The notes beneath the pieces were generated by a model, which searched no databases, was not told the DNA's origin, and worked only from the letters and a program-made list of their open reading frames with translations. A stretch of 64,000 nt of DNA from Candidatus Marinacidobacterales bacterium (GTDB lineage Bacteria; Acidobacteriota; Vicinamibacteria; Marinacidobacterales; DATDRI01): contig OZ245365.1 of assembly GCA_965226495.1 (NCBI GenBank), forward strand, positions 1,088,001 through 1,152,000. The letters are read 5' to 3'. The position numbers were made by a program, and so were the translations under genes. Positions 1-64,000 of this stretch are shown in pieces; the first letter of the stretch is position 1; each line of letters begins with the position of its first letter.

Positions 1-1
1 G

Positions 2-454
2 ATCGTCATCGTGGTGGCCCTTTTCAACTCGGTCCGTGAGCCTCTCATCATTTGGCTGACCGTCCCACTCTCGATCATCGGCGTTACCTTTGGGCTTCTC
101 ACATTCAGCCAGCCATTCGGGTTCATGGCTCTTCTCGGGCTCATGAGCCTGACCGGAATGCTCATCAAGAACGCCATCGTGTTGATGGACGAGATCAACT
201 TGAATCGGAGTAAGGGGAAACGGCAGTTCTGGGCGGTTGTCGATGCCGGCGTTAGTCGCATGCGCCCGGTCATGATGGCGGCGGCGACGACCATTCTTGG
301 CATGATTCCACTATTGACGGATGCGTTCTTTGTCGCGATGGCGGTGACGATCATGGTCGGATTGCTGGTGGCTACGGTATTGACGCTCGTCGTCGTACCG
401 GTGCTCTATACGATCCTCTTCCGAGTGCCGTACGAGGGGGATACGCCAGCGTGA
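2..454 (+). CDS. RND efflux transporter permease (AcrB/AcrD/AcrF family), C-terminal part, truncated by window start
   Basis: Hydrophobic helices with GMLIKNAIVLMD and SRMRPVMMAAATTILGMIPL, the typical RND TM10-11 motifs. Confidence 0.92.
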   Translation: MVIVVALFNSVREPLIIWLTVPLSIIGVTFGLLTFSQPFGFMALLGLMSLTGMLIKNAIVLMDEINLNRSKGKRQFWAVVDAGVSRMRPVMMAAATTILGMIPLLTDAFFVAMAVTIMVGLLVATVLTLVVVPVLYTILFRVPYEGDTPA

Positions 455-492
455 GCGGCGCCTGACATGTTGACGGGTGGGAGGTGTAGCCC

Positions 493-885
493 ATGAGAAA
501 GAAAGTCTGGCTTGTCGCGATTGGTTGTGCCGCTATTTGTCTGGTGGGCAGTTTCACGTCGGCACAAGAACCGGTCCATTGGGACGTATTCGAGCAGATC
601 CTCGACGAGGCGTTCGAACGATCCGAGGTCATGTCGAACGCCGGCTGGTTGACCGACGTCTACGGGCCGCGAAACTCGAAGTCGAGCGGCTACGTTGCGG
701 CGTCGAAGTGGGCTCGCCAAAAACTAGAGGACTACCGGGCTCTCGAACGCCCGGTTGGAGCCGTTCGAGTTCGGTCGCGGTTGGGAGAACCTGTACTCGT
801 CGTTCCACATGGTCGCTCCGACGTACATGCCCATCATCGGCTACCCCGCGGCTTGGTCGGCGGGCACCGAGGGGAAGATCCGACT
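493..885 (+). pseudogene. N-terminal fragment of a secreted M28/M20-like peptidase (frameshifted, truncated)
   Basis: GGAGG RBS, signal peptide, then SEVM..WLTDVYGPR..S.GY..A.KWA. An extra C near 736 shifts frame; the sequence continues GLSNARLEPFEFGRGW...PIIGYPAAWSAGTEGKI and then breaks off. Confidence 0.7.
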
Positions 886-958
886 GCAGGCGGCGTTCCT
901 CCAGCGTCACTCCGCTGCGCGGGATCGCCGACGCTCGCGGGGCTCGGCGGGACCGATT

Positions 959-1204
959 CTCGCCGACCAGGTCGGCATCTCTGCCGCCCAATTGGCGGTC
1001 CTCTGGTGTAAGGACCAACCTGGGATTACGGCGCCCCTTCTGGGGACGAGAACGCTAGAGCATCTCGAGCACCTCCTGCCGGTCGCCGAAATGAAGCTGG
1101 ACGATGAGACGCGCGCCGCCTGTGATCGCTTGGTGCCACCGGGTAGCGTTGTCGCCAATTTCCACAATACCGCGTGCTGGATGAAGACCTCCGTGCCCGA
1201 ATGA
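959..1204 (+). pseudogene. C-terminal fragment of an aldo/keto reductase
   Basis: LADQVGISAAQLAVLWCKDQPGITAPLLGTRTLEHLEHLL matches the AKR C-terminal NADPH-binding region. No N-terminus is present. Confidence 0.75.
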
Positions 1205-1249
1205 GCCGCTCTCTCGGGCTGTTTCAATGAAAACCTTTGAGTTTAGAGG

Positions 1250-2572
1250 GTGATGGCAATGAGACTATGCAAAACCGCATTGTTCGTACTGATGCTCACA
1301 TCAGCTAGGCTAGGGTTTGCTCAAGAAGTCGCGCAAACTACCGTCTTAACCAATGTCACGGTGATCGACGCCACCGGGCAACCCCCCATTGAAAATGCCA
1401 CCGTCATTATCGAAGGCAATCGAATATCAGAAATACTCCAAACTCCTTATGCGGGCTCTCGCGCAGGCGAGAACACACGCGTCCTAGATCTAGGAGGCGG
1501 TTACGTTTTGCCTGGTCTGTGGAACAACCATTCTCACTTGGCCGACCTCCTACCGGACCCCAAGGGTCTGCTGGTCGATGAACCGCTCCTGCGTGCGACG
1601 ATACGGGCGGGCCGCAACGCCATGGACGCTTTGAAGGGCGGGTTCACATCCCTGAGGATGACGGGCGAACGCGACTTTGTCGACGTTGCGTGGAAGGAAG
1701 CCTTCGATGCAGGTGTTTTCGCAGGACCACGCATCGTTCCCTCTGGCAATCCCATTTCGGTTGGAGTCGATGATGACTGGTTGGTCGTCTCGGCGAGCGG
1801 TCCAGAGGAAATCCGACAGATAGTCAGGAGCCACGTCCAAAACGGTGCCGAAATCATCAAGATCATCGCCAGTCGGATGAACTCCCAGGAGATCTTCGCC
1901 GCCATCGACGAGGCTCACACACAAGGGGTTCCAATCACCGCCCATTCGGGGGGCGAAACGGCCCGCATAGCCGTCGTGCACGGGGTGGACGGCATAGAGC
2001 ATGGGAATCAATTGACCGATGAGACGATTCGCTTGATGGCCGAAAAGAATGTCTTCCTGGATCCCACGATCGTTTGCAACCTGAGCGCGGAATACATTGC
2101 CGAACGGGAACAACTCATAGAGGATGCAGGTTTCGCAGCCCCCGACGACGTGGTCGAGGGGAGGATCTTGGTGGCCTACGCCGATGAAAGATCTCCCGAG
2201 ATGGCTCGCAGTGCCCGTGTGGTTTTGAACAAAGCCTTCGAAGCCGGTGTCAAGATCATCACCGGAAGCGACTCCAATCCCATCGACGAGATTGGCATGT
2301 TGGAGATTGAACAGTTGGTATTTTCCGGCCTCAGCGAAATGGCCGCCATCATGGCGGCGACGAGAAACTCCGCGGAGATGGTTGGAAAACTGGACGATTT
2401 GGGAACCGTCGAAGCCGGCAAGCTGGCCGACCTCATTGTCCTCGAGAAGAACCCACTCGAGAACATCTCCAACCTTCGGACGTTGTCGATGGTCATCAAG
2501 GACGGCAAGCTCGTTAATCTCACGGAAGATGAAGGACAGACGAGTTTCTGGAAACTGTATTTCTTGGATTGA
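1250..2572 (+). CDS. Secreted amidohydrolase family protein
   Basis: Signal peptide, VLPGLWNNHSH metal motif, AH, IEHG, GSD, and C-terminal GTVEAGKLADLIVL..NPL. Confidence 0.9.
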   Translation: MMAMRLCKTALFVLMLTSARLGFAQEVAQTTVLTNVTVIDATGQPPIENATVIIEGNRISEILQTPYAGSRAGENTRVLDLGGGYVLPGLWNNHSHLADLLPDPKGLLVDEPLLRATIRAGRNAMDALKGGFTSLRMTGERDFVDVAWKEAFDAGVFAGPRIVPSGNPISVGVDDDWLVVSASGPEEIRQIVRSHVQNGAEIIKIIASRMNSQEIFAAIDEAHTQGVPITAHSGGETARIAVVHGVDGIEHGNQLTDETIRLMAEKNVFLDPTIVCNLSAEYIAEREQLIEDAGFAAPDDVVEGRILVAYADERSPEMARSARVVLNKAFEAGVKIITGSDSNPIDEIGMLEIEQLVFSGLSEMAAIMAATRNSAEMVGKLDDLGTVEAGKLADLIVLEKNPLENISNLRTLSMVIKDGKLVNLTEDEGQTSFWKLYFLD

Positions 2573-2654
2573 GGAAGACGCCGCGTCGCAGAATAAAAAC
2601 TCGTCCGGACGAGGTTTTCCATGTCGTGTGGACGCCGCTCGAAGGGGAAACGAA

Positions 2655-4136
2655 ATGAAATCGAGCTCTTTTCGGGCAGTCGCGAGCCTGTTGCTATTGT
2701 TATCGGTAGCGTTTGCGTTCCCTTTGAAGTGCTTGTTCGGGCAGGGGGCAGGAAGGAAGGTGGAGCAGAAATCGTTGCCCGAGGGTAAAGACGTTTTCGA
2801 TCTAACTCTCAGCGAAACGGCAGCTTTTTCGAGTTCAAAGAATTTCGAGTTAGTGGGTCATAGCTACTTCAAAGGCCCTTGGCTGACTCTGTTCGCACGA
2901 CAGAACGGCCTGGGGGCCGGCTTCAATACGCCGCGGATTCACGAGGGCATCGCCTTCTTGGGCGGCTACGATAGCCCGCCAACGCTCTTCGGAATTCTCA
3001 TCGCCGACGTGTCCAATCCGAAGAAAATGGAGGCGTTGAGCTTCATCCCGTGCAATCCGGGAACGCGTTGCAACTACATTCGACTGAACGCGAGTCGGCA
3101 GATCTTGGTAGCGACACAGGATACGCGGGCGACGAACCCCACCCAGCCACGCCCAGGCGAACCGGTCAGGGCTGGCATAAGCTTCCATGATGTTTCCGAT
3201 CCGCGGGACCCGCAGCCTTTGGCATTCTTCCAGACTCGAGAGAGTGGGAGGACGCACGGGTTCGAGATCGACGAAAGTTTTGTCTATGCCTGTGCGAATA
3301 CGCCGGACAGCAAAGTGGGCGCTCCCGGAGGAAACCAGGAGCTGCTCATCATCGACTATCGAGATTCGGCATCTCCCACGCTCGCCAGCTCATTACACAT
3401 CGCGGGGCAACATCAAGGGGAGGAGTTTGAAGAACCCGATCGGTTCAATCCTGACGGAACCGAACAGAAAGTCTGGTGCCACGAGGTAACGCTTCACAAG
3501 AAGCGACTCTACATCGCGTGGCGGGACGCAGGCCTTGTGATCGTGGATGTGAGTAACCCCTTCGAGCCAACGATTATCTCGAGGCTCGATTACGTGCCCC
3601 CCTTTAGTGGCGGTTCGATTGGAGCCGCTCACACGTCCGCTCCGGTCGTCACTGATCCGGACGAACATCCAAGCTTGCTCGTACTCACCGACGAGATCTT
3701 TGACTGCCCGCCTGGTTTTGGTCGCCTTGTCGATATCTCGGACTTGTCTAATCCGCAAGTAGTTTCGAGTTACCGTATTCCTCACGTAGACGACGACTTC
3801 AATTCAATGGAAGGAGAGTTTGAATGCCCGCCGGGTGAACAATCGGTTCACTTGCCGTGGTTCGACTTCCGTGCGCCGAGCCTTCTCTATCAAGCATGGT
3901 ATGACCAGGGCGTGCGGGTCTGGGATATCTCAAACCCATTCCTTCCGCGGGAAATCGGTTTTTATCTGTCGCCGCGCTACGCGGCTCCCGGTAGAGTTGA
4001 CCGGCACACTCGGGAGGTTTTTCAGGATCCCGATACCGAACTCCTCTACGTTACCGACGGAAGTGGCGGGGGGTTGACCGTACTGCGGTGGATCGGGCCG
4101 ATTCCCAAGGGCGATCTAATCCCGGCGGCACGCTAA
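2655..4136 (+). CDS. Secreted LVIVD-repeat beta-propeller protein
   Basis: ATG at 2655 after a GAAGGGG RBS, signal peptide, and repeated motifs (IADVSNP, FHDVSDP, LVIVDVSNP, LVDISDLSNP, VWDISNP). Confidence 0.8.
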   Translation: MKSSSFRAVASLLLLLSVAFAFPLKCLFGQGAGRKVEQKSLPEGKDVFDLTLSETAAFSSSKNFELVGHSYFKGPWLTLFARQNGLGAGFNTPRIHEGIAFLGGYDSPPTLFGILIADVSNPKKMEALSFIPCNPGTRCNYIRLNASRQILVATQDTRATNPTQPRPGEPVRAGISFHDVSDPRDPQPLAFFQTRESGRTHGFEIDESFVYACANTPDSKVGAPGGNQELLIIDYRDSASPTLASSLHIAGQHQGEEFEEPDRFNPDGTEQKVWCHEVTLHKKRLYIAWRDAGLVIVDVSNPFEPTIISRLDYVPPFSGGSIGAAHTSAPVVTDPDEHPSLLVLTDEIFDCPPGFGRLVDISDLSNPQVVSSYRIPHVDDDFNSMEGEFECPPGEQSVHLPWFDFRAPSLLYQAWYDQGVRVWDISNPFLPREIGFYLSPRYAAPGRVDRHTREVFQDPDTELLYVTDGSGGGLTVLRWIGPIPKGDLIPAAR

Positions 4137-4331
4137 TTATTCAACCCGGAGGACTTTCCCCCCGGTACCTAACGCGTGCAAGATAGCCTCGATAAGCCAA
4201 CCCTAAGAAAACAAAACGGATAGACCCGCAGCTGGTCACCCGGCGTGCCGGCACGTCCCTTGCTACTGCTGCCCGTACGTCCGGCGAATTCCGTCTAGAT
4301 CCACCGATCGAAACCGTCACCAGGGAGGTTC

Positions 4332-5207
4332 GTGATGTCATGGCATCGTCCGCTTTCGGGAATAGCGAAGCACCTGAAGCTCGGAGTATTGCTCCTACTT
4401 GTCGCCACGGCACTGCATTGCAAGGGAGCTAACATCCAGGGGCCGGAGGACATGGAAGAGGAGGCGATGTCCTCTGAAGCTTCCGAACCTAGCACAGCGA
4501 GCTCGGACGTGGGCCCTTCTGAGCAGGGCGCCGTGGGATCGGTGGTTGGAACTGTCGAAGTGGACGGCAGACCCATGCCCGGTGTCGAGGTCGCGGCGAC
4601 GCCCGACCTCTTTGGTCCGAGAGGGGGTACTCCGGCTCGATCGACGATGACGGGGCCGGGAGGAGAGTTTGGTTTCTCCGATTTAGAATCAGGCGTATTC
4701 GCGATCGAGGCCGGGGCCACTATGCTCGACAGTCTCGAATGCACCGGAGGGACCGTGGTCGAGTTCGCGTTCGAGGGGCAGGTCAAAACGGTAAATATCA
4801 AGTGCCCAGGGCACTCTGGCACGTTCGCCGGCACGCTTCGTTTCAGCGGAGGGGATCGGACCCACGACCCCTTTGTCTTCAGTGCCGGAGACGGTCGTGA
4901 CGTAAAAGTTACGTACCGGATGGGCGGTTCCGTCGACACTCTTGTGATCCAAGGACCAGCCTTTGCTCCTTCCTCGCTACCTCGTTTGAGCGGGCCGATC
5001 GACGCTTCGGGTCGCTTCACGATCCGGGGAGAAGGGCCAATCGCTGGTCACAAGGGAGTCAGCGTCGTGGCGACGGGGAGATTTATTGGTGCTGCTTTAT
5101 TCCAGGAAGCGGTCCTCGAGATCGACAAGATCGTCGTGGGCGGAGCCGGGGAGCTCCCCAAGGGGACGCCGATTAACTACGAGTTCACCGCCGCAACTCA
5201 GGAGTGA
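4332..5207 (+). CDS. Hypothetical exported/lipoprotein with carboxypeptidase-regulatory-like beta domain
   Basis: GGAGG RBS, hydrophobic leader ending ALHC, and the pattern GSVVGTV.VDGRPMPGVEV...TMTGPGGEFGFSDLESG. Confidence 0.6.
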   Translation: MMSWHRPLSGIAKHLKLGVLLLLVATALHCKGANIQGPEDMEEEAMSSEASEPSTASSDVGPSEQGAVGSVVGTVEVDGRPMPGVEVAATPDLFGPRGGTPARSTMTGPGGEFGFSDLESGVFAIEAGATMLDSLECTGGTVVEFAFEGQVKTVNIKCPGHSGTFAGTLRFSGGDRTHDPFVFSAGDGRDVKVTYRMGGSVDTLVIQGPAFAPSSLPRLSGPIDASGRFTIRGEGPIAGHKGVSVVATGRFIGAALFQEAVLEIDKIVVGGAGELPKGTPINYEFTAATQE

Positions 5208-5282
5208 GTTTCTCAGAACCAAGCTGTTAGTTTCGTTCGGTGGCTTGACACGCCATCGCCGCTCGAGGGCAAAAACGCGGCG

Positions 5283-7079
5283 TCACCAGCCGCAAGTTCG
5301 TCCCTTGTTCTGATCCTCCAGCCACGCCATCAGGGGCGCGAAGTAGTCGATGATGGCGCTCGCATCCATTTCGCGTCCGCCCGTGAACTCCTCCATGGTG
5401 TCTTGCCAGGGCTGGGACGTTCCTTTCTCCAGCATGGCTGCCAATCGCTCACCGGCTTCCTGGCTGCCATAGATGGAGCACTCGTGGAGTGGACCTTGCT
5501 CGCCCGCAGCCTTGCAGGCGGCTCGGTGGAACTGGAACTGAAGTATGCGGGCAATGAAGTAGCGTGTGTAGGAGACGTTTGCCGGTATGTGGTACTTGGC
5601 GCCCGGATCGAAGTCGGCTTCAGTGCGCTCAATAGGAGGAGCAATGCCTTGATAACGCTCACGAAGCTCCCACCAGGACGCGTTGTAATGCTCAGGAGCG
5701 ATTTCGCCCGCGAATACCAGCCAACGCCATTGATCAATGAGTTTGCCAAACGGTAGGAATCCGATCTTGTCTAGAGCCAAGTTCATCTGCTGGTTGATCA
5801 CCGCCTCGCGGCTAGTCTCGACGCCATCTGTGAGGCCGACCTGGTGAAGGTAGGCCGGTGTCATCGATAGATTGATTGTGTCGCCGATACCCTCATGGAA
5901 TCCCGGATTGGCACTCGTTTGATAAAGCGCCGGCAGGTGGCCGTAGTGCAGGTAGTAATAGACGTGCCCCAGCTCGTGATGCACGGTCACCAGCTGGTCC
6001 GCAGTGGGTTCGATGCATTGCTTGATGCGCACGTCCTTGCCGGAATCCATGTTCCAGGCACTGGCGTGGCATACCACCTCGCGGTCTTGTGGTTTGGTGA
6101 GCATGGAGCGTTCCCAGAAAGACTCCGGAAGCTTGGGCATCCCTAAGGAGACGAAGAAGCCCTCCGCGAGCTCGGTCATGCGAATCGGATCGTAGCCCTG
6201 ATCGACGAGGGCTTTGCCGACATCTAGCTCGGCCACGCCGGGATAAGGCTCCACCAAGTCGTAGATGTTGGCCCACTCTTGCGCCCACATGTTTCCGAGG
6301 AGATGCGCGGGGATGGGTCCATCGGAAGGGACTTTGTCCTCTCCGTAATGCTCGCCGAGTCGCGCTCTGACGTAGCAGTGCAGCTGCTCGTACAGAGGCT
6401 CCACCTGGCTCCAAAGCCGCTCCGTTTCTTGCGCAAACTCATCGGGAGTCATGTCGTAGGCGGAACGCCACATCTGGCCGAGATCCCCAAAGCCAAGGTT
6501 TCGCGCGCCCTCGTTCGCCAGCTCCGCGAACCGCTTGTAGGCCGAACGCATGGGCGGTGAGACGGTCCGCCAGCCTCTCCAAGCGTCCAAGAGCTCGCCA
6601 TAATCACGGCTTTCAGCTAGTACTCGCTCGAGCTCAGGCAAATTCTTGCAGGTCTCCTCCCCGCCGGAACAGTACTTGCCTTCGCCGTAAGCGCCGGTGA
6701 GCTCCTGGTACAGGCTGGTGAGCTCCTCGCGATTTCTGGCATCCGCGGGCGCCGGGCGCCGCGTGTCCTGTAGCTTTAGCAGCTTGAGCGAACGTGCGAC
6801 GTCGGCCCCCAAGTCTTGGTCCAGGTAACGCCTCGATTCGGCTACCACTTGATTCTGATACTCGAGGAAGCGCTACTGTGCTTTAGCTGCGAGAATTGCG
6901 GTGTCCGGCGTTATATAGGTTGCGCGGACCCAAGCGGCGGCGGCCGCCTCTTTCTCGAGCTCCTCGAGCTCCCGATTGACGCGCGTGATGAACTCCTCGG
7001 CGGTCTCTTCGGTGGCCCGCGCCCCTTGACATGTCGCAACCAAGAACGCCAGCATGAGTAGCATCCGGTTCGTTGACAT
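5283..7079 (-). pseudogene. M2 family metallopeptidase (ACE/peptidyl-dipeptidase A-like) with one in-frame TAG
   Basis: HHELGH zinc motif, ANPGFHEGIGD, HLLGNMWAQ and DFDPGAKYHIP. The signal-peptide ORF (6873-7079) is in frame with the main ORF, separated only by TAG at 6875-6873. Confidence 0.9.
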
Positions 7080-7093
7080 CAAATCACCTTTCG

Positions 7094-7625
7094 CTAGTAG
7101 ATTCCCTTCACCAGCTCTTCATCGGTGGGAACGTAGTTCAACGCATCATGCTTTGGCTTCGAAGTTCCCTGAGTCACGAGCGAAACCGTGACGAAAGTAA
7201 TGAGGCTTACCACCGGTGGAATTAGTGTGTCGAGGCCCGCGTACGGTTCCGGAATCAAGAAGTACAGAACGACTCGCGTTAGGGTGCCGACGACGATGGC
7301 GGCAATCGCCCCCGGAGTGTTGGAACGTCTCCAATAGATGCCCAGCGCCATCGGTACAAAGCATCCGGCGAGAACGACGTCGAACGCGAGAATCAGCAGG
7401 ATACCAGGCTCTGGCCTGGAAGTAGGCGAAGGCGATCGAAGCGGCCATCGTAGGGAGTGCGATGAAGCGAGAGAAGCGCAGCATCGTGTCATCGCCCCAG
7501 GTCGATTTCGTGTAGCGCTGTACGAGATTCCGGGTGATGACGTTGGCTAGATCGAGGACCACTCCGGCGGCCGCGGACATACTCGCTGCGATCACGCCCA
7601 GGAGAATGGCGGTCCCGACGACGGC
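7094..7625 (-). pseudogene. C-terminal fragment of a sodium:solute symporter (SSS), frameshifted
   Basis: LGVIAASMSAAAG.....ANVITRNL (SSS motif), a frameshift near 7413, then LGIYWRRSNTPGAIA. The 5' part is missing. Confidence 0.75.
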
Positions 7626-9689
7626 GGGAAGTCTTGGCGAAGAGTCGAGAACGGCTTGCCCGGCGGTATGCTCGGGAAGATCGGCATCGACATCTATTCG
7701 AGGAATCCCCGTATTCTCTATGCGACGATCGATAACGCCAACTCGCCCGGAGTTTCCGACGACGCCAGGCGGCGCGAGTTCTTCGACGAAAAGCGGGCCA
7801 GTAAGCCGACGGTTGGCCATGCGATCTATCGCTCGGACGACGCCGGAGACTCGTGGCGTCAAGTCAGCCCGCCAGGCGAAAGCATCGGCAATCGGTCCAA
7901 CTACTATGGCCAGATCATCATCGACCCCAATGACGAGAACCACCTTTACGTACTGAGCTCGAGGGTGGATGTGTCTGTGGACGGTGGCAAGACCTGGACC
8001 CATCCGCTTCGTTACGGAGGCGATAATCACGTCCTGTGGATCGATCCGGCGGACTCCCGGCACATGATCATGGGTTATGACTATGGAATGGCGATCACCT
8101 ACGACGCGGGGGCGCGCTGGTACCACCCCGATGAGCTTTCGATGGCGCAGCTTTACGCGGTGGGCGTCGATATGGATTACCCCTATAACGTCTACGGCGG
8201 AACGCAGGACTTCGGCTCCTGGAAAGGGCCGAGCACGAAAAAGGGTCGTTTTCCGATTCGGTTCGAAGATTGGGAGCACATGAACGGAGGGGATGGGTTC
8301 TACAACCAGGTAGATCCAACCGACAGTCGGTGGCTCTACAGCGGCTCTCAGTTCGGGCACATCCAGCGGATCGATCAGAAGACCGGCGTTCGAAAGACGA
8401 TTCTCGGTGACCGTGACTCCGACCAGCGGTTCAATTGGAATACGCCGCTTCTGATCTCGCCGCATAACAGCGACGTCCTATACGTGGGGGCCAACGTTTT
8501 GCTCCGGTCTCCGTTTCGAGGCGAGCGTTGGGAGACAGTGAGTCCCGATCTGACGAAGAGCGACGCTAGCAAGTTCAAGGGTGTTGGTGCGGTGAGCTAC
8601 GGCACCATCACCACCGTCGACGAATCGCCTATTGAACAGGGGGTTCTCTGGGTGGGGACCGACGATGGCAACGTGCAGCTCTCTCGAGACGGCGGTGAAA
8701 CGTGGACGGACCTGAGCGAGAATGTCACCGGCAATCCCGGATACTGGGTGACCCGAATCACCGCCTCTCATCACGACGTGGGAACTGCCTACTTGAGCTA
8801 CACGGGTCTGCGCCGCGACGACTTCCGCTCTTTCGTCTACCGGACTACCGACTTCGGGAAGTCCTGAAGTTCGATTGCCTCCAACTTGCCCCCTGAGTCC
8901 GTCAACGTCATCAAAGAAGATCGAAAGAATCCCAATTTGCTTTTTGTCGGAACCGACAGGGGAGTCTACGCGAGCCTAAATGGGGGTCGGAATTGGGTCC
9001 GCATGACAAACAACCTACCCACCGTGGCGGTTCGTGATCTCGTAATACACCCACGGGAGAATGATCTCGTGGTGGGGACTCACGGCCGGGGATTCTACAT
9101 CACCGACATCTCTCCTCTGCAGGAGCTCACCCAAGAGGTATTGGCGTCCGAAGTGCACTTGTTCGAGATCGAGCCCAAGGTGCAATGGGTCATGCCGAGC
9201 CAGCCGTCGGTGAGCGCTCAGAACTTCGAGGGCGATAACGAGCCTCACGGTGTGGTGATCAACTATTACTTGAAGAAGGAACCCCCGGGCGACGTGTCGA
9301 TCCGGATCTACGATGGGACGCGGCTCATCAATGAGATAAGCGTGTCAGGATCGGTCGGGCTCAACACCGTCGAGTGGGGCATGACTAAGCGAAGACCCCG
9401 AACGTCTGAGGAAATCGGGCGTTGGGACGAGCGGAACGATGAGTCGGCGGAAGAGGAAGAGTTTTTCGATTACTACGACACGGTGGACTTTTACGGCGCT
9501 CCCGACGAAGAGGTGGACAAGTGGGGGCGATCGCTCGAGACGAGGGTTCACGCCGAGGCCGGTATCACCGAGCGCGAGTACGCCTATTTCCGCGTTCCGC
9601 CAGGCGCATACACTATCGAGCTTTTGGTTGGTGGTACAGAGCTGCGCGGCGAGGCGCTCATCTTGCAGGACCACTGGTATGACAAGTGA
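7617..9689 (+). pseudogene. VPS10/sortilin-like BNR (Asp-box) repeat protein, N-terminally truncated, with in-frame TGA at 8865-8867
   Basis: Asp-boxes DDGGKSW, SDDAGDSW, SVDGGKTW, SRDGGETW, TTDFGKS*, SLNGGRNW. Also RFNWNTP and GTHGRG. Starts abruptly with no signal peptide. Confidence 0.85.
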
Positions 9690-9691
9690 TA

Positions 9692-9744
9692 TCCCCCTCA
9701 CCCGGCCGCCTTTGGCGGCCGACCTCTCCCCGGAAGGGGAGAAG
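9692..9744. repeat. REP-like GC-rich double hairpin (CCCCCTCACCC...GACCTCTCCCC...GGGGAGA)
   Basis: Same core as the elements at 32026-32177 and 54619-54769. Lies immediately after a stop codon. Confidence 0.75.
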
Positions 9745-9939
9745 TACATCAACCACACTTTTGAATATGAGTGCAAGGCACTCAACCAACTTGCGTCGCC
9801 CTTCTTTTCCCACTAGGATCGCCTAGAGCCTAACGGCTTTGAATCCTGGCGTTACGAAGACGACAACCTGAATGAATTTACCTAATCGGGGAAATATTCG
9901 GCCGTGCGGCGGTTTGGCCGTTGCTACGAGGGGATTTCC

Positions 9940-12900
9940 ATGAGCCAAAGCGAAACCGAAACCGTTCTAGACCCAATCGAAGAACAGAAGAAGGAGCTCG
10001 AGTGGAAAAGCGCCATCTGCGGAATCTGTCCCGCCGGTTGTTGGGTGGAAGTGGGGCTAGACGGCGAGCAGTTGGTGAACATCAAGCAGGACACCTCTCA
10101 TCCCCTCGGCATGATTTGCCGCCGTGGTCAGCACTCTCCCGAGATCATCTACTCCGAAAATCGCCTCAAATACCCGATGCGGCGGGTGGGCCCAAAAGGC
10201 AGCCATGAGTTTGAGCGCATCACCTGGGACGAAGCCTACGACCTCATCACCAAGAACCTAACCAAAATCAAAGAAGAATCAGGGCCAGAAGCGGTCGCGA
10301 TTTACACCGGTCGCGGCACCTTCGAGTTGTCCCTCTGCGACATGTTCCAGCCTAAAGGGGTTGGAGTGTCCTCCGCCTCGAACGTGCTGTTCCCATTCGG
10401 TTCGCCGAACACAATGGGAGTCGGGGCTCTCTGCTACGTGTCCTTCGCCGTCATCGCTCCCCACGTGACCATGGGACGGATGCTCGTCAACATGTTCACC
10501 GACATGGAAAATGCCGAGATGTTGATAGTGTGGGGGGCAAACCCGGCTACCGATTCTCCTCCCCTCGACATGCACCGACTGGAAGCTGCGGCGAAACGCG
10601 GGGCTGAGATCGTGGTCATCGATCCGCGTAATACCGAGAACCGCAACACGGACCAACGCCAAATGGGTTCCGATCCGACCTGGTACCGACGGCGCTCTCG
10701 CTCTTAGCATGATCGAGGTCATGATCGACGAGGAGCTTTACGACGAGGATTTTGCAGAGAACTGGTGTCATGGGTTCGACGAGCTGAAGACCTACGTACA
10801 GCACTTCCGTCCCGAGGTCGCAGAGTCCATTACCGGTGTTCCGGCGGAGACGATCCGGGAACTGGCGCGACGACTTTGTTACGCGACCGGGGCCTGCCCG
10901 GTGATGTACACCGGACTCGAGTATTCCAACACCGGAATTCAGGCGATTCGTGCCGTGCACACTTTGTTCGCCTTGGCCGGTCAACTGGATGTGCCCGGCG
11001 GCATCGGGCTCGGGATGCTCGACGGCAGTTTCCCCATCAACCGCTCTGCGAATCAAGAAAACCCGGACACCGACCTGGCGGTGGCGCGGGATAAGTTCCC
11101 CCTCTACACGCACTATCGCGAGGAGTCCCACGCTAGCGGGCTTCTGGATTCCGTTTTGAAGGGAGAGCCTTATCGTATTCGAGGCCTGCTGATTCACGGC
11201 GCATCGCTTTTGACTTCTTGGCCGGCGACGCCTACCTGGCGCGAGACTCTTTCCAAGTTGGATTTTGTCGTTTGCATCGACCGCCAGCTCACCGCCGATT
11301 CCGCCTATGCCGACGTCGTTCTGCCTGCGACCACGATGTTCGAGATCGACTCCTACCTCACCTACGGTCCCATCTTCAGGCTGAGGGAAAAAGTAATCGA
11401 GCCGGTCGGGGAGTCCCGAAACGACTATCTGATTATGGCGGAGCTTGCCAAGCGACTTGGCTACGGACATCTTTACCCTCAGACCGAAGAAGAGATGATC
11501 CGCCTTGCCCTAGACGGTTCTGGCTACACGCTCGAGGACGTCAAGGCTCAGGGTGGTTGGGTTAAGATTCCCACTTCGATGATGGAGTACAGGAAATGGG
11601 AGAAAGGGGCTCTACGACCGGACGGGAAGCCGGGCTTCGATACCCCAACCGGTAAGTTCGAGATCTGGTCCACTGTTCTCGAGGACTACGGGTACGAGCC
11701 GCTACCGAAGTACGTTGAGCCCAAAGAAGGACCCATTGCCAGTCCCGACGTGGCGGCGAGTTTCCCCCTCGTTTTCAACTCCGGCGCACGACCCCATACC
11801 GATTTCCGCTCCCAGCATCACGGCGTCGAGGGACTCGCCAAGGACAATCCCGAGCCCACCGTAGAGATCAACCTCGAGGATGCGGAGGAGAGGGGCATCA
11901 AGACCGGCGACCTCGTGGAAGTGCGCTCGCCGAGAGGCGCGGTTCCTTTCCGCGCTCGGGTCACCAAAGACATCGTCAAGGGTGCCGTCGAATGCAATAT
12001 GGGCGGCGGCGGACCCGTAGGACCGAAGGCATGGCAGGAGTGGAACGTCAACGAGCTGACGGACATTGCAAACTACGACGAGATTTCCGGGTTTCCGGTC
12101 TATAAGGCGCTTCTTTGTGACGTGGTTCGGACCGAAGAGGGTACCGAGGCCACGCGACGCACTGCGGTGCGGTCGGGGAGCGTTTGCGAGCCGCTACTGT
12201 TTTCGCCCCACGAAAGGAAAGGGCCGGAGAGGAGAATCTATCTCGACAACAACGCGACCACACGGGTCGCCGATGAAGTGCGCGAAGCCATGCTTCCCTT
12301 CTTGGAAGCCGTCCATGGCAACCCTTCGAGTATCCATGGGGTGGGTCGCGATGCACGGGAGGCCGTCGATAATGCACGTCGGCAAGTGGCCAAGCTCATC
12401 AACACGCGGCCGCGGCGGATCATATTCACGGGCGGGGGATCGGAAGCGGACAATTTGGCGTTCAAAGGGATTGCCTTCGCGCATCAGGACAAAGGCAAGC
12501 ACATCATCACGACGTCGATCGAGCATCCCGCCATTCTCGGAGCCGGCAGCTTCTTGCAGAAGCTCGGTTACGAAGTAACGTACCTGGACGTGGACGAGGA
12601 CGGTTGCCTATCTCCAGAGAAACTGACGAAGGCCATCCGAGACGACACCATCCTGGTCTCCATCATGATGGCCAACAACGAGGTGGGGACCATTCTCCCG
12701 ATCAAGGAGTTGTGTGCTATCGCGCACGATAGGGGCGTTTTGTTCCACACCGACGCGGTTCAGGCGGTTGGCAAAATCAAGGTCGATGTCGAGGACCTCG
12801 GCGTAGACTTGCTCAGCATGTCGGGCCACAAGTTCCACGGACCCAAGGGGATTGGTGTGCTCTACGTCAAGAGCGGCGTCCGACTCGAGCCGCTCATCCA

Positions 12901-13387
12901 CGGTGGCAAACAGGAGAACGGTATCCGGGCAGGGACCGAGAACGTCCCCGCGATCGTGGGCTTGGGCAAGGCGGCAGAGCTAGCGGCTCAGGCCGTCAAG
13001 GACGGCGAGAAACTCAGGGCTCTCAGAGACAAACTGGAGGCTGGAATCAGGAAGCTCGTGCCGAAAGCCAAATTGAACGGCCCTGCCGAAAACCGGCTTC
13101 CCAACACCCTCAACTTGACCTTGCCGGCGCTGCGCGGTGAATCGCTGGTGGTGGCACTCGACCAACACGGGATCTCGCTGTCATCGGGCTCGGCGTGCAA
13201 ATCGGGCTCACCCAAACCGACTCATGTGCTGATGGCTATGGGGCGAACCGAGGAGGAGGCGCACTGCGCGGTAAGGTTGTCTTTATCTCACGACGTGACG
13301 GAGGAAGATATCGGCGAGACGATATCGGCTTTGGAGCACGTGCTCGAGGAGATGGAAACAACCGTCCGGTTCCTCCCCTGCAAGTAG
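9940..13387 (+). CDS. Fusion of a DMSO-reductase-family (bis-MGD Mo/W) oxidoreductase and a C-terminal IscS/NifS-type cysteine desulfurase; apparent +1 frameshift near 10639
   Basis: N-terminal CGICPAGC...C [4Fe-4S] motif, GSPN...LC, WGANP, VIDPR, ADVVLPATT, TPTGKFE and a C-terminal molydop-binding domain. Then YLDNNATT, GNPSSIH, HTDAVQ, SGHKFHGPKG (PLP Lys) and SSGSAC. Removing one A at ~10639 restores DPRNTETATRTNAKWVPIRPGTDGALAL. Confidence 0.9.
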
Positions 13388-13389
13388 AA

Positions 13390-14283
13390 CTACTGAAACA
13401 AAGCCTTGAAGACGTAGCCGGCGACGGCCGGGTTTTCTCTAAACCGCCTCAGAGAGTAGGGATACCACGCGGGGCCGAACGGAACCGCTACCCGAAGTCG
13501 GTGTCCGGCATCTCGAATGATTTGTCGCAAGGGTGCTCCTACTCCGAGCAACATTTGAAACTCGTACTGTGAAGCATCGAGGCCGAAACGGTCGACGATG
13601 CGGAACCCTTCCCACACTAGCCTCTCGTCGTGAGTGGCAATGCCGACGTAGCAGCCCTCGCCCAACAACTCCTCCAGCAACCGCGTGAAGTTGGAACGCA
13701 CAATCTCCTTGTCTTGGTACGCGACATCGTGAGGCTCGATATAGATGCCCTTACATACACGAACGTTCGCCTTCACTTTAGCGAGCCGGCGCGCATCGGC
13801 CACGCTGCGTCTCATATAGGCTTGAAGGACCGCACCCACGTTGTCGAACTCCTCGCGGAGCCGGAAGAAGATGTCGAGCGTATCGTCGGTGCAGCCCGAG
13901 TCCTCCATGTCGATGCGGACGAAATTCGAGTGCTCACGCGCGAAGACAGCCAGGCGGCGGATAGTTTGGTAGCAGAACTCTTTGTCGATCTTGAGCCCGA
14001 GATGCGTCGGCTTGACGTGGATGTTGCTGTCCAGTTTGTCTTGGCCGATCCGGGTAAGAACGTCCTGGTAGTCCTTGGCCGCCGCTTCGGCTTCTTCGCG
14101 ACGCTCCACGAACTCACCGAGCATGCCGCTGGCCGCCATGAAGCCCTCGCTGTTTAATGAACGCACCACCCGTACCTGGTCCTCGAGCGTCTCACCCGCG
14201 ATATAAGAGCGAGCGAAATGTCCGACCAACGGTTTCGGGACCAGGGGAAGGGAAGATGCGATGAGGCGATCGAAGAGGCTCAT
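13390..14283 (-). CDS. Monofunctional proline dehydrogenase
   Basis: YIAGETLED, VKPTHLGL, RIDMED, VRVCKGIY, IATHD, EFQMLLG, W..YSLRR..E.P. Confidence 0.92.
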   Translation of the reverse strand: MSLFDRLIASSLPLVPKPLVGHFARSYIAGETLEDQVRVVRSLNSEGFMAASGMLGEFVERREEAEAAAKDYQDVLTRIGQDKLDSNIHVKPTHLGLKIDKEFCYQTIRRLAVFAREHSNFVRIDMEDSGCTDDTLDIFFRLREEFDNVGAVLQAYMRRSVADARRLAKVKANVRVCKGIYIEPHDVAYQDKEIVRSNFTRLLEELLGEGCYVGIATHDERLVWEGFRIVDRFGLDASQYEFQMLLGVGAPLRQIIRDAGHRLRVAVPFGPAWYPYSLRRFRENPAVAGYVFKALFQ

Positions 14284-14317
14284 GCGTGCGAATGAGAAGT
14301 TAACATAGGGCAAAAGC

Positions 14318-14352
14318 AAAAAGAAGAGCCCACCGTTTCCGGCGGGCTCTTC
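14318..14352 (-). terminator. Rho-independent terminator (copy 1 of 3)
   Basis: Minus strand GAAGAGCCCGCC-GGAAAC-GGTGGGCTCTTC followed by a T-run. Confidence 0.8.
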
Positions 14353-14394
14353 GGACTAGAGAGAAGGAGATCTCGCCCTCCTGCGTGGCGTAAC

Positions 14395-14489
14395 GGATGA
14401 TGATAGAGCTTGATCCCTCGAGCCAGATTGTCGGCAGAGGCCCCGGAGGCTACAAGAAGAAGCAAGAAGCTTGCGATCCAGCGTTTCAT
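14395..14489 (-). pseudogene. N-terminal stub of a secreted protein
   Basis: GGAGGAG RBS, then MKRWIASFLLLLVASGASA signal peptide plus DNLARGIKLY, after which coding character is lost. Confidence 0.45.
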
Positions 14490-14587
14490 TTGTCTCCTCC
14501 GCCTGTCTTTGCGTCCACCCCGGGTGACATCTAGTTTCCCGAGACAGGTCGTTATCCGTTCGCAACCCTAGGCATTGCAACCCCGGT

Positions 14588-14616
14588 GCCGGAGAGGTAT
14601 GAAATTTCCTATCCTT
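14588..14616 (+). mobile_element. IS91/ISCR-type oriIS-like terminus (orphan copy)
   Basis: GCCGGAGAGGTATGAAATTTCCTATCCTT is near-identical to 18672-18699, which lies downstream of an IS91 transposase remnant. It resembles the GAAxTTCCTAT oriIS consensus. Confidence 0.7.
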
Positions 14617-14633
14617 TATCCTTCGAACCAGCT

Positions 14634-14800
14634 TCACGGCGTTTTGGACGCCTGGGCGGCCGGCCACTCGATCTCGACCTCGTAGTCTTTCAGCAGTTGC
14701 TCGTTGACCATCCGTCGGGTTTCGAGACGTTTTTCATTGGCCCATTCGCGCTCCACCACTGGCCTGATTTCGGACAGTTCCGGCAGTGTGCTCCCGACGC
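14634..14800 (-). pseudogene. C-terminal fragment of a PpiC/rotamase-like peptidyl-prolyl isomerase
   Basis: LPELSEIRPVVEREWANEKR...LLKDYEVEIEWP resembles the C-terminus of the rotamase usually encoded beside DUF3604 genes. Confidence 0.55.
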
Positions 14801-15009
14801 GTGCAGCGTGGCGTGTGCCAACTGTGGATTGCAAGCGACAAGGATGGTGTGGGGACGAAACTTAGCGCGAGTTTTTTGCGGAACCACTGGTCGATATCGA
14901 TTCGCGTTAATACTCCAAAGCCTTAAGTTTGTAACGCTTCAGTGACCTTGCCGATCGCATCATCAGGTGAAGCGCTCACTAGAACTGTAAAGGCCAAATC
15001 TTGACTCAT
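14800..15009 (-). pseudogene. DUF302 family protein, degraded (in-frame TAA, frameshift, truncated)
   Basis: Manual translation: MSQDLAFTVLVSASPDDAIGKVTEALQT*GFGVLTRIDIDQWFRKKL / AKFRPHTILVACNPQLAHATL (GFGVL..ID and ACNP signatures). Confidence 0.75.
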
Positions 15010-15117
15010 CCTTATTCCTCAAATATCAAAGCTGCCGCCATTTTGTCCCGTAACCAGGTCGGCATGATGAAACCGACGGTGACATTAACCGCAAATGCGA
15101 TCAGAAAAAACCATGTA

Positions 15118-15243
15118 ACGCAGTTGCCGAGTACTGACACGCAATTCCTCGCTGACCCGAACAGCAGTCATGCCTTCTTCGCTGGCCCGCTTCACGGCTT
15201 CGCGCTTGAACTCCGCGCTATATCGCTTTCTCCTCGTTCTCAC
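15118..15243 (-). mobile_element. IS3-family transposase OrfA (HTH) fragment
   Basis: Manual translation: RTRRKRYSAEFKREAVKRASEEGMTAVRVSEELRVSTRQLR. Confidence 0.7.
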
Positions 15244-15320
15244 TACGCACCGCCCAGCGCATTATCGCACCACTAGAGGAGCGGTCATTCCAATTGCAGT
15301 AGAGAATCGACCGGTATTAA

Positions 15321-17285
15321 CTATGGCGTATACCAGATCGGCGAGGTATAGGCGCGCTCCTGGAGTGTCATCGATCGGCGAGGTATAGGCGCGCTCCTGG
15401 AGTGTCATCGGTCTTTCGGCATCGTCACGCCAAAACGCTTGGAGTCGTACGCCGTCCAGCGTGGCGTTGGAATCTCAAGCACGCGCACATAATAGAAGGC
15501 GCGCTGTTTCGGGTCGAAGTCCGGGTCCTTCCAGTAGGCCATCATCAGCGGGTCGCCTATCGAGTTGCGATACGTCGCGTTCGGGACGTCAACCGTCGAG
15601 CCAACAGGGGTCTTGCAGCGCCCGTCGGTACCGATCTTGCGGCCGTCAGACACGGCCGTGTCGTAGACGCGCTCGTGCACTTCGCCTTCGCTGTCGAGCC
15701 AACCCTTAATGATCTGCACCCGGTCGAGGTTCGCGCCGTCAACATCGCGCAGCGTCCGTACCATTAACGTTGGCGCTTTACCGGCAGGAGCTTCTCTCAG
15801 GTCGCCCCCCATGGGCACGCCACGCCTGTAGCCCTGCGCCGCGAAGTCGGGCCGTTCGACTTCCTCCGGCTGGAAGTCCCAGCCGGCAAAGACCCGCACT
15901 GTGATGCGCGTGCCAGTCGTGCCATAGACTTCTTTGCGCGCCATCGCGTCAAAGAGCGACTCCCGTGTGTTCTCGCGGGACCAGATACCGAGCAGGCCCC
16001 CAGCCTGGACATTCCAGGTGGACGCGACAACCTCGCCGTCCTGGCCGCGCATGAAGACGTGTTTCCAGCGAATCGGGCTCGGCTCGTCGGACGCCCATTT
16101 GCCGAAAAAGTTGTCTTCCTCGACGGTTGACATCGAAGTGTGCGTGTCGGTCGAGCCGATCATGCCGAACTTGAACGGGTTGGCGCCGAGTTTCTGCGTC
16201 CACTGCAGCCCGAGCTTCAGGGCCGAGCGCGCATATTCGGTCCGCAGCATCTCATTTTCCTTCGGGTCGCTCGGCGAGTTGAAGTTGCCGAAATCCCAAG
16301 TCTCGAAGTCAGCGAACTCGTCGTCGGTAGACAGGAACGGATGAGTCTCACCGTCGCCCTTGCTTTGTGTGATTTCGAGCAACGGCTCGCGCCGCGCCCG
16401 CTCTTCGGCGTAAGCGCGGGTAAAGGCTTTGCCCGTATACGTCTCTCCCTGGAACATGCGCCCATTACTCATGTTCCCGTTGTGCGGGATCGCGAGCACC
16501 TGCCCGTCCGTCTTCTGCTCGTAGGCAGCCATGTATTTCCACAGGTCTTCGGGATCGGCACTGTCGATGGCGGAAAACGGCAGGACCTGGTTCACTCGGC
16601 CCGGGCCGTCACGGAAGATCACGACGCGGTGGAGGTTATTGGCACCGGGAAAGCTGGTCCACTCAAAGCCGTTGAAAGCGGTGAACTTCCCGGGCTCGTT
16701 GTAATTGGTGGCGATGGCCGTTACTCGTTCCCAGATGGAGCGCCTCGTCTTTGGGCCCAATTCCTTTCCCGTGCCCGGATAGATGACCGCTTTGGCAACG
16801 TCGAACGCTGCCATGAGAGCTTTCTCGCCCCCGGCCTGGACCGCTTCATACCACCGCTTACCCTCAGGCGTGGCCAGCATGGCGGGATCAGCTCCTAAGA
16901 TCAGGTCCGCTAGGCCCATCATCTCCGCGTGGTCAGACACGACCAGGAAATCGAACGGCCGATTGAGCCTCACGCGCAAGCCGGTGTTCGACAGTACCTC
17001 CTCACCTCGCGCGAAGCGGTAAGAGTCTTCCGGCCCAAGCCTAGTGCCCATGAATCCATCGTCGTAGGACAAGTTGGAGTGGTGGTGCGTATCGCCCCAG
17101 AACACACGATTGGGAAAATGCTGATCCACGTAGGGCGAGTACTCGACTTTCTTGGCAGGAGCGTCCTCCGCGCGGGGCAGTGTCTCCTGCGCCCGCGCAG
17201 GCGGCGCCAGAGTGAGCCCGACGGCAAAACAAATTGCCACTAGAGCCGTCAGGGCTGAACTTCTGAGTTTTGAGGTTCTGATCAT
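15321..17285 (-). CDS. DUF3604 domain (PHP-like) secreted protein, paralog A; C-terminal tail disrupted
   Basis: WGDTHHH, DFLVVSDHAE, FEWTS, NNLHRVVIFRD, IPHNGN.SNG, GSTDTH, YYVRVLEIPTPRW. The conserved tail QERAYTSPIWYTP* ends at 15321, but the ORF stops early at 15405. Confidence 0.88.
15336..15409. repeat. Perfect 37-bp tandem duplication in the DUF3604 3' end
   Basis: GATCGGCGAGGTATAGGCGCGCTCCTGGAGTGTCATC at 15336-15372 and 15373-15409. Confidence 0.95.
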
Positions 17286-17670
17286 TTTTAATTCCTCTCG
17301 ATGGCCCAGTTGTGGTTTGTCATCTCCAGATAAAGCATCCCCCCGAAATCGAGGCTCTTAAAGTTGTCGCCGGGACCAACGTCAACACTGGCTGAAACGG
17401 CTCGCACGGTCACATACCGTTCATGTGGGGGAACAACAGATAAGGAGCCACCGTAACCCCAACCGTCTTCAGAGATCGATGAAGTCTGCGCAATGGCAGG
17501 CTACCAATCAAAAACAGAGTCATCAAGGTGACGAGCGGTGTTGAATTTCGGATAGTGTTTCACAAGACTCTCGAGAAAATCATGTGGAGATCTAGTACTT
17601 TAACGTATTTTATAAATCTGTGCTTAGTCCTTCAAGTGGAAGAAGCCGAAAAATGGTGGCAAGGTAACAA

Positions 17671-18699
17671 AGAGGTATCTGCCCGTCCTGCGACGCCAAA
17701 CGAGCCGCCGCCTTCCTCAAAGACGAGCTGCTGGAAAACGTTGGCCATAGTCTCTGGACATTTACCCTTCCAAGGATGCTCGGACCCTATTTCATGCGCC
17801 AGCGAGAGCTTCTAGGTGATCTGGCCCGCCTTGCTTATGAGACCATCAAGGAGTTGATGGCCGAAGCTGCCGGTACCTACTTCGCTGCCCTCTCAGCCTG
17901 TCTCGCATTCACTGGACACCGGGCTCTAAGACCCTCTTCTATGAAGCGAAAGGCTCCCATGACGACCCCCTCGCTTCTCATCCGCAAGGCGAGACGCTCG
18001 ATGTCTTCGAGTTCCTGGCCCGAGTCCTCACCCAAATCCCCAAGCCTCGGCAACACGGCGTCCACTACATGGGCGCCTACTCCTCGAGAGCGCGCGCCTT
18101 TCGAAAAAGGAAAAACCTCCCCCTGCAATCGCTCCCCAGCCAACAGGACCCCAAAGCCAAGCCTGAGCCGAAACGGTCCCCAAAAAAGCGCGCCGCGCTC
18201 AGGAAAAGATGGGCACAGCTCATCAAGGCTCATCAGGCTCATCAAGCTCATCAGGCGCGTTCATTAGACTGTGACCCTCTCCGGTGCGACTGCGGAGGCA
18301 CCTATCGCGTCAGCGCCTTCATCACCGAGCAGAAGGTGATTTTGCCGAGAGTAGCCCTTCGAAGCAGCCCGGCAACATCTGATTCCCTCGAAGGAGCCCG
18401 AATGCGGACGATTCGGAAAATCTTGGCTCATCTCGAAGAAAGAAAAAGCGACTCGCGTTTGCCACCCGAGCCCTAGCCACTGGCTTCACACCACGCCACT
18501 TGTCCGATACCCCGACGCCAGACGGCCGGAGTGTTTCTTCAAGACCCAACTCCCCCGGCGCGAGACACTTCTCAACCGCCTTGCATCGTTTGCTCGCGTT
18601 CTGCTACCCTCACCAGGACTCACTCGGACTGCACAGCCCTATCCTGGTGGGGAAATTTCGTGCGGACCGGGGCCGGAGAGGTATGAAATTCCTATCCTT
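17671..18699 (+). mobile_element. IS91/ISCR-family (rolling-circle, Y2) element remnant with internally deleted transposase and oriIS-like end
   Basis: RGICPSCDAKRA..(zinc-binding)..WTFTLP.ML is joined at ~17870 to YLLRCPLSLSRI...EFLARVLTQIP.P..H.VHY.GAYS...DPLRC.CGG...FITE..VI..IRKILAHL. oriIS-like motif at 18672-18699. Confidence 0.85.
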
Positions 18700-18880
18700 C
18701 CCAACGAACACGCGCATCTTTGGACCGACGTACCCGGTTCTTTTTGTCCTGGCAGGGGTTTGCTGGTACTGGCATCCACGGAGGGTGATTGCACGCCCAA
18801 CGGACATGTAGGTTTTTTATTTGCGTGATCGCAACACCGGCAAAGACAACAAATCTATAAAAAGAATGTGGAGAAGAATG

Positions 18881-20779
18881 ATGAAAGCTCTATCAACCGC
18901 CGCCATCACATGGCTCGTATTAATAGCGCCCAATTATGTCCTTGCTCAGGATTACACGCCCCAGCAAGACCAGGTGCCGGAAAAAAAGCACGAATATTCA
19001 CCGTACGTCGAACAGCATTTCCCAATGCGAGTGTACTTTGGCGATACACATCACCATTCATCCTATTCCTTCGATTCCGGCATGTTCGGAAACACACTTG
19101 GGCCGGAGGAATCGTTCCGTTTCGCCCGGGGTGACGTAGTCGTTGCGACCAATGGAATGAAAGCCAAACTCATTCGACCGCTGGATTTTCTGGCGGTCAC
19201 CGATCATGCTTCATACCTTGGATTTACTGAGTTAATGGCCAATTCCGATCCCCGTTTGATGGCCACCAAGGGCGGCCGAGAGATGGTCGAGGGTTACCAG
19301 GCCGGCGGTGAAGAAGCCTGGTTGTTAGTGGTAAGCATGATGAAGGATTTCGACATCGGTAAGCCCCGTCTCGAAGACCCCGACCTCAGCCGGAGCGTTT
19401 GGGAGCGTGTGGTGGATATTGCCTCCGAATACAATGAACCCGGATTTTTTACCGCTTTCAATGGCTACGAGTGGACATCTGCGCCTACCGGAAACAACTT
19501 GCACCGCAACGTGATCTTTCGTGACGGCCCGATTCGTGTGAAGCAAATCGTACCGTTCTCGGCATTTGATAGCCCCGACCCTGAACCCCTTTGGGAGTTT
19601 ATGGCCGCTTACGAAGCGAAGACGGGAGGACAAGTACTGGCAATTCCCCACAACCCGAATATCAGCAACGGTATAACGTTTGCAGAGACCATGAGCAATG
19701 GAAAACGACTTACCCGGGAATACGCTGAGAAGCGCGCCTTGTGGGAACCGCTGCTGGAAGTCACCCAAGCAAAAGGGGACAGCGAAGCCCATCCTTTCTT
19801 ATCTACCGAGGACGAGTTTGCAGATTTTGAAACATGGGATTTCGGCAATGCCGGATCGCCAATGAAGCCGAAAGAGAACGATATGCTGCAATATGAATAC
19901 GCTCGCTCGGCTCTGCAATGGGGTATGAAACATAAATTGAAATTGGGCGTAAATCCCTTCAAATTCGGCATGGTCGGCGGCACTGACACCCACACTAGCC
20001 TGTCAACAACCAGAGAAGAGAATGTTTTCGGAAAACTGCCAGCCTTGCTGCCAGGTCCAGACCGAACCGGAGAAGCCATGGTGATGAAAGCGGACGGTAC
20101 ACCCGCGGTGGAGTCATGGGAGACAAGTGCGTCCGGCCTTACCGGCGTCTGGGCGCAGGAAAACACTCGCGAGTCCTTGTGGGATGCCATGGCTCGTAAG
20201 GAAGTTTACGCCACCACCGGTACCCGCATCACTGTCCGCGTTTTTGCCGGATGGGATTTCGAAGCAGATGAAGTAGAACGCCCGGATTTTGCCAAGCAGG
20301 GCTACAGTCGCGGGGTACCCATGGGTGGCGACCTTACTGCAGCGCCAGCCGGTAAGACGCCGACCTTCATGGTACGGGCTCTGCGCGACGTCGACGGGGC
20401 CAACCTCGACCGCCTCCAGGTCATCAAGGGCTGGATCGATGCCAATGGCCTACCGCGAGAGAAAATATATGATATCGCGGTTTCAGACGGACGGACCATC
20501 GGTCCCAATGGCCGCTGTAAAACGCCGGTCGGAAGTACTGTGAATGTTGCCAACGCAGACTATACGAACTCGATCGGCGATGCTTTGCTGATGGGCCACT
20601 GGAAAGATCCGGAATTCGATGCAGATTTGCACGCCTTTTACTACGTTCGCGTAATCGAAATCCCAACGCCGCGCTGGACGGCTTATGATGCCGAGCGCTT
20701 TGGCATCACGATGCCGGATAAGGTAACGATGACAGTTCAGGATCGGGCCTATACGTCGCCGATCTGGTATACGCCATAG
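18881..20779 (+). CDS. DUF3604 domain (PHP-like) secreted protein, paralog B
   Basis: Signal peptide, FGDTHHH, DFLAVTDHA, YEWTS, NNLHRNVIFRD, GGTDTH, ending QDRAYTSPIWYTP. Intact ORF. Confidence 0.9.
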   Translation: MKALSTAAITWLVLIAPNYVLAQDYTPQQDQVPEKKHEYSPYVEQHFPMRVYFGDTHHHSSYSFDSGMFGNTLGPEESFRFARGDVVVATNGMKAKLIRPLDFLAVTDHASYLGFTELMANSDPRLMATKGGREMVEGYQAGGEEAWLLVVSMMKDFDIGKPRLEDPDLSRSVWERVVDIASEYNEPGFFTAFNGYEWTSAPTGNNLHRNVIFRDGPIRVKQIVPFSAFDSPDPEPLWEFMAAYEAKTGGQVLAIPHNPNISNGITFAETMSNGKRLTREYAEKRALWEPLLEVTQAKGDSEAHPFLSTEDEFADFETWDFGNAGSPMKPKENDMLQYEYARSALQWGMKHKLKLGVNPFKFGMVGGTDTHTSLSTTREENVFGKLPALLPGPDRTGEAMVMKADGTPAVESWETSASGLTGVWAQENTRESLWDAMARKEVYATTGTRITVRVFAGWDFEADEVERPDFAKQGYSRGVPMGGDLTAAPAGKTPTFMVRALRDVDGANLDRLQVIKGWIDANGLPREKIYDIAVSDGRTIGPNGRCKTPVGSTVNVANADYTNSIGDALLMGHWKDPEFDADLHAFYYVRVIEIPTPRWTAYDAERFGITMPDKVTMTVQDRAYTSPIWYTP

Positions 20780-20850
20780 ATAACCCCGCTAACGCCTACC
20801 CAAGCGAGAATTGAGAATCCCGTTCTCTAGCAGCGTTATTCTCAGCCAGC

Positions 20851-21034
20851 GAATAACCGCTCTTGGCCGTTAGCCGCCGGTCGGGCCTTGATCCTTGAGT
20901 GACTGCTACTGGTGAAAGCAGACGTTCAGAATCCAAGTTCTCGAAAACTCACCAACGAACGACCCGCTATACACTCGAAAGCAGCCGCCCAGGGTGTAAG
21001 ATGCTGACTGGCTGCTACTGACCCAAAGCGGACC
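20851..21034. repeat. Array of four degenerate palindromic units (C(T/C)GCT-N7-10-AGC(A/G/C)G) spaced ~45-60 bp
   Basis: CCGCTCTTGGCCGTTAGCCG, CTGCTACTGGTGAAAGCAG, CCGCTATACACTCGAAAGCAG, CTGCTACTGACCCAAAGCGG. Confidence 0.6.
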
Positions 21035-21048
21035 TATGTATATTTGCG

Positions 21049-21335
21049 TGAAGAGCAAAGACCTTTTTGAGTGACGAACGCATCGCTCGGCTCAATTCGT
21101 TTCGACATAGCGGCTTTTCCGTCGACCCATCCGTGACCGTTTGGCCTCAGGACACCGAAGGGCTCGAGCGCCTCTGCCGGTACCTACTTCGCTGCCCCTC
21201 AGCCTGTCTTGCATCCACTGGACACCGGGCTCTAAGACCCTCTTCTATGAAGCGAAAGGCTCCCATGACGACCCCCTCGCTTCTCATCCGCAAGGCGAGA
21301 CCCTCGATGTCTTCGAGTTCCTGGCCCGAGTCCTC
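21049..21335 (+). mobile_element. Second IS91-family transposase fragment
   Basis: LSDERIARLNSFRHSGFSVD...GLERLCRYLLRCP. Bases 21174-21335 are near-identical to 17867-18029. Confidence 0.85.
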
Positions 21336-21712
21336 CATGTCGATGCGGACGAAATTCGAGTGCTCATGCGCGAAGGCAGCCAGGCGGCGGATATTCTGGT
21401 AGCAGAACTCTTTGTCGATCTTGAGCCCGAGATGAGTCGGCTTGACGTGGATGTTGCTGTCCAGTTTGTCTTGGCCGATCCGGGTAAGAACGTCCTGGTA
21501 GTCCTTGGCCGCCGCTTCGGCTCTTCGCGACGCTCCACGAACTCACCGAGCATGCCGCTGGCCGCCATGAAGCCCTCGCTGTTTAATGAATGCACCACAC
21601 GTACCTGGTCCTCGAGCGTTTCGCCCGCGATATAAGAGCGAGCGAAATGTCCAACCAACGGTTTCGGGACCAGGGGAAGGGAAGATGCGATGAGGCGATC
21701 GAAGAGGCTCAT
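21324..21712 (-). pseudogene. Partial duplicate of the proline dehydrogenase 5' region (frameshifted)
   Basis: Near-identical to 13894-14283 with scattered SNPs and a 1-bp deletion. Joined to the IS91 fragment. Confidence 0.92.
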
Positions 21713-21746
21713 GCGTGCGAATGAGAAGTTAACATAGGGCAAAAGC

Positions 21747-21781
21747 AAAAAAAAGAGCCCACCGTTTCCGGCGGGCTCTTC
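21747..21781 (-). terminator. Rho-independent terminator (copy 2 of 3)
   Basis: Same AAGAGCCCACCGTTTCCGGCGGGCTCTT hairpin plus A-run on the plus strand. Confidence 0.8.
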
Positions 21782-21801
21782 GGGCTAGAGAATCCTTTTG
21801 T

Positions 21802-21918
21802 CTAGACGTCGATCTTCTCGTTGTGAGAGAAGCCAATGACACGAGTGCCTCCGAAGGTCTCCTCGAAAGCCAACTTGTAGCCAATAGGCTCCAAGGCCTT
21901 GGAGTAGAACGCTCTTTT
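21802..21918 (-). pseudogene. VOC/glyoxalase family fragment fused to a copy of the last codons of the radical SAM gene
   Basis: Manual translation: KRAFYSKALEPIGYKLAFEETFGGTRVIGFSHNEK-IDV*. The IDV*/downstream DNA matches 22741-22783. Confidence 0.55.
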
Positions 21919-21951
21919 CGATGTCGTTTACACGCATGGTCAGATGGTCAA

Positions 21952-22584
21952 TCATCTTGCTCTCCCCACTCGTTGATTAATATATTTTGCCCACGCCTGG
22001 TAGGTCTTCGGGGCATCGATCTCCTTCAACTCATTCCAGGCCTCAATCATCTGTTTCCTGTCCGCCTTCTTGTTTGCCTTCAGGAAATCCGCAACGAAGT
22101 TGTTGTATCGGCCATGTGTTGTGCGAAGAGGCTTTCTCGGCCCCTTATTGAGTTTGACGAAGTGTTTGACCAGGTCGCCGTACGTTATCTTGTTCCCCTT
22201 GGCAATTTGCTCTTCTCGCCATCGGTTGAGTGGATAGCGAGTACCCGATTGCAGCGTAAAACTGGGGTCCATCTTCTTGGCTTGCTTCAAAAGAAACTCT
22301 TTTGTCTCCTTGTCGTTGGTGTAGTTCTCAATTCGACGATTGAGCTTCAGTCTTTTTTTGGTGTCTCTGGAGCCCAGACTGCGTGAGCTTTGTTTGCGGG
22401 GAGATTTGAGTTTGCCTGTGCGGAGGAAAGTCTTGATAGTTTTTTCGAGTTCATCCTTTCGAAGCTTGCTCGAAGACGGAATGCCCAAATTGGCAGCAAA
22501 TCTCTTCAGTTCTATTGCGTACCAATATCCGTTGTCGAATTGGACTTCGGTCATTGCTTCTGACAGTTTGGTTTTCTTAGCCAT
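21952..22584 (-). CDS. Basic SAP-domain/DUF6434-like putative nucleic-acid-binding protein
   Basis: FDNGYWYAIELKRFA..LGI.....LRKDELEK.I..FL.TG, ITYGDLV, YNNFVADF. Lys-rich and lower GC than flanks. Confidence 0.65.
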   Translation of the reverse strand: MAKKTKLSEAMTEVQFDNGYWYAIELKRFAANLGIPSSSKLRKDELEKTIKTFLRTGKLKSPRKQSSRSLGSRDTKKRLKLNRRIENYTNDKETKEFLLKQAKKMDPSFTLQSGTRYPLNRWREEQIAKGNKITYGDLVKHFVKLNKGPRKPLRTTHGRYNNFVADFLKANKKADRKQMIEAWNELKEIDAPKTYQAWAKYINQRVGRAR

Positions 22585-22714
22585 CACCCTCACGACGTGT
22601 TCAAATGTGGTTCAAGCACCTCTAGGCCAATGACAGTCGATTCAAGAGTGGTCGATTTGCATATCGTTTGGGAAGGGCTTTCCCGTTCCTGTAATGAGAA
22701 GTTAACACAGGGCG

Positions 22715-22749
22715 AAAAAAAAGAGCCCACCGTTTCCGGCGGGCTCTTC
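22715..22749 (-). terminator. Rho-independent terminator of the radical SAM gene (copy 3 of 3, native position)
   Basis: Hairpin plus T-run about 20 bp downstream of the TAG at 22770. Confidence 0.85.
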
Positions 22750-22769
22750 GGACTAGAGAATCCTTTGGT

Positions 22770-24854
<2,085 letters not shown>

Positions 24855-24886
24855 GAGAAACTCCACCTCTTTTGGTTATAGGGCGG

Positions 24887-24936
24887 TTATGGTTGGGGGC
24901 GTCTGGGAAATAAGTTGTTTCCCCCCACCAACATAA
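24887..24936 (-). promoter_or_regulatory. Stem-loop in the 5' leader of the tes-like gene
   Basis: Minus strand TTATGTTGGTGGGGGGAAACAACTTATTTCCCAGACGCCCCCAACCATAA has outer and inner complementary arms. Confidence 0.45.
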
Positions 24937-25185
24937 ACGAACATATGAAGTGACACGCGATACAGAATAGGGGAGTCGAGCCGTGCAAGCTACCAGAAAT
25001 GAACGAACTAGCCGGAATCCGGATTGTAAGGGCCTCGGGGGCCATTGAACGGTCCCCAAAGGCCGGGAAGCGCGCGTCTCGGGCCAAGAAGTGCTTTGTT
25101 TGCCTGCCTTTAGAGCCGTCGGGAATTCCCCGCGACCGGGCGGTCAGTCCGCAACTGCCTGTATCGATTCGAGTTATGGGTGCAG

Positions 25186-25791
25186 CTAATGTAGGGTGCT
25201 ATGTCCTTCGACTCCCATGTCGCTGGGGATCACGTTCCTATTGATGTGGTTATCCAGATTGATCACGTACGTCTCTTTGGCCTCAATTAGGGTCGGGGAG
25301 TGGGTGGCGGCGATGATCCGGAAGTTCTTCTGGTCCACGAGCTCCAAGAGCATCTTGAGCACGCGCCTCTGATTGGACGTCGAAAGCGCCATTTCTGGTT
25401 CGTCGAGGAGGAGCACCGTGCCATCCGGCAATTTGGGAAAGCTCTCCTTGAACAGGGTCAACATCACTTGGCCATGGCTGGCCATTTCAAGAAACTCTTT
25501 CATTTCCGGCTGGTCTTCGAAGAAGCCGAGTTGGTTGCGCGGGTTGTGCTGCTCAGCATCGAACAAAAAAGTCTTCGTGGCATTGATGCCCTCGAGCTCG
25601 GCTTTGTAGACATACCCGTCGGCCTGTTCCCCCTTGAAAGCCAAATACAAAGAGTGGAGGAGTGTCGATTTCCCGGATGCGTTCTCTCCCTGGAGGAGGA
25701 TCAGAGGATGAGACAGGTCCACGATCATGGGCATGTGGAAGCCGAGATCGGTAAACACCGGGTGGGCTAAGATTTTGAGATGCATGTTCAT
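25186..25791 (-). CDS. Stand-alone ABC/AAA_21-type ATPase
   Basis: Walker A GENASGKST, SHGQ signature-like motif, Walker B LLLDEPE, and ATHSP H-loop. Confidence 0.85.
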   Translation of the reverse strand: MNMHLKILAHPVFTDLGFHMPMIVDLSHPLILLQGENASGKSTLLHSLYLAFKGEQADGYVYKAELEGINATKTFLFDAEQHNPRNQLGFFEDQPEMKEFLEMASHGQVMLTLFKESFPKLPDGTVLLLDEPEMALSTSNQRRVLKMLLELVDQKNFRIIAATHSPTLIEAKETYVINLDNHINRNVIPSDMGVEGHSTLH

Positions 25792-26135
25792 GATAAAGCG
25801 TTCTCCTTGTCGGGGCTCTCGGTTGGTCGCCGGCTTGCCGCCAGCTTGCCGCGAGGCTTGCAGCCGACCCCATACTGTACATTATTAGGTGCTGGCCGCA
25901 ACACCGACGCCTGGCTACATCCGGTTGTAGCACCGTCCTATTTTGGCGTCCGAAAGCGCTTGCATCGCGTCTGGCTAGGTCGATAGCGGCAACCGCCTCG
26001 ATTGACGCCGAGCGCGGGCAGCGCTCGTTCCACAGGCGCTGCCACTGGCGGGAGGTCGAGAATCCGTTGTGCTAGGATGGGGGCGTCCTCGGTAGGCGGG
26101 GAGGTTTCCCCCTAAGGAGTTTTCAAAAGAAGTCG

Positions 26136-27143
26136 ATGAGCGTCAAAGAAAAGAGTCGGTTCGTTTCCTTTCTGCAAGAACACAACCAACAGACTTGGAA
26201 CGAAGCATTGAGTAGCCTCGTTCCTTCTATTCATCCCGTCGACCGGACCGCCGCCCGCATCTGGTTCGGCTTCTGGCCCCTCGAGCTCCAGGAATCGCTC
26301 GGCGAGTCTGCCGGACCTGAGGAGATGGCGCGAGCGATGGATCTGGAAGGGAAGTGGCAACTCGAAGAACAGGTCGACGCGTCCGTGGACTTTCTCTACG
26401 GCTCGCGGTATTGGGCGGCTGTCAAGAAGGCGGTTCTCGCTCAGGCCGAAGGTTACGACAAGCCGGAGGGCAAGAGCCTCGAACAGCGCATTCGAGAAGT
26501 CGCGAGCCGTGTAGCGTCCCAGGAAAAGACCAAGGAATCGACCGTTCTAGGCGTTACTGCGGTTGCGTTCATGATCTTGCAGCAAGTAGGGATGGAGTCC
26601 TTTGCCGCAGTTGCCGAAAAGCCCGCTCCCCCCGCTCGCAAAACTTGGGCATCCCGCACGCCTGACGAAGTCGTTAAGAAGCGCGAAAAGAAGCGTGGGG
26701 GAGGGTTGATCGGATTCCTGAAGGGGTTGGGGCAGAGCTATCGGGTGGTTTGGGACGAGAGCAAGGGAGACGGGTTCTTTCAAGCCCGACACGGACAAGA
26801 CTTGGCTATGGCCGCCGCGACCGATACGCGCGACTACCGGGCGATGGATTACCGCTGCGTCGACGGGCCGATCCCCGTGGAGTGCCGGGTTGCATCTTGC
26901 GGATATTGTTGGATCGGCGTGATCCAGGGGAACAGCAACTTGTCCGACATCTCCGACTTCGAAAAAGGGCGGTTGAACTACTTCGGATACGACGCGGTCA
27001 ACGGTGCCGACGACTCGAAGCCTCTGATTCGCCTTGCGTGTCAAAGTCAGTGCCTGGGAGACGTCACTGTTGTGACGCCACCCTGGAACGGCGAGCTAAA
27101 GCGGCGCCATGACAAGTCCCGCGACGAGCTCGGGACCGCCTGA
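26136..27143 (+). CDS. Protein with unknown N-terminal domain and C-terminal 2Fe-2S ferredoxin-like domain
   Basis: ECRVASCGYC (C-x4-C-x2-C) and a distal RLACQ. Confidence 0.8.
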   Translation: MSVKEKSRFVSFLQEHNQQTWNEALSSLVPSIHPVDRTAARIWFGFWPLELQESLGESAGPEEMARAMDLEGKWQLEEQVDASVDFLYGSRYWAAVKKAVLAQAEGYDKPEGKSLEQRIREVASRVASQEKTKESTVLGVTAVAFMILQQVGMESFAAVAEKPAPPARKTWASRTPDEVVKKREKKRGGGLIGFLKGLGQSYRVVWDESKGDGFFQARHGQDLAMAAATDTRDYRAMDYRCVDGPIPVECRVASCGYCWIGVIQGNSNLSDISDFEKGRLNYFGYDAVNGADDSKPLIRLACQSQCLGDVTVVTPPWNGELKRRHDKSRDELGTA

Positions 27144-27177
27144 CAGCCTGAGAGGCTGACAGGCTGACAACCTGACG
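27138..27177. repeat. Octamer tandem repeat (G(C/G)CTGACA)x5, degenerate
   Basis: GCCTGACA GCCTGAGA GGCTGACA GGCTGACA ACCTGACG, overlapping the TGA stop. Confidence 0.8.
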
Positions 27178-27239
27178 CTCCCTTTCTTGACGCTAGCTCC
27201 GTAGGGCTCCCTGTAATAAAGTAGGCCTCACGGTTTCCC

Positions 27240-28007
27240 ATGGCAGAAGAACCCAAGCTCGCCCTGTTCGTCGACCTCGAGAACATCGCCCTCGGTGTGA
27301 GGGACGCGACGCCCAAGGGCAAAGGCTTCGAGATCCATCGAATTCTGGAGCGGCTCGTCGAAAAGGGCAAGATCATCGTCAAGAAGGCCTATGCCGACTG
27401 GGGAAGCTACCGAGATTTCAAGCGTCCCTTTCACGAAGCTGGCATCGAGCTCATCGACATCCCGCAACGACGCTACAGCGGCAAGAACAGCGCTGACATC
27501 AAAATGGTGGTCGACGCCATCGACCTGTCATACTCAAAGGAGCACGTTAACTACTTCGTGATCGCCTCGGGAGACAGCGACTTCGTCCCCTTGGTGTCCA
27601 AGCTCAAGGAAAACGACAAGACGGTGATCGGCGTGGGAGTTAAGAACTCTACGTCCGAGCTCTTGGCTTCGAACTGTGACGAGTTCATTTATTACGACGA
27701 TTTGGTAAGGCAAACGCCTCGCGAACTCCCCCGCATGGCCAAGCTCCCCAAGAAGAAGCAAGAATGCTTCAAGCTGGTCTTGGACGCTATCGAAGCTCTG
27801 GAGCGCGAAAACAAGGAAGTGATCTGGGGGTCGATGGTCAAGCAGACCATCAAGCGAAAGAATCCATCCTTCAGCGAGTCCTACTACGGCTATAGTCGGT
27901 TCAATAGTCTGCTCGAAGACGCGGCGCGGTTGGACCTCATCAAGATCAGCAAAGACCAGAAGAGCGGTACCTATATTGTTGCCGGTCTTGGCGAGGAAGT
28001 CGCCTAG
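27240..28007 (+). CDS. NYN (LabA/DUF88 PIN-like) domain protein with C-terminal OST-HTH/LOTUS
   Basis: LFVDLEN, KAYADW, GKNSADIKMVVDA, SGDSDF, CDEFIYYD, P.FSESYYGY..F..LL. Confidence 0.92.
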   Translation: MAEEPKLALFVDLENIALGVRDATPKGKGFEIHRILERLVEKGKIIVKKAYADWGSYRDFKRPFHEAGIELIDIPQRRYSGKNSADIKMVVDAIDLSYSKEHVNYFVIASGDSDFVPLVSKLKENDKTVIGVGVKNSTSELLASNCDEFIYYDDLVRQTPRELPRMAKLPKKKQECFKLVLDAIEALERENKEVIWGSMVKQTIKRKNPSFSESYYGYSRFNSLLEDAARLDLIKISKDQKSGTYIVAGLGEEVA

Positions 28008-28178
28008 GTCCGACGCTTATGCCACTTTGATTAGTGGCTACTTCCCATTTTGGTGTCCGCACGGACACTGGGCTAGTTAATGGCACGCCGCATTTTAAGT
28101 CCACCCGAACAGCCGGTACGATCGGTCGCTATCTGCACAAAGACGGGTAACAGATTAGAAATCTAACGGTAGAAGCCC

Positions 28179-29837
28179 ATGACAAAGCCGGTTCTGCTCA
28201 CCGTCGATGACGATGTCGATGTGCTCGCCGCCGTCGCGCGGGACCTGCGTACGCGCTACGGCCGGGACTACCGCATCCTGCGGGCGGACTCTGGGATTGG
28301 CGCTCTCGAGCTCCTCGGCGAACTGAAGGAGCGGGGGGAGCCAGTTGCGCTCATGCTCTCGGACCAACGCATGCCGAAAATGGACGGGGTGGCATTCTTG
28401 TCCGAGGCGAAGAAGTTGTACCCCAAGAGCAAGCGGGCGTTGCTTACAGCCTATGCCGACACCGAGGCGGCGATTGGAGCGATCAACGAATCGCAAGTGG
28501 ATTACTACCTATTGAAGCCATGGGACCCCCCGGACGAAAAACTCTACCCCGTGCTCGACGAAATGCTCGACGGGTGGCGTGCAGGCTTTCGACCTGGCTA
28601 CGGCGGCGTTCGCGTCGTCGGGGAACGATGGTCGGCACGGTGCCACCGCATTCGCGACTTTCTTGCGCGCAATCAGGTTCCGTACCGCTTCCTTGACGTG
28701 GAATCCTCGCTAGAGGCGGGCGAGCTCGTGTCGGATCAAGGCGGCGATGCGTCTAACCTGCCGTTTGTCGTGCTGCCGGGCGGGGTGAGACTCGCTCGGC
28801 CCGAGCTAGCAGAGATTGCGGAACATATCGGCCTGAAGACGAAGGCCAAAGAAAACTTCTACGATCTCGCCATCGTCGGTGCCGGTCCCGCAGGTTTGGC
28901 ATCGGCGGTCTACGGCGGCTCGGAGGGACTGCGCACGGTGCTCATCGAGCGAGAGGCTCCGGGAGGACAGGCTGGGACCAGCAGCAAGATCGAGAACTAC
29001 CTTGGTTTTCCGTCGGGGATCTCGGGCGGCGATCTCGCCCGGCGCGCGGTCGATCAGGCACGCAGATTCGGTGTCGAGATCCTGACGCCGCAGGAGACCA
29101 CCGCTCTCAGAGTCGAGGGACCTTACAAGCACTTGACGCTTTCCGACGGATCCGAGATTTCCTGCCACGTCCTCATGCTCTCCATGGGGGTGTCATGGAA
29201 CCTGCTCACCGCCGCCCGCGCGGACCGTTTCACTGGTGTGGGAATCTTCTATGGCGCGGCGATGATTGAGGCTCCCCACGTCAAGGGGCAGACCATCTGC
29301 ATCGTCGGTGGAGGAAATTCCGCCGGCCAGGCCGCGATGTACTTCAAAGATTACGCCGACGAAATCGTGATGATCCTCCGCGGCAGTTCTCTGGGCGCGA
29401 AGATGTCGCATTACCTCGTCAACCGGATCGAGTCTACCGAGAATATCCAGGTGCGACTGAACACCGAGATACGAGCCTGCCACGGGGGTGAACGGTTGGA
29501 AGCTCTGGAGCTCCGGGACAACCAGACCGGGAATACCGAGGTTCTGGCGACCGGCTATCTGTTTGCATTTCTTGGAGCCACGCCCCGTACCGGATGGTGC
29601 GACGGCAACGTGGCCTGCGACGCGCGCGGGTTCATTCTCACCGGTCCCGATCTGGACGCCGCCACGCACCTTCGTGACTGGCCCCTCGAAAGATCGCCCT
29701 ATCTCCTAGAGACGAACATGCCCGGGATATTCGCCAGCGGGGACGCGCGACACAATTCCGTGAAGCGTGTGGCGTCGGCGGTGGGCGAAGGTTCGGTCGC
29801 TGTCTATTTCATGCACGAGTTTCTGGCTGCCCGCTGA
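28179..29837 (+). CDS. Receiver domain / glutaredoxin-like domain / thioredoxin-reductase-like FAD oxidoreductase fusion
   Basis: VDDD, SDQRMP, YYLLKPW receiver motifs; GAGPAG, IENYLGFP, GGGNSAGQAA, GD.R..SVKRVASAVGEG. Confidence 0.9.
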   Translation: MTKPVLLTVDDDVDVLAAVARDLRTRYGRDYRILRADSGIGALELLGELKERGEPVALMLSDQRMPKMDGVAFLSEAKKLYPKSKRALLTAYADTEAAIGAINESQVDYYLLKPWDPPDEKLYPVLDEMLDGWRAGFRPGYGGVRVVGERWSARCHRIRDFLARNQVPYRFLDVESSLEAGELVSDQGGDASNLPFVVLPGGVRLARPELAEIAEHIGLKTKAKENFYDLAIVGAGPAGLASAVYGGSEGLRTVLIEREAPGGQAGTSSKIENYLGFPSGISGGDLARRAVDQARRFGVEILTPQETTALRVEGPYKHLTLSDGSEISCHVLMLSMGVSWNLLTAARADRFTGVGIFYGAAMIEAPHVKGQTICIVGGGNSAGQAAMYFKDYADEIVMILRGSSLGAKMSHYLVNRIESTENIQVRLNTEIRACHGGERLEALELRDNQTGNTEVLATGYLFAFLGATPRTGWCDGNVACDARGFILTGPDLDAATHLRDWPLERSPYLLETNMPGIFASGDARHNSVKRVASAVGEGSVAVYFMHEFLAAR

Positions 29838-29844
29838 CGTTCCC

Positions 29845-31257
29845 ATGAAGTTCACAGTAGACGAATTGCGTCCACTGAAGATTTTCGAAGGGTTGTCCGA
29901 CAATCAGCTCGCCTGGTTCGGCGAGCACGGCGCGAAGCTAGAGCTCGTTCCCGGCGATCGCATGCTCGAACGAGGTCAACCCGCCGATTTCATGTTCGTT
30001 GTCGTCACGGGTTGCATCGAAGGCTATGAGGAGGTCGGAGGGCAGTGGCTGCTCGTAGCCACAACGGAACGGGGGCAGGTAACGGGCATGCTCCCCTTTT
30101 CGCGGATGACCCATTATCCCCGCTACGCCGTCGCGGCCGAGCCTTCCCAGGTGCTTCGCGTTAAGAAGAGCGACTTCCGCGAAATGTTGGACGTCGGCTG
30201 GGACGTCGTCCAGCGGCTTGTCGCGCAGATGTCGGATCGCGTGCGCGGAGATGTTCGTCTCGAGCAGCAGCAGGAAAAGCTGATGGCCTTGGGCAAGCTC
30301 TCCGCTGGTCTGGCGCACGAGCTCAACAACCCGGCCGCCGCCGTGCGGCGCGCGGCCGCCTCGCTCTCCGAGCACCTCGCGAAACTGCCGGCTTGTCTCT
30401 CCGGGCTGGCGGGCGCGCACCTGGATGAGGTAGCGATCGGCGCCATCCAGCAACTCCCGGCGCTGCTCCGGGAGCGTGAAGCCGTCGTGCTTTCACCGCT
30501 CGAGCGGGCCGAGCGGGAAGAGGATCTCGCCTCTTCGCTGGAAGATTGTGGAGTCGCCGACGGCTGGCACATCGCTGGGACGTTCGCCGATGCCGACCTG
30601 ACCGTCGAGGATTTGGAGACTTTCAGAGGCAAAGTTCCGCCGAATGCCCTCGGCGATGCGCTCGTCTGGCTCGAGTGCGGGCTCGCAGCAGAGCGGGTGG
30701 TAGCCGAGATCGCATCCTCTTCGGGGCGGATCTCCGCGCTAATTGCTTCCGTCAAGACGTACTCGCACATGGATCGCTCGGGCGAGCACAAACTCACCGA
30801 CGTCCGGGAGGGGCTCGACAACACGCTCACGATGCTCCGCCACAAGATCGAGAAGAAGAACATCCGACTGGCGCGTGACTACCAGGAGGACCTGCCGAGG
30901 CTCACTGGCAATGCCGGTGAGCTCAACCAGGTCTGGACCAACCTTATCGACAACGCAGTGGACGTCATGGAGGAGGGCGGTGAACTTCGCATCGAGGCGA
31001 AACAAAAAGACACGGGCGTCGTGGTGAACGTGATCGACGACGGTCCCGGTATTCCGGACGATCTACGCAACCGTATCTTCGACCCTTTCTTCACGACGAA
31101 GGCAGTCGGCGAGGGCACGGGGCTAGGTCTAGACATCGCGCTGCGCATCGTCAGGACCCACCGGGGCCGCATTGACGTTCGCTCGAGGCCTGGTCGTACC
31201 GAGATGCGTGTGTACGTACCTGTCAGCAGTCGCAACGACCCGCCCGAAAGCGGGTAA
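29845..31257 (+). CDS. Cytoplasmic histidine kinase with N-terminal cyclic-nucleotide-binding domain
   Basis: cNMP-like N-terminus, AGLAHELNNP H-box, NQVWTNLIDNA, DDGPGI, FDPFFTTK, GTGLGL. Confidence 0.92.
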   Translation: MKFTVDELRPLKIFEGLSDNQLAWFGEHGAKLELVPGDRMLERGQPADFMFVVVTGCIEGYEEVGGQWLLVATTERGQVTGMLPFSRMTHYPRYAVAAEPSQVLRVKKSDFREMLDVGWDVVQRLVAQMSDRVRGDVRLEQQQEKLMALGKLSAGLAHELNNPAAAVRRAAASLSEHLAKLPACLSGLAGAHLDEVAIGAIQQLPALLREREAVVLSPLERAEREEDLASSLEDCGVADGWHIAGTFADADLTVEDLETFRGKVPPNALGDALVWLECGLAAERVVAEIASSSGRISALIASVKTYSHMDRSGEHKLTDVREGLDNTLTMLRHKIEKKNIRLARDYQEDLPRLTGNAGELNQVWTNLIDNAVDVMEEGGELRIEAKQKDTGVVVNVIDDGPGIPDDLRNRIFDPFFTTKAVGEGTGLGLDIALRIVRTHRGRIDVRSRPGRTEMRVYVPVSSRNDPPESG

Positions 31258-31362
31258 GGGGACGGATCGGAACTTGTATCTCGTGAGCCTGCTGACCGCG
31301 TGTCAGCTCAATCATGGCAAAGGGGATTTTGGCGGCCGCACGGAGACCTGTACACTAAAGAC

Positions 31363-32019
31363 ATGCACCGAAAGGCGTTCATCGCCTGTCTCATAACGTC
31401 GCTCGCGGCGTGTCAGGGAGATCCCAACGTGGCCTTGGTCGAGGCCTCGAAACAAGGTGACGCCGACCAGATACCGGACCTCTTGGAGGCCGGCGCCGAC
31501 CCGAACCTTCGAGACGAGGATGGGTCTTCGGTGCTCATGTTGGCGGTTGTTTCTGGCAAGCACGACGCCGTGCGTGCCTTGCTCGAAGGCGGAGCCGAGC
31601 CTCAAGCGACGATCGAAAACGGATCGACAGCATTGCACGTCGCGGCCGGAACCGGCGATGCGGCGGTGGTACGCACGCTGCTCGAACTAGGTGCCGACGT
31701 TAATAGCAGGACCAGCTCCGGCACGACCTCTTTAATGATGGCGGCCCTTTGGGGGCATCTCGACGCGCTCCAAGTCTTGCTAGAGGCGGGTGCGCAGAAG
31801 AACCTCAAGAACGAGGACGAATCCTCGGCACTGATGCTTGCCACGATGGAACGCCGTCCCGAGATCGTTAGAGCACTTCTGGACGCCGGCGCCAACCCGA
31901 GGATCGAGAGAAGGGGACTCACTCCTTTAATGATGGCCCGGCGGGAGGGCTATACCGAGATCGAGATCATGCTGCGCGATGCACTAGGGCTTGGCAAAAA
32001 GAAGGGGCGGAAGTTCTAG
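31363..32019 (+). CDS. Ankyrin-repeat lipoprotein
   Basis: LAAC lipobox and repeated G.TAL..AA..G....V..LLE.GAD.N units. Confidence 0.88.
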   Translation: MHRKAFIACLITSLAACQGDPNVALVEASKQGDADQIPDLLEAGADPNLRDEDGSSVLMLAVVSGKHDAVRALLEGGAEPQATIENGSTALHVAAGTGDAAVVRTLLELGADVNSRTSSGTTSLMMAALWGHLDALQVLLEAGAQKNLKNEDESSALMLATMERRPEIVRALLDAGANPRIERRGLTPLMMARREGYTEIEIMLRDALGLGKKKGRKF

Positions 32020-32025
32020 GCGCGA

Positions 32026-32177
32026 CTAGTGGACGGTAATAATGAAATCGATACTGGACTTCATCGCCGCTATCCACGCGCCCCCCTCACCCGCCCGCCG
32101 AAGGCGGGCGACCTCTCCCCCGGAGTCGGGGGAGAGGTAATAGAGGTGGTACCAACTTCGTTGGCACGGCCTATTAG
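32026..32177. mobile_element. ~152-bp MITE-like element with imperfect terminal inverted repeats and internal REP hairpins (copy 1)
   Basis: Aligns over its whole length with the reverse complement of 54619-54769. Overlaps the sulfotransferase stop codon. Confidence 0.75.
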
Positions 32178-32782
32178 CGGCGGTTTCGATAGAGCTTCTC
32201 GTCCACGGCGCTGGTCATCTTGTCCACGTCGAGATTCCCCAAGAATTCACTAATACGCTCGGCCTCGCGTCGCGGATTCGCCACGACGTCCTTGTAGTTC
32301 ACTTCCAGCAGCTCGAAACAAGGACGATGTTTCATCAGGTAGTTCACTTTCCAGAGATGATTCTTGTAGACCTCTAACATCTCCTCGTCCGAGGTTTCGG
32401 AAGCCTCAGCCCGATTCTTCAGCATTTTCGTTTGGGAGGCCAGAACCTCGTCCAGGTTACGGCGCATGAACACCACCTTGTAGTTGTTCGTCTCCGGGAG
32501 ATCTTTTAACAAGAAAGAGATGATCTTGATCGTCTTTCCCCGGAACTCCTTGAGGTAGGACTTGTCCGGCTCTTTCTCCAGCTCCTTGACCCGTTCGTAC
32601 TCGTAATACCCTTTGGGGTTGTCCTCGCCGGCCTTTCGGATTCCGTCGGTGGCGATGCTGAGCCCGGCGGCCTCCAGCATCTGCATGGTCATGGACGTCC
32701 CGGAGCGGGGGAGGCCCGAGACGACAATCAGCGGCTCACCGAACCGGATTCTTCTATAAGTCCTGACTAAAGTGGATGTCAT
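32174..32782 (-). CDS. Sulfotransferase family protein
   Basis: IVVSGLPRSGTS 5'-PAPS-binding loop, NPKGYYE, and MRR...EVLASQ 3'-PB-like motif. Confidence 0.88.
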   Translation of the reverse strand: MTSTLVRTYRRIRFGEPLIVVSGLPRSGTSMTMQMLEAAGLSIATDGIRKAGEDNPKGYYEYERVKELEKEPDKSYLKEFRGKTIKIISFLLKDLPETNNYKVVFMRRNLDEVLASQTKMLKNRAEASETSDEEMLEVYKNHLWKVNYLMKHRPCFELLEVNYKDVVANPRREAERISEFLGNLDVDKMTSAVDEKLYRNRR

Positions 32783-32983
32783 CCGTGGGCTCCCGACTCC
32801 TCCCGGGTTTGGGGGCCGGCGTCAAAACCTAGTAAGATAACGCTCTAGAGCTTGAAATGCCAGCCGCTTCTCAATAAACTACGTGATTCTGGCCCGTTGC
32901 CGCGGCGCAGACCAGCCAACCGCTTTCCCCGCATGCGGAAGAGCGGCCCAACTTGCGCCTTCTTGAAAGGAAGACATCCGTTG

Positions 32984-35131
32984 ATGCGATCTAGTTCGAT
33001 GGGGAAGAGGGTTTCGAGGGCCGCCCCAGTGGTGATTTTCCTGGCGGCCATTCTTGGCTCGGCGGAGCCGGCCTTCGCCTACATCGGCCCGGGCGCTGGC
33101 TTCGCGCTCCTATCCTCTTTCCTTGTTCTCTTTACCACCATTATCCTCGCGATTTTTTCCCTGCTCATTCTTCCTTTCCGTGCGCTCTTCCGGCTCATCT
33201 TGCGCAAGACGCGGCCGAAGCCGTGGATCAAACGTATGATCGTTGTGGGATTCGACGGGCAAGATCCTAAGATCACCGAGCGGCTCTTGAAGAAGGGAAA
33301 GCTTCCGAACTTCAAGCGCCTGGCCGAGATGGGAAGTTATAGCCGCCTCCGTACCACCTTTCCTTCGATCTCGCCGGTGGCCTGGTCTTCCTTCAGTACC
33401 GGCACCAATCCGGCGCGCCACAACATCTATGATTTTCTTGACCGTGATCTCCGGACGTATTTGCCGGTACTTTCTTCGACACACATCGGCGGGCTCGAGA
33501 AGTTCCTGAAGATCGGACGTTATCGGGTTCCCCTGCGCAAGCCGGAAGTCCGGCTGCTCCGCAAGTCCAAACCCTTCTGGTCGATCCTGGGCGAGTACAA
33601 CATCTGGAGCTCGATCATTCGGGTTCCGATTACCTTTCCCCCCGATCACTTTTACGGAGCGCAACTCAGTGCGATGTGTGTGCCGGACCTCTTGGGCACG
33701 CAAGGAACGTTTCAACTTTTCACGACTCGGCCCGCCACCGAAAAATTCAAGGAAGGTGGCATTCGGATATCTCTCACGCCAAACGGGGACCGATTCGAGA
33801 CCAAGTTCGAGGGGCCCGAGAATCTGTTCAGGGAAGACAACGCGAAGCTCCAGGTTCCGTTTACGATTGCTCTGGATCGAGCCGCAAATCGGGTGCGGGT
33901 TTCGATTGGCAGTGACGAGGTGGAGCTTCAGAAGGGGCATTTGAGCGACTGGGTCACGCTGACCTTCAAGGCCGCTCCGGGGATCAAGGTCTCGGGCATT
34001 TGCCGCATGATGGTGACCGAGATGGAGGAGTATTTTTCGCTCTACGTGACTCCCATCAACATCGATCCCGAAAAACCCGCCATGCCGATTTCCCACCCAT
34101 CGTACTACTCGACTTATCTTGCCAAGAAGATCGGTCCCTACTCAACGCTTGGGCTCGCGGAGGACACCTGGGCTCTCAATGAAGGCGTGACCGATGATGG
34201 CACGTTCCTCCAGCAGGCTTATGACATCGATGGTGAGCGCCAGGAGATGTTTTTCGCTGCGATGGATCGGCTTCGTCGTGGGAGCCTGGTCTGCGTCTTC
34301 GACGCGACGGATCGTATCCAGCACATGTTCTGGCACTATACCGAGGACGGACATCCCGCCACCCAAAATGGAAAAGCGGATCTAGTGGGCAAGTACCGCG
34401 ACACAATCGATGAGATCTATATCCATAACGACAAGCTGGTGGGCAAGGTGCTCGATCAACTCGAGGACGGAGACGTGCTCTTCGTGATCTCGGACCACGG
34501 CTTCAGTTCTTTCCGCCGAGGCGTGAACCTGAATGCCTGGCTACAGGCCAACGGCTATTTGACACTCAAAGACGGTGCCGACGGGTCAGCGGAGTGGCTG
34601 CGTGACGTCGATTGGTCGAAAACGAAAGCATACTGCCTCGGTCTCACTGGAATGTTTCTCAATGTGAAGAACCGAGAGGGACAGGGGATCGTCGAGCAAG
34701 GAGCGGAGGCGGAGGTGTTGAAGGCGGAGCTCATCTCCAAGCTCAACGGACTGAAGGACGACGAAAAGGGTGCGGTGGGAATCAATGAAGTCTTCGATAC
34801 CGCCAACGTATACGGCGGTCCTTATATCGGAAATGCCCCGGACCTGATCATCGGTTACAACGGCGGCTACCGAATTTCCTGGGACTGCGCCACCGGCATG
34901 GTCTCCGGACCTGTTTTCGAGGACAACACAAAAGCGTGGAGCGGCGATCACTGCATCGATCCACGGTTGGTCCCCGGCGTGCTGTTTTGCAATCGCGAGA
35001 TCGATTCCGAAGATCCGGCCCTCATCGATATCGCGCCGAGTGCGCTCCGGATGTTCGGTCTCGAGCCACCGAAACATATGGATGGCAAATCCTTGTTTAC
35101 CAAGGAAACGTTTCAAGGCGCGGGGAGCTGA
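32984..35131 (+). CDS. Alkaline-phosphatase-superfamily protein (type I phosphodiesterase/NPP-like) with N-terminal YIGPGAG membrane anchor
   Basis: VGFDGQD, PSISPVAWSSFSTGTNP..H, DRIQH, SDHGF, WSGDH. Leader AFA-YIGPGAG followed by a TM helix. Start codon uncertain. Confidence 0.88.
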   Translation: MRSSSMGKRVSRAAPVVIFLAAILGSAEPAFAYIGPGAGFALLSSFLVLFTTIILAIFSLLILPFRALFRLILRKTRPKPWIKRMIVVGFDGQDPKITERLLKKGKLPNFKRLAEMGSYSRLRTTFPSISPVAWSSFSTGTNPARHNIYDFLDRDLRTYLPVLSSTHIGGLEKFLKIGRYRVPLRKPEVRLLRKSKPFWSILGEYNIWSSIIRVPITFPPDHFYGAQLSAMCVPDLLGTQGTFQLFTTRPATEKFKEGGIRISLTPNGDRFETKFEGPENLFREDNAKLQVPFTIALDRAANRVRVSIGSDEVELQKGHLSDWVTLTFKAAPGIKVSGICRMMVTEMEEYFSLYVTPINIDPEKPAMPISHPSYYSTYLAKKIGPYSTLGLAEDTWALNEGVTDDGTFLQQAYDIDGERQEMFFAAMDRLRRGSLVCVFDATDRIQHMFWHYTEDGHPATQNGKADLVGKYRDTIDEIYIHNDKLVGKVLDQLEDGDVLFVISDHGFSSFRRGVNLNAWLQANGYLTLKDGADGSAEWLRDVDWSKTKAYCLGLTGMFLNVKNREGQGIVEQGAEAEVLKAELISKLNGLKDDEKGAVGINEVFDTANVYGGPYIGNAPDLIIGYNGGYRISWDCATGMVSGPVFEDNTKAWSGDHCIDPRLVPGVLFCNREIDSEDPALIDIAPSALRMFGLEPPKHMDGKSLFTKETFQGAGS

Positions 35132-35133
35132 CG

Positions 35134-37122
35134 ATGGGCCCAACGCGAGCCATCGGCCTGGCTTTGGTGCTCGGTGTAAGCCTGGTAGGAGTCTCCTGCG
35201 GGAGCGACAAGACCAGTGAGCCGACCGGACCGCGGGTCATCATTCTGGGGTTCGACGGCATGGACCATGGGCTCGCCGCCAAGTTCATGTCGGAGGGAAA
35301 GCTCCCGAACCTCTCGCGCGTAGCCGAGCAGGGACATTTCTCTCCGCTAGCGACTTCCGTGCCACCGCAGAGCCCAGTGGCGTGGTCCAACTTCATCACC
35401 GGCATGGACTCGGGTGGCCACGGTATCTTCGATTTCGTACATCGGGATCCGGAAACGATGTTCCCCTTCCTATCGTCGGCCGAGACCCATGCCGGAGGGA
35501 CAACGATCAAGGTCGGGAAATGGCAGATCCCGCTTTCTGGTGGCTCCGTCGAGCTGCTGCGTCGAGGGAAGGCCTTCTGGGAGGTGCTCGAGGAAAACGG
35601 CGTGGAGACGACGATCATCCGGATGCCGGCGAACTACCCCCCGTCGGGGACCGCCACTCGTGAGCTGAGCGGCATGGGAACCGTCGACATCATCGGCTCG
35701 TACGGGACGTTTTCGTTCTATACCTCGGAGCTCTTCGCCTTCGCCGGTGAAGACATTTCCGGTGGGAAGGTCTACGAAGTCGATGTTTTCGACAGCGTCG
35801 TGGAGGCCGAACTCTACGGGCCCGACAATCCTTTTCTCGTGGAGCCGAAAAAAGTCACCTCGCCGTTTACCGCGTATCTCGATCCCGAAGAGTCGCTTGC
35901 CAAGATCGTCGTCGACACCGAAGAAGTCGTTCTCGCGGTAGGAGAGTGGAGCGACTGGGTGCCCATAGAATTCGATCTCATTCCGACTCAGAGTTTGCCC
36001 GGAATGGCCCGTTTCTATCTCAAACAGATAGAGCCCGACTTCGAGCTCTACGTCACTCCGATCAATCTCGATCCCTATGAGCCGGCGCAGCCCATCTCGA
36101 CACCCGCTTCTTATGCCGCGGAGGTGGCCGAAGCATCTGGTCGCTTCTACACCCAAGGAATGCCGGAGGACACCGCCGCCCTCATGGAGGACGTGTTCAC
36201 GCCCGAAGAGTTTCTAACTCAGTCCAAGATAGCGGGAGAAGAAAACGTCGAGCAGTACAAATGGGTGCTCGACCAATTCACGAACGGCCTCCTTTTCTAC
36301 TACTTCGGCAACGTGGATCAAATCAGTCACATGATGTGGCGGGGTCGAGACCCGGGACACCCGGCCTACGATGCGGATCAAGACGCCGGTTTTGCCGGCC
36401 TCATCGACGAGCTCTATCAGGGATTGGACCGAATTGTGGGCTATACGCTCGACAGAATGAACGAAGACGACCTGCTAGTCGTGATGTCGGACCATGGATT
36501 CACTTCGTGGCGGCGGTCCTTTCACTTGAACGCCTGGCTTCACCAGAATGGATTCCTCGCCGTACGGGATCCGAATATGGAAGACGACCCCGGGATTTTC
36601 GCCAACGTGGATTGGACGGGGACGCAGGCCTACGCGGTCGGCATCAATTCGTTGTATATCAATCTCCGCGGGCGTGAAAAGTGGGGAATCGTGAACCCTG
36701 TCGAGAGAGAAGCGATTATGGACGCGATCGCCGAGAAGCTTCTGGCGACCATTGATCCCGAGACCGGTGAGCAAGCCGTGACCAAAGTCTACAAACGAGA
36801 AGAGTTCTACAAGGACCGCGGCGAGCTCGAGATCGGTCCCGATTTAGTCATCGGTTACACCAAAGGAACCCGAGGCTCCAACGAGTCGGCATTGGGCGCG
36901 GTCGGCAAAGAGGTGTTTAGCGACAACACCAGCATTTGGAGCGGCGACCACGCTATGGACCACGAAGCGGTTCCCGGCGTTCTATTCGCGAGTCGTCCTC
37001 TAAAGAGAGATGCCACTCGATTACAAGACCTGGCAGCCGCAGTCCTAGCGGAATTCGGCATCGAGGGAGAGTTTCCCTCGCGAGTTGGCGAAGACGTGGA
37101 GGCCGGTAAGGGAGGAAGTTGA
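35134..37122 (+). CDS. Alkaline-phosphatase-superfamily lipoprotein (NPP-like), paralog of upstream gene
   Basis: GVSC lipobox, LGFDGMD, PPQSPVAWSNFITG...GHG, DQISH, SDHGF, WSGDH. Confidence 0.88.
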   Translation: MGPTRAIGLALVLGVSLVGVSCGSDKTSEPTGPRVIILGFDGMDHGLAAKFMSEGKLPNLSRVAEQGHFSPLATSVPPQSPVAWSNFITGMDSGGHGIFDFVHRDPETMFPFLSSAETHAGGTTIKVGKWQIPLSGGSVELLRRGKAFWEVLEENGVETTIIRMPANYPPSGTATRELSGMGTVDIIGSYGTFSFYTSELFAFAGEDISGGKVYEVDVFDSVVEAELYGPDNPFLVEPKKVTSPFTAYLDPEESLAKIVVDTEEVVLAVGEWSDWVPIEFDLIPTQSLPGMARFYLKQIEPDFELYVTPINLDPYEPAQPISTPASYAAEVAEASGRFYTQGMPEDTAALMEDVFTPEEFLTQSKIAGEENVEQYKWVLDQFTNGLLFYYFGNVDQISHMMWRGRDPGHPAYDADQDAGFAGLIDELYQGLDRIVGYTLDRMNEDDLLVVMSDHGFTSWRRSFHLNAWLHQNGFLAVRDPNMEDDPGIFANVDWTGTQAYAVGINSLYINLRGREKWGIVNPVEREAIMDAIAEKLLATIDPETGEQAVTKVYKREEFYKDRGELEIGPDLVIGYTKGTRGSNESALGAVGKEVFSDNTSIWSGDHAMDHEAVPGVLFASRPLKRDATRLQDLAAAVLAEFGIEGEFPSRVGEDVEAGKGGS

Positions 37123-37316
37123 TGTTTGGGTCGACGAAAGTGAAGTTGGATACAGATTTGGTGGCCAAGGTCAAGAAGTATTCGGACATCGCCGGATACT
37201 CCTCGCCCGAGGAGTTCATCACCCATGCTCTCGAAAAAGAGCTGGCCAAGCTCGAGGACGCTGGCTCCGAAGAGGAGATCCGTAAAAGACTTCAGGGGTT
37301 GGGTTACATCTCCTAG
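37122..37316 (+). CDS. Small hypothetical protein (RHH-like N-terminus, EEEIRKRLQGLGYI tail)
   Basis: GGAGGA RBS and TGATG overlap with the upstream stop (translational coupling). Confidence 0.8.
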   Translation: MFGSTKVKLDTDLVAKVKKYSDIAGYSSPEEFITHALEKELAKLEDAGSEEEIRKRLQGLGYIS

Positions 37317-37334
37317 CCGCCGGTCGCGAATCGT

Positions 37335-38183
37335 ATGTCGTACATCAACGCTATATTGAGGCCTGTCTTCGAGCTTCTTCTTTCGCCCTTTAGCGGGCTT
37401 CCTGCCATCGTGGGGCTGGCGGTGGTGTCGCTGATCACGGCCATCGGGATGCTCCTAGTCTTCAAGAAGACTTCGAACCAGGATGCCATTGCGGCTGTGA
37501 AGCGGCGCATTCACGCCAACCTTTTCGAGATCCGCCTCTTTAACGACGATCTACGAGCCATACTGCGTTCGCAAACCGAGATCCTCCGTCACAACCTGAC
37601 CTATCTTCGCCTGTCCGCGGTTCCCATGTTGTGGACCTTGCCGCCATTGATCTTGATCATCGCTCAACTTCAATTTCACTACGGCTACGCTGGACTCGAT
37701 CCCACTAATCCGGTTCTCCTCAAAGTCGAGCTCCAAGACAGCGGGAACAACGCTTCGTGGGAAGAAGCGCCCCGGCCGGAGCTCACCCTGGCCGCTCCCT
37801 CCGGTATACGGATCGAGACACCTGGTCTGTGGATTCCTTCGCTTCGGGAAATGGATTGGCGAATAGTCGGTGAAGGGAGCGGGGACTACGTAGTCGAAGT
37901 GAAACTCGATGGTCAGTCTCACTCGAAAACGGTGCGAGTCTCGAACGACGTCGTGCTTCGATCGCCCTCGCGTTTGGAAAAGGGCTTCTTGAACCAACTC
38001 CTTTTTCCGGCCGAGCCCCCCCTACTGGCGGACAGTCCCATCAAATCGATCACCGTGAACTACCCGGAGGCGGCGGTGAATACTTTCGTTTTCGGATGGT
38101 CACTGCACTGGATGATCATCTACTTCGTGCTAGCCATCGCCTTCGCATTCGCCCTCAGGAACACGTTCAAAGTCCAGATGTAA
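37335..38183 (+). CDS. Integral membrane protein, possibly DUF106/EMC3/TMCO1 (Oxa1 superfamily)-like
   Basis: Amphipathic helix, TM1, basic coiled region (TSNQDAIAAVKRRI...), PMLWTLPPL TM2, soluble insert, then W.I.YF TM3. Family assignment is from topology only. Confidence 0.55.
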   Translation: MSYINAILRPVFELLLSPFSGLPAIVGLAVVSLITAIGMLLVFKKTSNQDAIAAVKRRIHANLFEIRLFNDDLRAILRSQTEILRHNLTYLRLSAVPMLWTLPPLILIIAQLQFHYGYAGLDPTNPVLLKVELQDSGNNASWEEAPRPELTLAAPSGIRIETPGLWIPSLREMDWRIVGEGSGDYVVEVKLDGQSHSKTVRVSNDVVLRSPSRLEKGFLNQLLFPAEPPLLADSPIKSITVNYPEAAVNTFVFGWSLHWMIIYFVLAIAFAFALRNTFKVQM

Positions 38184-38258
38184 CGGGTTTGCGGGTACGG
38201 GTCTTCGGGCGCATAATGTCTCTAAATCAGTAAAACGTGCGCTAGGAGGAGTTTGGCG

Positions 38259-39002
38259 ATGAGCCAGAAACTAAATGGGCTTGTCCTCGCTGCTTTTTTG
38301 ACGACCGGCCTCATCACCGGTGCGGTCGCGGTGGCCAAGGATAAGCCTCCCGTGGCGACAGGCGAGTTTCAGTTCCTGCTGGTGGGAAAACGTATCGGCG
38401 AGGAGCGGTTTCGGGTCTTCAAGGATAAGAAGGACTATCGCATCGAGTCCACCACGACCTTCTATTGGCCGAAGCCGAGCGCTCAACATTACGAGTGGAA
38501 GCTGGATCGATCTCTTCAGCCGGACAAGCTGGACCACGATCTAAGAGAAGGTGGCAAGGTGATCACCGTCGAGCTGAGGAAAAAAGGCAAGAACTGGCGG
38601 AGCGAGGTCAAAGGAAAAAACGTCAAGAAGGTCAAGGAAGACATGGGCCTGAGGCAGTCTGCGGAGATCGATTTCGGATCACCTTTGTTCCAGTGGATTA
38701 CTTTTCGACACCTCAAGCTTGCAGAAGGGGAAAAGAAAGACGTTGAAGTGATCGTGCTCGAAGCGCCGAAGCCGAAGGTGGCACGCATCGAGCGAACCTA
38801 CACCCGGCTACCGGACGAAGGGGTTCAAGCCGATGTGCAAGGCGAGGTTGTGGCCTCCATTTATGATGTGACCCAATCGGAATCCAGTTACCGGCTTTGG
38901 TTGGATCCAAGCGGCTTCCCTATCCGCACCGAGCGAGAAACACCCGACGGTCTGCTCGAGATTCGACTGGTCCGTTTCGATAAGCACCCGCGGGCCTGGT
39001 GA
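38259..39002 (+). CDS. Secreted hypothetical beta-rich protein (DUF3108/DUF6134-like)
   Basis: AGGAGG RBS, signal peptide, GKRIGEERF, and C-terminal RLWLD..G.P.R. Confidence 0.6.
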   Translation: MSQKLNGLVLAAFLTTGLITGAVAVAKDKPPVATGEFQFLLVGKRIGEERFRVFKDKKDYRIESTTTFYWPKPSAQHYEWKLDRSLQPDKLDHDLREGGKVITVELRKKGKNWRSEVKGKNVKKVKEDMGLRQSAEIDFGSPLFQWITFRHLKLAEGEKKDVEVIVLEAPKPKVARIERTYTRLPDEGVQADVQGEVVASIYDVTQSESSYRLWLDPSGFPIRTERETPDGLLEIRLVRFDKHPRAW

Positions 39003-39021
39003 GGGCGACGGCCGGTTCGAC

Positions 39022-40086
39022 TCACCCGGTCGAGGCCAGTTGGCAGCCTGAGTAGACTGGCCCTGGCTCGCGTGCACGGCTGTCGGAGCGCCGGAATCGC
39101 CCCATCACTTCCTTTCCGTACGTGCGTTCAGCCAGATATTGGTTGTGCGCTGGACACATCATTTGAACGTTGTCAGGGCTGTGGTCGCCGCCCAGGGCAA
39201 ATGCCTCGTCGTGGTGAAACTGCAGCGCATTGCGACTCCGGCACCGTCTGCCGCGTCCGTCCACAAAGGTACAACGGTTCCCGTCGCGCTCGCTGACCGT
39301 GCGCCGCACTGCGGCCGGGATGTAACGTGACGACGGCGATGTGTCGGTCTCTTCGACGCTCTTCCTAGGGGCTGTCGTCTTGCCGAAGCGCTTCGCCTCG
39401 AGTCTTTCGAGCTTCTCGCTCACGGCTTCTTCGATGATCGCAGCCAGGTCGCCGTCTGGAACCGATGAACGCATGAGCGCCTGGAGCCGCTCTAACTTGG
39501 CGTGGAACTCGGCGTTGGCCGTGAACTGGACCTTGTAACGGGCAGGCGCCAGGGGCTCGACCAAAGCGGGCTTGGTCTTCGCAGGAGCGGGTAACTCGAT
39601 CGCAACTTGGTCCGGACCGAGTTGCGAGGCTGCTTTCTTCGGTCGCTGGGGTAGCTTTCGCATCACGGTTGGAACATCCGGCTTCGGGGTGATTTCGATC
39701 ACCAACTCCTCGATCTCTCGTTTGGATCTATGCGCCGCACGAGCCAGAAGCGTTTCTCGATTGGCTTCGGTCAGGTGCAGAGCGAGCTTGGCGATGCCGC
39801 TTAAGTGAAGCCGGCCGTCACCCAGCATCGCGAGCAGCATCGGATGCTTCCGAGACGCACGACCCACTGCGATGCGCAAATAGGCCTCGTGCTCCGACAA
39901 GTGCAACTCCTCCGTGCAGTAGGCAAACATAGAGGAGAATGCCCCTCTCGCATAGAGCCGCCGCTCGTCTACCTCGGCAATATGTGCGACAAGCTCTGAC
40001 TCGATGCGTCGTGAGTTCTGCACCAGCCCTGTTAAGCGGCGGAGTAGCTCATCATCCGAAATTGATTTTAGTAACTTGCTAGACAT
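39022..40086 (-). CDS. HNH endonuclease with DUF222-like N-terminal region
   Basis: LVAHIAEVDERRLY...SSMFAYC; C-terminal RYIPAAVRR.V..RDG.RC......RC......FHH....ALGG.....N....C..HN. Confidence 0.85.
   Translation of the reverse strand: MSSKLLKSISDDELLRRLTGLVQNSRRIESELVAHIAEVDERRLYARGAFSSMFAYCTEELHLSEHEAYLRIAVGRASRKHPMLLAMLGDGRLHLSGIAKLALHLTEANRETLLARAAHRSKREIEELVIEITPKPDVPTVMRKLPQRPKKAASQLGPDQVAIELPAPAKTKPALVEPLAPARYKVQFTANAEFHAKLERLQALMRSSVPDGDLAAIIEEAVSEKLERLEAKRFGKTTAPRKSVEETDTSPSSRYIPAAVRRTVSERDGNRCTFVDGRGRRCRSRNALQFHHDEAFALGGDHSPDNVQMMCPAHNQYLAERTYGKEVMGRFRRSDSRAREPGPVYSGCQLASTG
39600..39627. repeat. 28-bp palindrome inside the HNH gene; related 18-bp copy at 40373-40390
   Basis: TCGCAACTTGGTCCGGACCGAGTTGCGA (one mismatched pair) versus ACTTGGTCTGGACCAAGT. 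Confidence 0.8.
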
Positions 40087-40301
40087 GATTCGTCCCCCTC
40101 AAGAGTAATATAACAACGTACTTTTTTTGGCCTTGAGGCGACGTGAGCCGGTACGAATGTGCTTCGACGAAGTTTTTTGTCTCGAAGCTGCTAGGCGTTG
40201 ACTAGAACGTCATCGCAAGCTTTAGAGATGGCAGTTCGAAGGTGATCAATGAGATCGGAAATTCTGTTGTGAAATCTTGTCAAGAGAAAAGATCACTTTT
40301 C

Positions 40302-40343
40302 TTAGTTAGGAACGAGCCGCTTCAGCTCCTCGAACCAGTTAAG
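40302..40343 (-). pseudogene. Last 13 codons of a Ser/Thr kinase-TolB family gene
   Basis: Manual translation LNWFEELKRLVPN* parallels the end of the kinase at 57795-60509 (VTNWFDDLRR). Confidence 0.6.
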
Positions 40344-40514
40344 TAGGCTAGGGGCAGAGCGACATCATGGCCACTTGGTCTGGACCAAGTTGAGGAACTG
40401 GCGTCGGTCTTGTCTTCTCTCGACGCTCGACATGCTGCCTATCTACTCACCCGTGCTCTGGCCCCTGCCACATCGTTGAGCTATGTTGGCATTTGGGAGG
40501 GCAAGGAGAGCAGC

Positions 40515-41454
40515 ATGAAACGTTGTGCGGGTCTTACGCTTGGGCTTTTACTGTTTGCATTCGCGACATTTGCCGATAACGAGAAAGTGCCTTTGGATTC
40601 CGATCGTTGGGAAATCGAGGCCGAGGAATGGCGCATCGAGGAGCATCTCGGTGAGTCGAGTCTATTTTTGAAGGGTGGCGTTGCGGCCATCAAAGATTCG
40701 GTCTTCACGGACGGTATTATCGAGTTCGACATCGCGTTCCCGGAAGATCGGAACTTCGTGGGAGCCATGTGGCGTTTTCAGGGCGAGGAGAACTTCGAGG
40801 ACTTCTACATAAGGCCTCATCAGTCCGGTAATCCGGACGCGACTCAGTATACGCCGGTCTTCAATGGCATTTCCGGTTGGCAGCTCTATCACGGGGAAGG
40901 CTACGCCGCGCCGGTCGAGTATCGGTTCGACGAGTGGATTCACGTGAAGATTGTGATCTCCGGAAGCCAGGGCGAGATCTACATTGGTGAAGGGGGCGAG
41001 CCGGCTCTCGTGATGCACGAGCTCAAACGTCGGGTTGCGTCAGGTAAGGTGGGACTGAGAGCAGGAAATCGGGCCGTCACTCACTTCGCCAACTTCAGCT
41101 TCCAAGCCGTAGAGAATCCGTCCCTGAAGGGTCGCCCCAAGCACCCGGAACCGGCCCCCGAAGGCACCGTCATGGCCTGGTCTGTCTCGAGCTCGTTCGC
41201 CGAGAGCGATCTCGAAGGCGAATACGACCTCGCCGACCCGCAGACGTTATCTCAACGGTCGCTTGATCTTCGCGGGAACGGATCCTTACCGGTCACGCGA
41301 CTACCGCTTCTTGGGCTCGCTCGGGGATTTCGACGCATTGTATCTGCCACTCGAGGAGGGTGAGAACGAGCTTTGGATGGCGGTTACCGAGAGCTTTGGT
41401 GGCTGGGGAATCAAAGCCAGGTTCGATGACGTCGATGGGATCGAAATAGAATAG
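40515..41454 (+). pseudogene. Secreted DUF1080/lectin-like protein with internal deletion/frameshift near 41245
   Basis: AAGGAG RBS, signal peptide, FTDGIIEFDI, FYIRPHQSGNPDA.QYTP. The C-terminal YLNGRLIFAG...GENELWMAVTESFGGWG lies in another frame. Confidence 0.65.
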
Positions 41455-41462
41455 GGGGCGGT

Positions 41463-42992
41463 TCAGTTTCGAGAGCGCCAACTCGTGACGAAGACGCCGA
41501 CGAGGAAAATGGTCAGCGTTCCCACCACGATGATCATGTTCGCGTGGAAGGGGCTCCGGAGGTAGGACTCGTCTGGAAGATGTGGCGAGAACGTCATCCA
41601 GAAGATGACGAGCACTCCGGCGACAACCGCCGTGACCGCCGCTGGCCGATCGGCCCGACGAGAGATGAACCCCAGGAGGAACAGTCCGAGCACACCTCCG
41701 GCGAAAATGCCGGAGAGAGTCCACCAAGCATCAAGGAGACTCTTCACGCCGATCATCGCGAGCGCGACACCGACTCCCAACACGCCCATCACCACCGTAG
41801 CGGCGTAAAGGACACGCATCGCCTCTCGTTCGCTCACGGTGCGCTGAAGCCACCCTCGATAAAGATCGGACAGAATGACTGTCGCCGAGCTATTCAGGCT
41901 GGTGTCGATGCTGCTCATCGCTGCCGCTAGGAGAGCCGCGATCAGCAGACCCGCCAAACCGGGTGGGAGTTCTCGAGCGATGAAGTGAGGAAAGACACGG
42001 TCGCCGAGCCCCTCTTTAGTCAACTCTGTTAACTCTGCCGGTTCCTCGTTAAGCGTGTCGGACTGCGTCACGACCTCGTGCCGTAGTTGTTCTTTCAGAT
42101 CCGGGCGGGCCTCGTAGTAGGCGAAGAGGCCAGACCCAATAAGAAAGAACACCAAAGAGATCGGGACGTACAAGAGAGCGGCCAGCCACACCGCGCGAGC
42201 CGCCTCTCGATCGCTGCGTGCGGTGTGGTAGCGCTGCACGAAGCTCTGATCGATACCGAAATTGCTGAGGTTGATGAAGACTCCATAGAGGAGCACGACC
42301 CAGAATGTCGAGGTCGTGAAGTCGAAGGCCAAGCTACCGAGGCCGAACTTGCCTTCCCGCGAAGCGATCTCGAACAGTTGGCCAGGGCCTTCGGGCATAC
42401 CGAAAAGCAGCATCGCCACCACGAGCAGGGCACCGAGCGAGAGCACCAGGCTCTGTGCGACGTCGGTCCAGATGACGGCCTCGATCCCACCGAGAAGCGT
42501 GTAAAGCGTCACAAGCGCGCCGGTGGCCACGATAATCGTTTCGATCGACCACCCGGTGAGAGCCGCGACGGCGATTCCGCCGCCGAACAGGATCGCTCCC
42601 ATCCTGGCGAGTTGGGTCAGTAGGTAGCAGAGCATCGCGTAGACGCGAGCCCATCGCCCAAAGCGTCGTTCGAGATGCGTGTAGGCGGAGATTTCGCCGG
42701 TGTCTCGATAGAAGGGAACGAAATATTTCGTTGCGACCCATGCCGCGAACGGTAGAGATAGGCTGAAGACGAAGGAGTTCCAGTTCGAGGCATAGGCTTT
42801 CCCGGGAACTCCGAGAAACGTGTTGCTGCTGAGATAGGTTCCAAAAAGAGAAAGACCGACCGCCCAACCCGGCAAGGCCCCACCGGCAGCGGTAAATTCG
42901 TGCGCAGTCCGGCTGCGGCGGTAGAGCACACTTCCGAGCGTGACGATGCCGATGGTGTAGATTGCGAGAACGAGGAAGTCGAGAGTGGCCAT
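41463..42992 (-). CDS. Sodium:solute symporter (SSS family)
   Basis: GLSLFGTYLS..TFLG.PG, SAYTHLERRFG, YTLLGGIEAVIWTD, DQSFVQRY, AAAMSSIDTSLNS. Confidence 0.93.
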   Translation of the reverse strand: MATLDFLVLAIYTIGIVTLGSVLYRRSRTAHEFTAAGGALPGWAVGLSLFGTYLSSNTFLGVPGKAYASNWNSFVFSLSLPFAAWVATKYFVPFYRDTGEISAYTHLERRFGRWARVYAMLCYLLTQLARMGAILFGGGIAVAALTGWSIETIIVATGALVTLYTLLGGIEAVIWTDVAQSLVLSLGALLVVAMLLFGMPEGPGQLFEIASREGKFGLGSLAFDFTTSTFWVVLLYGVFINLSNFGIDQSFVQRYHTARSDREAARAVWLAALLYVPISLVFFLIGSGLFAYYEARPDLKEQLRHEVVTQSDTLNEEPAELTELTKEGLGDRVFPHFIARELPPGLAGLLIAALLAAAMSSIDTSLNSSATVILSDLYRGWLQRTVSEREAMRVLYAATVVMGVLGVGVALAMIGVKSLLDAWWTLSGIFAGGVLGLFLLGFISRRADRPAAVTAVVAGVLVIFWMTFSPHLPDESYLRSPFHANMIIVVGTLTIFLVGVFVTSWRSRN

Positions 42993-43008
42993 CTTTTTTA
43001 GTCAGTGC

Positions 43009-43030
43009 GCGCGGGGCCCCACCCCCACGC
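43009..43030. repeat. REP-like 22-mer GCGCGGGGCCCCACCCCCACGC (copy 1)
   Basis: Exact reverse-complement copy at 53546-53567. Both copies are intergenic. Confidence 0.85.
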
Positions 43031-43175
43031 GCTCACGCTCCGCGGCCTCGCTTTCGGCTTCGCAACCTGGGTCGCTCGCCGCTGCGCGTGGGCTCAAGGC
43101 TGTTTACCGCGTCTGAATTGTAACCTCTGGGCGGCGTGGTAGAGTAGGCGGAAATAGCGAGTCGGGAGGGGTTAG

Positions 43176-43676
43176 ATGTCTACAGACACGCTCTGTGATC
43201 GCTACCGCAGCTGGTTCGATTACGAGGCCCGGGCCCATGAAAAGGTGCTGCGGTCGCTGCACTCCGTGCCCGCCTCTCATCGCGACGCGCCGGAGTTCCA
43301 AAAGGCTCTAGAACTGGTGGGACACATCGTCGCGGCGCGGTGGCTATGGCTCAATCGGTTCGGCGTCGTTGAGAGTGTCCCAACCCAGCTCTTTCCAGCG
43401 GATGTCGCTCTCGAGGAGTTGGACTCGCTCGTTGACGAGATGCATATCGTTTGGACTGCGTATCTCAGCCGTCTGGACTCGACGGAGCTCGAGAGAGAAT
43501 TCGAGTATCAGAGCATGGAGGGGCCGCGGTTTCGAAATACTATCGAGGATCTTCTGACGCAGCTCTTCGGCCACTCTTGGTATCATCGAGGGCAAATCGC
43601 CGCACTGGTCCGGTTGTTGGGAGGCAAGCCGGCCGGAACGGATTACGTGTTTTGGAGACGCCAGCGAATCGATTGA
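43176..43676 (+). CDS. DinB/YfiT family protein
   Basis: HIVAA..LWL.R and HSWYHRGQIA..VR.LGG.P..TDY. Confidence 0.9.
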   Translation: MSTDTLCDRYRSWFDYEARAHEKVLRSLHSVPASHRDAPEFQKALELVGHIVAARWLWLNRFGVVESVPTQLFPADVALEELDSLVDEMHIVWTAYLSRLDSTELEREFEYQSMEGPRFRNTIEDLLTQLFGHSWYHRGQIAALVRLLGGKPAGTDYVFWRRQRID

Positions 43677-43680
43677 GGAG

Positions 43681-44778
43681 ATGATGATGGCAGAGTCGGA
43701 CCTTTCCAGTAAGCGAGACGCGTTCATCGAGCGACTGGTCGAATCGTTGAGGGGCACGTTCGATATCTTCAGCGCCTACATCGGCGTGAAGCTCGGTCTA
43801 TACGAGTCTCTCGCCGAGGCAGGGCCGTCGACTTCCGTCGAGCTTGCGTCTCGAACCTCCACGCACGAACGCTACATCCGCGAATGGCTGGAGCAACAGG
43901 CCGTCACAGGAATCCTCGATGTCGATGACGAGAAAGCGGCGGCAACTGCACGGCGGTTCAGTCTTCCGGAGGCACATGCCGAGGTTCTCGTCGATCGCGA
44001 GAGCTTGAACTACCTCGCGCCCCTTCCGCAGCTCTTGGTCGGCGCGGTTAGCCCACTAAGGCGATTGCTCGAAGCGTATCGCAAGGGCGGGGGAGTGCCG
44101 TATGCGGACTACGGCGACGATATGGTGAAGGGGCAGGAAGGCATCAACCGCACGATGTTCCTGCAGGAACTCGGTAAAGTTTGGTTACCTGCCATCACCG
44201 ACCTCCACCAGCGCTTGGAATCAGACCCCCCGGGGCGGGTCGCCGATGTCGGTTGCGGTACCGGGTGGTCCGCGATCGGCATTGCGCAAAGTTATCCGAA
44301 GGTACGGGTGGACGGGTTCGACCTGGACGAGGCATCGGTCGAAATCGCTCGTGCCAACGGGCGGGAGGCGGGTCTCTCCGATCGCGTGCAGTTTCATGTC
44401 CGCGATGCCGCGGATCCACATCTCGCCGGTCGCTACGACTTGGTGACCGCTTTCGAGTGCATCCATGACATGTCTCGACCGGTGGAGGGTCTCAAGGCGA
44501 TGCGCAGTCTCGCTGGAGACGACGGGACGGTTTTGGTCGTCGACGAACGGGTCGGGGAAGAATTCTCTACAAAGGATAATGGGATCGACTGGATGATGTA
44601 CGGCTGGAGCATTTTTCACTGCCTTCCGGTTGGAAAAGTGGATGAGCCATCCGCCGAGACCGGGACGGTCATGCGCCCACCGGTTTTCAGGCGTTATGCC
44701 GAGGAGGCCGGTTTTAAGAGTGTAGAAATCTTGCCGATCGAGAGTCTTTTCTTTCGATTCTATCGTCTCGTTCCGTAA
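43681..44778 (+). CDS. Class I SAM-dependent methyltransferase with N-terminal winged HTH (Rv2258c-like)
   Basis: G.KLGLY, ERYIREWL, VADVGCGTGW, YDLVTAFECIHD. Confidence 0.92.
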   Translation: MMMAESDLSSKRDAFIERLVESLRGTFDIFSAYIGVKLGLYESLAEAGPSTSVELASRTSTHERYIREWLEQQAVTGILDVDDEKAAATARRFSLPEAHAEVLVDRESLNYLAPLPQLLVGAVSPLRRLLEAYRKGGGVPYADYGDDMVKGQEGINRTMFLQELGKVWLPAITDLHQRLESDPPGRVADVGCGTGWSAIGIAQSYPKVRVDGFDLDEASVEIARANGREAGLSDRVQFHVRDAADPHLAGRYDLVTAFECIHDMSRPVEGLKAMRSLAGDDGTVLVVDERVGEEFSTKDNGIDWMMYGWSIFHCLPVGKVDEPSAETGTVMRPPVFRRYAEEAGFKSVEILPIESLFFRFYRLVP

Positions 44779-45817
44779 AGTTGGGTTTTGCCGAACAATC
44801 TTTCCTTCAACGGTTTCTTACTTGGTTTCTTTCTCGTTGGCGAAGTAATCCTCGCCGGGTGCGGATCGCAAGATGCTCACATCGCATATGACCTTGTCGA
44901 GCATCTCCCAAGCGCCGTTGTCATTAGAGAGAGCCCTCTTCTGGACTTCGGCTCAGGCTCGAGTCGGGCTCTCCTTTACGCGGGCTGGTCCCGGGATGAG
45001 GTCGCCGCCGACGGAACGACGTTTGTTTGGGGGGTAGGGGAGGGGTCGTCTCTAAACTTTTTTCTGGCCGAGCCACGCGACCTTGCTCTGACTTTCCGTT
45101 GTTGGCCCTTTTCGTATCCGGGCGCACCTTCCCAGACACTGACTTTGTGGATCAATGGCCACGATGTCGGCGGTCTGGAGCTCGGAGCGACGGCCTTGGA
45201 GTATAGGATCGAAGTCCACGCGGCAGACCTCATTTCTGGCACCAACCAGCTCGAGATTGCGTACGGCCATCACCGCTCTCCGAGCGAAGTGCTTCCTGGG
45301 GCCACTGACGATCGAGGTCTTGCAGTTGGTTGGGATTGGCTTCGCATTGGAGAAGCGGCTCCCGCGCGCGCGCCGTTCGCCAGAGGCGATGGGCGAATCG
45401 CATCGGTGATGCTTCCAAACCATCTGCGACTCGAGTACCAATTGGATGTCCCCGCCGAAAGCTCGTTGGTTATCGAAAGCGTGGGGTTTTGGGGCTCCAA
45501 CGAGGAAGCGGAAACGACCAACCTTCAGGTCACCGTTCAAACAATGAACGCGCGGACGGAGGAGCACTTCGAAATTCCCGGGCATGTGGACCTTCCGATA
45601 TCGGTAGCATCGTCGCAGCGCCTGGTCTTGTCCTTTCAGACCCGCGGAGAGCCGGGAGCACCCGGAGCCGATGCCGGCATTCGTCTCCTGCGGCCGACCA
45701 TCCGTTCTGCGTCGTGGCCGGAGTCGAGTGAAACCCCTCTCCGCCCGTCCGGGCGGCCGAACATTCTGCTTTATGTAATCGATACCCTGCGTGCGGACCA
45801 TTTGGGTTGTTACGGGT

Positions 45818-46895
45818 CGCGAATTCATAAAGTAAGTGCAACACAGCTCCCGGATGAGGTGACCTGGAATGTGCCACGATTCCTCAAACAACCAAGAATG
45901 GGGACTCGCTAATGACTTATTACCAGATCACCTCGGAAGAACGCTACACCATCGCGGCGCTGCGACGGGAGGGATTTTGCTCGGCCGAGATCGCGCGGCG
46001 CCTGGGGCGCCACCGGAGCACCATCTCGAGAGAGGTCAGGAGGAACAGCTCACCTAGTGATGGATGCTACCGGCCGAGCAAGGCCATCGAGAGAACGAAC
46101 GGACGACGCTCGCGGTCTCGCCGGAACCAGTACTTCACAAAGGCCGACTTTGCCCTGGTGGAGAAGAAGCTTAAGGCCGACTGGAGCCCAGAGCAGATCT
46201 CCGGCCACCTGCGCCTTCACGGCGAGCTCTCGATCAGCCACGAGACGATCTACACCCACGTTTGGCGGGACAAGGAGGCCGGAGGACATCTATACCGCCA
46301 CCTTCGATGCTCGCCCAAACTTAGACGCAAGCGCCACAACAGCTACGACAGCCGAGGCCGCCTGGCCGGGAAGCGTCACATCTCCGAGCGGCCGTCTTGT
46401 ATCGACAAGCGCCGTGCCGTTGGCCACTGGGAGATTGACACCGTGGTAGGAAAAGACGCGCCGGACTGCGTCACCACGCTCGTGGAACGAAAGACGGGCT
46501 ATGCGCTGATCGGCAAACTGTCCGACCGCAGCATGTTCGGCACTAGCCAGCGAACGAAGATGTTGCTCCGGCGGGTGCCGGATCAGGTCAAGACCATCAC
46601 CGCGGACAATGGCACGGAGTTCCACGACTACGAATCCGTCGAGGAAGCGACCGGCGTCAAGTTCTACTTTGCAACTCCCTATCACTCATGGGAGAGAGGC
46701 AGCAACGAGAACTTCAATGGATTGCTACGACAATACCTGCCGAAGCGCACCAGCCAAGCAGCGCTCACGCAACGCCACTGCGATGGTATCGCAAAGAAGC
46801 TCAACACACGGCCCCGCAAGAGGCTCGGTTACCGCACACCGGAGGAACGTTTCCATGGGAACTAACGAATGGTGCGCTTCAAACTTGAAGTCACA
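45818..46895 (+). mobile_element. Complete IS30-family insertion sequence (1078 bp) with 3-bp GGT target duplication
   Basis: Imperfect IRs CGCGAATTCATAAAGTAAGTGCAAC / GGTGCGCTTCAAACTTGAAGTCACA. GGT at 45815-45817 and 46896-46898. Confidence 0.9.
45912..46865 (+). CDS. IS30-family transposase
   Basis: HTH IARRLGRHRSTISRE, WSPEQI, GHWEIDTV, TADNGTEF, WERGSNEN.NGLLRQY.PK. Confidence 0.96.
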   Translation: MTYYQITSEERYTIAALRREGFCSAEIARRLGRHRSTISREVRRNSSPSDGCYRPSKAIERTNGRRSRSRRNQYFTKADFALVEKKLKADWSPEQISGHLRLHGELSISHETIYTHVWRDKEAGGHLYRHLRCSPKLRRKRHNSYDSRGRLAGKRHISERPSCIDKRRAVGHWEIDTVVGKDAPDCVTTLVERKTGYALIGKLSDRSMFGTSQRTKMLLRRVPDQVKTITADNGTEFHDYESVEEATGVKFYFATPYHSWERGSNENFNGLLRQYLPKRTSQAALTQRHCDGIAKKLNTRPRKRLGYRTPEERFHGN

Positions 46896-48083
46896 GGTCT
46901 TCGAGTCCGACGCCGCGGATCGATGCCTTCGCGGGGCAGGCGACGCTCTTCGAGACGGCGTATGCGCAATCGTCTTGGACCAAGTCATCGGTGGCTTCGA
47001 TCATGTCGGGGCTTCTGCCGCGCGCGCACGCCGCCAACCGGCGCGAGGATGCCTTGCCTCCTGGAATCGACACGCTGGCTGAGCGGCTGGATCGATCGGG
47101 ATACGCCAGAGCCGGTTTCGTTACCAACCCGAACCTCGCGTCGGCCTTTGGTTTCGATCAAGGGTTCGAGACATACGAGCTTCTTGTCGAGGAAGACCCA
47201 CAGCGAGGCTACGTCCGTTCGGATGCACTTAACCGCCGCGCCATCGAATGGCTCGAGAACCGCAGCACGACCGAGCCATTCTTCCTCTATATGCATTCGA
47301 TGGATCCTCATGATCCCTATCTTTCTGGGGCTTCCCGAGCAGAGCCGGCGGACGGGATCGGCACGATGGCATTTATGACTGCTCTCGAGGATGGGCGAAT
47401 CGATTCTTCTGCAGAGATCCATACGAGGCTGATGGAACTGTATGATTCAGAGATCGCGTTCAACGATCAACACTTCGGCGAGCTGCTGGATTGGTTGAAG
47501 CGCGTCGGCCTGTACGAACCAACGCTTATTGTGCTCGTCTCCGACCACGGCGAAGAGTTCGACGACCACGGTTGGTGGCGTCATGGCAAGACGCTCTACC
47601 GGGAGCAGCTCGAGATCCCACTCATCGTGAAGTGGCCGGGAGGGCATGATGTAGGCGTTCGCCGTGAGGACGTTGCTCAGCACGTCGATTTGTTGCCGAC
47701 GTTGATGCGGCACATTGGCGGGGAGTCGACTAGCGATCTTCACGGACGAAGTCTTTGGAGCCGGCAGACCAGCCCCGCAGTGTTCAGCTACCTCAATCTG
47801 GATGGACGCGAGCTGGAAAGCGTCGTCTACCGAGACCAGAAGCTCATCCGGTATCTTTCCTTCGATCGGCCGCGGTCGCCCCTCCAGGTTTTCGATCTCG
47901 CCTCGGATGGAGCGGAGTCCCGAGACCTGGCGCCTGAGCGACCCCTTCCAGCATCCTTTCTGGCGAGGCTTCTCGCACATTCGAGAAGTTTGTCCGGGAC
48001 GCGAGTCCCGGTGCCGGCGACGATCGACGAGTCACTCGAGGAGAAACTTCGGGCGCTCGGCTATCTGCGGTAGTTCTGATGGG

Positions 48084-50585
48084 TCAGCGCACTTCGATCC
48101 AGTCGACCCTCACGCCTAGGTCGCGGATGTCGGATGACCCCGGAATCAAGTTGGCGGGGCGCCAGAGCTTGGTGTCCAATCGGAGAATCGCATAGGAGTC
48201 GTCTCGGCCCGCCGTTAACTCTGGCGGGAGCTCCACGTGATACGTCTGGAACTGGCGTGCCGGTTGAAACGTCGCAAGAGTCTCATCATCCAGGGAGACG
48301 GTGACCGGATAAAGTGGTGCTTCCGTCTGCTCGGGCCCCGCTACCCTTAGCAGAATCTCTCTGCTGTTTGGACCGACCGACGGGAGGAAGACGCTCGACG
48401 TTTTTTGACTCCACCGGTAACTGATTCCGTCCGGTCCGAGCTCCTTTTCGAAGAACCACGCCACCAGTTGATCATCGCTCCCGCCGACGTCGACCAGATT
48501 GAGTTTGGGCATCCGCTCGGCCAGCTCCGCGACATCGACCGCTTTGGATAGCGTGAACCGGAGATGGAAGGGTTTCGGGCCGGTCGGTGGGTGCGTGTAG
48601 GCGAACTCGTAGTGCTGCGTGCCGAAAGAAAAGTCCTTGACGTGTTCGGTGAAGAGTCCGGAAAGTGAGATCTTATAATTGGTCACGAAGTAGATGTCCT
48701 CGTACTCATCGCGCCATTTTGCGATGAGGCTCTCCAGCGAGCCGCGGTCCGGCTTCAGTCCGTAGAACTCCAGGACGTTTTTTCCCTCGAGCTGGGAAAG
48801 TGGAAGCTCCAAAAGGTGTAGGCCCTCTTTACGGGGAAAGATGACGATGTCGCGATCGCCGATGTGCCGAGCCAGCTCCCTTACAAAATGGAGGCTACCG
48901 GGGAACTCCTCGTGTCCCCAGAGGGGCCGTCCGGCGACAAAGTAGGAAACAAGAAGGAGCGATCCAATGATGCGCGGTGCCCAACTCCCGATCCATCCTT
49001 TGGTGCCCCGCAAACTGACCAAGAAAACCGCGATGCAAGCAAAAAGGGTCGGAAGGATTACTGGGATGAAGCGCCGCATCGCGAAGTAGTGATCGTGCCA
49101 GACGCGGACCTTGTAGAAAAAGAAGAGCGAGAACGTCAGACCGACGAGGACGAAGAGGGCTTGACGGCGTTCGCTGCGTGCCAGGAGGAACATCGCGCCT
49201 GCCACGACGAGCGCGAGCCCCACCGGGTAGAGGTACCACCCCATGCGAAGAAACGCTTCGGCATCATGCGGTGCGGTGCGCAGGCCATGCCAAATCGGGC
49301 GGATGAAATACGCGTAGAGTGCCAGCACGAAGATCGACATCGCGGCTGCAATGCGAGCCTTCTTACTCTCGATCAGTGGGGCAATGCGTGGAACCACCTT
49401 TGTCCCCAGCCGGTCGATGAGCAAGAAAACCACCGCCGAGGACGATGCGAAGACCGCGATGTTCTCGAAAAAGATGCGCCAGTAGTGTCGACCAAGAACG
49501 TTCGACACATAGGGCCAGGCGAAAAACCGGCCGTGGAACGCGGCGTGGAGTGCGATGAGCGAGAACGCGCCAAGGAAGGCGAGCTCGGGCGTGCCCAGAT
49601 CTCTGCGCAGCCTTCGCCAGCCGAGATAAAGGCCGAGCGGCAGAAGGAAAAGAAGATTTTCCATGCGCACCAGCAGCGTGGCCCCGAAGGCCGCTCCGCT
49701 GAGAAGCCCGGCCACGCTCGAGCGCTTTTCATCCATGAAATAGAAGGTCAGGAGTCCGGTCACGTAAAGAAACTGGACCAAAATCTCAGCGTTCGGAAAC
49801 CGGGCAAACCAGATTTGGATCTGGAAAACGGCCATCATTCCCGATGCCCAGAGGGCGACCTCGGTGTTGAAGAGTCGTCGTAGTGCGAAGAAGAATCCGG
49901 CCACCCCCATGAGGGCGAAGAATGGCGTCGCGTAGAGACCGGCCTTCATCTCGAAGAGCTGTGACGCGATTCCGATCCAAACCGGATAGAGATGCAATCC
50001 CTGTGGTGAGATGTGCCCGCTGTCGGGGCTATCCATGTGGAATCCGAGAAACCTTGGTTGGCTCCAGGGCGGAAGATCCTTGTCGACGCGAAAGAAGAGA
50101 TCTCGCTCCTCTTCGGGAACGCTCAACACGACGGGATCGACGTAGGTGAGGTTACCCTCACGAGCGAGATGGAATCCTGTGTTGACATAGACTCCGGGAT
50201 CCCGCCCTCCGAGAATGTACTCGTAAGGTGGAAAATAAACGGCCACGCCGAAGCCGATGAGGCATACCAGGACCGCGAGCTCGTCCCGTCTCAGTGCACC
50301 GGGGCGTAGCGACAGGTGCTTGCGGGTGAGCAACGCTCCAACCAGAAGGAACAGAGTGAGACCACCCACAGCGGTAGCCACTCTGACGGCGGAGAAATGA
50401 CCTAGCTCGGCGACTAGCAATCCCGCCCAGCCCGAGAGCACGAGACTTCCCGCGAGCACCAGATAGATTTGTTCGCCGAAAGTCAGTTCCAACGTCTTCT
50501 TGCGTGCGTTGAGCGCCGCGACCAGGACTAGGCCGGGCGCCAAGAACAGTATGAGTGTGGATAGCGTGGCGGTGACCGGGTGCAT
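48084..50585 (-). CDS. GT-C fold polytopic glycosyltransferase (PMT/ArnT/GT39-like)
   Basis: Many TM helices, GGRDPGVY loop after an early TM, QIWFARFPNAE, RRFIP, and a periplasmic C-terminal domain. Confidence 0.75.
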   Translation of the reverse strand: MHPVTATLSTLILFLAPGLVLVAALNARKKTLELTFGEQIYLVLAGSLVLSGWAGLLVAELGHFSAVRVATAVGGLTLFLLVGALLTRKHLSLRPGALRRDELAVLVCLIGFGVAVYFPPYEYILGGRDPGVYVNTGFHLAREGNLTYVDPVVLSVPEEERDLFFRVDKDLPPWSQPRFLGFHMDSPDSGHISPQGLHLYPVWIGIASQLFEMKAGLYATPFFALMGVAGFFFALRRLFNTEVALWASGMMAVFQIQIWFARFPNAEILVQFLYVTGLLTFYFMDEKRSSVAGLLSGAAFGATLLVRMENLLFLLPLGLYLGWRRLRRDLGTPELAFLGAFSLIALHAAFHGRFFAWPYVSNVLGRHYWRIFFENIAVFASSSAVVFLLIDRLGTKVVPRIAPLIESKKARIAAAMSIFVLALYAYFIRPIWHGLRTAPHDAEAFLRMGWYLYPVGLALVVAGAMFLLARSERRQALFVLVGLTFSLFFFYKVRVWHDHYFAMRRFIPVILPTLFACIAVFLVSLRGTKGWIGSWAPRIIGSLLLVSYFVAGRPLWGHEEFPGSLHFVRELARHIGDRDIVIFPRKEGLHLLELPLSQLEGKNVLEFYGLKPDRGSLESLIAKWRDEYEDIYFVTNYKISLSGLFTEHVKDFSFGTQHYEFAYTHPPTGPKPFHLRFTLSKAVDVAELAERMPKLNLVDVGGSDDQLVAWFFEKELGPDGISYRWSQKTSSVFLPSVGPNSREILLRVAGPEQTEAPLYPVTVSLDDETLATFQPARQFQTYHVELPPELTAGRDDSYAILRLDTKLWRPANLIPGSSDIRDLGVRVDWIEVR

Positions 50586-50600
50586 GCGCGATCTCGGAAG

Positions 50601-51350
50601 TTAGGGCCTTGCCATCAAGCCGCCGTCGACGACGAGCTCGGTTCCAGTAATGAAACTAGCGTCGTCGGAGAGAAGGAACACGCAGGCGTTCGCCATGTCC
50701 TGCGGCGTACCGACGCGTTTGAGGGGGACGGTGGTGGCAATGGCTTTTTGGGCCTCCTCGTCTCCCTCCCAGCGCTGTTGCATCGGTGTCAAGGTCGGTC
50801 CGGGTAATAGTGCGTTCGATCGAATCCGGTCCGGACCGAACTGAATCGCCAAAGACTTGGAGAGCGACAGGACGGCACCCTTCGAGGCCTGATAGGCGTC
50901 TTGGGGCACGCTGTCTCCGCGAAGGCATTGAATGCTCGAGATGTGCACCATCGCGCCGCTGCCCGTCTTCTTCATTAGGGGGACGGCATGTCGTGCTGTA
51001 TGAACCATCGACTTTAAGTTTATCGCGAGGACTTGATCCCAGACGTTGAGGTCAATCTCCACCGCGGACTTGTCTCGCCCCAGCCATAGGACACCGGCGG
51101 CGTTGGCTAGATAATCCAGCCGTCCTCGTTTTTCGAAGGCGTCTCGCATCGAGTGGGCGACCGTGTCTTCCGAGGTTACGTCTCCTTGAACGTAGTGAAA
51201 TGAACCCTGCCAGTCCGCGACTTCCGAAGGCTGTGCTTTGATATCGACCATCAAGACGTGCGTACCGCGCCGAACGAGCTCGCGGGAAATGGCCAGGCCC
51301 ATGCCCCCGCCCGCTCCCGTTACAAATGCGGTTTTCGCCTCGAAGCTCAT
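50601..51350 (-). CDS. SDR family oxidoreductase
   Basis: TGAGGGMG, NAAG, YQASK, ITGTELVVDGG. ATG follows a GAGGAG RBS. Confidence 0.93.
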   Translation of the reverse strand: MSFEAKTAFVTGAGGGMGLAISRELVRRGTHVLMVDIKAQPSEVADWQGSFHYVQGDVTSEDTVAHSMRDAFEKRGRLDYLANAAGVLWLGRDKSAVEIDLNVWDQVLAINLKSMVHTARHAVPLMKKTGSGAMVHISSIQCLRGDSVPQDAYQASKGAVLSLSKSLAIQFGPDRIRSNALLPGPTLTPMQQRWEGDEEAQKAIATTVPLKRVGTPQDMANACVFLLSDDASFITGTELVVDGGLMARP

Positions 51351-51363
51351 CTTCGTGATCTCC

Positions 51364-52095
51364 TCAGTAGCCCGAGATGCCGCCATCCGCGATCAGGGTC
51401 GTACCGTTCACGTAGGACGCTCGGTTGGAGAGCAGGAACTCGACGCATTCCGCGATCTCCTCGGCTGTTCCCATGCGACCCAAGGGACAACGCTTGAGCG
51501 GTGATTTTTCAGAGGTTGCGACTTTCCGCATGTCGTCGGACATCGCGACATCGATGATCCCGGGGGCGATGGCATTGATACGAATCCCGCGCGGGCCGAG
51601 CTGGTGGGCGTTGTTCCGCGTGAGGCTTTCGAGTGCCGCTTTGGTTGCCCCGTACAAAGCGAGGTCTCCCTGCTCGTTGAGGCGGCAACTGATGCTGCTC
51701 ACGTTCACGATCGCCCCGCCGGCTTTCATGTGCCCGATGGCCGCGGCGGTAACCCGCGCCGCACCAAAGACGTTGATGTCGAACATGCGTTTGGTGTGCT
51801 CATCGTCCCAGCTCCCGGCTTCCGAGGCAATCAATATTCCCGCACAGTTGACGATGGCGGTCAATGGACCCAACCGCGTAGCGCTTTCGACGGCTTCCTG
51901 CACGCTTTCGAGGGAGGTCACATCGAGGTGATGCAAGTAAATCTCGGCCTCGCCGGCTTCCCTAGTCCCGTTTCTCGCGGGGTCGATGGAGGTGTCTCCG
52001 GACAAAACGATATAACCGGCATCGAGCAGTCGCCGGTTGATGGCTCTGCCGATACCGCCTTGGCCTCCCGTGACCAGCGCTACACTAGCTCGCAT
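51364..52095 (-). CDS. SDR family oxidoreductase
   Basis: TGGQGGIG, NCAG, YGATK, NAIAPG. Confidence 0.93.
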   Translation of the reverse strand: MRASVALVTGGQGGIGRAINRRLLDAGYIVLSGDTSIDPARNGTREAGEAEIYLHHLDVTSLESVQEAVESATRLGPLTAIVNCAGILIASEAGSWDDEHTKRMFDINVFGAARVTAAAIGHMKAGGAIVNVSSISCRLNEQGDLALYGATKAALESLTRNNAHQLGPRGIRINAIAPGIIDVAMSDDMRKVATSEKSPLKRCPLGRMGTAEEIAECVEFLLSNRASYVNGTTLIADGGISGY

Positions 52096-52171
52096 TTCTC
52101 GCGTTATGTCTCGGTTCTCGAAGTCAATATATAATCGCTCGGATCATAGACCGTTGCTGCAGAGAATTCTA

Positions 52172-53446
52172 ATGGCCCAGGCGAAACCGTCCGTCGACAT
52201 CGACCAAGCGAACCAGGAGGCATTCGACTGTTTGTGCAAGTCGGAGCCGATTCTCGTCGACGTGCGCCCGGCCATTGAGGTCGTCCCCGGCATGACGAAG
52301 GAAACCGTTCTGACTTCCGGGCCGCTGATGGCGTGGGGGGACTATGTGGGGGGGCAGAGAGCGGCACTGATCGGTGGCGCCTTGTATGAGGGTTTGGCCC
52401 AGAGCGATGAGGAAGCCGACGGGAAATTCGCGAACGGCGCGATTAAAGTTGGAGGCTGCCAGGCCTACGGTTGCGTCGGGTCTGTCGCCGGGATCTACAC
52501 CGCCACGATGCCGGTCTTCGTTGTAGAGAATCGAACGTATGGGAATACCGGTTTCTGCAATTTCTACGAAGGCAAGACGAAAGACCGCCTTTGCTACGGT
52601 GTCTATAACGCAGAAGTGGTGCGCCGTTTAGGCATCATCCAGAACGTTTTGGGCCCCGTCCTCGGCGAGGCGGTACGGCGGTCGGGGGGAATTGAGCTCA
52701 AGCCGATCATGAAACGGGCCCTCCACATGGGCGACGAGCTGCATAGCCGCAATACCGCGGCGTCCTTTATGTTCTCCGATCTCCTGTTTTCCTACTTGCT
52801 GGATTTGGTGGATGAAGACAGGTTCTCGCGGCAGACTATTAAAGATGTCCTGGCTGCGCTCACCGAAGATAACTATTTTTTTCTGCGGCTTTCAATGGCG
52901 GCCGCCAAGAGTACCGCCGATGCGGCCGGGGGCATCGAGGGCTCCAGTGTCGTCACCGGCATGGCCATCAACTGTCGGGGATTCGCCATCCGGGTAAGCG
53001 GTTTGGGGGATCAATGGTTCTTGGGATCTCACGCCTCGGTGGAGGCGAAGCTCTTCGACGGTCACACCGAAGATGAGATCACCTGGATGGGGGGGGAGAG
53101 CCTGATGGCGGAGACGGTGGGGCTGGGCGGGTTCGCGCAAGCGGCCGCATTCGCCTTACAGGCTTACCAGGGCGGATCTCCTGAAGCCATGGTCGAAAAC
53201 AACAAGGCGATGTACGAGATCACGGTTGGAGAGCACACCGACTACAAGATACCGTTCCTCGCGTATCGAGGAACGCCAACTGGAATCGACATTCGAAGAG
53301 TGCTAGAGAAACGGATCTATCCGGTGATCGATGCTGGCATTCCTGGCCGCGACGGCGGACAGATCGGAGCTGGCGTCGTCAGCGCGCCCAGAGACTGTTT
53401 CGAGATGGCCCACGAGGCATTCACCGAAAAGTATGGCGGCCCGTAA
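52172..53446 (+). CDS. DUF1116 (YlbE/YahG-like) protein
   Basis: GALYEG.A, VGSVAGI....MPV.VVEN, L.YG, AL.MGDELHSRN.A, FFL.L.MAAAK, E..GLGGFAQAAA, GTPTGID, GQIGAG. Confidence 0.85.
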   Translation: MAQAKPSVDIDQANQEAFDCLCKSEPILVDVRPAIEVVPGMTKETVLTSGPLMAWGDYVGGQRAALIGGALYEGLAQSDEEADGKFANGAIKVGGCQAYGCVGSVAGIYTATMPVFVVENRTYGNTGFCNFYEGKTKDRLCYGVYNAEVVRRLGIIQNVLGPVLGEAVRRSGGIELKPIMKRALHMGDELHSRNTAASFMFSDLLFSYLLDLVDEDRFSRQTIKDVLAALTEDNYFFLRLSMAAAKSTADAAGGIEGSSVVTGMAINCRGFAIRVSGLGDQWFLGSHASVEAKLFDGHTEDEITWMGGESLMAETVGLGGFAQAAAFALQAYQGGSPEAMVENNKAMYEITVGEHTDYKIPFLAYRGTPTGIDIRRVLEKRIYPVIDAGIPGRDGGQIGAGVVSAPRDCFEMAHEAFTEKYGGP

Positions 53447-53545
53447 GGGCCGCCCGGCCGGGAGGAATTGCTCACGAATTGAACGGCAAGGGAACCCGGC
53501 CGTGGTTTTAGGCCCGAGCGCAGCCGCTTGCCGGCGAAGCATGAG

Positions 53546-53567
53546 GCGTGGGGGTGGGGCCCCGCGC
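53546..53567. repeat. REP-like 22-mer (copy 2, inverted)
   Basis: GCGTGGGGGTGGGGCCCCGCGC is the reverse complement of 43009-43030. Confidence 0.85.
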
Positions 53568-53638
53568 CATTTATTGAGGAGTGAGGGCGCACTGATTAGA
53601 GACTTCGCGACGCGTTACGACGGAAGAGTGGACGGGAC

Positions 53639-54574
53639 ATGCCCTTACACCCGAAACTAAAAGAATTGCTGGATCAGCCAGCCGATCCGAATGCGAAGCC
53701 GATCGAGGAGATCCCCATCGAGGAGATTCGACGCCAATTCAACGAGGAGATCGCGGCCATCGACAAACCCGGCCCGGAAATGAAAGACATCCTAGATCGG
53801 GCCGTCGACGTTGGCGACGCGGAGATCCAGGTTCGATGGTACATCCCGAGCACGCTTTCAGCGGAAAGCGGCAATCCAGTCCTCGTGTTTTTTCATGGAG
53901 GGGGTTGGATTCAGGGCAACATCGCGACTCATGACTCGATGTGCCGCGTGTTGGCTCACGATGGGCGGAGTCTGGTCTGCTCGGTGGACTATCGCCTCGC
54001 TCCCGAGAACAAGTTTCCCGTTCCCTTGAACGACAGCTACGCCGCGACGAAGTGGGCCCACCAAAACGCCGCCAAGTTCGGTGGCGATCCCGGCCGGCTG
54101 GCAGTAGGCGGTGACAGCGCCGGTGGCAACCTGGCGGCGGCGATCTCGCTCAAAGCCCGTGATGAAGGATCGACGCCAATCGCCTTTCAACTACTCTTAT
54201 ATCCGGTGACGGACCTTGCCAGCGACACGGAATCGAAACAGAAGTTCTCCAAAGGGTATTGGTTGGACACCCTGGAGTTCTTGATTCAGAGCTACGTTGC
54301 TAAGGAAGGGGACAAAACCAACCCGTTAGCGTCGCCACTACGGGCGGAGAATTTTTCCGGTTTACCACCTGCGTATATCGTAACTGCGGGCCACGATCCG
54401 CTCCGAGACGAAGGAAAAGAGTATGCAACCAGGCTTCGGGAAGCTGGAGTCGCTGCGAAGTACGATTGCTATGAGTCCATGATTCATGGCTTCATCTCCA
54501 TTCGCGGCATCGTGGATGAGGGAGAAAGGGCCTTACAGGCGTGTGCAGCTTCCCTCCGCGAGGCATTCGACTAG
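53639..54574 (+). CDS. Alpha/beta hydrolase, HSL-family esterase/lipase
   Basis: HGGGW, DYRLAPE, GDSAGG, DPLRDEG, HGF. Confidence 0.95.
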   Translation: MPLHPKLKELLDQPADPNAKPIEEIPIEEIRRQFNEEIAAIDKPGPEMKDILDRAVDVGDAEIQVRWYIPSTLSAESGNPVLVFFHGGGWIQGNIATHDSMCRVLAHDGRSLVCSVDYRLAPENKFPVPLNDSYAATKWAHQNAAKFGGDPGRLAVGGDSAGGNLAAAISLKARDEGSTPIAFQLLLYPVTDLASDTESKQKFSKGYWLDTLEFLIQSYVAKEGDKTNPLASPLRAENFSGLPPAYIVTAGHDPLRDEGKEYATRLREAGVAAKYDCYESMIHGFISIRGIVDEGERALQACAASLREAFD

Positions 54575-54618
54575 CGCACTTGGCGCGGATCCGCGGCTTG
54601 TGTTTTAATAGCCGCCGA

Positions 54619-54769
54619 CCAGTAGGCTGTACCAACGAAGTTGGTACCACCTCTATCACCTCTCCCCCGAAAGCGGGGGAGAGGTCGTCCGCCGAAGGCG
54701 GGCGGGTGAGGGGGTGCGTTGATAGTGGCGATGAAGTCCACTATCGATTTCATTGCTACAGTCCACTGC
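54619..54769. mobile_element. MITE-like element (copy 2, inverted)
   Basis: Ends CCAGTAGGCTGTACCAA / TTGCTACAGTCCACTGC form an imperfect IR (13/17). The body matches 32026-32177. Confidence 0.75.
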
Positions 54770-54799
54770 GCTCGGCCAGCATCGACGGGAGACGCTGTC

Positions 54800-55918
54800 A
54801 TGGCAAGAGACGGAAGGAACATCGACTTCGGTTTCGTAGCCTCCGCGGCCGGCGCACCCGGCGCCTCGGATTCCGAGACGTATGAGAATATACTCGGTGA
54901 CTGCGAGGAATACTCTGCGCTGGGTTACAGTACGGCCTGGGTCCTCGAGCACCACTTCTCGGACTATTTCCCCACGCCGGACCCGGTAGCCTTGCTCCAC
55001 TTCATCGGAGCCCGGTTTCCAAAACTCAATTTGGGCACGTGCGTCATCGTGACGCCATGGTACGAACCCCTGCGGTTGGCAGGAGCCATCGCACAGCTCA
55101 ATACGTTCACCGAACGTGAGCTCCACCTGGGTTTGGGGCGGGGGGCGGCAAAGTACGAGTACGATCGCTTCGGTCGTGACATGGAAGCGTCACGCCCACG
55201 GTTCAAGGAGACGTTGGATATCCTTCGCCTCGCGCTTCGCGGAGAGCCGTTTACGTACCAGGGCAAGATCTTTCAGATGACGAAGGAGACCAGGGTTCGT
55301 CCGCGCACCAATGCGGAGAAGATCCACTTCTATGGCGCCATCGGGAGCCCGGGCTCGGCGGCGATCATGGCAGAGCTCGGGATCCCGCCAATGTGCACAA
55401 CCATCGGTGACTATGAAGCACAAAAACGCACGTTGGATGCGTGGAAGGACGAGGCCCGCTCGAAAGGGGCTTCGACCGACGTGAAATTTCCGATCATGGT
55501 CAACTGCGTCATCGCCGATACCGATGAAGAGGCTGTCGAGGAAGCCCAGCTTTACATGCCGCGGTTCATGCAGGCCCAAGTGGATCACTACACGGTCGAT
55601 GAGACCGATTGGGAGAACATCAAGAGCTACGAGGCTTGGAAGAGGATATTCTCCGGTCTCAAGTCGAGATGTGATCCCGAGAACATCCCAGCTTGGACGA
55701 AGTGGCAGTTTGTCGGGACGCCGGAGACCGTGCGAGAGAGAGTGCAGGCCTATATCGACGCGGGATTCAACACGTTCCTCATCCACACTGCGACGCCAGA
55801 CGTGCCGGTCGAGCCGCGGCGCCAATGGACTCGAAGATTCGCCACCGAGGTCGCACCTCACTTCTCCTCTTCATTCGGGGCTGGCCGTCGGCAACAGGTA
55901 TCCCAGGTCGATCGGTAA
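54800..55918 (+). CDS. LLM class (luciferase-like) flavin-dependent oxidoreductase
   Basis: WVLEHHF, P.RLA, LGLGRG, FVGTPETV, FATEVAP. Confidence 0.9.
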   Translation: MARDGRNIDFGFVASAAGAPGASDSETYENILGDCEEYSALGYSTAWVLEHHFSDYFPTPDPVALLHFIGARFPKLNLGTCVIVTPWYEPLRLAGAIAQLNTFTERELHLGLGRGAAKYEYDRFGRDMEASRPRFKETLDILRLALRGEPFTYQGKIFQMTKETRVRPRTNAEKIHFYGAIGSPGSAAIMAELGIPPMCTTIGDYEAQKRTLDAWKDEARSKGASTDVKFPIMVNCVIADTDEEAVEEAQLYMPRFMQAQVDHYTVDETDWENIKSYEAWKRIFSGLKSRCDPENIPAWTKWQFVGTPETVRERVQAYIDAGFNTFLIHTATPDVPVEPRRQWTRRFATEVAPHFSSSFGAGRRQQVSQVDR

Positions 55919-55919
55919 G

Positions 55920-57338
55920 ATGTTCAGTCCGAGCGAGATGAAAGCGCGCGCCGAGGCGGCGAAGGGACCCGCCGCCGCCTTAGCGGAGCGGGGTGCCAAG
56001 TTTGTGCAAATCGAAGTCCCCGACATCAACGGGACGGTGCGCGGCAAGATCGCGGGCATCAAGAAGGCACTCTCCCCGGCCGGAACGGCCTTGTCGACGT
56101 TGATGGTCTCTTTCCGGAGCCGTGACGAAGTCAGTCTGACGCCCTTCAGCAACTTCGACAACGCGTTCCCGAAATTCGTGGCGGTTCCCGACACGTCGAC
56201 CGTGGTGAGCTGGCCGTGGAGCCGGGACATGGGGGCGGTTCTCTGTGACCTTTATATGGAAGACGGATCACCTTGTCCCATGGATGCCCGCCAGATTCTG
56301 AAGAACGTCGTCGCCGAGTACCACAAGCTGGATCTCGAGCCGCGAGCGGCCATCGAGTACGAGTTCTACGTGTACGAAGCCGACGACACGCTAATGCGCG
56401 AGGGTCGATACCGGGAGCTCAAGACCTTCGGACGAGGTTGGGATTGCTACAGCGTGGCTCGGTTCCCGACTTTCCAGCCTCTGGCCAAAGAGTTCCTTAC
56501 CCGCATGGAGGGGATCGGGATCGATGTCGAAGCGTTCCACACCGAGCTGGGCCACGGGATGCTCGAGTTCACCATGGGGCACGAATCACCGGTGAAAGCG
56601 GCCGATGACGCAGTGCGGACCAAGCTCTATTTCAAGCAACTGTGCGCCGAGCAAGGTCTGGTCGTGTCTTTCATGCCGGCTATCTACGTGGGTACGGGTG
56701 ATTCAGCGAGCGGTGCGCACCATCATCTGAGTTTCTGGCGTGACGGGAAGAACATCAGCTGGGATCCGGACAAGAAGACGCTCGGCGCGGTGACGCGAAA
56801 GGTCGCCGCCGGCATGATGGACACCATGACCGATTTCCATCTTGTGTTTCGGCCGTGGGTTAACTCCTACCGCCGGATGAACTACCTGCAGTGGAACCCG
56901 GAGAACACCTCGTGGGGTCTCGACAATCACACCACGGCGATTCGTGTCGTACATGGCGCGGTACCAGCACAGCAGACCCGGCTGGAGCACCGGACGCCCG
57001 GATCCGACGTGAACCCGTACCTCAGTCTAGCGGTGATGCTGCTAGGGGGGCTCTACGGAATCCAAAACGATCTCGACCCTGGGGCGTACGCGGATGGCGA
57101 TCCCATGAAATACGATCGGTTTCAGCTTCTGCCGAAGACACTTCCCGATTCCATCAAAGCCTTCCAGGAATCGAGGCACACGCGCGCCATGCTCGGAGAA
57201 GCGTTTGTCGACCATTTCGCGGCGCTCAAGAACGACGAATGGAAGGACTTCACCAAGTGGACCGAGGACAAGGGTGTCCCGCTCTCCACCGAAGACGTGA
57301 CCGATTGGGAGTTCCAGCACTACTTCGTTTGGGCTTAA
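55920..57338 (+). CDS. Glutamine synthetase-like gamma-glutamyl-amine ligase (PuuA/GlnA-like)
   Basis: DINGTVRGK, EYEFY, HTE.G.G..E, SGAHHHLS, NSYRR, WGLDNHT, EHR.PG.D.NPYL. Confidence 0.88.
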   Translation: MFSPSEMKARAEAAKGPAAALAERGAKFVQIEVPDINGTVRGKIAGIKKALSPAGTALSTLMVSFRSRDEVSLTPFSNFDNAFPKFVAVPDTSTVVSWPWSRDMGAVLCDLYMEDGSPCPMDARQILKNVVAEYHKLDLEPRAAIEYEFYVYEADDTLMREGRYRELKTFGRGWDCYSVARFPTFQPLAKEFLTRMEGIGIDVEAFHTELGHGMLEFTMGHESPVKAADDAVRTKLYFKQLCAEQGLVVSFMPAIYVGTGDSASGAHHHLSFWRDGKNISWDPDKKTLGAVTRKVAAGMMDTMTDFHLVFRPWVNSYRRMNYLQWNPENTSWGLDNHTTAIRVVHGAVPAQQTRLEHRTPGSDVNPYLSLAVMLLGGLYGIQNDLDPGAYADGDPMKYDRFQLLPKTLPDSIKAFQESRHTRAMLGEAFVDHFAALKNDEWKDFTKWTEDKGVPLSTEDVTDWEFQHYFVWA

Positions 57339-57342
57339 CCGC

Positions 57343-57374
57343 CTGTCAGGCTGTCAGGCTGTCAGGCTGTCAGG
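57343..57374. repeat. Perfect octamer tandem repeat (CTGTCAGG)x4
   Basis: Fills the gap between convergent stop codons. Reverse complement of the unit at 27138-27177. Confidence 0.92.
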
Positions 57375-57632
57375 CTACTTCTTCCGCGCTTTGGCCTTCT
57401 TCTTGGGCTTCTTTTGGGAAGTCTTCTTGGCTTGCTTTCTTAGCTTCGCGGCATCCCGCTTCAAGGCCGCAATCTCCCGGTCGATAGCGCGAAGCTCTTT
57501 CTTCACGGCACTGTTTGCCGAGGCGGCGCTCTTCTTCGCCTTCTTACTCCATCCCGCAGCACTCTTCTTGATCTTTTTGCCAATCGCTGTCGCGCTTTTC
57601 CTCGCCTTTCGCAAGGTTGCCGCAATCACCAT
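57375..57632 (-). CDS. Small Lys/Ala-rich histone-H1-like basic protein
   Basis: AGGAGAG RBS; KKAKKSAA and KKPKKKAKARKK composition with a central coiled coil. Confidence 0.65.
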   Translation of the reverse strand: MVIAATLRKARKSATAIGKKIKKSAAGWSKKAKKSAASANSAVKKELRAIDREIAALKRDAAKLRKQAKKTSQKKPKKKAKARKK

Positions 57633-57794
57633 GTCTCCGCTCTCCTTTGTGAGGGTTATGGCTCAATTATAAGTGTAATCGAGGGTCTTGGAGCCCTTAG
57701 TGGCTCCTTGCTTTTGGACCGCCCTATCATCAATAATACGTTCCCATCTCGGCTCGGTCCTCAGTTTTCATCACATTCGTTGTGAGGTGACTTC

Positions 57795-60509
57795 ATGGAA
57801 GGCCAAACCATCCAACATTACAAGATCGCCGAAAGAATCGGAAAGGGCGGCATGGGTGAGGTCTACCGCGCGACCGACACCAAGCTGAATCGCGACGTAG
57901 CGATCAAGGTCATTCCCGATCTCTTCGCCAAGGATCCCGATCGGATGGCACGGTTCAGCCGTGAGGCGCAGGTACTCGCCTCGCTGAACCACCCCAACAT
58001 CGCCGCGATTCATGGGCTGGAGGAGTCAGAAGGGAAGCGGGCTCTGGTCATGGAGCTCGTCGATGGCGAGACCCTGCAGGAGCGTATCAAGCGAGGCGCG
58101 GTCCCGGTCGAAGAGGCTCTCAAGTACGCGAAGCAGATTGCCGAAGCGCTCGAAGAGGCACATGAGCACGGTTTCATTCATCGGGATCTGAAACCGGCCA
58201 ATATCAAGATCACCTCGAACGGCATGGTGAAGGTTCTCGATTTTGGCTTAGCCAAGGCCATGGAAGGCGAGTCGAGCTCCGGGTCTTCTCCCGACCTCAG
58301 TCAGTCACCGACTCTCAGTGCGGCTGCGACTGCGGCCGGCGTCATTCTTGGCACCGCGGCCTACATGAGCCCGGAGCAGGCGCGCGGGCAGAAGGTAGAT
58401 CGGCGCGCGGATATCTGGTCTTTCGGTGTCGTGCTCTACGAGATGCTCACCGGTAGATCGGTGTACTCCGGCGAGACGGTGTCCGACGTTCTGGCAAAAG
58501 TTCTAGAGCGGGAGCCGGATTGGGACTCGTTGCCTAAGGACACGCCAGCGAGCACTCAGCGTCTTCTTCGACGATGCTTCGAGAAAAATGTGAGGCAGCG
58601 TCTCCAGTCGATGGGCGACGCGCGCATCGTCATCGACGAGTATCTGTCCAACCCGGCCGCCGAGTCGACGGTAATTGCGGGGCCGGCGGCTGCAACGACC
58701 CCGCCTCTGGCGACGCGCGTGCTCCCTTGGGCACTGTTCGGCGTGGCGGCTCTGGTCGCAGCCCTCGTTGCTCTTTCTCCTGGCCCGGCACCCGAGCCTC
58801 CTCTGAAGCTGAGTGTCGAGGTTGGCGCCGAACCCATTTGGAACGTTCTCGGTTCCAGCGTCGTCCTCTCGCCGGACGGAACCCGCATCGCCTACATCGT
58901 GGGCGACGGTAACCAGAGGGAAGTCCGCGTCCGCTCGCTGGATCAGTTGGAAGGGTTGACCGTCGCAACGGGAGCTCCATACCATCCCTTCTTTTCGCCC
59001 GACGGCCAGTGGATCGGATACGTGACGCCCAGCGAAATGCAAAAGGTTCCGCTCAGCGGAGGAACAGCGATGACCCTGTGCGAGGTCGAGCGCAGCCGCG
59101 GCGCCAGCTGGGGGCCCGATGACATGATTATTTTCGCTCCCAGCCCCAACAGTGCCTTGCTTCAGGTACCCGCGGCGGGAGGAGAGCCCAAGCCTCTGAC
59201 CACCCTCGACGAGTCCAACGGGGAGGCGAGCCATCGTTGGCCTCAGGTGCTACCTGGAGGCGAGGCGGTTTTGTTTACTTCTCATAGTCAGGCGGGCGGA
59301 GGTTTCGACAGCGCCAACGTCGAAGTGCTCCTGATCGCGACCGGGGAGCGGAAGGTGCTGCGTCGGGGCGGCTCCTACGGTCGTTACTTGCCGTCGGGGC
59401 ACTTGGTGTATGTGAACCAGGCGACTCTTTTCGCGATGCCCTTCGACTTGAGAAAACTTGAAGTGACCGGCTCGCCCGCTCCGGTCGTGCAGGATGTCTC
59501 ATGGGGCGTCGCCCACGGTGGGGCTCAGTTCAGCGTGTCCGAGACCGGGAGGCTTGCCTACATAGCAGGGGATAACACCGTTCCCGAGTACCCGGTGGCA
59601 TGGGTGGAACGAAACGGCGGAAGCGCTCCTCTCTTCGATGAGCTCGGGAGTTATGGCAACCCTCGGTTATCACCCGACGGCAAACGTCTCTCGCTGACGG
59701 TTCTCCGCGATGGCAACTGGGACATTTGGGTTTACGATCTGGAGCGAGGTGTCTCTACACGTCTGACCTTCGATGAAGCCGTCGACACGGAACAGGTGTG
59801 GTCTCCCGACGGAGAATTCATTGTGTTCAGTTCGGACCGTCATGGAGGAGCGGAAAACCTGTATCGGAAGCGCGCCGACGGATCGGGAGAGTTGGAGCGG
59901 CTGACAGAGGACGAGACGGACCAGTGGGCGAGCTCCTGGTCTCCCGACGGCCGCCACATCGCTTACATGTCAGCCGCAAACGCTTTCGATGTGTGGGTGC
60001 TTCCTCTCGAGGGTGATCGCAAGCCCGAGCTTTTTCTGAGCACGCCCTTTAGGGAATACGCTGGGGAATTCTCCCCTGACGGCCGCTGGCTTGCCTACGT
60101 CTCCAATGAATCGGACCGTTTCGAGGTGTATGTACGACCCTTCCCATCGAGGGGGGGGAAGTGGCAGGTTTCGGACGGTGGGGGCGATTTTCCCCGGTGG
60201 TCACAAGACGGCCGCCAGCTCTTCTACCGGACCGACAGCGGGATGATGGTCGCCTCCGTAGAGACGGCGGGAGACACGTTTCGGGCAGGGAAGCCTCGAC
60301 AGTTGTTTGAAGGGGTCTTTCGCGGCGGGATCGGAGGCGTGGGCTTCGCCGGAAACAGTTTCGCCGACTACGACGTCTCCAGCGACGGCCAACGGTTCGT
60401 GATGTTTCCGGCTGCCGAAGCTTCTGGGCAGGCAGAGCATCCACATATCACGTTGGTAACCAACTGGTTCGACGATCTCCGCCGCACATTCTCTGGCGGC
60501 TCAAACTGA
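57795..60509 (+). CDS. Hanks-type Ser/Thr protein kinase with TM segment and PD40/TolB-like beta-propellers
   Basis: GKGGMGEVY, VAIK, HRDLKPAN, DFGLAK, YMSPEQ, and repeated SPDG. Confidence 0.96.
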   Translation: MEGQTIQHYKIAERIGKGGMGEVYRATDTKLNRDVAIKVIPDLFAKDPDRMARFSREAQVLASLNHPNIAAIHGLEESEGKRALVMELVDGETLQERIKRGAVPVEEALKYAKQIAEALEEAHEHGFIHRDLKPANIKITSNGMVKVLDFGLAKAMEGESSSGSSPDLSQSPTLSAAATAAGVILGTAAYMSPEQARGQKVDRRADIWSFGVVLYEMLTGRSVYSGETVSDVLAKVLEREPDWDSLPKDTPASTQRLLRRCFEKNVRQRLQSMGDARIVIDEYLSNPAAESTVIAGPAAATTPPLATRVLPWALFGVAALVAALVALSPGPAPEPPLKLSVEVGAEPIWNVLGSSVVLSPDGTRIAYIVGDGNQREVRVRSLDQLEGLTVATGAPYHPFFSPDGQWIGYVTPSEMQKVPLSGGTAMTLCEVERSRGASWGPDDMIIFAPSPNSALLQVPAAGGEPKPLTTLDESNGEASHRWPQVLPGGEAVLFTSHSQAGGGFDSANVEVLLIATGERKVLRRGGSYGRYLPSGHLVYVNQATLFAMPFDLRKLEVTGSPAPVVQDVSWGVAHGGAQFSVSETGRLAYIAGDNTVPEYPVAWVERNGGSAPLFDELGSYGNPRLSPDGKRLSLTVLRDGNWDIWVYDLERGVSTRLTFDEAVDTEQVWSPDGEFIVFSSDRHGGAENLYRKRADGSGELERLTEDETDQWASSWSPDGRHIAYMSAANAFDVWVLPLEGDRKPELFLSTPFREYAGEFSPDGRWLAYVSNESDRFEVYVRPFPSRGGKWQVSDGGGDFPRWSQDGRQLFYRTDSGMMVASVETAGDTFRAGKPRQLFEGVFRGGIGGVGFAGNSFADYDVSSDGQRFVMFPAAEASGQAEHPHITLVTNWFDDLRRTFSGGSN

Positions 60510-60526
60510 TTCGGAAGGACTCTTAG

Positions 60527-61120
60527 ATGATACGACTCACGCAGAAAATTGTTCTAGCCGTTGGACTCATTGCTGTAGTCGCCTGCGGTGGTACGAAGCT
60601 CTCGGGTACTTGGCAAGATCCGAACATGGCGGGGGTGCCGTTTAAGAAAGTGATCGTTCTTACTCTGGCCAAGGACAAGATCATGCGGCGTGTCGCCGAG
60701 GACGAGTTTGTGAACAGCCTTCCCAAGAACACGCAGGGGGTCCAGTCTTACAATCTGATTCCGGACGACGAGCTCAAAGACGAGGCAAAGGTAAGAGCCC
60801 GGCTCGAGAAGGCCAATTTCGACGGCGCCGCGGTTTTGCGGCTCGTGGGAACGGACAACCAAGTGACCTACAACCCAGGCACGATCATGTATTCGTTTTG
60901 GGGATACTATGGCTATGCCTCTCCCTTCGTGTACGACACCAGCTACGTGACATCGGAGCAGGTCGTGCGTGTCGAGACTGCGGTCTACTCCATGGCCACC
61001 GAGAAACTGATCTGGTCGGGTGTCAGCGAGAGTATGAATCCGAGCTCGGCTAAGAGTGTCGTGGACGATGTCGTCCGCGTCGTCGTCACCGATCTCAAAC
61101 GACTCGGAATCGTCAGGTAG
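60527..61120 (+). CDS. Hypothetical lipoprotein (DUF4136-like)
   Basis: VVAC lipobox, RR.AED.F, FWGYYGY, KLIWSG.S. Confidence 0.7.
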   Translation: MIRLTQKIVLAVGLIAVVACGGTKLSGTWQDPNMAGVPFKKVIVLTLAKDKIMRRVAEDEFVNSLPKNTQGVQSYNLIPDDELKDEAKVRARLEKANFDGAAVLRLVGTDNQVTYNPGTIMYSFWGYYGYASPFVYDTSYVTSEQVVRVETAVYSMATEKLIWSGVSESMNPSSAKSVVDDVVRVVVTDLKRLGIVR

Positions 61121-61126
61121 CTCGAC

Positions 61127-61948
61127 CTATTGGGTCGTGGCGGGCTTGGGGGCCTCGACGGTCACGCTCGCGAGAAGCCGGGTCGTGATCGGAGTTCCCT
61201 CGGGAAGGATCAACTCCTCCCCCCGGGTGGCCAAGACCGCTCCGGTACCCGCGCCCCCTCCTACCGCGGTGCCTATGGCGGCTCCTTTCTTGCCTCCAAC
61301 GATCGCGCCAACCAAAGCGCCTGCGCCCGCACCGATGCCAATCTTCGCTGCATCTTTCTTCTGAGTGGACCTCGCCTCTAGGCGAAGGGCTTCCGCCTCG
61401 ATCGAGATCTCTTCATCGTCGAAGGTAACAACACGATCGAACTCGAGAGTCAGCTCGGCGCGTCCCTTGACCTTGTCGGAACGCTTTGCATGTGCGACGT
61501 GCCCCAGGACCTGAGTGCCGGCCGGGAGCGCCGCCCGTCCTTCGACGGTGATGGCCTGGCTCGTGCGAGCCGTGAAGCGGTCGCCGGTTTTTGAATCCAC
61601 GCTCGAAATAGGGGTTTCGAGCTCCACGACGAGCTTCTCGCCGACAGGGATGGTTAGAAGGACGCGCGGCTCTCGACCAAGGAGTTCTGCCAGGAAGCCC
61701 ACGTTTTCGGTGATGACGGCGGAAGTCGTCCCCGGGTCAGAGTCATTATTAGTGGCTTCGTTGGCGGGAGTTCTCCCGGCCGTCATCCACAAGACACCGA
61801 CGGCCAGTATGGCCGCCGCTAGGGTGGCCGCGACACCCTTTCCAAAGCCGCCACCTCGTTTGGCGGCCGCCTGGAGGGACCCGCCGCAACTCGAGCAAAA
61901 AGCAGCCTTTTCTTCGGCAGACGCGCCGCACTGAGAACAGTACCTCAT
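61127..61948 (-). CDS. Zinc-ribbon/TM protein with C-terminal VirB10-like beta domain and glycine zipper
   Basis: CSQCG..FCSSCG, TM helix, L.TPISS.....GD.F.A, GAGAGALVGAIVGGKKGAAIG. Confidence 0.7.
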   Translation of the reverse strand: MRYCSQCGASAEEKAAFCSSCGGSLQAAAKRGGGFGKGVAATLAAAILAVGVLWMTAGRTPANEATNNDSDPGTTSAVITENVGFLAELLGREPRVLLTIPVGEKLVVELETPISSVDSKTGDRFTARTSQAITVEGRAALPAGTQVLGHVAHAKRSDKVKGRAELTLEFDRVVTFDDEEISIEAEALRLEARSTQKKDAAKIGIGAGAGALVGAIVGGKKGAAIGTAVGGGAGTGAVLATRGEELILPEGTPITTRLLASVTVEAPKPATTQ

Positions 61949-62124
61949 GGCGTTCCCCTTTTCCGTTGGATTGTTTGGATTTCTACCCAGTGTACGGGCC
62001 TCGACGGGGACCGTCAAACCAGCAGTCGGGCCGGGTTGATTTCGGTGTGGCCCAGCACTAATATTCCTGTCTGTCTAAGCCTCGAAAAAGTAGTGGGCTC
62101 CCCTCCGGAGTTGCAGGAGCGAGT

Positions 62125-63570
62125 TTGAACAGCTCGACCGGCGAGACACCCGCTCACAACTATTCACGCGTCGACGAGTTGTTGCAGGCGCGCGAAGCGC
62201 GTGTCCTCGCGTGGTCGCTTGTCGCAAGGCTCATCGCTTTTTCCATCGTGACCGTGTTTTCCCTCCTGCAACTTCTGGGCGTCGTCCGAGGTATCGTCGC
62301 CGACACCGACGCTGACGCGGTGATTGTATTGTTCCTGTCGATGGCGTGCGGCGCGGCGGTCGTCTACGGCCTCGTTCTCGCGCGGCGCGGAGAGCAGCTC
62401 CGCCGGGTCGGTTTGGGAGCGGTCTTCCTGGATCTCGCCTTCATGGCTTCCTTGCCGTTCATCTGGCTCCAGACGACCCCGACCTACGCATCGTTGGGAT
62501 TCCTGATGAAGGGTGAGCTATTCACCCTCGCCTCGACGATGCTCGTCGTCAACACTCTGACGCTCACGCCGCTGTACCCGGCACTGATCGCGGCCGGCTC
62601 CATCCTGATTCATGTTGCGATCATTGTCATCGTGACGTTGGATCCGCGGGTGGTTTTCGTTTCCGGATATATGGAGCACTTCTCGACCCCGGCGGTGAAC
62701 CCGGGGGTATTCAATCTCCGGATTCTCATTTTGGCGCTCGAGGGAGCGTTCCTCTGGTTGCTCGCCAAGACGGCGCGAAGAACGATTCGCGACGCGGTCG
62801 AGCTCGAGGTGTCGAACTTCGAGATCAAGGAACGGCAGGCCGAGCTCTTGATGGAAGGCAAGATGGCGGCCATGAGCGAACTTGTCGCTGGCGTGGCGCA
62901 CGAAGTGAACACGCCCCTCGGCGTCGTGAGAAGCAATCTCGATACCTCGGAAGCGGCGACCTCGAAGCTGGCGGAGGCTGTTCCTTCGGGAAACGCCGCG
63001 ATTGAGCGGATCGTTCAAGTGATGAAAGAAAACGGGCGGGTCGCTCGACAGGCTGTCGCACGCATTGCCAAGGTCGTGGGCTCGTTGAAGGATTTCGCAA
63101 GCCTCGACCAAGCGGAGCTGCAGCGAACGGACATTCGGGAGGGCCTCGATACGGCACTTGCCCTGATCGAGCCCAACAAGAAAGCCGGAATCTAGGTCGT
63201 CAAGGAGTATTCGGACGTTCCAGAGATTCTGTGCCGGCCGAAGGAGCTGAATCAAGTCTTCATGACGGTGCTGGTTAATGCTTTCGAAGCTATGGCGGGT
63301 GAGGGCACCCTCCGCGTCTTCACTTCACTGAGCGACAGTCAGATTTTGGTCAAGATAGCCGACACCGGCTCCGGGATCTCCTCGGACCAATTGGAGGGGC
63401 TCTTCGAAATCGGTTTCGGAGCCAGCAAAGGCCGGATCTCGATGGCGCTCGGCTTGCCGCTCGGCCGGCGGATTGTGGAGCGTCACGGCGGCACGCTGTC
63501 GGTCGAGAGCGAGCTGGGGAAGGGTGCCGTTTTTACGATCTCGCTTCCCACGGATGCCAAGCAGGCCTAG
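62125..63570 (+). pseudogene. Membrane sensor histidine kinase with in-frame TAG at 63193-63195
   Basis: TM region and AGVAHEVNTP H-box. After the TAG the same frame continues VVKEY...ELNQVFM..LVNA, DTGSGI, LGL...IVERHGG. Confidence 0.88.
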
Positions 63571-64000
63571 AAGTCCTTGCCCACGAGCGCCAGCGACTGG
63601 TGCATCGTTCGCTGCGGGTGTTTTTGCCGGAGCCGCGAATGAAAGAAGCGATTGAGCCCGGCGAGCACGTACTTCTTGTCGAGAGTCTCGCTCTGGAGCT
63701 CCTCGCGGAGTGCCCAAAAAGTCTTGAGCAAATGACTCGAGTAGATCGGAGGATCCAGTCCGTGATCGAGAACCGTGGCCTGGCATTCCTCGAGAAACGT
63801 CGATTCCTCCTCCACGAGCCATGGTGTCTCATCGATTTCGAGATCGACGAAGGGGCGAAGCCGCCCGACGAAACACCCCATTTGTAACAACGCCAGCTTC
63901 CAAAACTCGGGAAACTTTCCGCACTGTTTACGCGCTGCATTTGCGAAGGTGAGTGGGTGGGTACCGAAGAGCCAACCCGCATTCTTTGCCACCGGCTGCT
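63567..64000 (-). CDS. C-terminal part of a hypothetical protein (resembles the tail of large Rieske-domain proteins), truncated by window end
   Basis: GWL..THPLTFANA, LLQMGCFVGR, HLLKT, NRFF.S.L.QKH..RT..Q. The Rieske domain itself is not in the window. Confidence 0.45.
   Translation of the reverse strand, partial: QPVAKNAGWLFGTHPLTFANAARKQCGKFPEFWKLALLQMGCFVGRLRPFVDLEIDETPWLVEEESTFLEECQATVLDHGLDPPIYSSHLLKTFWALREELQSETLDKKYVLAGLNRFFHSRLRQKHPQRTMHQSLALVGKDF

Follow-up and report, generated by a model that had tools for sequence, protein, structure and literature searches.

A molybdopterin module fused to a cysteine desulfurase: a very probable metallopterin-dependent ergothioneine synthase gene interrupted by one extra base

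Introduction

MES, an ergothioneine synthase that depends on a metallopterin, was described in 2022, as CaMES of Caldithrix abyssi, by Beliaeva and Seebeck in JACS Au (PMC9516567). Ergothioneine is an antioxidant, and MES moves cysteine sulfur onto trimethylhistidine. Four MES enzymes, i.e. CaMES, AbMES, EaMES and hvMES, were tested experimentally, and the report presents MES as one of four independent ergothioneine routes and as unique among known Mo/W enzymes in forming a C-S bond (PMC9516567). Activity, essential residues and in-cis sulfur transfer are established for MES there: in CaMES intramolecular transfer is obligatory, Cys1074 and Cys1135 are essential, and the isolated C-terminal module is an active desulfurase (PMC9516567). 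The C153S substitution abolished activity, C1074S and C1135S each lowered production 2000-fold, and mutation of Cys1097 had only a 2-fold effect, while K952A is dead as a desulfurase yet retains 34S exchange between ergothioneine and hercynine (PMC9516567). The histidine trimethylase EgtD is co-encoded in 55 of about 80 MES genomes, and ABA3/MOCOS, the eukaryotic molybdenum cofactor (Moco) sulfurase, is cited as a precedent for MES (PMC9516567).

Here we describe a gene in a 64-kb window (the whole stretch of DNA that was analysed), which very probably encodes a MES and is, as sequenced, broken by one extra base at ~10639. What links the gene to MES is the architecture, the offsets in residue numbering, a homologue from a Calditrichia MAG and the setting beside EgtD in the family; the confinement of MES to strict anaerobes, as stated in the report (PMC9516567), may count against the assignment. 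The sequence-only reading, which preceded this work, knew of no characterised enzyme with such an architecture, a view that is out of date given the 2022 description of MES (PMC9516567). The observed architecture is real, and the enzyme, though rare, has been described before; the window gene would add another MES copy.

Results

Layout of the fused gene

At 9940-13387 (+), the window is confirmed to encode a bis-MGD type molybdopterin module joined in one gene to a NifS/IscS-type cysteine desulfurase that is complete. The ORF listing gives two frames, 9904..10707 (+; 267 aa) and 10709..13387 (+; 892 aa). By Pfam, the 267-aa ORF carries Molybdop_Fe4S4 (PF04879; E 1.7e-07) together with the initial portion of Molybdopterin (PF00384; 2e-21), and the 892-aa ORF carries the remaining Molybdopterin (3.3e-12), Molydop_binding (PF01568; residues 361-467; 1.6e-21) and Aminotran_5 (PF00266; residues 510-868; E 3.7e-85). 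Coordinates and domains thus agree with the ORF and the fusion described in the sequence-only reading. The predicted start is the ATG at 9940, preceded by the purine-rich GAGGGG, and the layout is as follows:

9940..10638 (+): 5' part of the probable MES gene, codons 1-233, with the Fe4S4 domain and the beginning of the metallopterin module (Pfam)
10639..10639 (+): extra base, with a +1 change of frame; the choice of base within GAGAACC (10636-10642) is arbitrary
10640..12109 (+): remainder of the metallopterin module (Molybdopterin, Molydop_binding; Pfam)
12110..12235 (+): inter-module linker, with RSGSVCEP (translation)
12236..13387 (+): NifS/IscS-type cysteine desulfurase module, with C-terminal LPCK and then the TAG stop (PF00266, E 3.7e-85)

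The fusion is independent of the frameshift, as had been claimed, since the junction sits within the 892-aa ORF. The motifs picked out earlier, i.e. HK (SGHKFH), SSGSAC, linker RSGSVCEP and C-terminal FLPCK, are all read in the translation, with SGHKFH, SSGSAC and the terminal LPCK found in the window read-through; the linker Cys (RSGSVCEP) is not conserved, its column falling short of both invariance and the 90% level in the family alignment of 48 full-length members. Against the PDB, the C-terminal module matches desulfurases at E 3e-112 and below, with selenocysteine lyases also being detectable relatives. The N terminus, MSQSETETVLDPIEEQKKELEWK, is without a twin arginine, and Pfam on 46 window ORFs gave no Fe-S, membrane, isc/suf or fdhD neighbours, so that the absences remarked on in the sequence-only reading hold. 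No tRNA genes were found within the 64-kb window, and a glutamine-synthetase-family protein is encoded at 55524-57338.

The frame break

Frame 1 runs to '...VVIDPRNTE', after which frame 2 gives 'TATRTNAKWVPIRPGTDGALALSMIEVMI'. In a DNA alignment, five intact relatives read GA[AC/G]-AC[CG] at this site and the window reads GAG-A-ACC, i.e. one base is added; the frameshift noted earlier at ~10639 is thus a single inserted base relative to five intact homologues. Joining 9940-10638 to 10640-13384 yields 233 + 915 = 1148 codons free of stops, with identities to the intact 1146-aa homologue P0001 of 92.2% (212/230; P0001 residues 2-231) and 92.8% (849/915) before and after the break. The read-through retains 216/216 invariant columns and deviates at 4/224 nearly invariant ones. 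Relatives at 93% identity to the window have an intact frame. As sequenced, the desulfurase shares the 892-aa ORF with roughly two thirds of the metallopterin module; the Fe4S4 motif and Cys165 lie upstream of the insertion and so in a different ORF from the desulfurase, a point against the MES assignment. Because the gene is otherwise without visible decay, we read the interruption as either an error in the sequence or a very recent inactivation of the gene. Programmed frameshifting was ruled out, the extra base being absent from 5/5 intact homologues aligned at the site.

Catalytic and relay residues

Conservation was scored over 48 aligned full-length MES family members, and P0001 numbering runs at a constant offset of +11/+10 from published CaMES numbering. 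Every residue named in the CaMES report (PMC9516567) occurs in the window read-through, and all are invariant (48/48) apart from Cys1109, whose conservation is 90% or more:

10018..10119 (+): Fe4S4 cysteines Cys27, Cys30, Cys34 and Cys60 (CaMES Cys14/17/21/48), invariant in 48/48
10432..10434 (+): Cys165, predicted Mo/W ligand (CaMES Cys153), invariant in 48/48
12830..12832 (+): Lys964, PLP lysine (CaMES Lys952), invariant
13196..13198 (+): Cys1086, persulfide-forming, in the SSGSAC loop (CaMES Cys1074), invariant
13265..13267 (+): Cys1109 (CaMES Cys1097), at least 90% conserved
13379..13381 (+): Cys1147, penultimate residue and relay Cys of the C-terminal tail (CaMES Cys1135), invariant in 48/48

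Cys165 (GALC) shares an alignment column with the ligands of polysulfide reductase (2vpw) and acetylene hydratase (2e7z); the Cys ligand proposed in the sequence-only reading is therefore backed by the alignment. The lack of a catalytic Asp after CxxC, also proposed there, is seen as C-G-I-C-P in the window versus C-Q-S-C-D in 2e7z. In acetylene hydratase the catalytic residue is Asp13, next to the second cluster Cys.

Predicted structure

The AlphaFold2 model of P0001 (~93% identical to the window; pLDDT 81.8, pTM 0.68) has acetylene hydratase 2e7z as its best structural match (E 1.9e-46, TM 0.82 on the target), and its desulfurase module aligns with IscS/NifS structures that are 40-45% identical to it, with a TM on the target of 0.90-0.96. 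None of the solved structures matched spans the two modules. The low-confidence regions of the model are the ligand region, the linker (P0001 744-758, pLDDT <50, predicted disordered), the Cys loop and the C-terminal tail (pLDDT <50).

Family and relatives

PF01568 and PF00266 extend across the junction in all of the at least 120 relatives among the matches listed; 91 of the 120 are at least 1100 aa long (hand count), and identities range from 69 to 93%. The identical fusion occurs in 46/80 species-genome loci. The domain-architecture check suggested in the sequence-only reading thus returned homologues with the same four-domain fusion, and an assembly chimera, which had been considered there, is ruled out by the spanning of the junction in all 120 listed relatives and by the fusion in the 46/80 loci. 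Split copies occur in other assemblies too (loci L023, L042 and L053).

In a tree of 65 rows (quick search, LG+G4 model) the fused proteins form one group (SH-aLRT 94), and the window lies inside it. Among the members of the window's 19-row clade, starred in the tree, are a Calditrichia MAG and 7 loci linked to EgtD, with EgtD-linked and unlinked members mixed within one tight clade of ~70-80% identity. The phyla of this sub-clade are Gemmatimonadota, Acidobacteriota, Chloroflexota, Calditrichota, Fidelibacterota, Planctomycetota and Pseudomonadota. Unfused sister clades are linked to an OvoA-C-terminal-like methyltransferase or an MttB-family methyltransferase.

P0001 matched 49 families of NCBIfam release 20, among the best 25 of which there was no ergothioneine-synthase model. 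The best match, TIGR03402 nifS, scored 518.8 bits versus a cut-off of 530.75, and the IscS model TIGR02006 (395.3 versus 643.2), the nifS_epsilon equivalog model (375.9 versus 587.7) and NF010611 (401 versus 548) also fell below theirs; the generic IscS subfamily model NF002806 (322.3 versus 304) was the sole one among the best 25 of 49 to clear its cut-off. Where named, relatives among the matches listed are called 'IscS subfamily cysteine desulfurase', 'cysteine desulfurase NifS', 'aminotransferase class V-fold' or 'anaerobic selenocysteine-containing dehydrogenase'.

EgtD context

The gene for the histidine trimethylase EgtD adjoins the fusion in 29/46 fused loci and in 0/16 complete unfused loci. 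The neighbour is a histidine-specific methyltransferase (PF10017, Methyltransf_33), with E values of 6.5e-88 to 5.6e-111 in three examples and 4.2e-90 at locus L045; one example scored 290.2 bits with TIGR03438 egtD, just under the cut-off of 290.9. It was this neighbour that led to the identification as MES, a literature search on the fusion of desulfurase and molybdopterin oxidoreductase itself having found none. EgtD is the sole conserved neighbour in the 46 loci, which show no conserved redox partner genes beside the fusion.

Within the fetched flanks of ~10 kb per side, egtD is in view in 7/18 loci of the window's clade and absent from 11/18; overall, 8 fused loci lack egtD although the sequence extends 1.7 kb or more to either side of the fusion. 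A six-frame hmmsearch of the 64-kb window with PF10017 gave no match even at E <= 10. These absences, like the egtD score just under its cut-off, weigh against the MES assignment.

Discussion

The mechanism established for the C. abyssi enzyme would, by homology, apply to the window copy as follows. The C-terminal PLP enzyme would turn L-cysteine into alanine, with the sulfur kept as a Cys1086 persulfide, and the sulfur would then pass within the same polypeptide, via tail Cys1147, to a reduced Mo or W centre ligated by two MGD cofactors and Cys165, giving a metal(VI)=S species. The imidazole C2 of N-alpha-trimethylhistidine (hercynine), which is probably also the substrate of the window orthologue, would attack the sulfido ligand, with ergothioneine being released and the metal returning to the IV state. 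The net conversion would be of cysteine and hercynine to alanine and ergothioneine, without an external electron donor or acceptor, and such a redox-neutral reaction would explain why a Tat signal, Fe-S or membrane partner subunits and FdhD are all absent. Delivery of cysteine sulfur in cis to the metal centre, one of the proposals of the sequence-only reading, stands, having been shown for CaMES, whereas cofactor maturation, Fe-S loading and persulfide reduction, which it had also entertained, find no support. Because CaMES K952A still exchanges sulfur between ergothioneine and trimethylhistidine, the desulfurase serves turnover rather than activation; the sulfur ends on C2 of trimethylhistidine, and the EgtD neighbour agrees.

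With respect to the break, it is quite possible, though we hold it only tentatively, that the insertion is real and that the organism no longer makes ergothioneine by the MES route. The single base inserted relative to five intact homologues is consistent with this, as are the 64 kb without egtD and the state of the genes just upstream, which are also disrupted, by non-indel changes: an M2 peptidase gene has an in-frame TAG at 6873-6875, a BNR/sortilin-like gene is interrupted by a TGA in frame at 8865-8867, and what is left of a symporter gene occupies 7094-7492 and extends further. However, besides the insertion the MES gene shows no decay (0/216 invariant and 4/224 near-invariant columns changed, no stop in 1148 codons), and the split copies at L023, L042 and L053 argue that assembly errors do happen in this gene. 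An alternative genetic code for the upstream in-frame stops was ruled out, one being TAG and one TGA, with long table-11 ORFs elsewhere.

Other functions for an intact enzyme are less probable. It is improbable that the egtD-less relatives, the window copy among them, are MES-like enzymes with a different acceptor or chalcogen, i.e. acting on another heterocycle, on imported hercynine, or with the desulfurase working as a selenocysteine lyase. The 11/18 loci of the window's clade without egtD in the fetched flank, and the detectable relationship of the C-terminal module to selenocysteine lyases, point that way, and the CaMES report notes that hercynine uptake gives more production than co-expressed EgtD and that further Mo enzymes may sulfurise heterocycles (PMC9516567). 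On the other hand, the intermixing of EgtD-linked and unlinked members in one tight clade (~70-80% identity) argues for a single substrate, and egtD may sit elsewhere in these genomes, of which ~10 kb per side was viewed. We consider it very improbable that the desulfurase sulfurates its own cofactor or loads the Fe4S4 cluster once, with the Mo domain having an unrelated redox substrate: although Moco and Fe-S clusters do receive sulfur in trans from IscS-type enzymes, the metallopterin site of CaMES K952A is still active in 34S exchange, which argues that the desulfurase is needed at every turnover (PMC9516567), and the conserved neighbourhood offers EgtD rather than redox partner genes. Least credible of all is a cysteine-driven persulfide or polysulfide reductase in which a Psr-like Mo domain reduces the desulfurase persulfide to sulfide; polysulfide reductase 2vpw is indeed the top PDB sequence match of the Mo module (E 1.3e-68), but an electron-input subunit, a Tat signal and PsrB/PsrC-like neighbours are absent, the P0001 model is structurally closer to acetylene hydratase than to Psr, and the EgtD linkage and published MES activity indicate otherwise.

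Assignment of the window gene as a MES matters for annotation, in that relatives now carry desulfurase, aminotransferase or dehydrogenase names. The loci place MES in many uncultured lineages and so lengthen the list of likely ergothioneine producers in soils, in sediments and, possibly, in communities associated with hosts. The practical message is modest where the window itself is concerned, i.e. a known enzyme with a broken reading frame. The window sub-clade is usually without an adjacent egtD. It is conceivable, if doubtful, that this sub-clade represents a 'salvage' synthase which moves horizontally and which, in hosts other than strict anaerobes, thiolates hercynine, or an imidazole related to it, after uptake from the environment. 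If so, Mo/W-dependent thiohistidine chemistry would reach beyond the niche described in 2022, and the unfused sister clades would add to it other enzymes of thiohistidine or quaternary-amine metabolism that are as yet uncharacterised.

Among known systems, housekeeping IscS/NifS enzymes share the PLP Lys and the mobile Cys loop, but the window module, besides being fused with its acceptor, has an added 'LPCK' tail at the C terminus, and the equivalog cut-offs (nifS, IscS, nifS_epsilon) are not reached. ABA3/MOCOS likewise combines a NifS-like desulfurase with a Moco-binding domain and places a terminal sulfido ligand on Mo. It serves, however, in the maturation of xanthine-oxidase-family enzymes and has its domains in reverse order. 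Its Moco-binding domain has a different fold, none of that kind being found by Pfam in the two ORFs. In MES, sulfuration recurs in each catalytic cycle (PMC9516567).

By sequence, the PDB entry closest to the Mo module is the polysulfide/thiosulfate reductase PsrA (2vpw; 1.3e-68), which has the Cys ligand column in common and handles sulfane sulfur at Mo. PsrA is periplasmic and operates with Fe-S and membrane subunits, whereas the window protein has no twin arginine and no PsrB/PsrC-like neighbours in the window, nor are these conserved in the 46 loci; the PhsA model scored 276.2 bits with P0001 and did not reach its cut-off of 694. Acetylene hydratase (2e7z) is similar in its N-terminal Fe4S4 cluster, Cys ligand, cytoplasmic location and non-redox or redox-neutral reaction. 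It differs in identity (~24% in the structural alignment), in having Asp beside the second cluster Cys where the window has Pro, in lacking a desulfurase module, and in performing hydration rather than C-S bond formation.

The window copy differs from CaMES in its +1 frameshift and in the lack of egtD within 64 kb. The likenesses are as follows: a length of ~1140 aa with a metallopterin module (~residues 1-720), linker and desulfurase in the same order, the Fe4S4 Cys4 motif, Cys ligand, PLP Lys, loop Cys and penultimate Cys, and an EgtD neighbour in most of the family. The acetylene-hydratase-like fold reported for CaMES (PMC9516567) is also the best match for the predicted structure of P0001.

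The fused gene and its reading frame

The gene is carried by two consecutive open reading frames.

9904-10707, plus strand, 5' ORF of 267 residues
10709-13387, plus strand, 3' ORF of 892 residues, in the next frame and directly after the first

In Pfam scans the first contains Molybdop_Fe4S4 and Molybdopterin profile positions 1-152, and the second Molybdopterin positions 196-353, Molydop_binding (residues 361-467) and Aminotran_5 over its full length (residues 510-868, E 3.7e-85). Frame 1 reads ...VVIDPRNTE, with its continuation in frame 2 being TATRTNAKWVPIRPGTDGALALSMIEVMI; the break site is GAG-A-ACC in the window versus GA[AC/G]-AC[CG] in five intact homologues, so that the window has one extra base at ~10639. 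This base cuts the Fe4S4 motif and the ligand cysteine off from the remaining enzyme. The read-through (9940-10638 plus 10640-13384) is stop-free over 233 + 915 = 1148 codons, the two parts being 92.2% and 92.8% identical, respectively, to P0001, an intact database relative of 1146 residues. On re-inspection of the window, the coordinates, motifs and neighbourhood described in the sequence-only reading were all correct, as was its remark that the acetylene hydratase Asp beside the second cluster Cys is missing, Pro being present there.

The same fusion, a search for which that reading had proposed, was found in other genomes. With residues 370-660 of the 892-residue ORF as a junction query, 2634 proteins matched at E ≤ 0.001, and both Molydop_binding and Aminotran_5 are present in 120/120 of the best matches, with junction identities of 69-93%; 91 of these 120 are at least 1100 residues long, the others being shorter and many from short contigs. 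Among the best 150 matches in a library clustered at 50% identity there was a single full-length fusion representative (P0121, 61% identity); the others included fragments across the junction, as well as unfused Mo enzymes 715-735 residues long (39-54% identity). A scan of species genomes (one per species, at least 600 matching stretches) gave the fusion in 46 of the best 80 loci, which were the ones kept; three of the 46 (L023, L042 and L053) are split by frame errors, as in the window. The other loci comprise 16 with a complete unfused relative, two cut by contig ends and 16 that are distant (28-33% identity). An assembly chimera is excluded by the presence of the fusion throughout the best junction matches and at these 46 loci.

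Identification as a probable ergothioneine synthase

Clustering of the genes around the fusion at the 46 loci revealed a single conserved partner, a gene of ~335 residues adjoining the fusion, mostly on the same strand. Its product is a SAM-dependent histidine-specific methyltransferase (PF10017; E 6.5e-88 to 5.6e-111 in three examples, 4.2e-90 at locus L045), and the one example scanned against NCBIfam scored 290.2 bits for egtD, marginally below the cut-off of 290.9. EgtD produces N-alpha-trimethylhistidine (hercynine), the precursor of ergothioneine. By profile search, an egtD-like gene is present at 29 of the 46 fused loci; the profile had no match at the unfused loci among the best 80 or anywhere within the 64-kb window. 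No egtD was seen at 17 fused loci; at eight of them (L003, L004, L005, L007, L009, L015, L042 and L043) the sequence extends 1.7 kb or more to either side, and the remaining nine are cut within ~1 kb on one side. Because EgtD-linked and unlinked members interleave in the tree, we infer that the unlinked proteins are also this enzyme and that their hosts encode egtD at another site or import hercynine.

A metallopterin-dependent ergothioneine synthase (MES) was described by Beliaeva and Seebeck (JACS Au 2022, PMC9516567). In the consulted parts of that paper, the Caldithrix abyssi enzyme, CaMES, has 1136 residues, with a metallopterin module (1-718) that is 27% identical to acetylene hydratase and a desulfurase at 747-1136.

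Functional residues of CaMES (consulted parts of PMC9516567) and their equivalents in P0001 and in the window read-through
Role; CaMES; P0001; window
Fe4S4 cysteines; 14, 17, 21, 48; 25, 28, 32, 58; Cys27, 30, 34, 60
Metal ligand (C153S inactive); Cys153; 163; Cys165
PLP lysine (K952A inactive); Lys952; 962; Lys964
Essential, 2000-fold loss; Cys1074; 1084; Cys1086
Conserved yet dispensable, 2-fold loss; Cys1097; 1107; Cys1109
Essential, 2000-fold loss; Cys1135; 1145; Cys1147

The offset of P0001 from CaMES is constant, +11 and then +10, and the window residues were verified codon by codon. In an alignment of 48 full-length proteins covering the two sub-clades, all named positions are invariant, except for Cys1107 (P0001 numbering), which is conserved in at least 90%; the linker Cys singled out in the sequence-only reading is not a conserved position. 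The window read-through keeps 216/216 invariant columns and differs at four of 224 nearly invariant ones. The window gene is a member of a rare enzyme class already known, MES, refound from raw sequence.

Structure and proposed mechanism

An AlphaFold2 model of P0001 (pLDDT 81.8, pTM 0.68) has acetylene hydratase 2e7z as its top PDB match (E 1.9e-46, TM 0.82 on the target), and its C-terminal half resembles Nfs1/IscS/NifS (TM 0.90-0.96). The structure search of the PDB gave no entry spanning both halves, and the sequence search of the PDB gave no MES entry.

According to the consulted parts of PMC9516567, the isolated PLP module of CaMES is active, desulfurating L-cysteine to alanine; sulfur transfer requires the loop Cys and the penultimate Cys and is strictly within one polypeptide, co-expressed desulfurase-dead and ligand-dead variants giving no complementation. 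The final step is reversible, with K952A exchanging 34S between ergothioneine and hercynine, and MES functions with Mo or W. In the window enzyme, by homology, the PLP module would convert L-cysteine to alanine, with sulfur then passed via the loop and penultimate cysteines of the same chain; in the authors' tentative cycle (same source), reduced metal(IV) would take up sulfur to give metal(VI)=S, which would be attacked by C2 of the hercynine imidazole, with release of ergothioneine. The net reaction requires no electron partner, which explains the absences listed in the sequence-only reading (Tat signal, Fe-S or membrane subunit, FdhD). The low-confidence segments of the P0001 model (ligand region 161-183, linker 744-758, Cys loop 1084-1088 and C-terminal tail 1138-1146) are compatible with a mobile relay, without being evidence for one.

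Unfused relatives

An unfused sister clade of MES (support 100; L050, L052, L054, L055, L057 and L063) consists of Mo enzymes of ~735 residues that retain the Fe4S4 cysteines and ligand Cys and have a conserved terminal '...DP[ST]LGC..', recalling the MES tail Cys. At 6/6 loci the Mo enzyme is directly preceded by a methyltransferase with a match to the OvoA C-terminal domain (4-mercaptohistidine N1-methyltransferase, TIGR04345; E 1.4e-34, below the cut-off) plus a Trm112-like zinc ribbon. Locus L057 is an example.

L057:8257-9204, methyltransferase
L057:9254-11473, Mo enzyme

This clade may form an N-methylated thiohistidine by an O2-independent pathway, with sulfur supplied in trans; a literature search for anaerobic molybdopterin-linked ovothiol gave the MES paper (PMC9516567) as its sole match. 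In a second unfused set (L044, L046, L048 and L059), an MttB-superfamily methyltransferase (PF06253; ~E 1e-92 to 1e-96 in the three scanned) is upstream in 4/4 and directly adjacent in 3/4, as exemplified by L048.

L048:7733-9232, methyltransferase, upstream of the Mo enzyme
L048:9248-11446, Mo enzyme

Since the MES metallopterin step is reversible, one might speculate that this pairing serves breakdown of ergothioneine, hercynine or another quaternary amine.

State of this copy and its surroundings

Together with the frameshifted MES gene, three features upstream make four genes damaged in succession.

5283-7082, minus strand, M2 peptidase, angiotensin-converting-enzyme-like (PF01401, E 5.6e-216), in-frame TAG at 6873-6875
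7094-7492, on to ~7700, minus strand, sodium:solute-symporter-like C-terminal remnant, recognised by eye, without a Pfam match
7656-9689, plus strand, BNR/sortilin-like protein, in-frame TGA at 8865-8867, reading TTDFGKS*

The 69-residue upstream piece of the peptidase has, by eye, a hydrophobic, signal-peptide-like N-terminal stretch and weakly matches profile positions 3-46. The Asp-box motif, SxDxGxTW, has its Trp exactly where the BNR/sortilin-like gene has its stop, which suggests a TGG to TGA change.

The evidence on the extra base points both ways. That the genes just upstream carry stop-codon substitutions (TAG in the peptidase, TGA in the BNR/sortilin-like gene), with the symporter remnant between them, argues for a real lesion, while the lack of further decay over 1148 codons and the same type of split in other assemblies of the set (L023, L042, L053) favour either an error or something that happened very recently.

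Elsewhere in the window, a pair of divergent DUF3604 copies, facing each other, lies a few kb downstream from the MES gene, and an IS30-like transposase is followed by a sulfatase ORF whose N terminus seems to be either missing or in a different frame. The window also encodes an ankyrin-repeat protein and a sulfotransferase; with this sulfatase they make up a gene set often reported for host-associated, sponge-type symbionts.

15405-17285, minus strand, DUF3604 (E 2.7e-221)
18821-20779, plus strand, DUF3604 (E 9.3e-231)
31300-32019, ankyrin-repeat protein
32174-32782, sulfotransferase
45912-48073, plus strand, transposase (HTH_38 + rve), then sulfatase ORF (46991-48073) beginning at profile position 54

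Phylogeny and range

The phylogeny of the Mo enzyme, also proposed in the sequence-only reading (65 rows, IQ-TREE quick mode, LG+G4), places the window within a single group of fused proteins (SH-aLRT 94) that divides into clades A and B. Besides the window and its nearest relative, L001 (81% identical across 915 columns), clade A (19 rows, support 100) contains a Calditrichia MAG and representatives of Gemmatimonadota, Acidobacteriota, Chloroflexota, Fidelibacterota, Planctomycetota and Pseudomonadota, with egtD in view at 7/18 loci; clade B (29 rows) is chiefly Thermodesulfobacteriota and allies, with egtD in 22/29. The ~70-80% identity of MES across at least seven phyla in clade A (L001-L016, L041, L042 and the window) suggests that the gene has moved by horizontal transfer.

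There is an annotation gap for MES: public records, where named, say 'IscS subfamily cysteine desulfurase', 'cysteine desulfurase NifS', 'aminotransferase class V-fold PLP-dependent enzyme' or 'anaerobic selenocysteine-containing dehydrogenase', and P0001 matched 49 NCBIfam families with no ergothioneine-synthase model among the 25 best. The later literature searched mentions the 2022 work (PMC9516567) by citation alone, and the consulted parts of that paper place MES homologues exclusively in strict anaerobes. Among the best 80 loci are MAGs labelled Gemmatimonadota, Vicinamibacterales, Chromatiales, Solirubrobacterales and Actinomycetes, groups whose cultured relatives are frequently aerobic. 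Such loci would widen the known range of MES modestly, and would not constitute a new kind of system.
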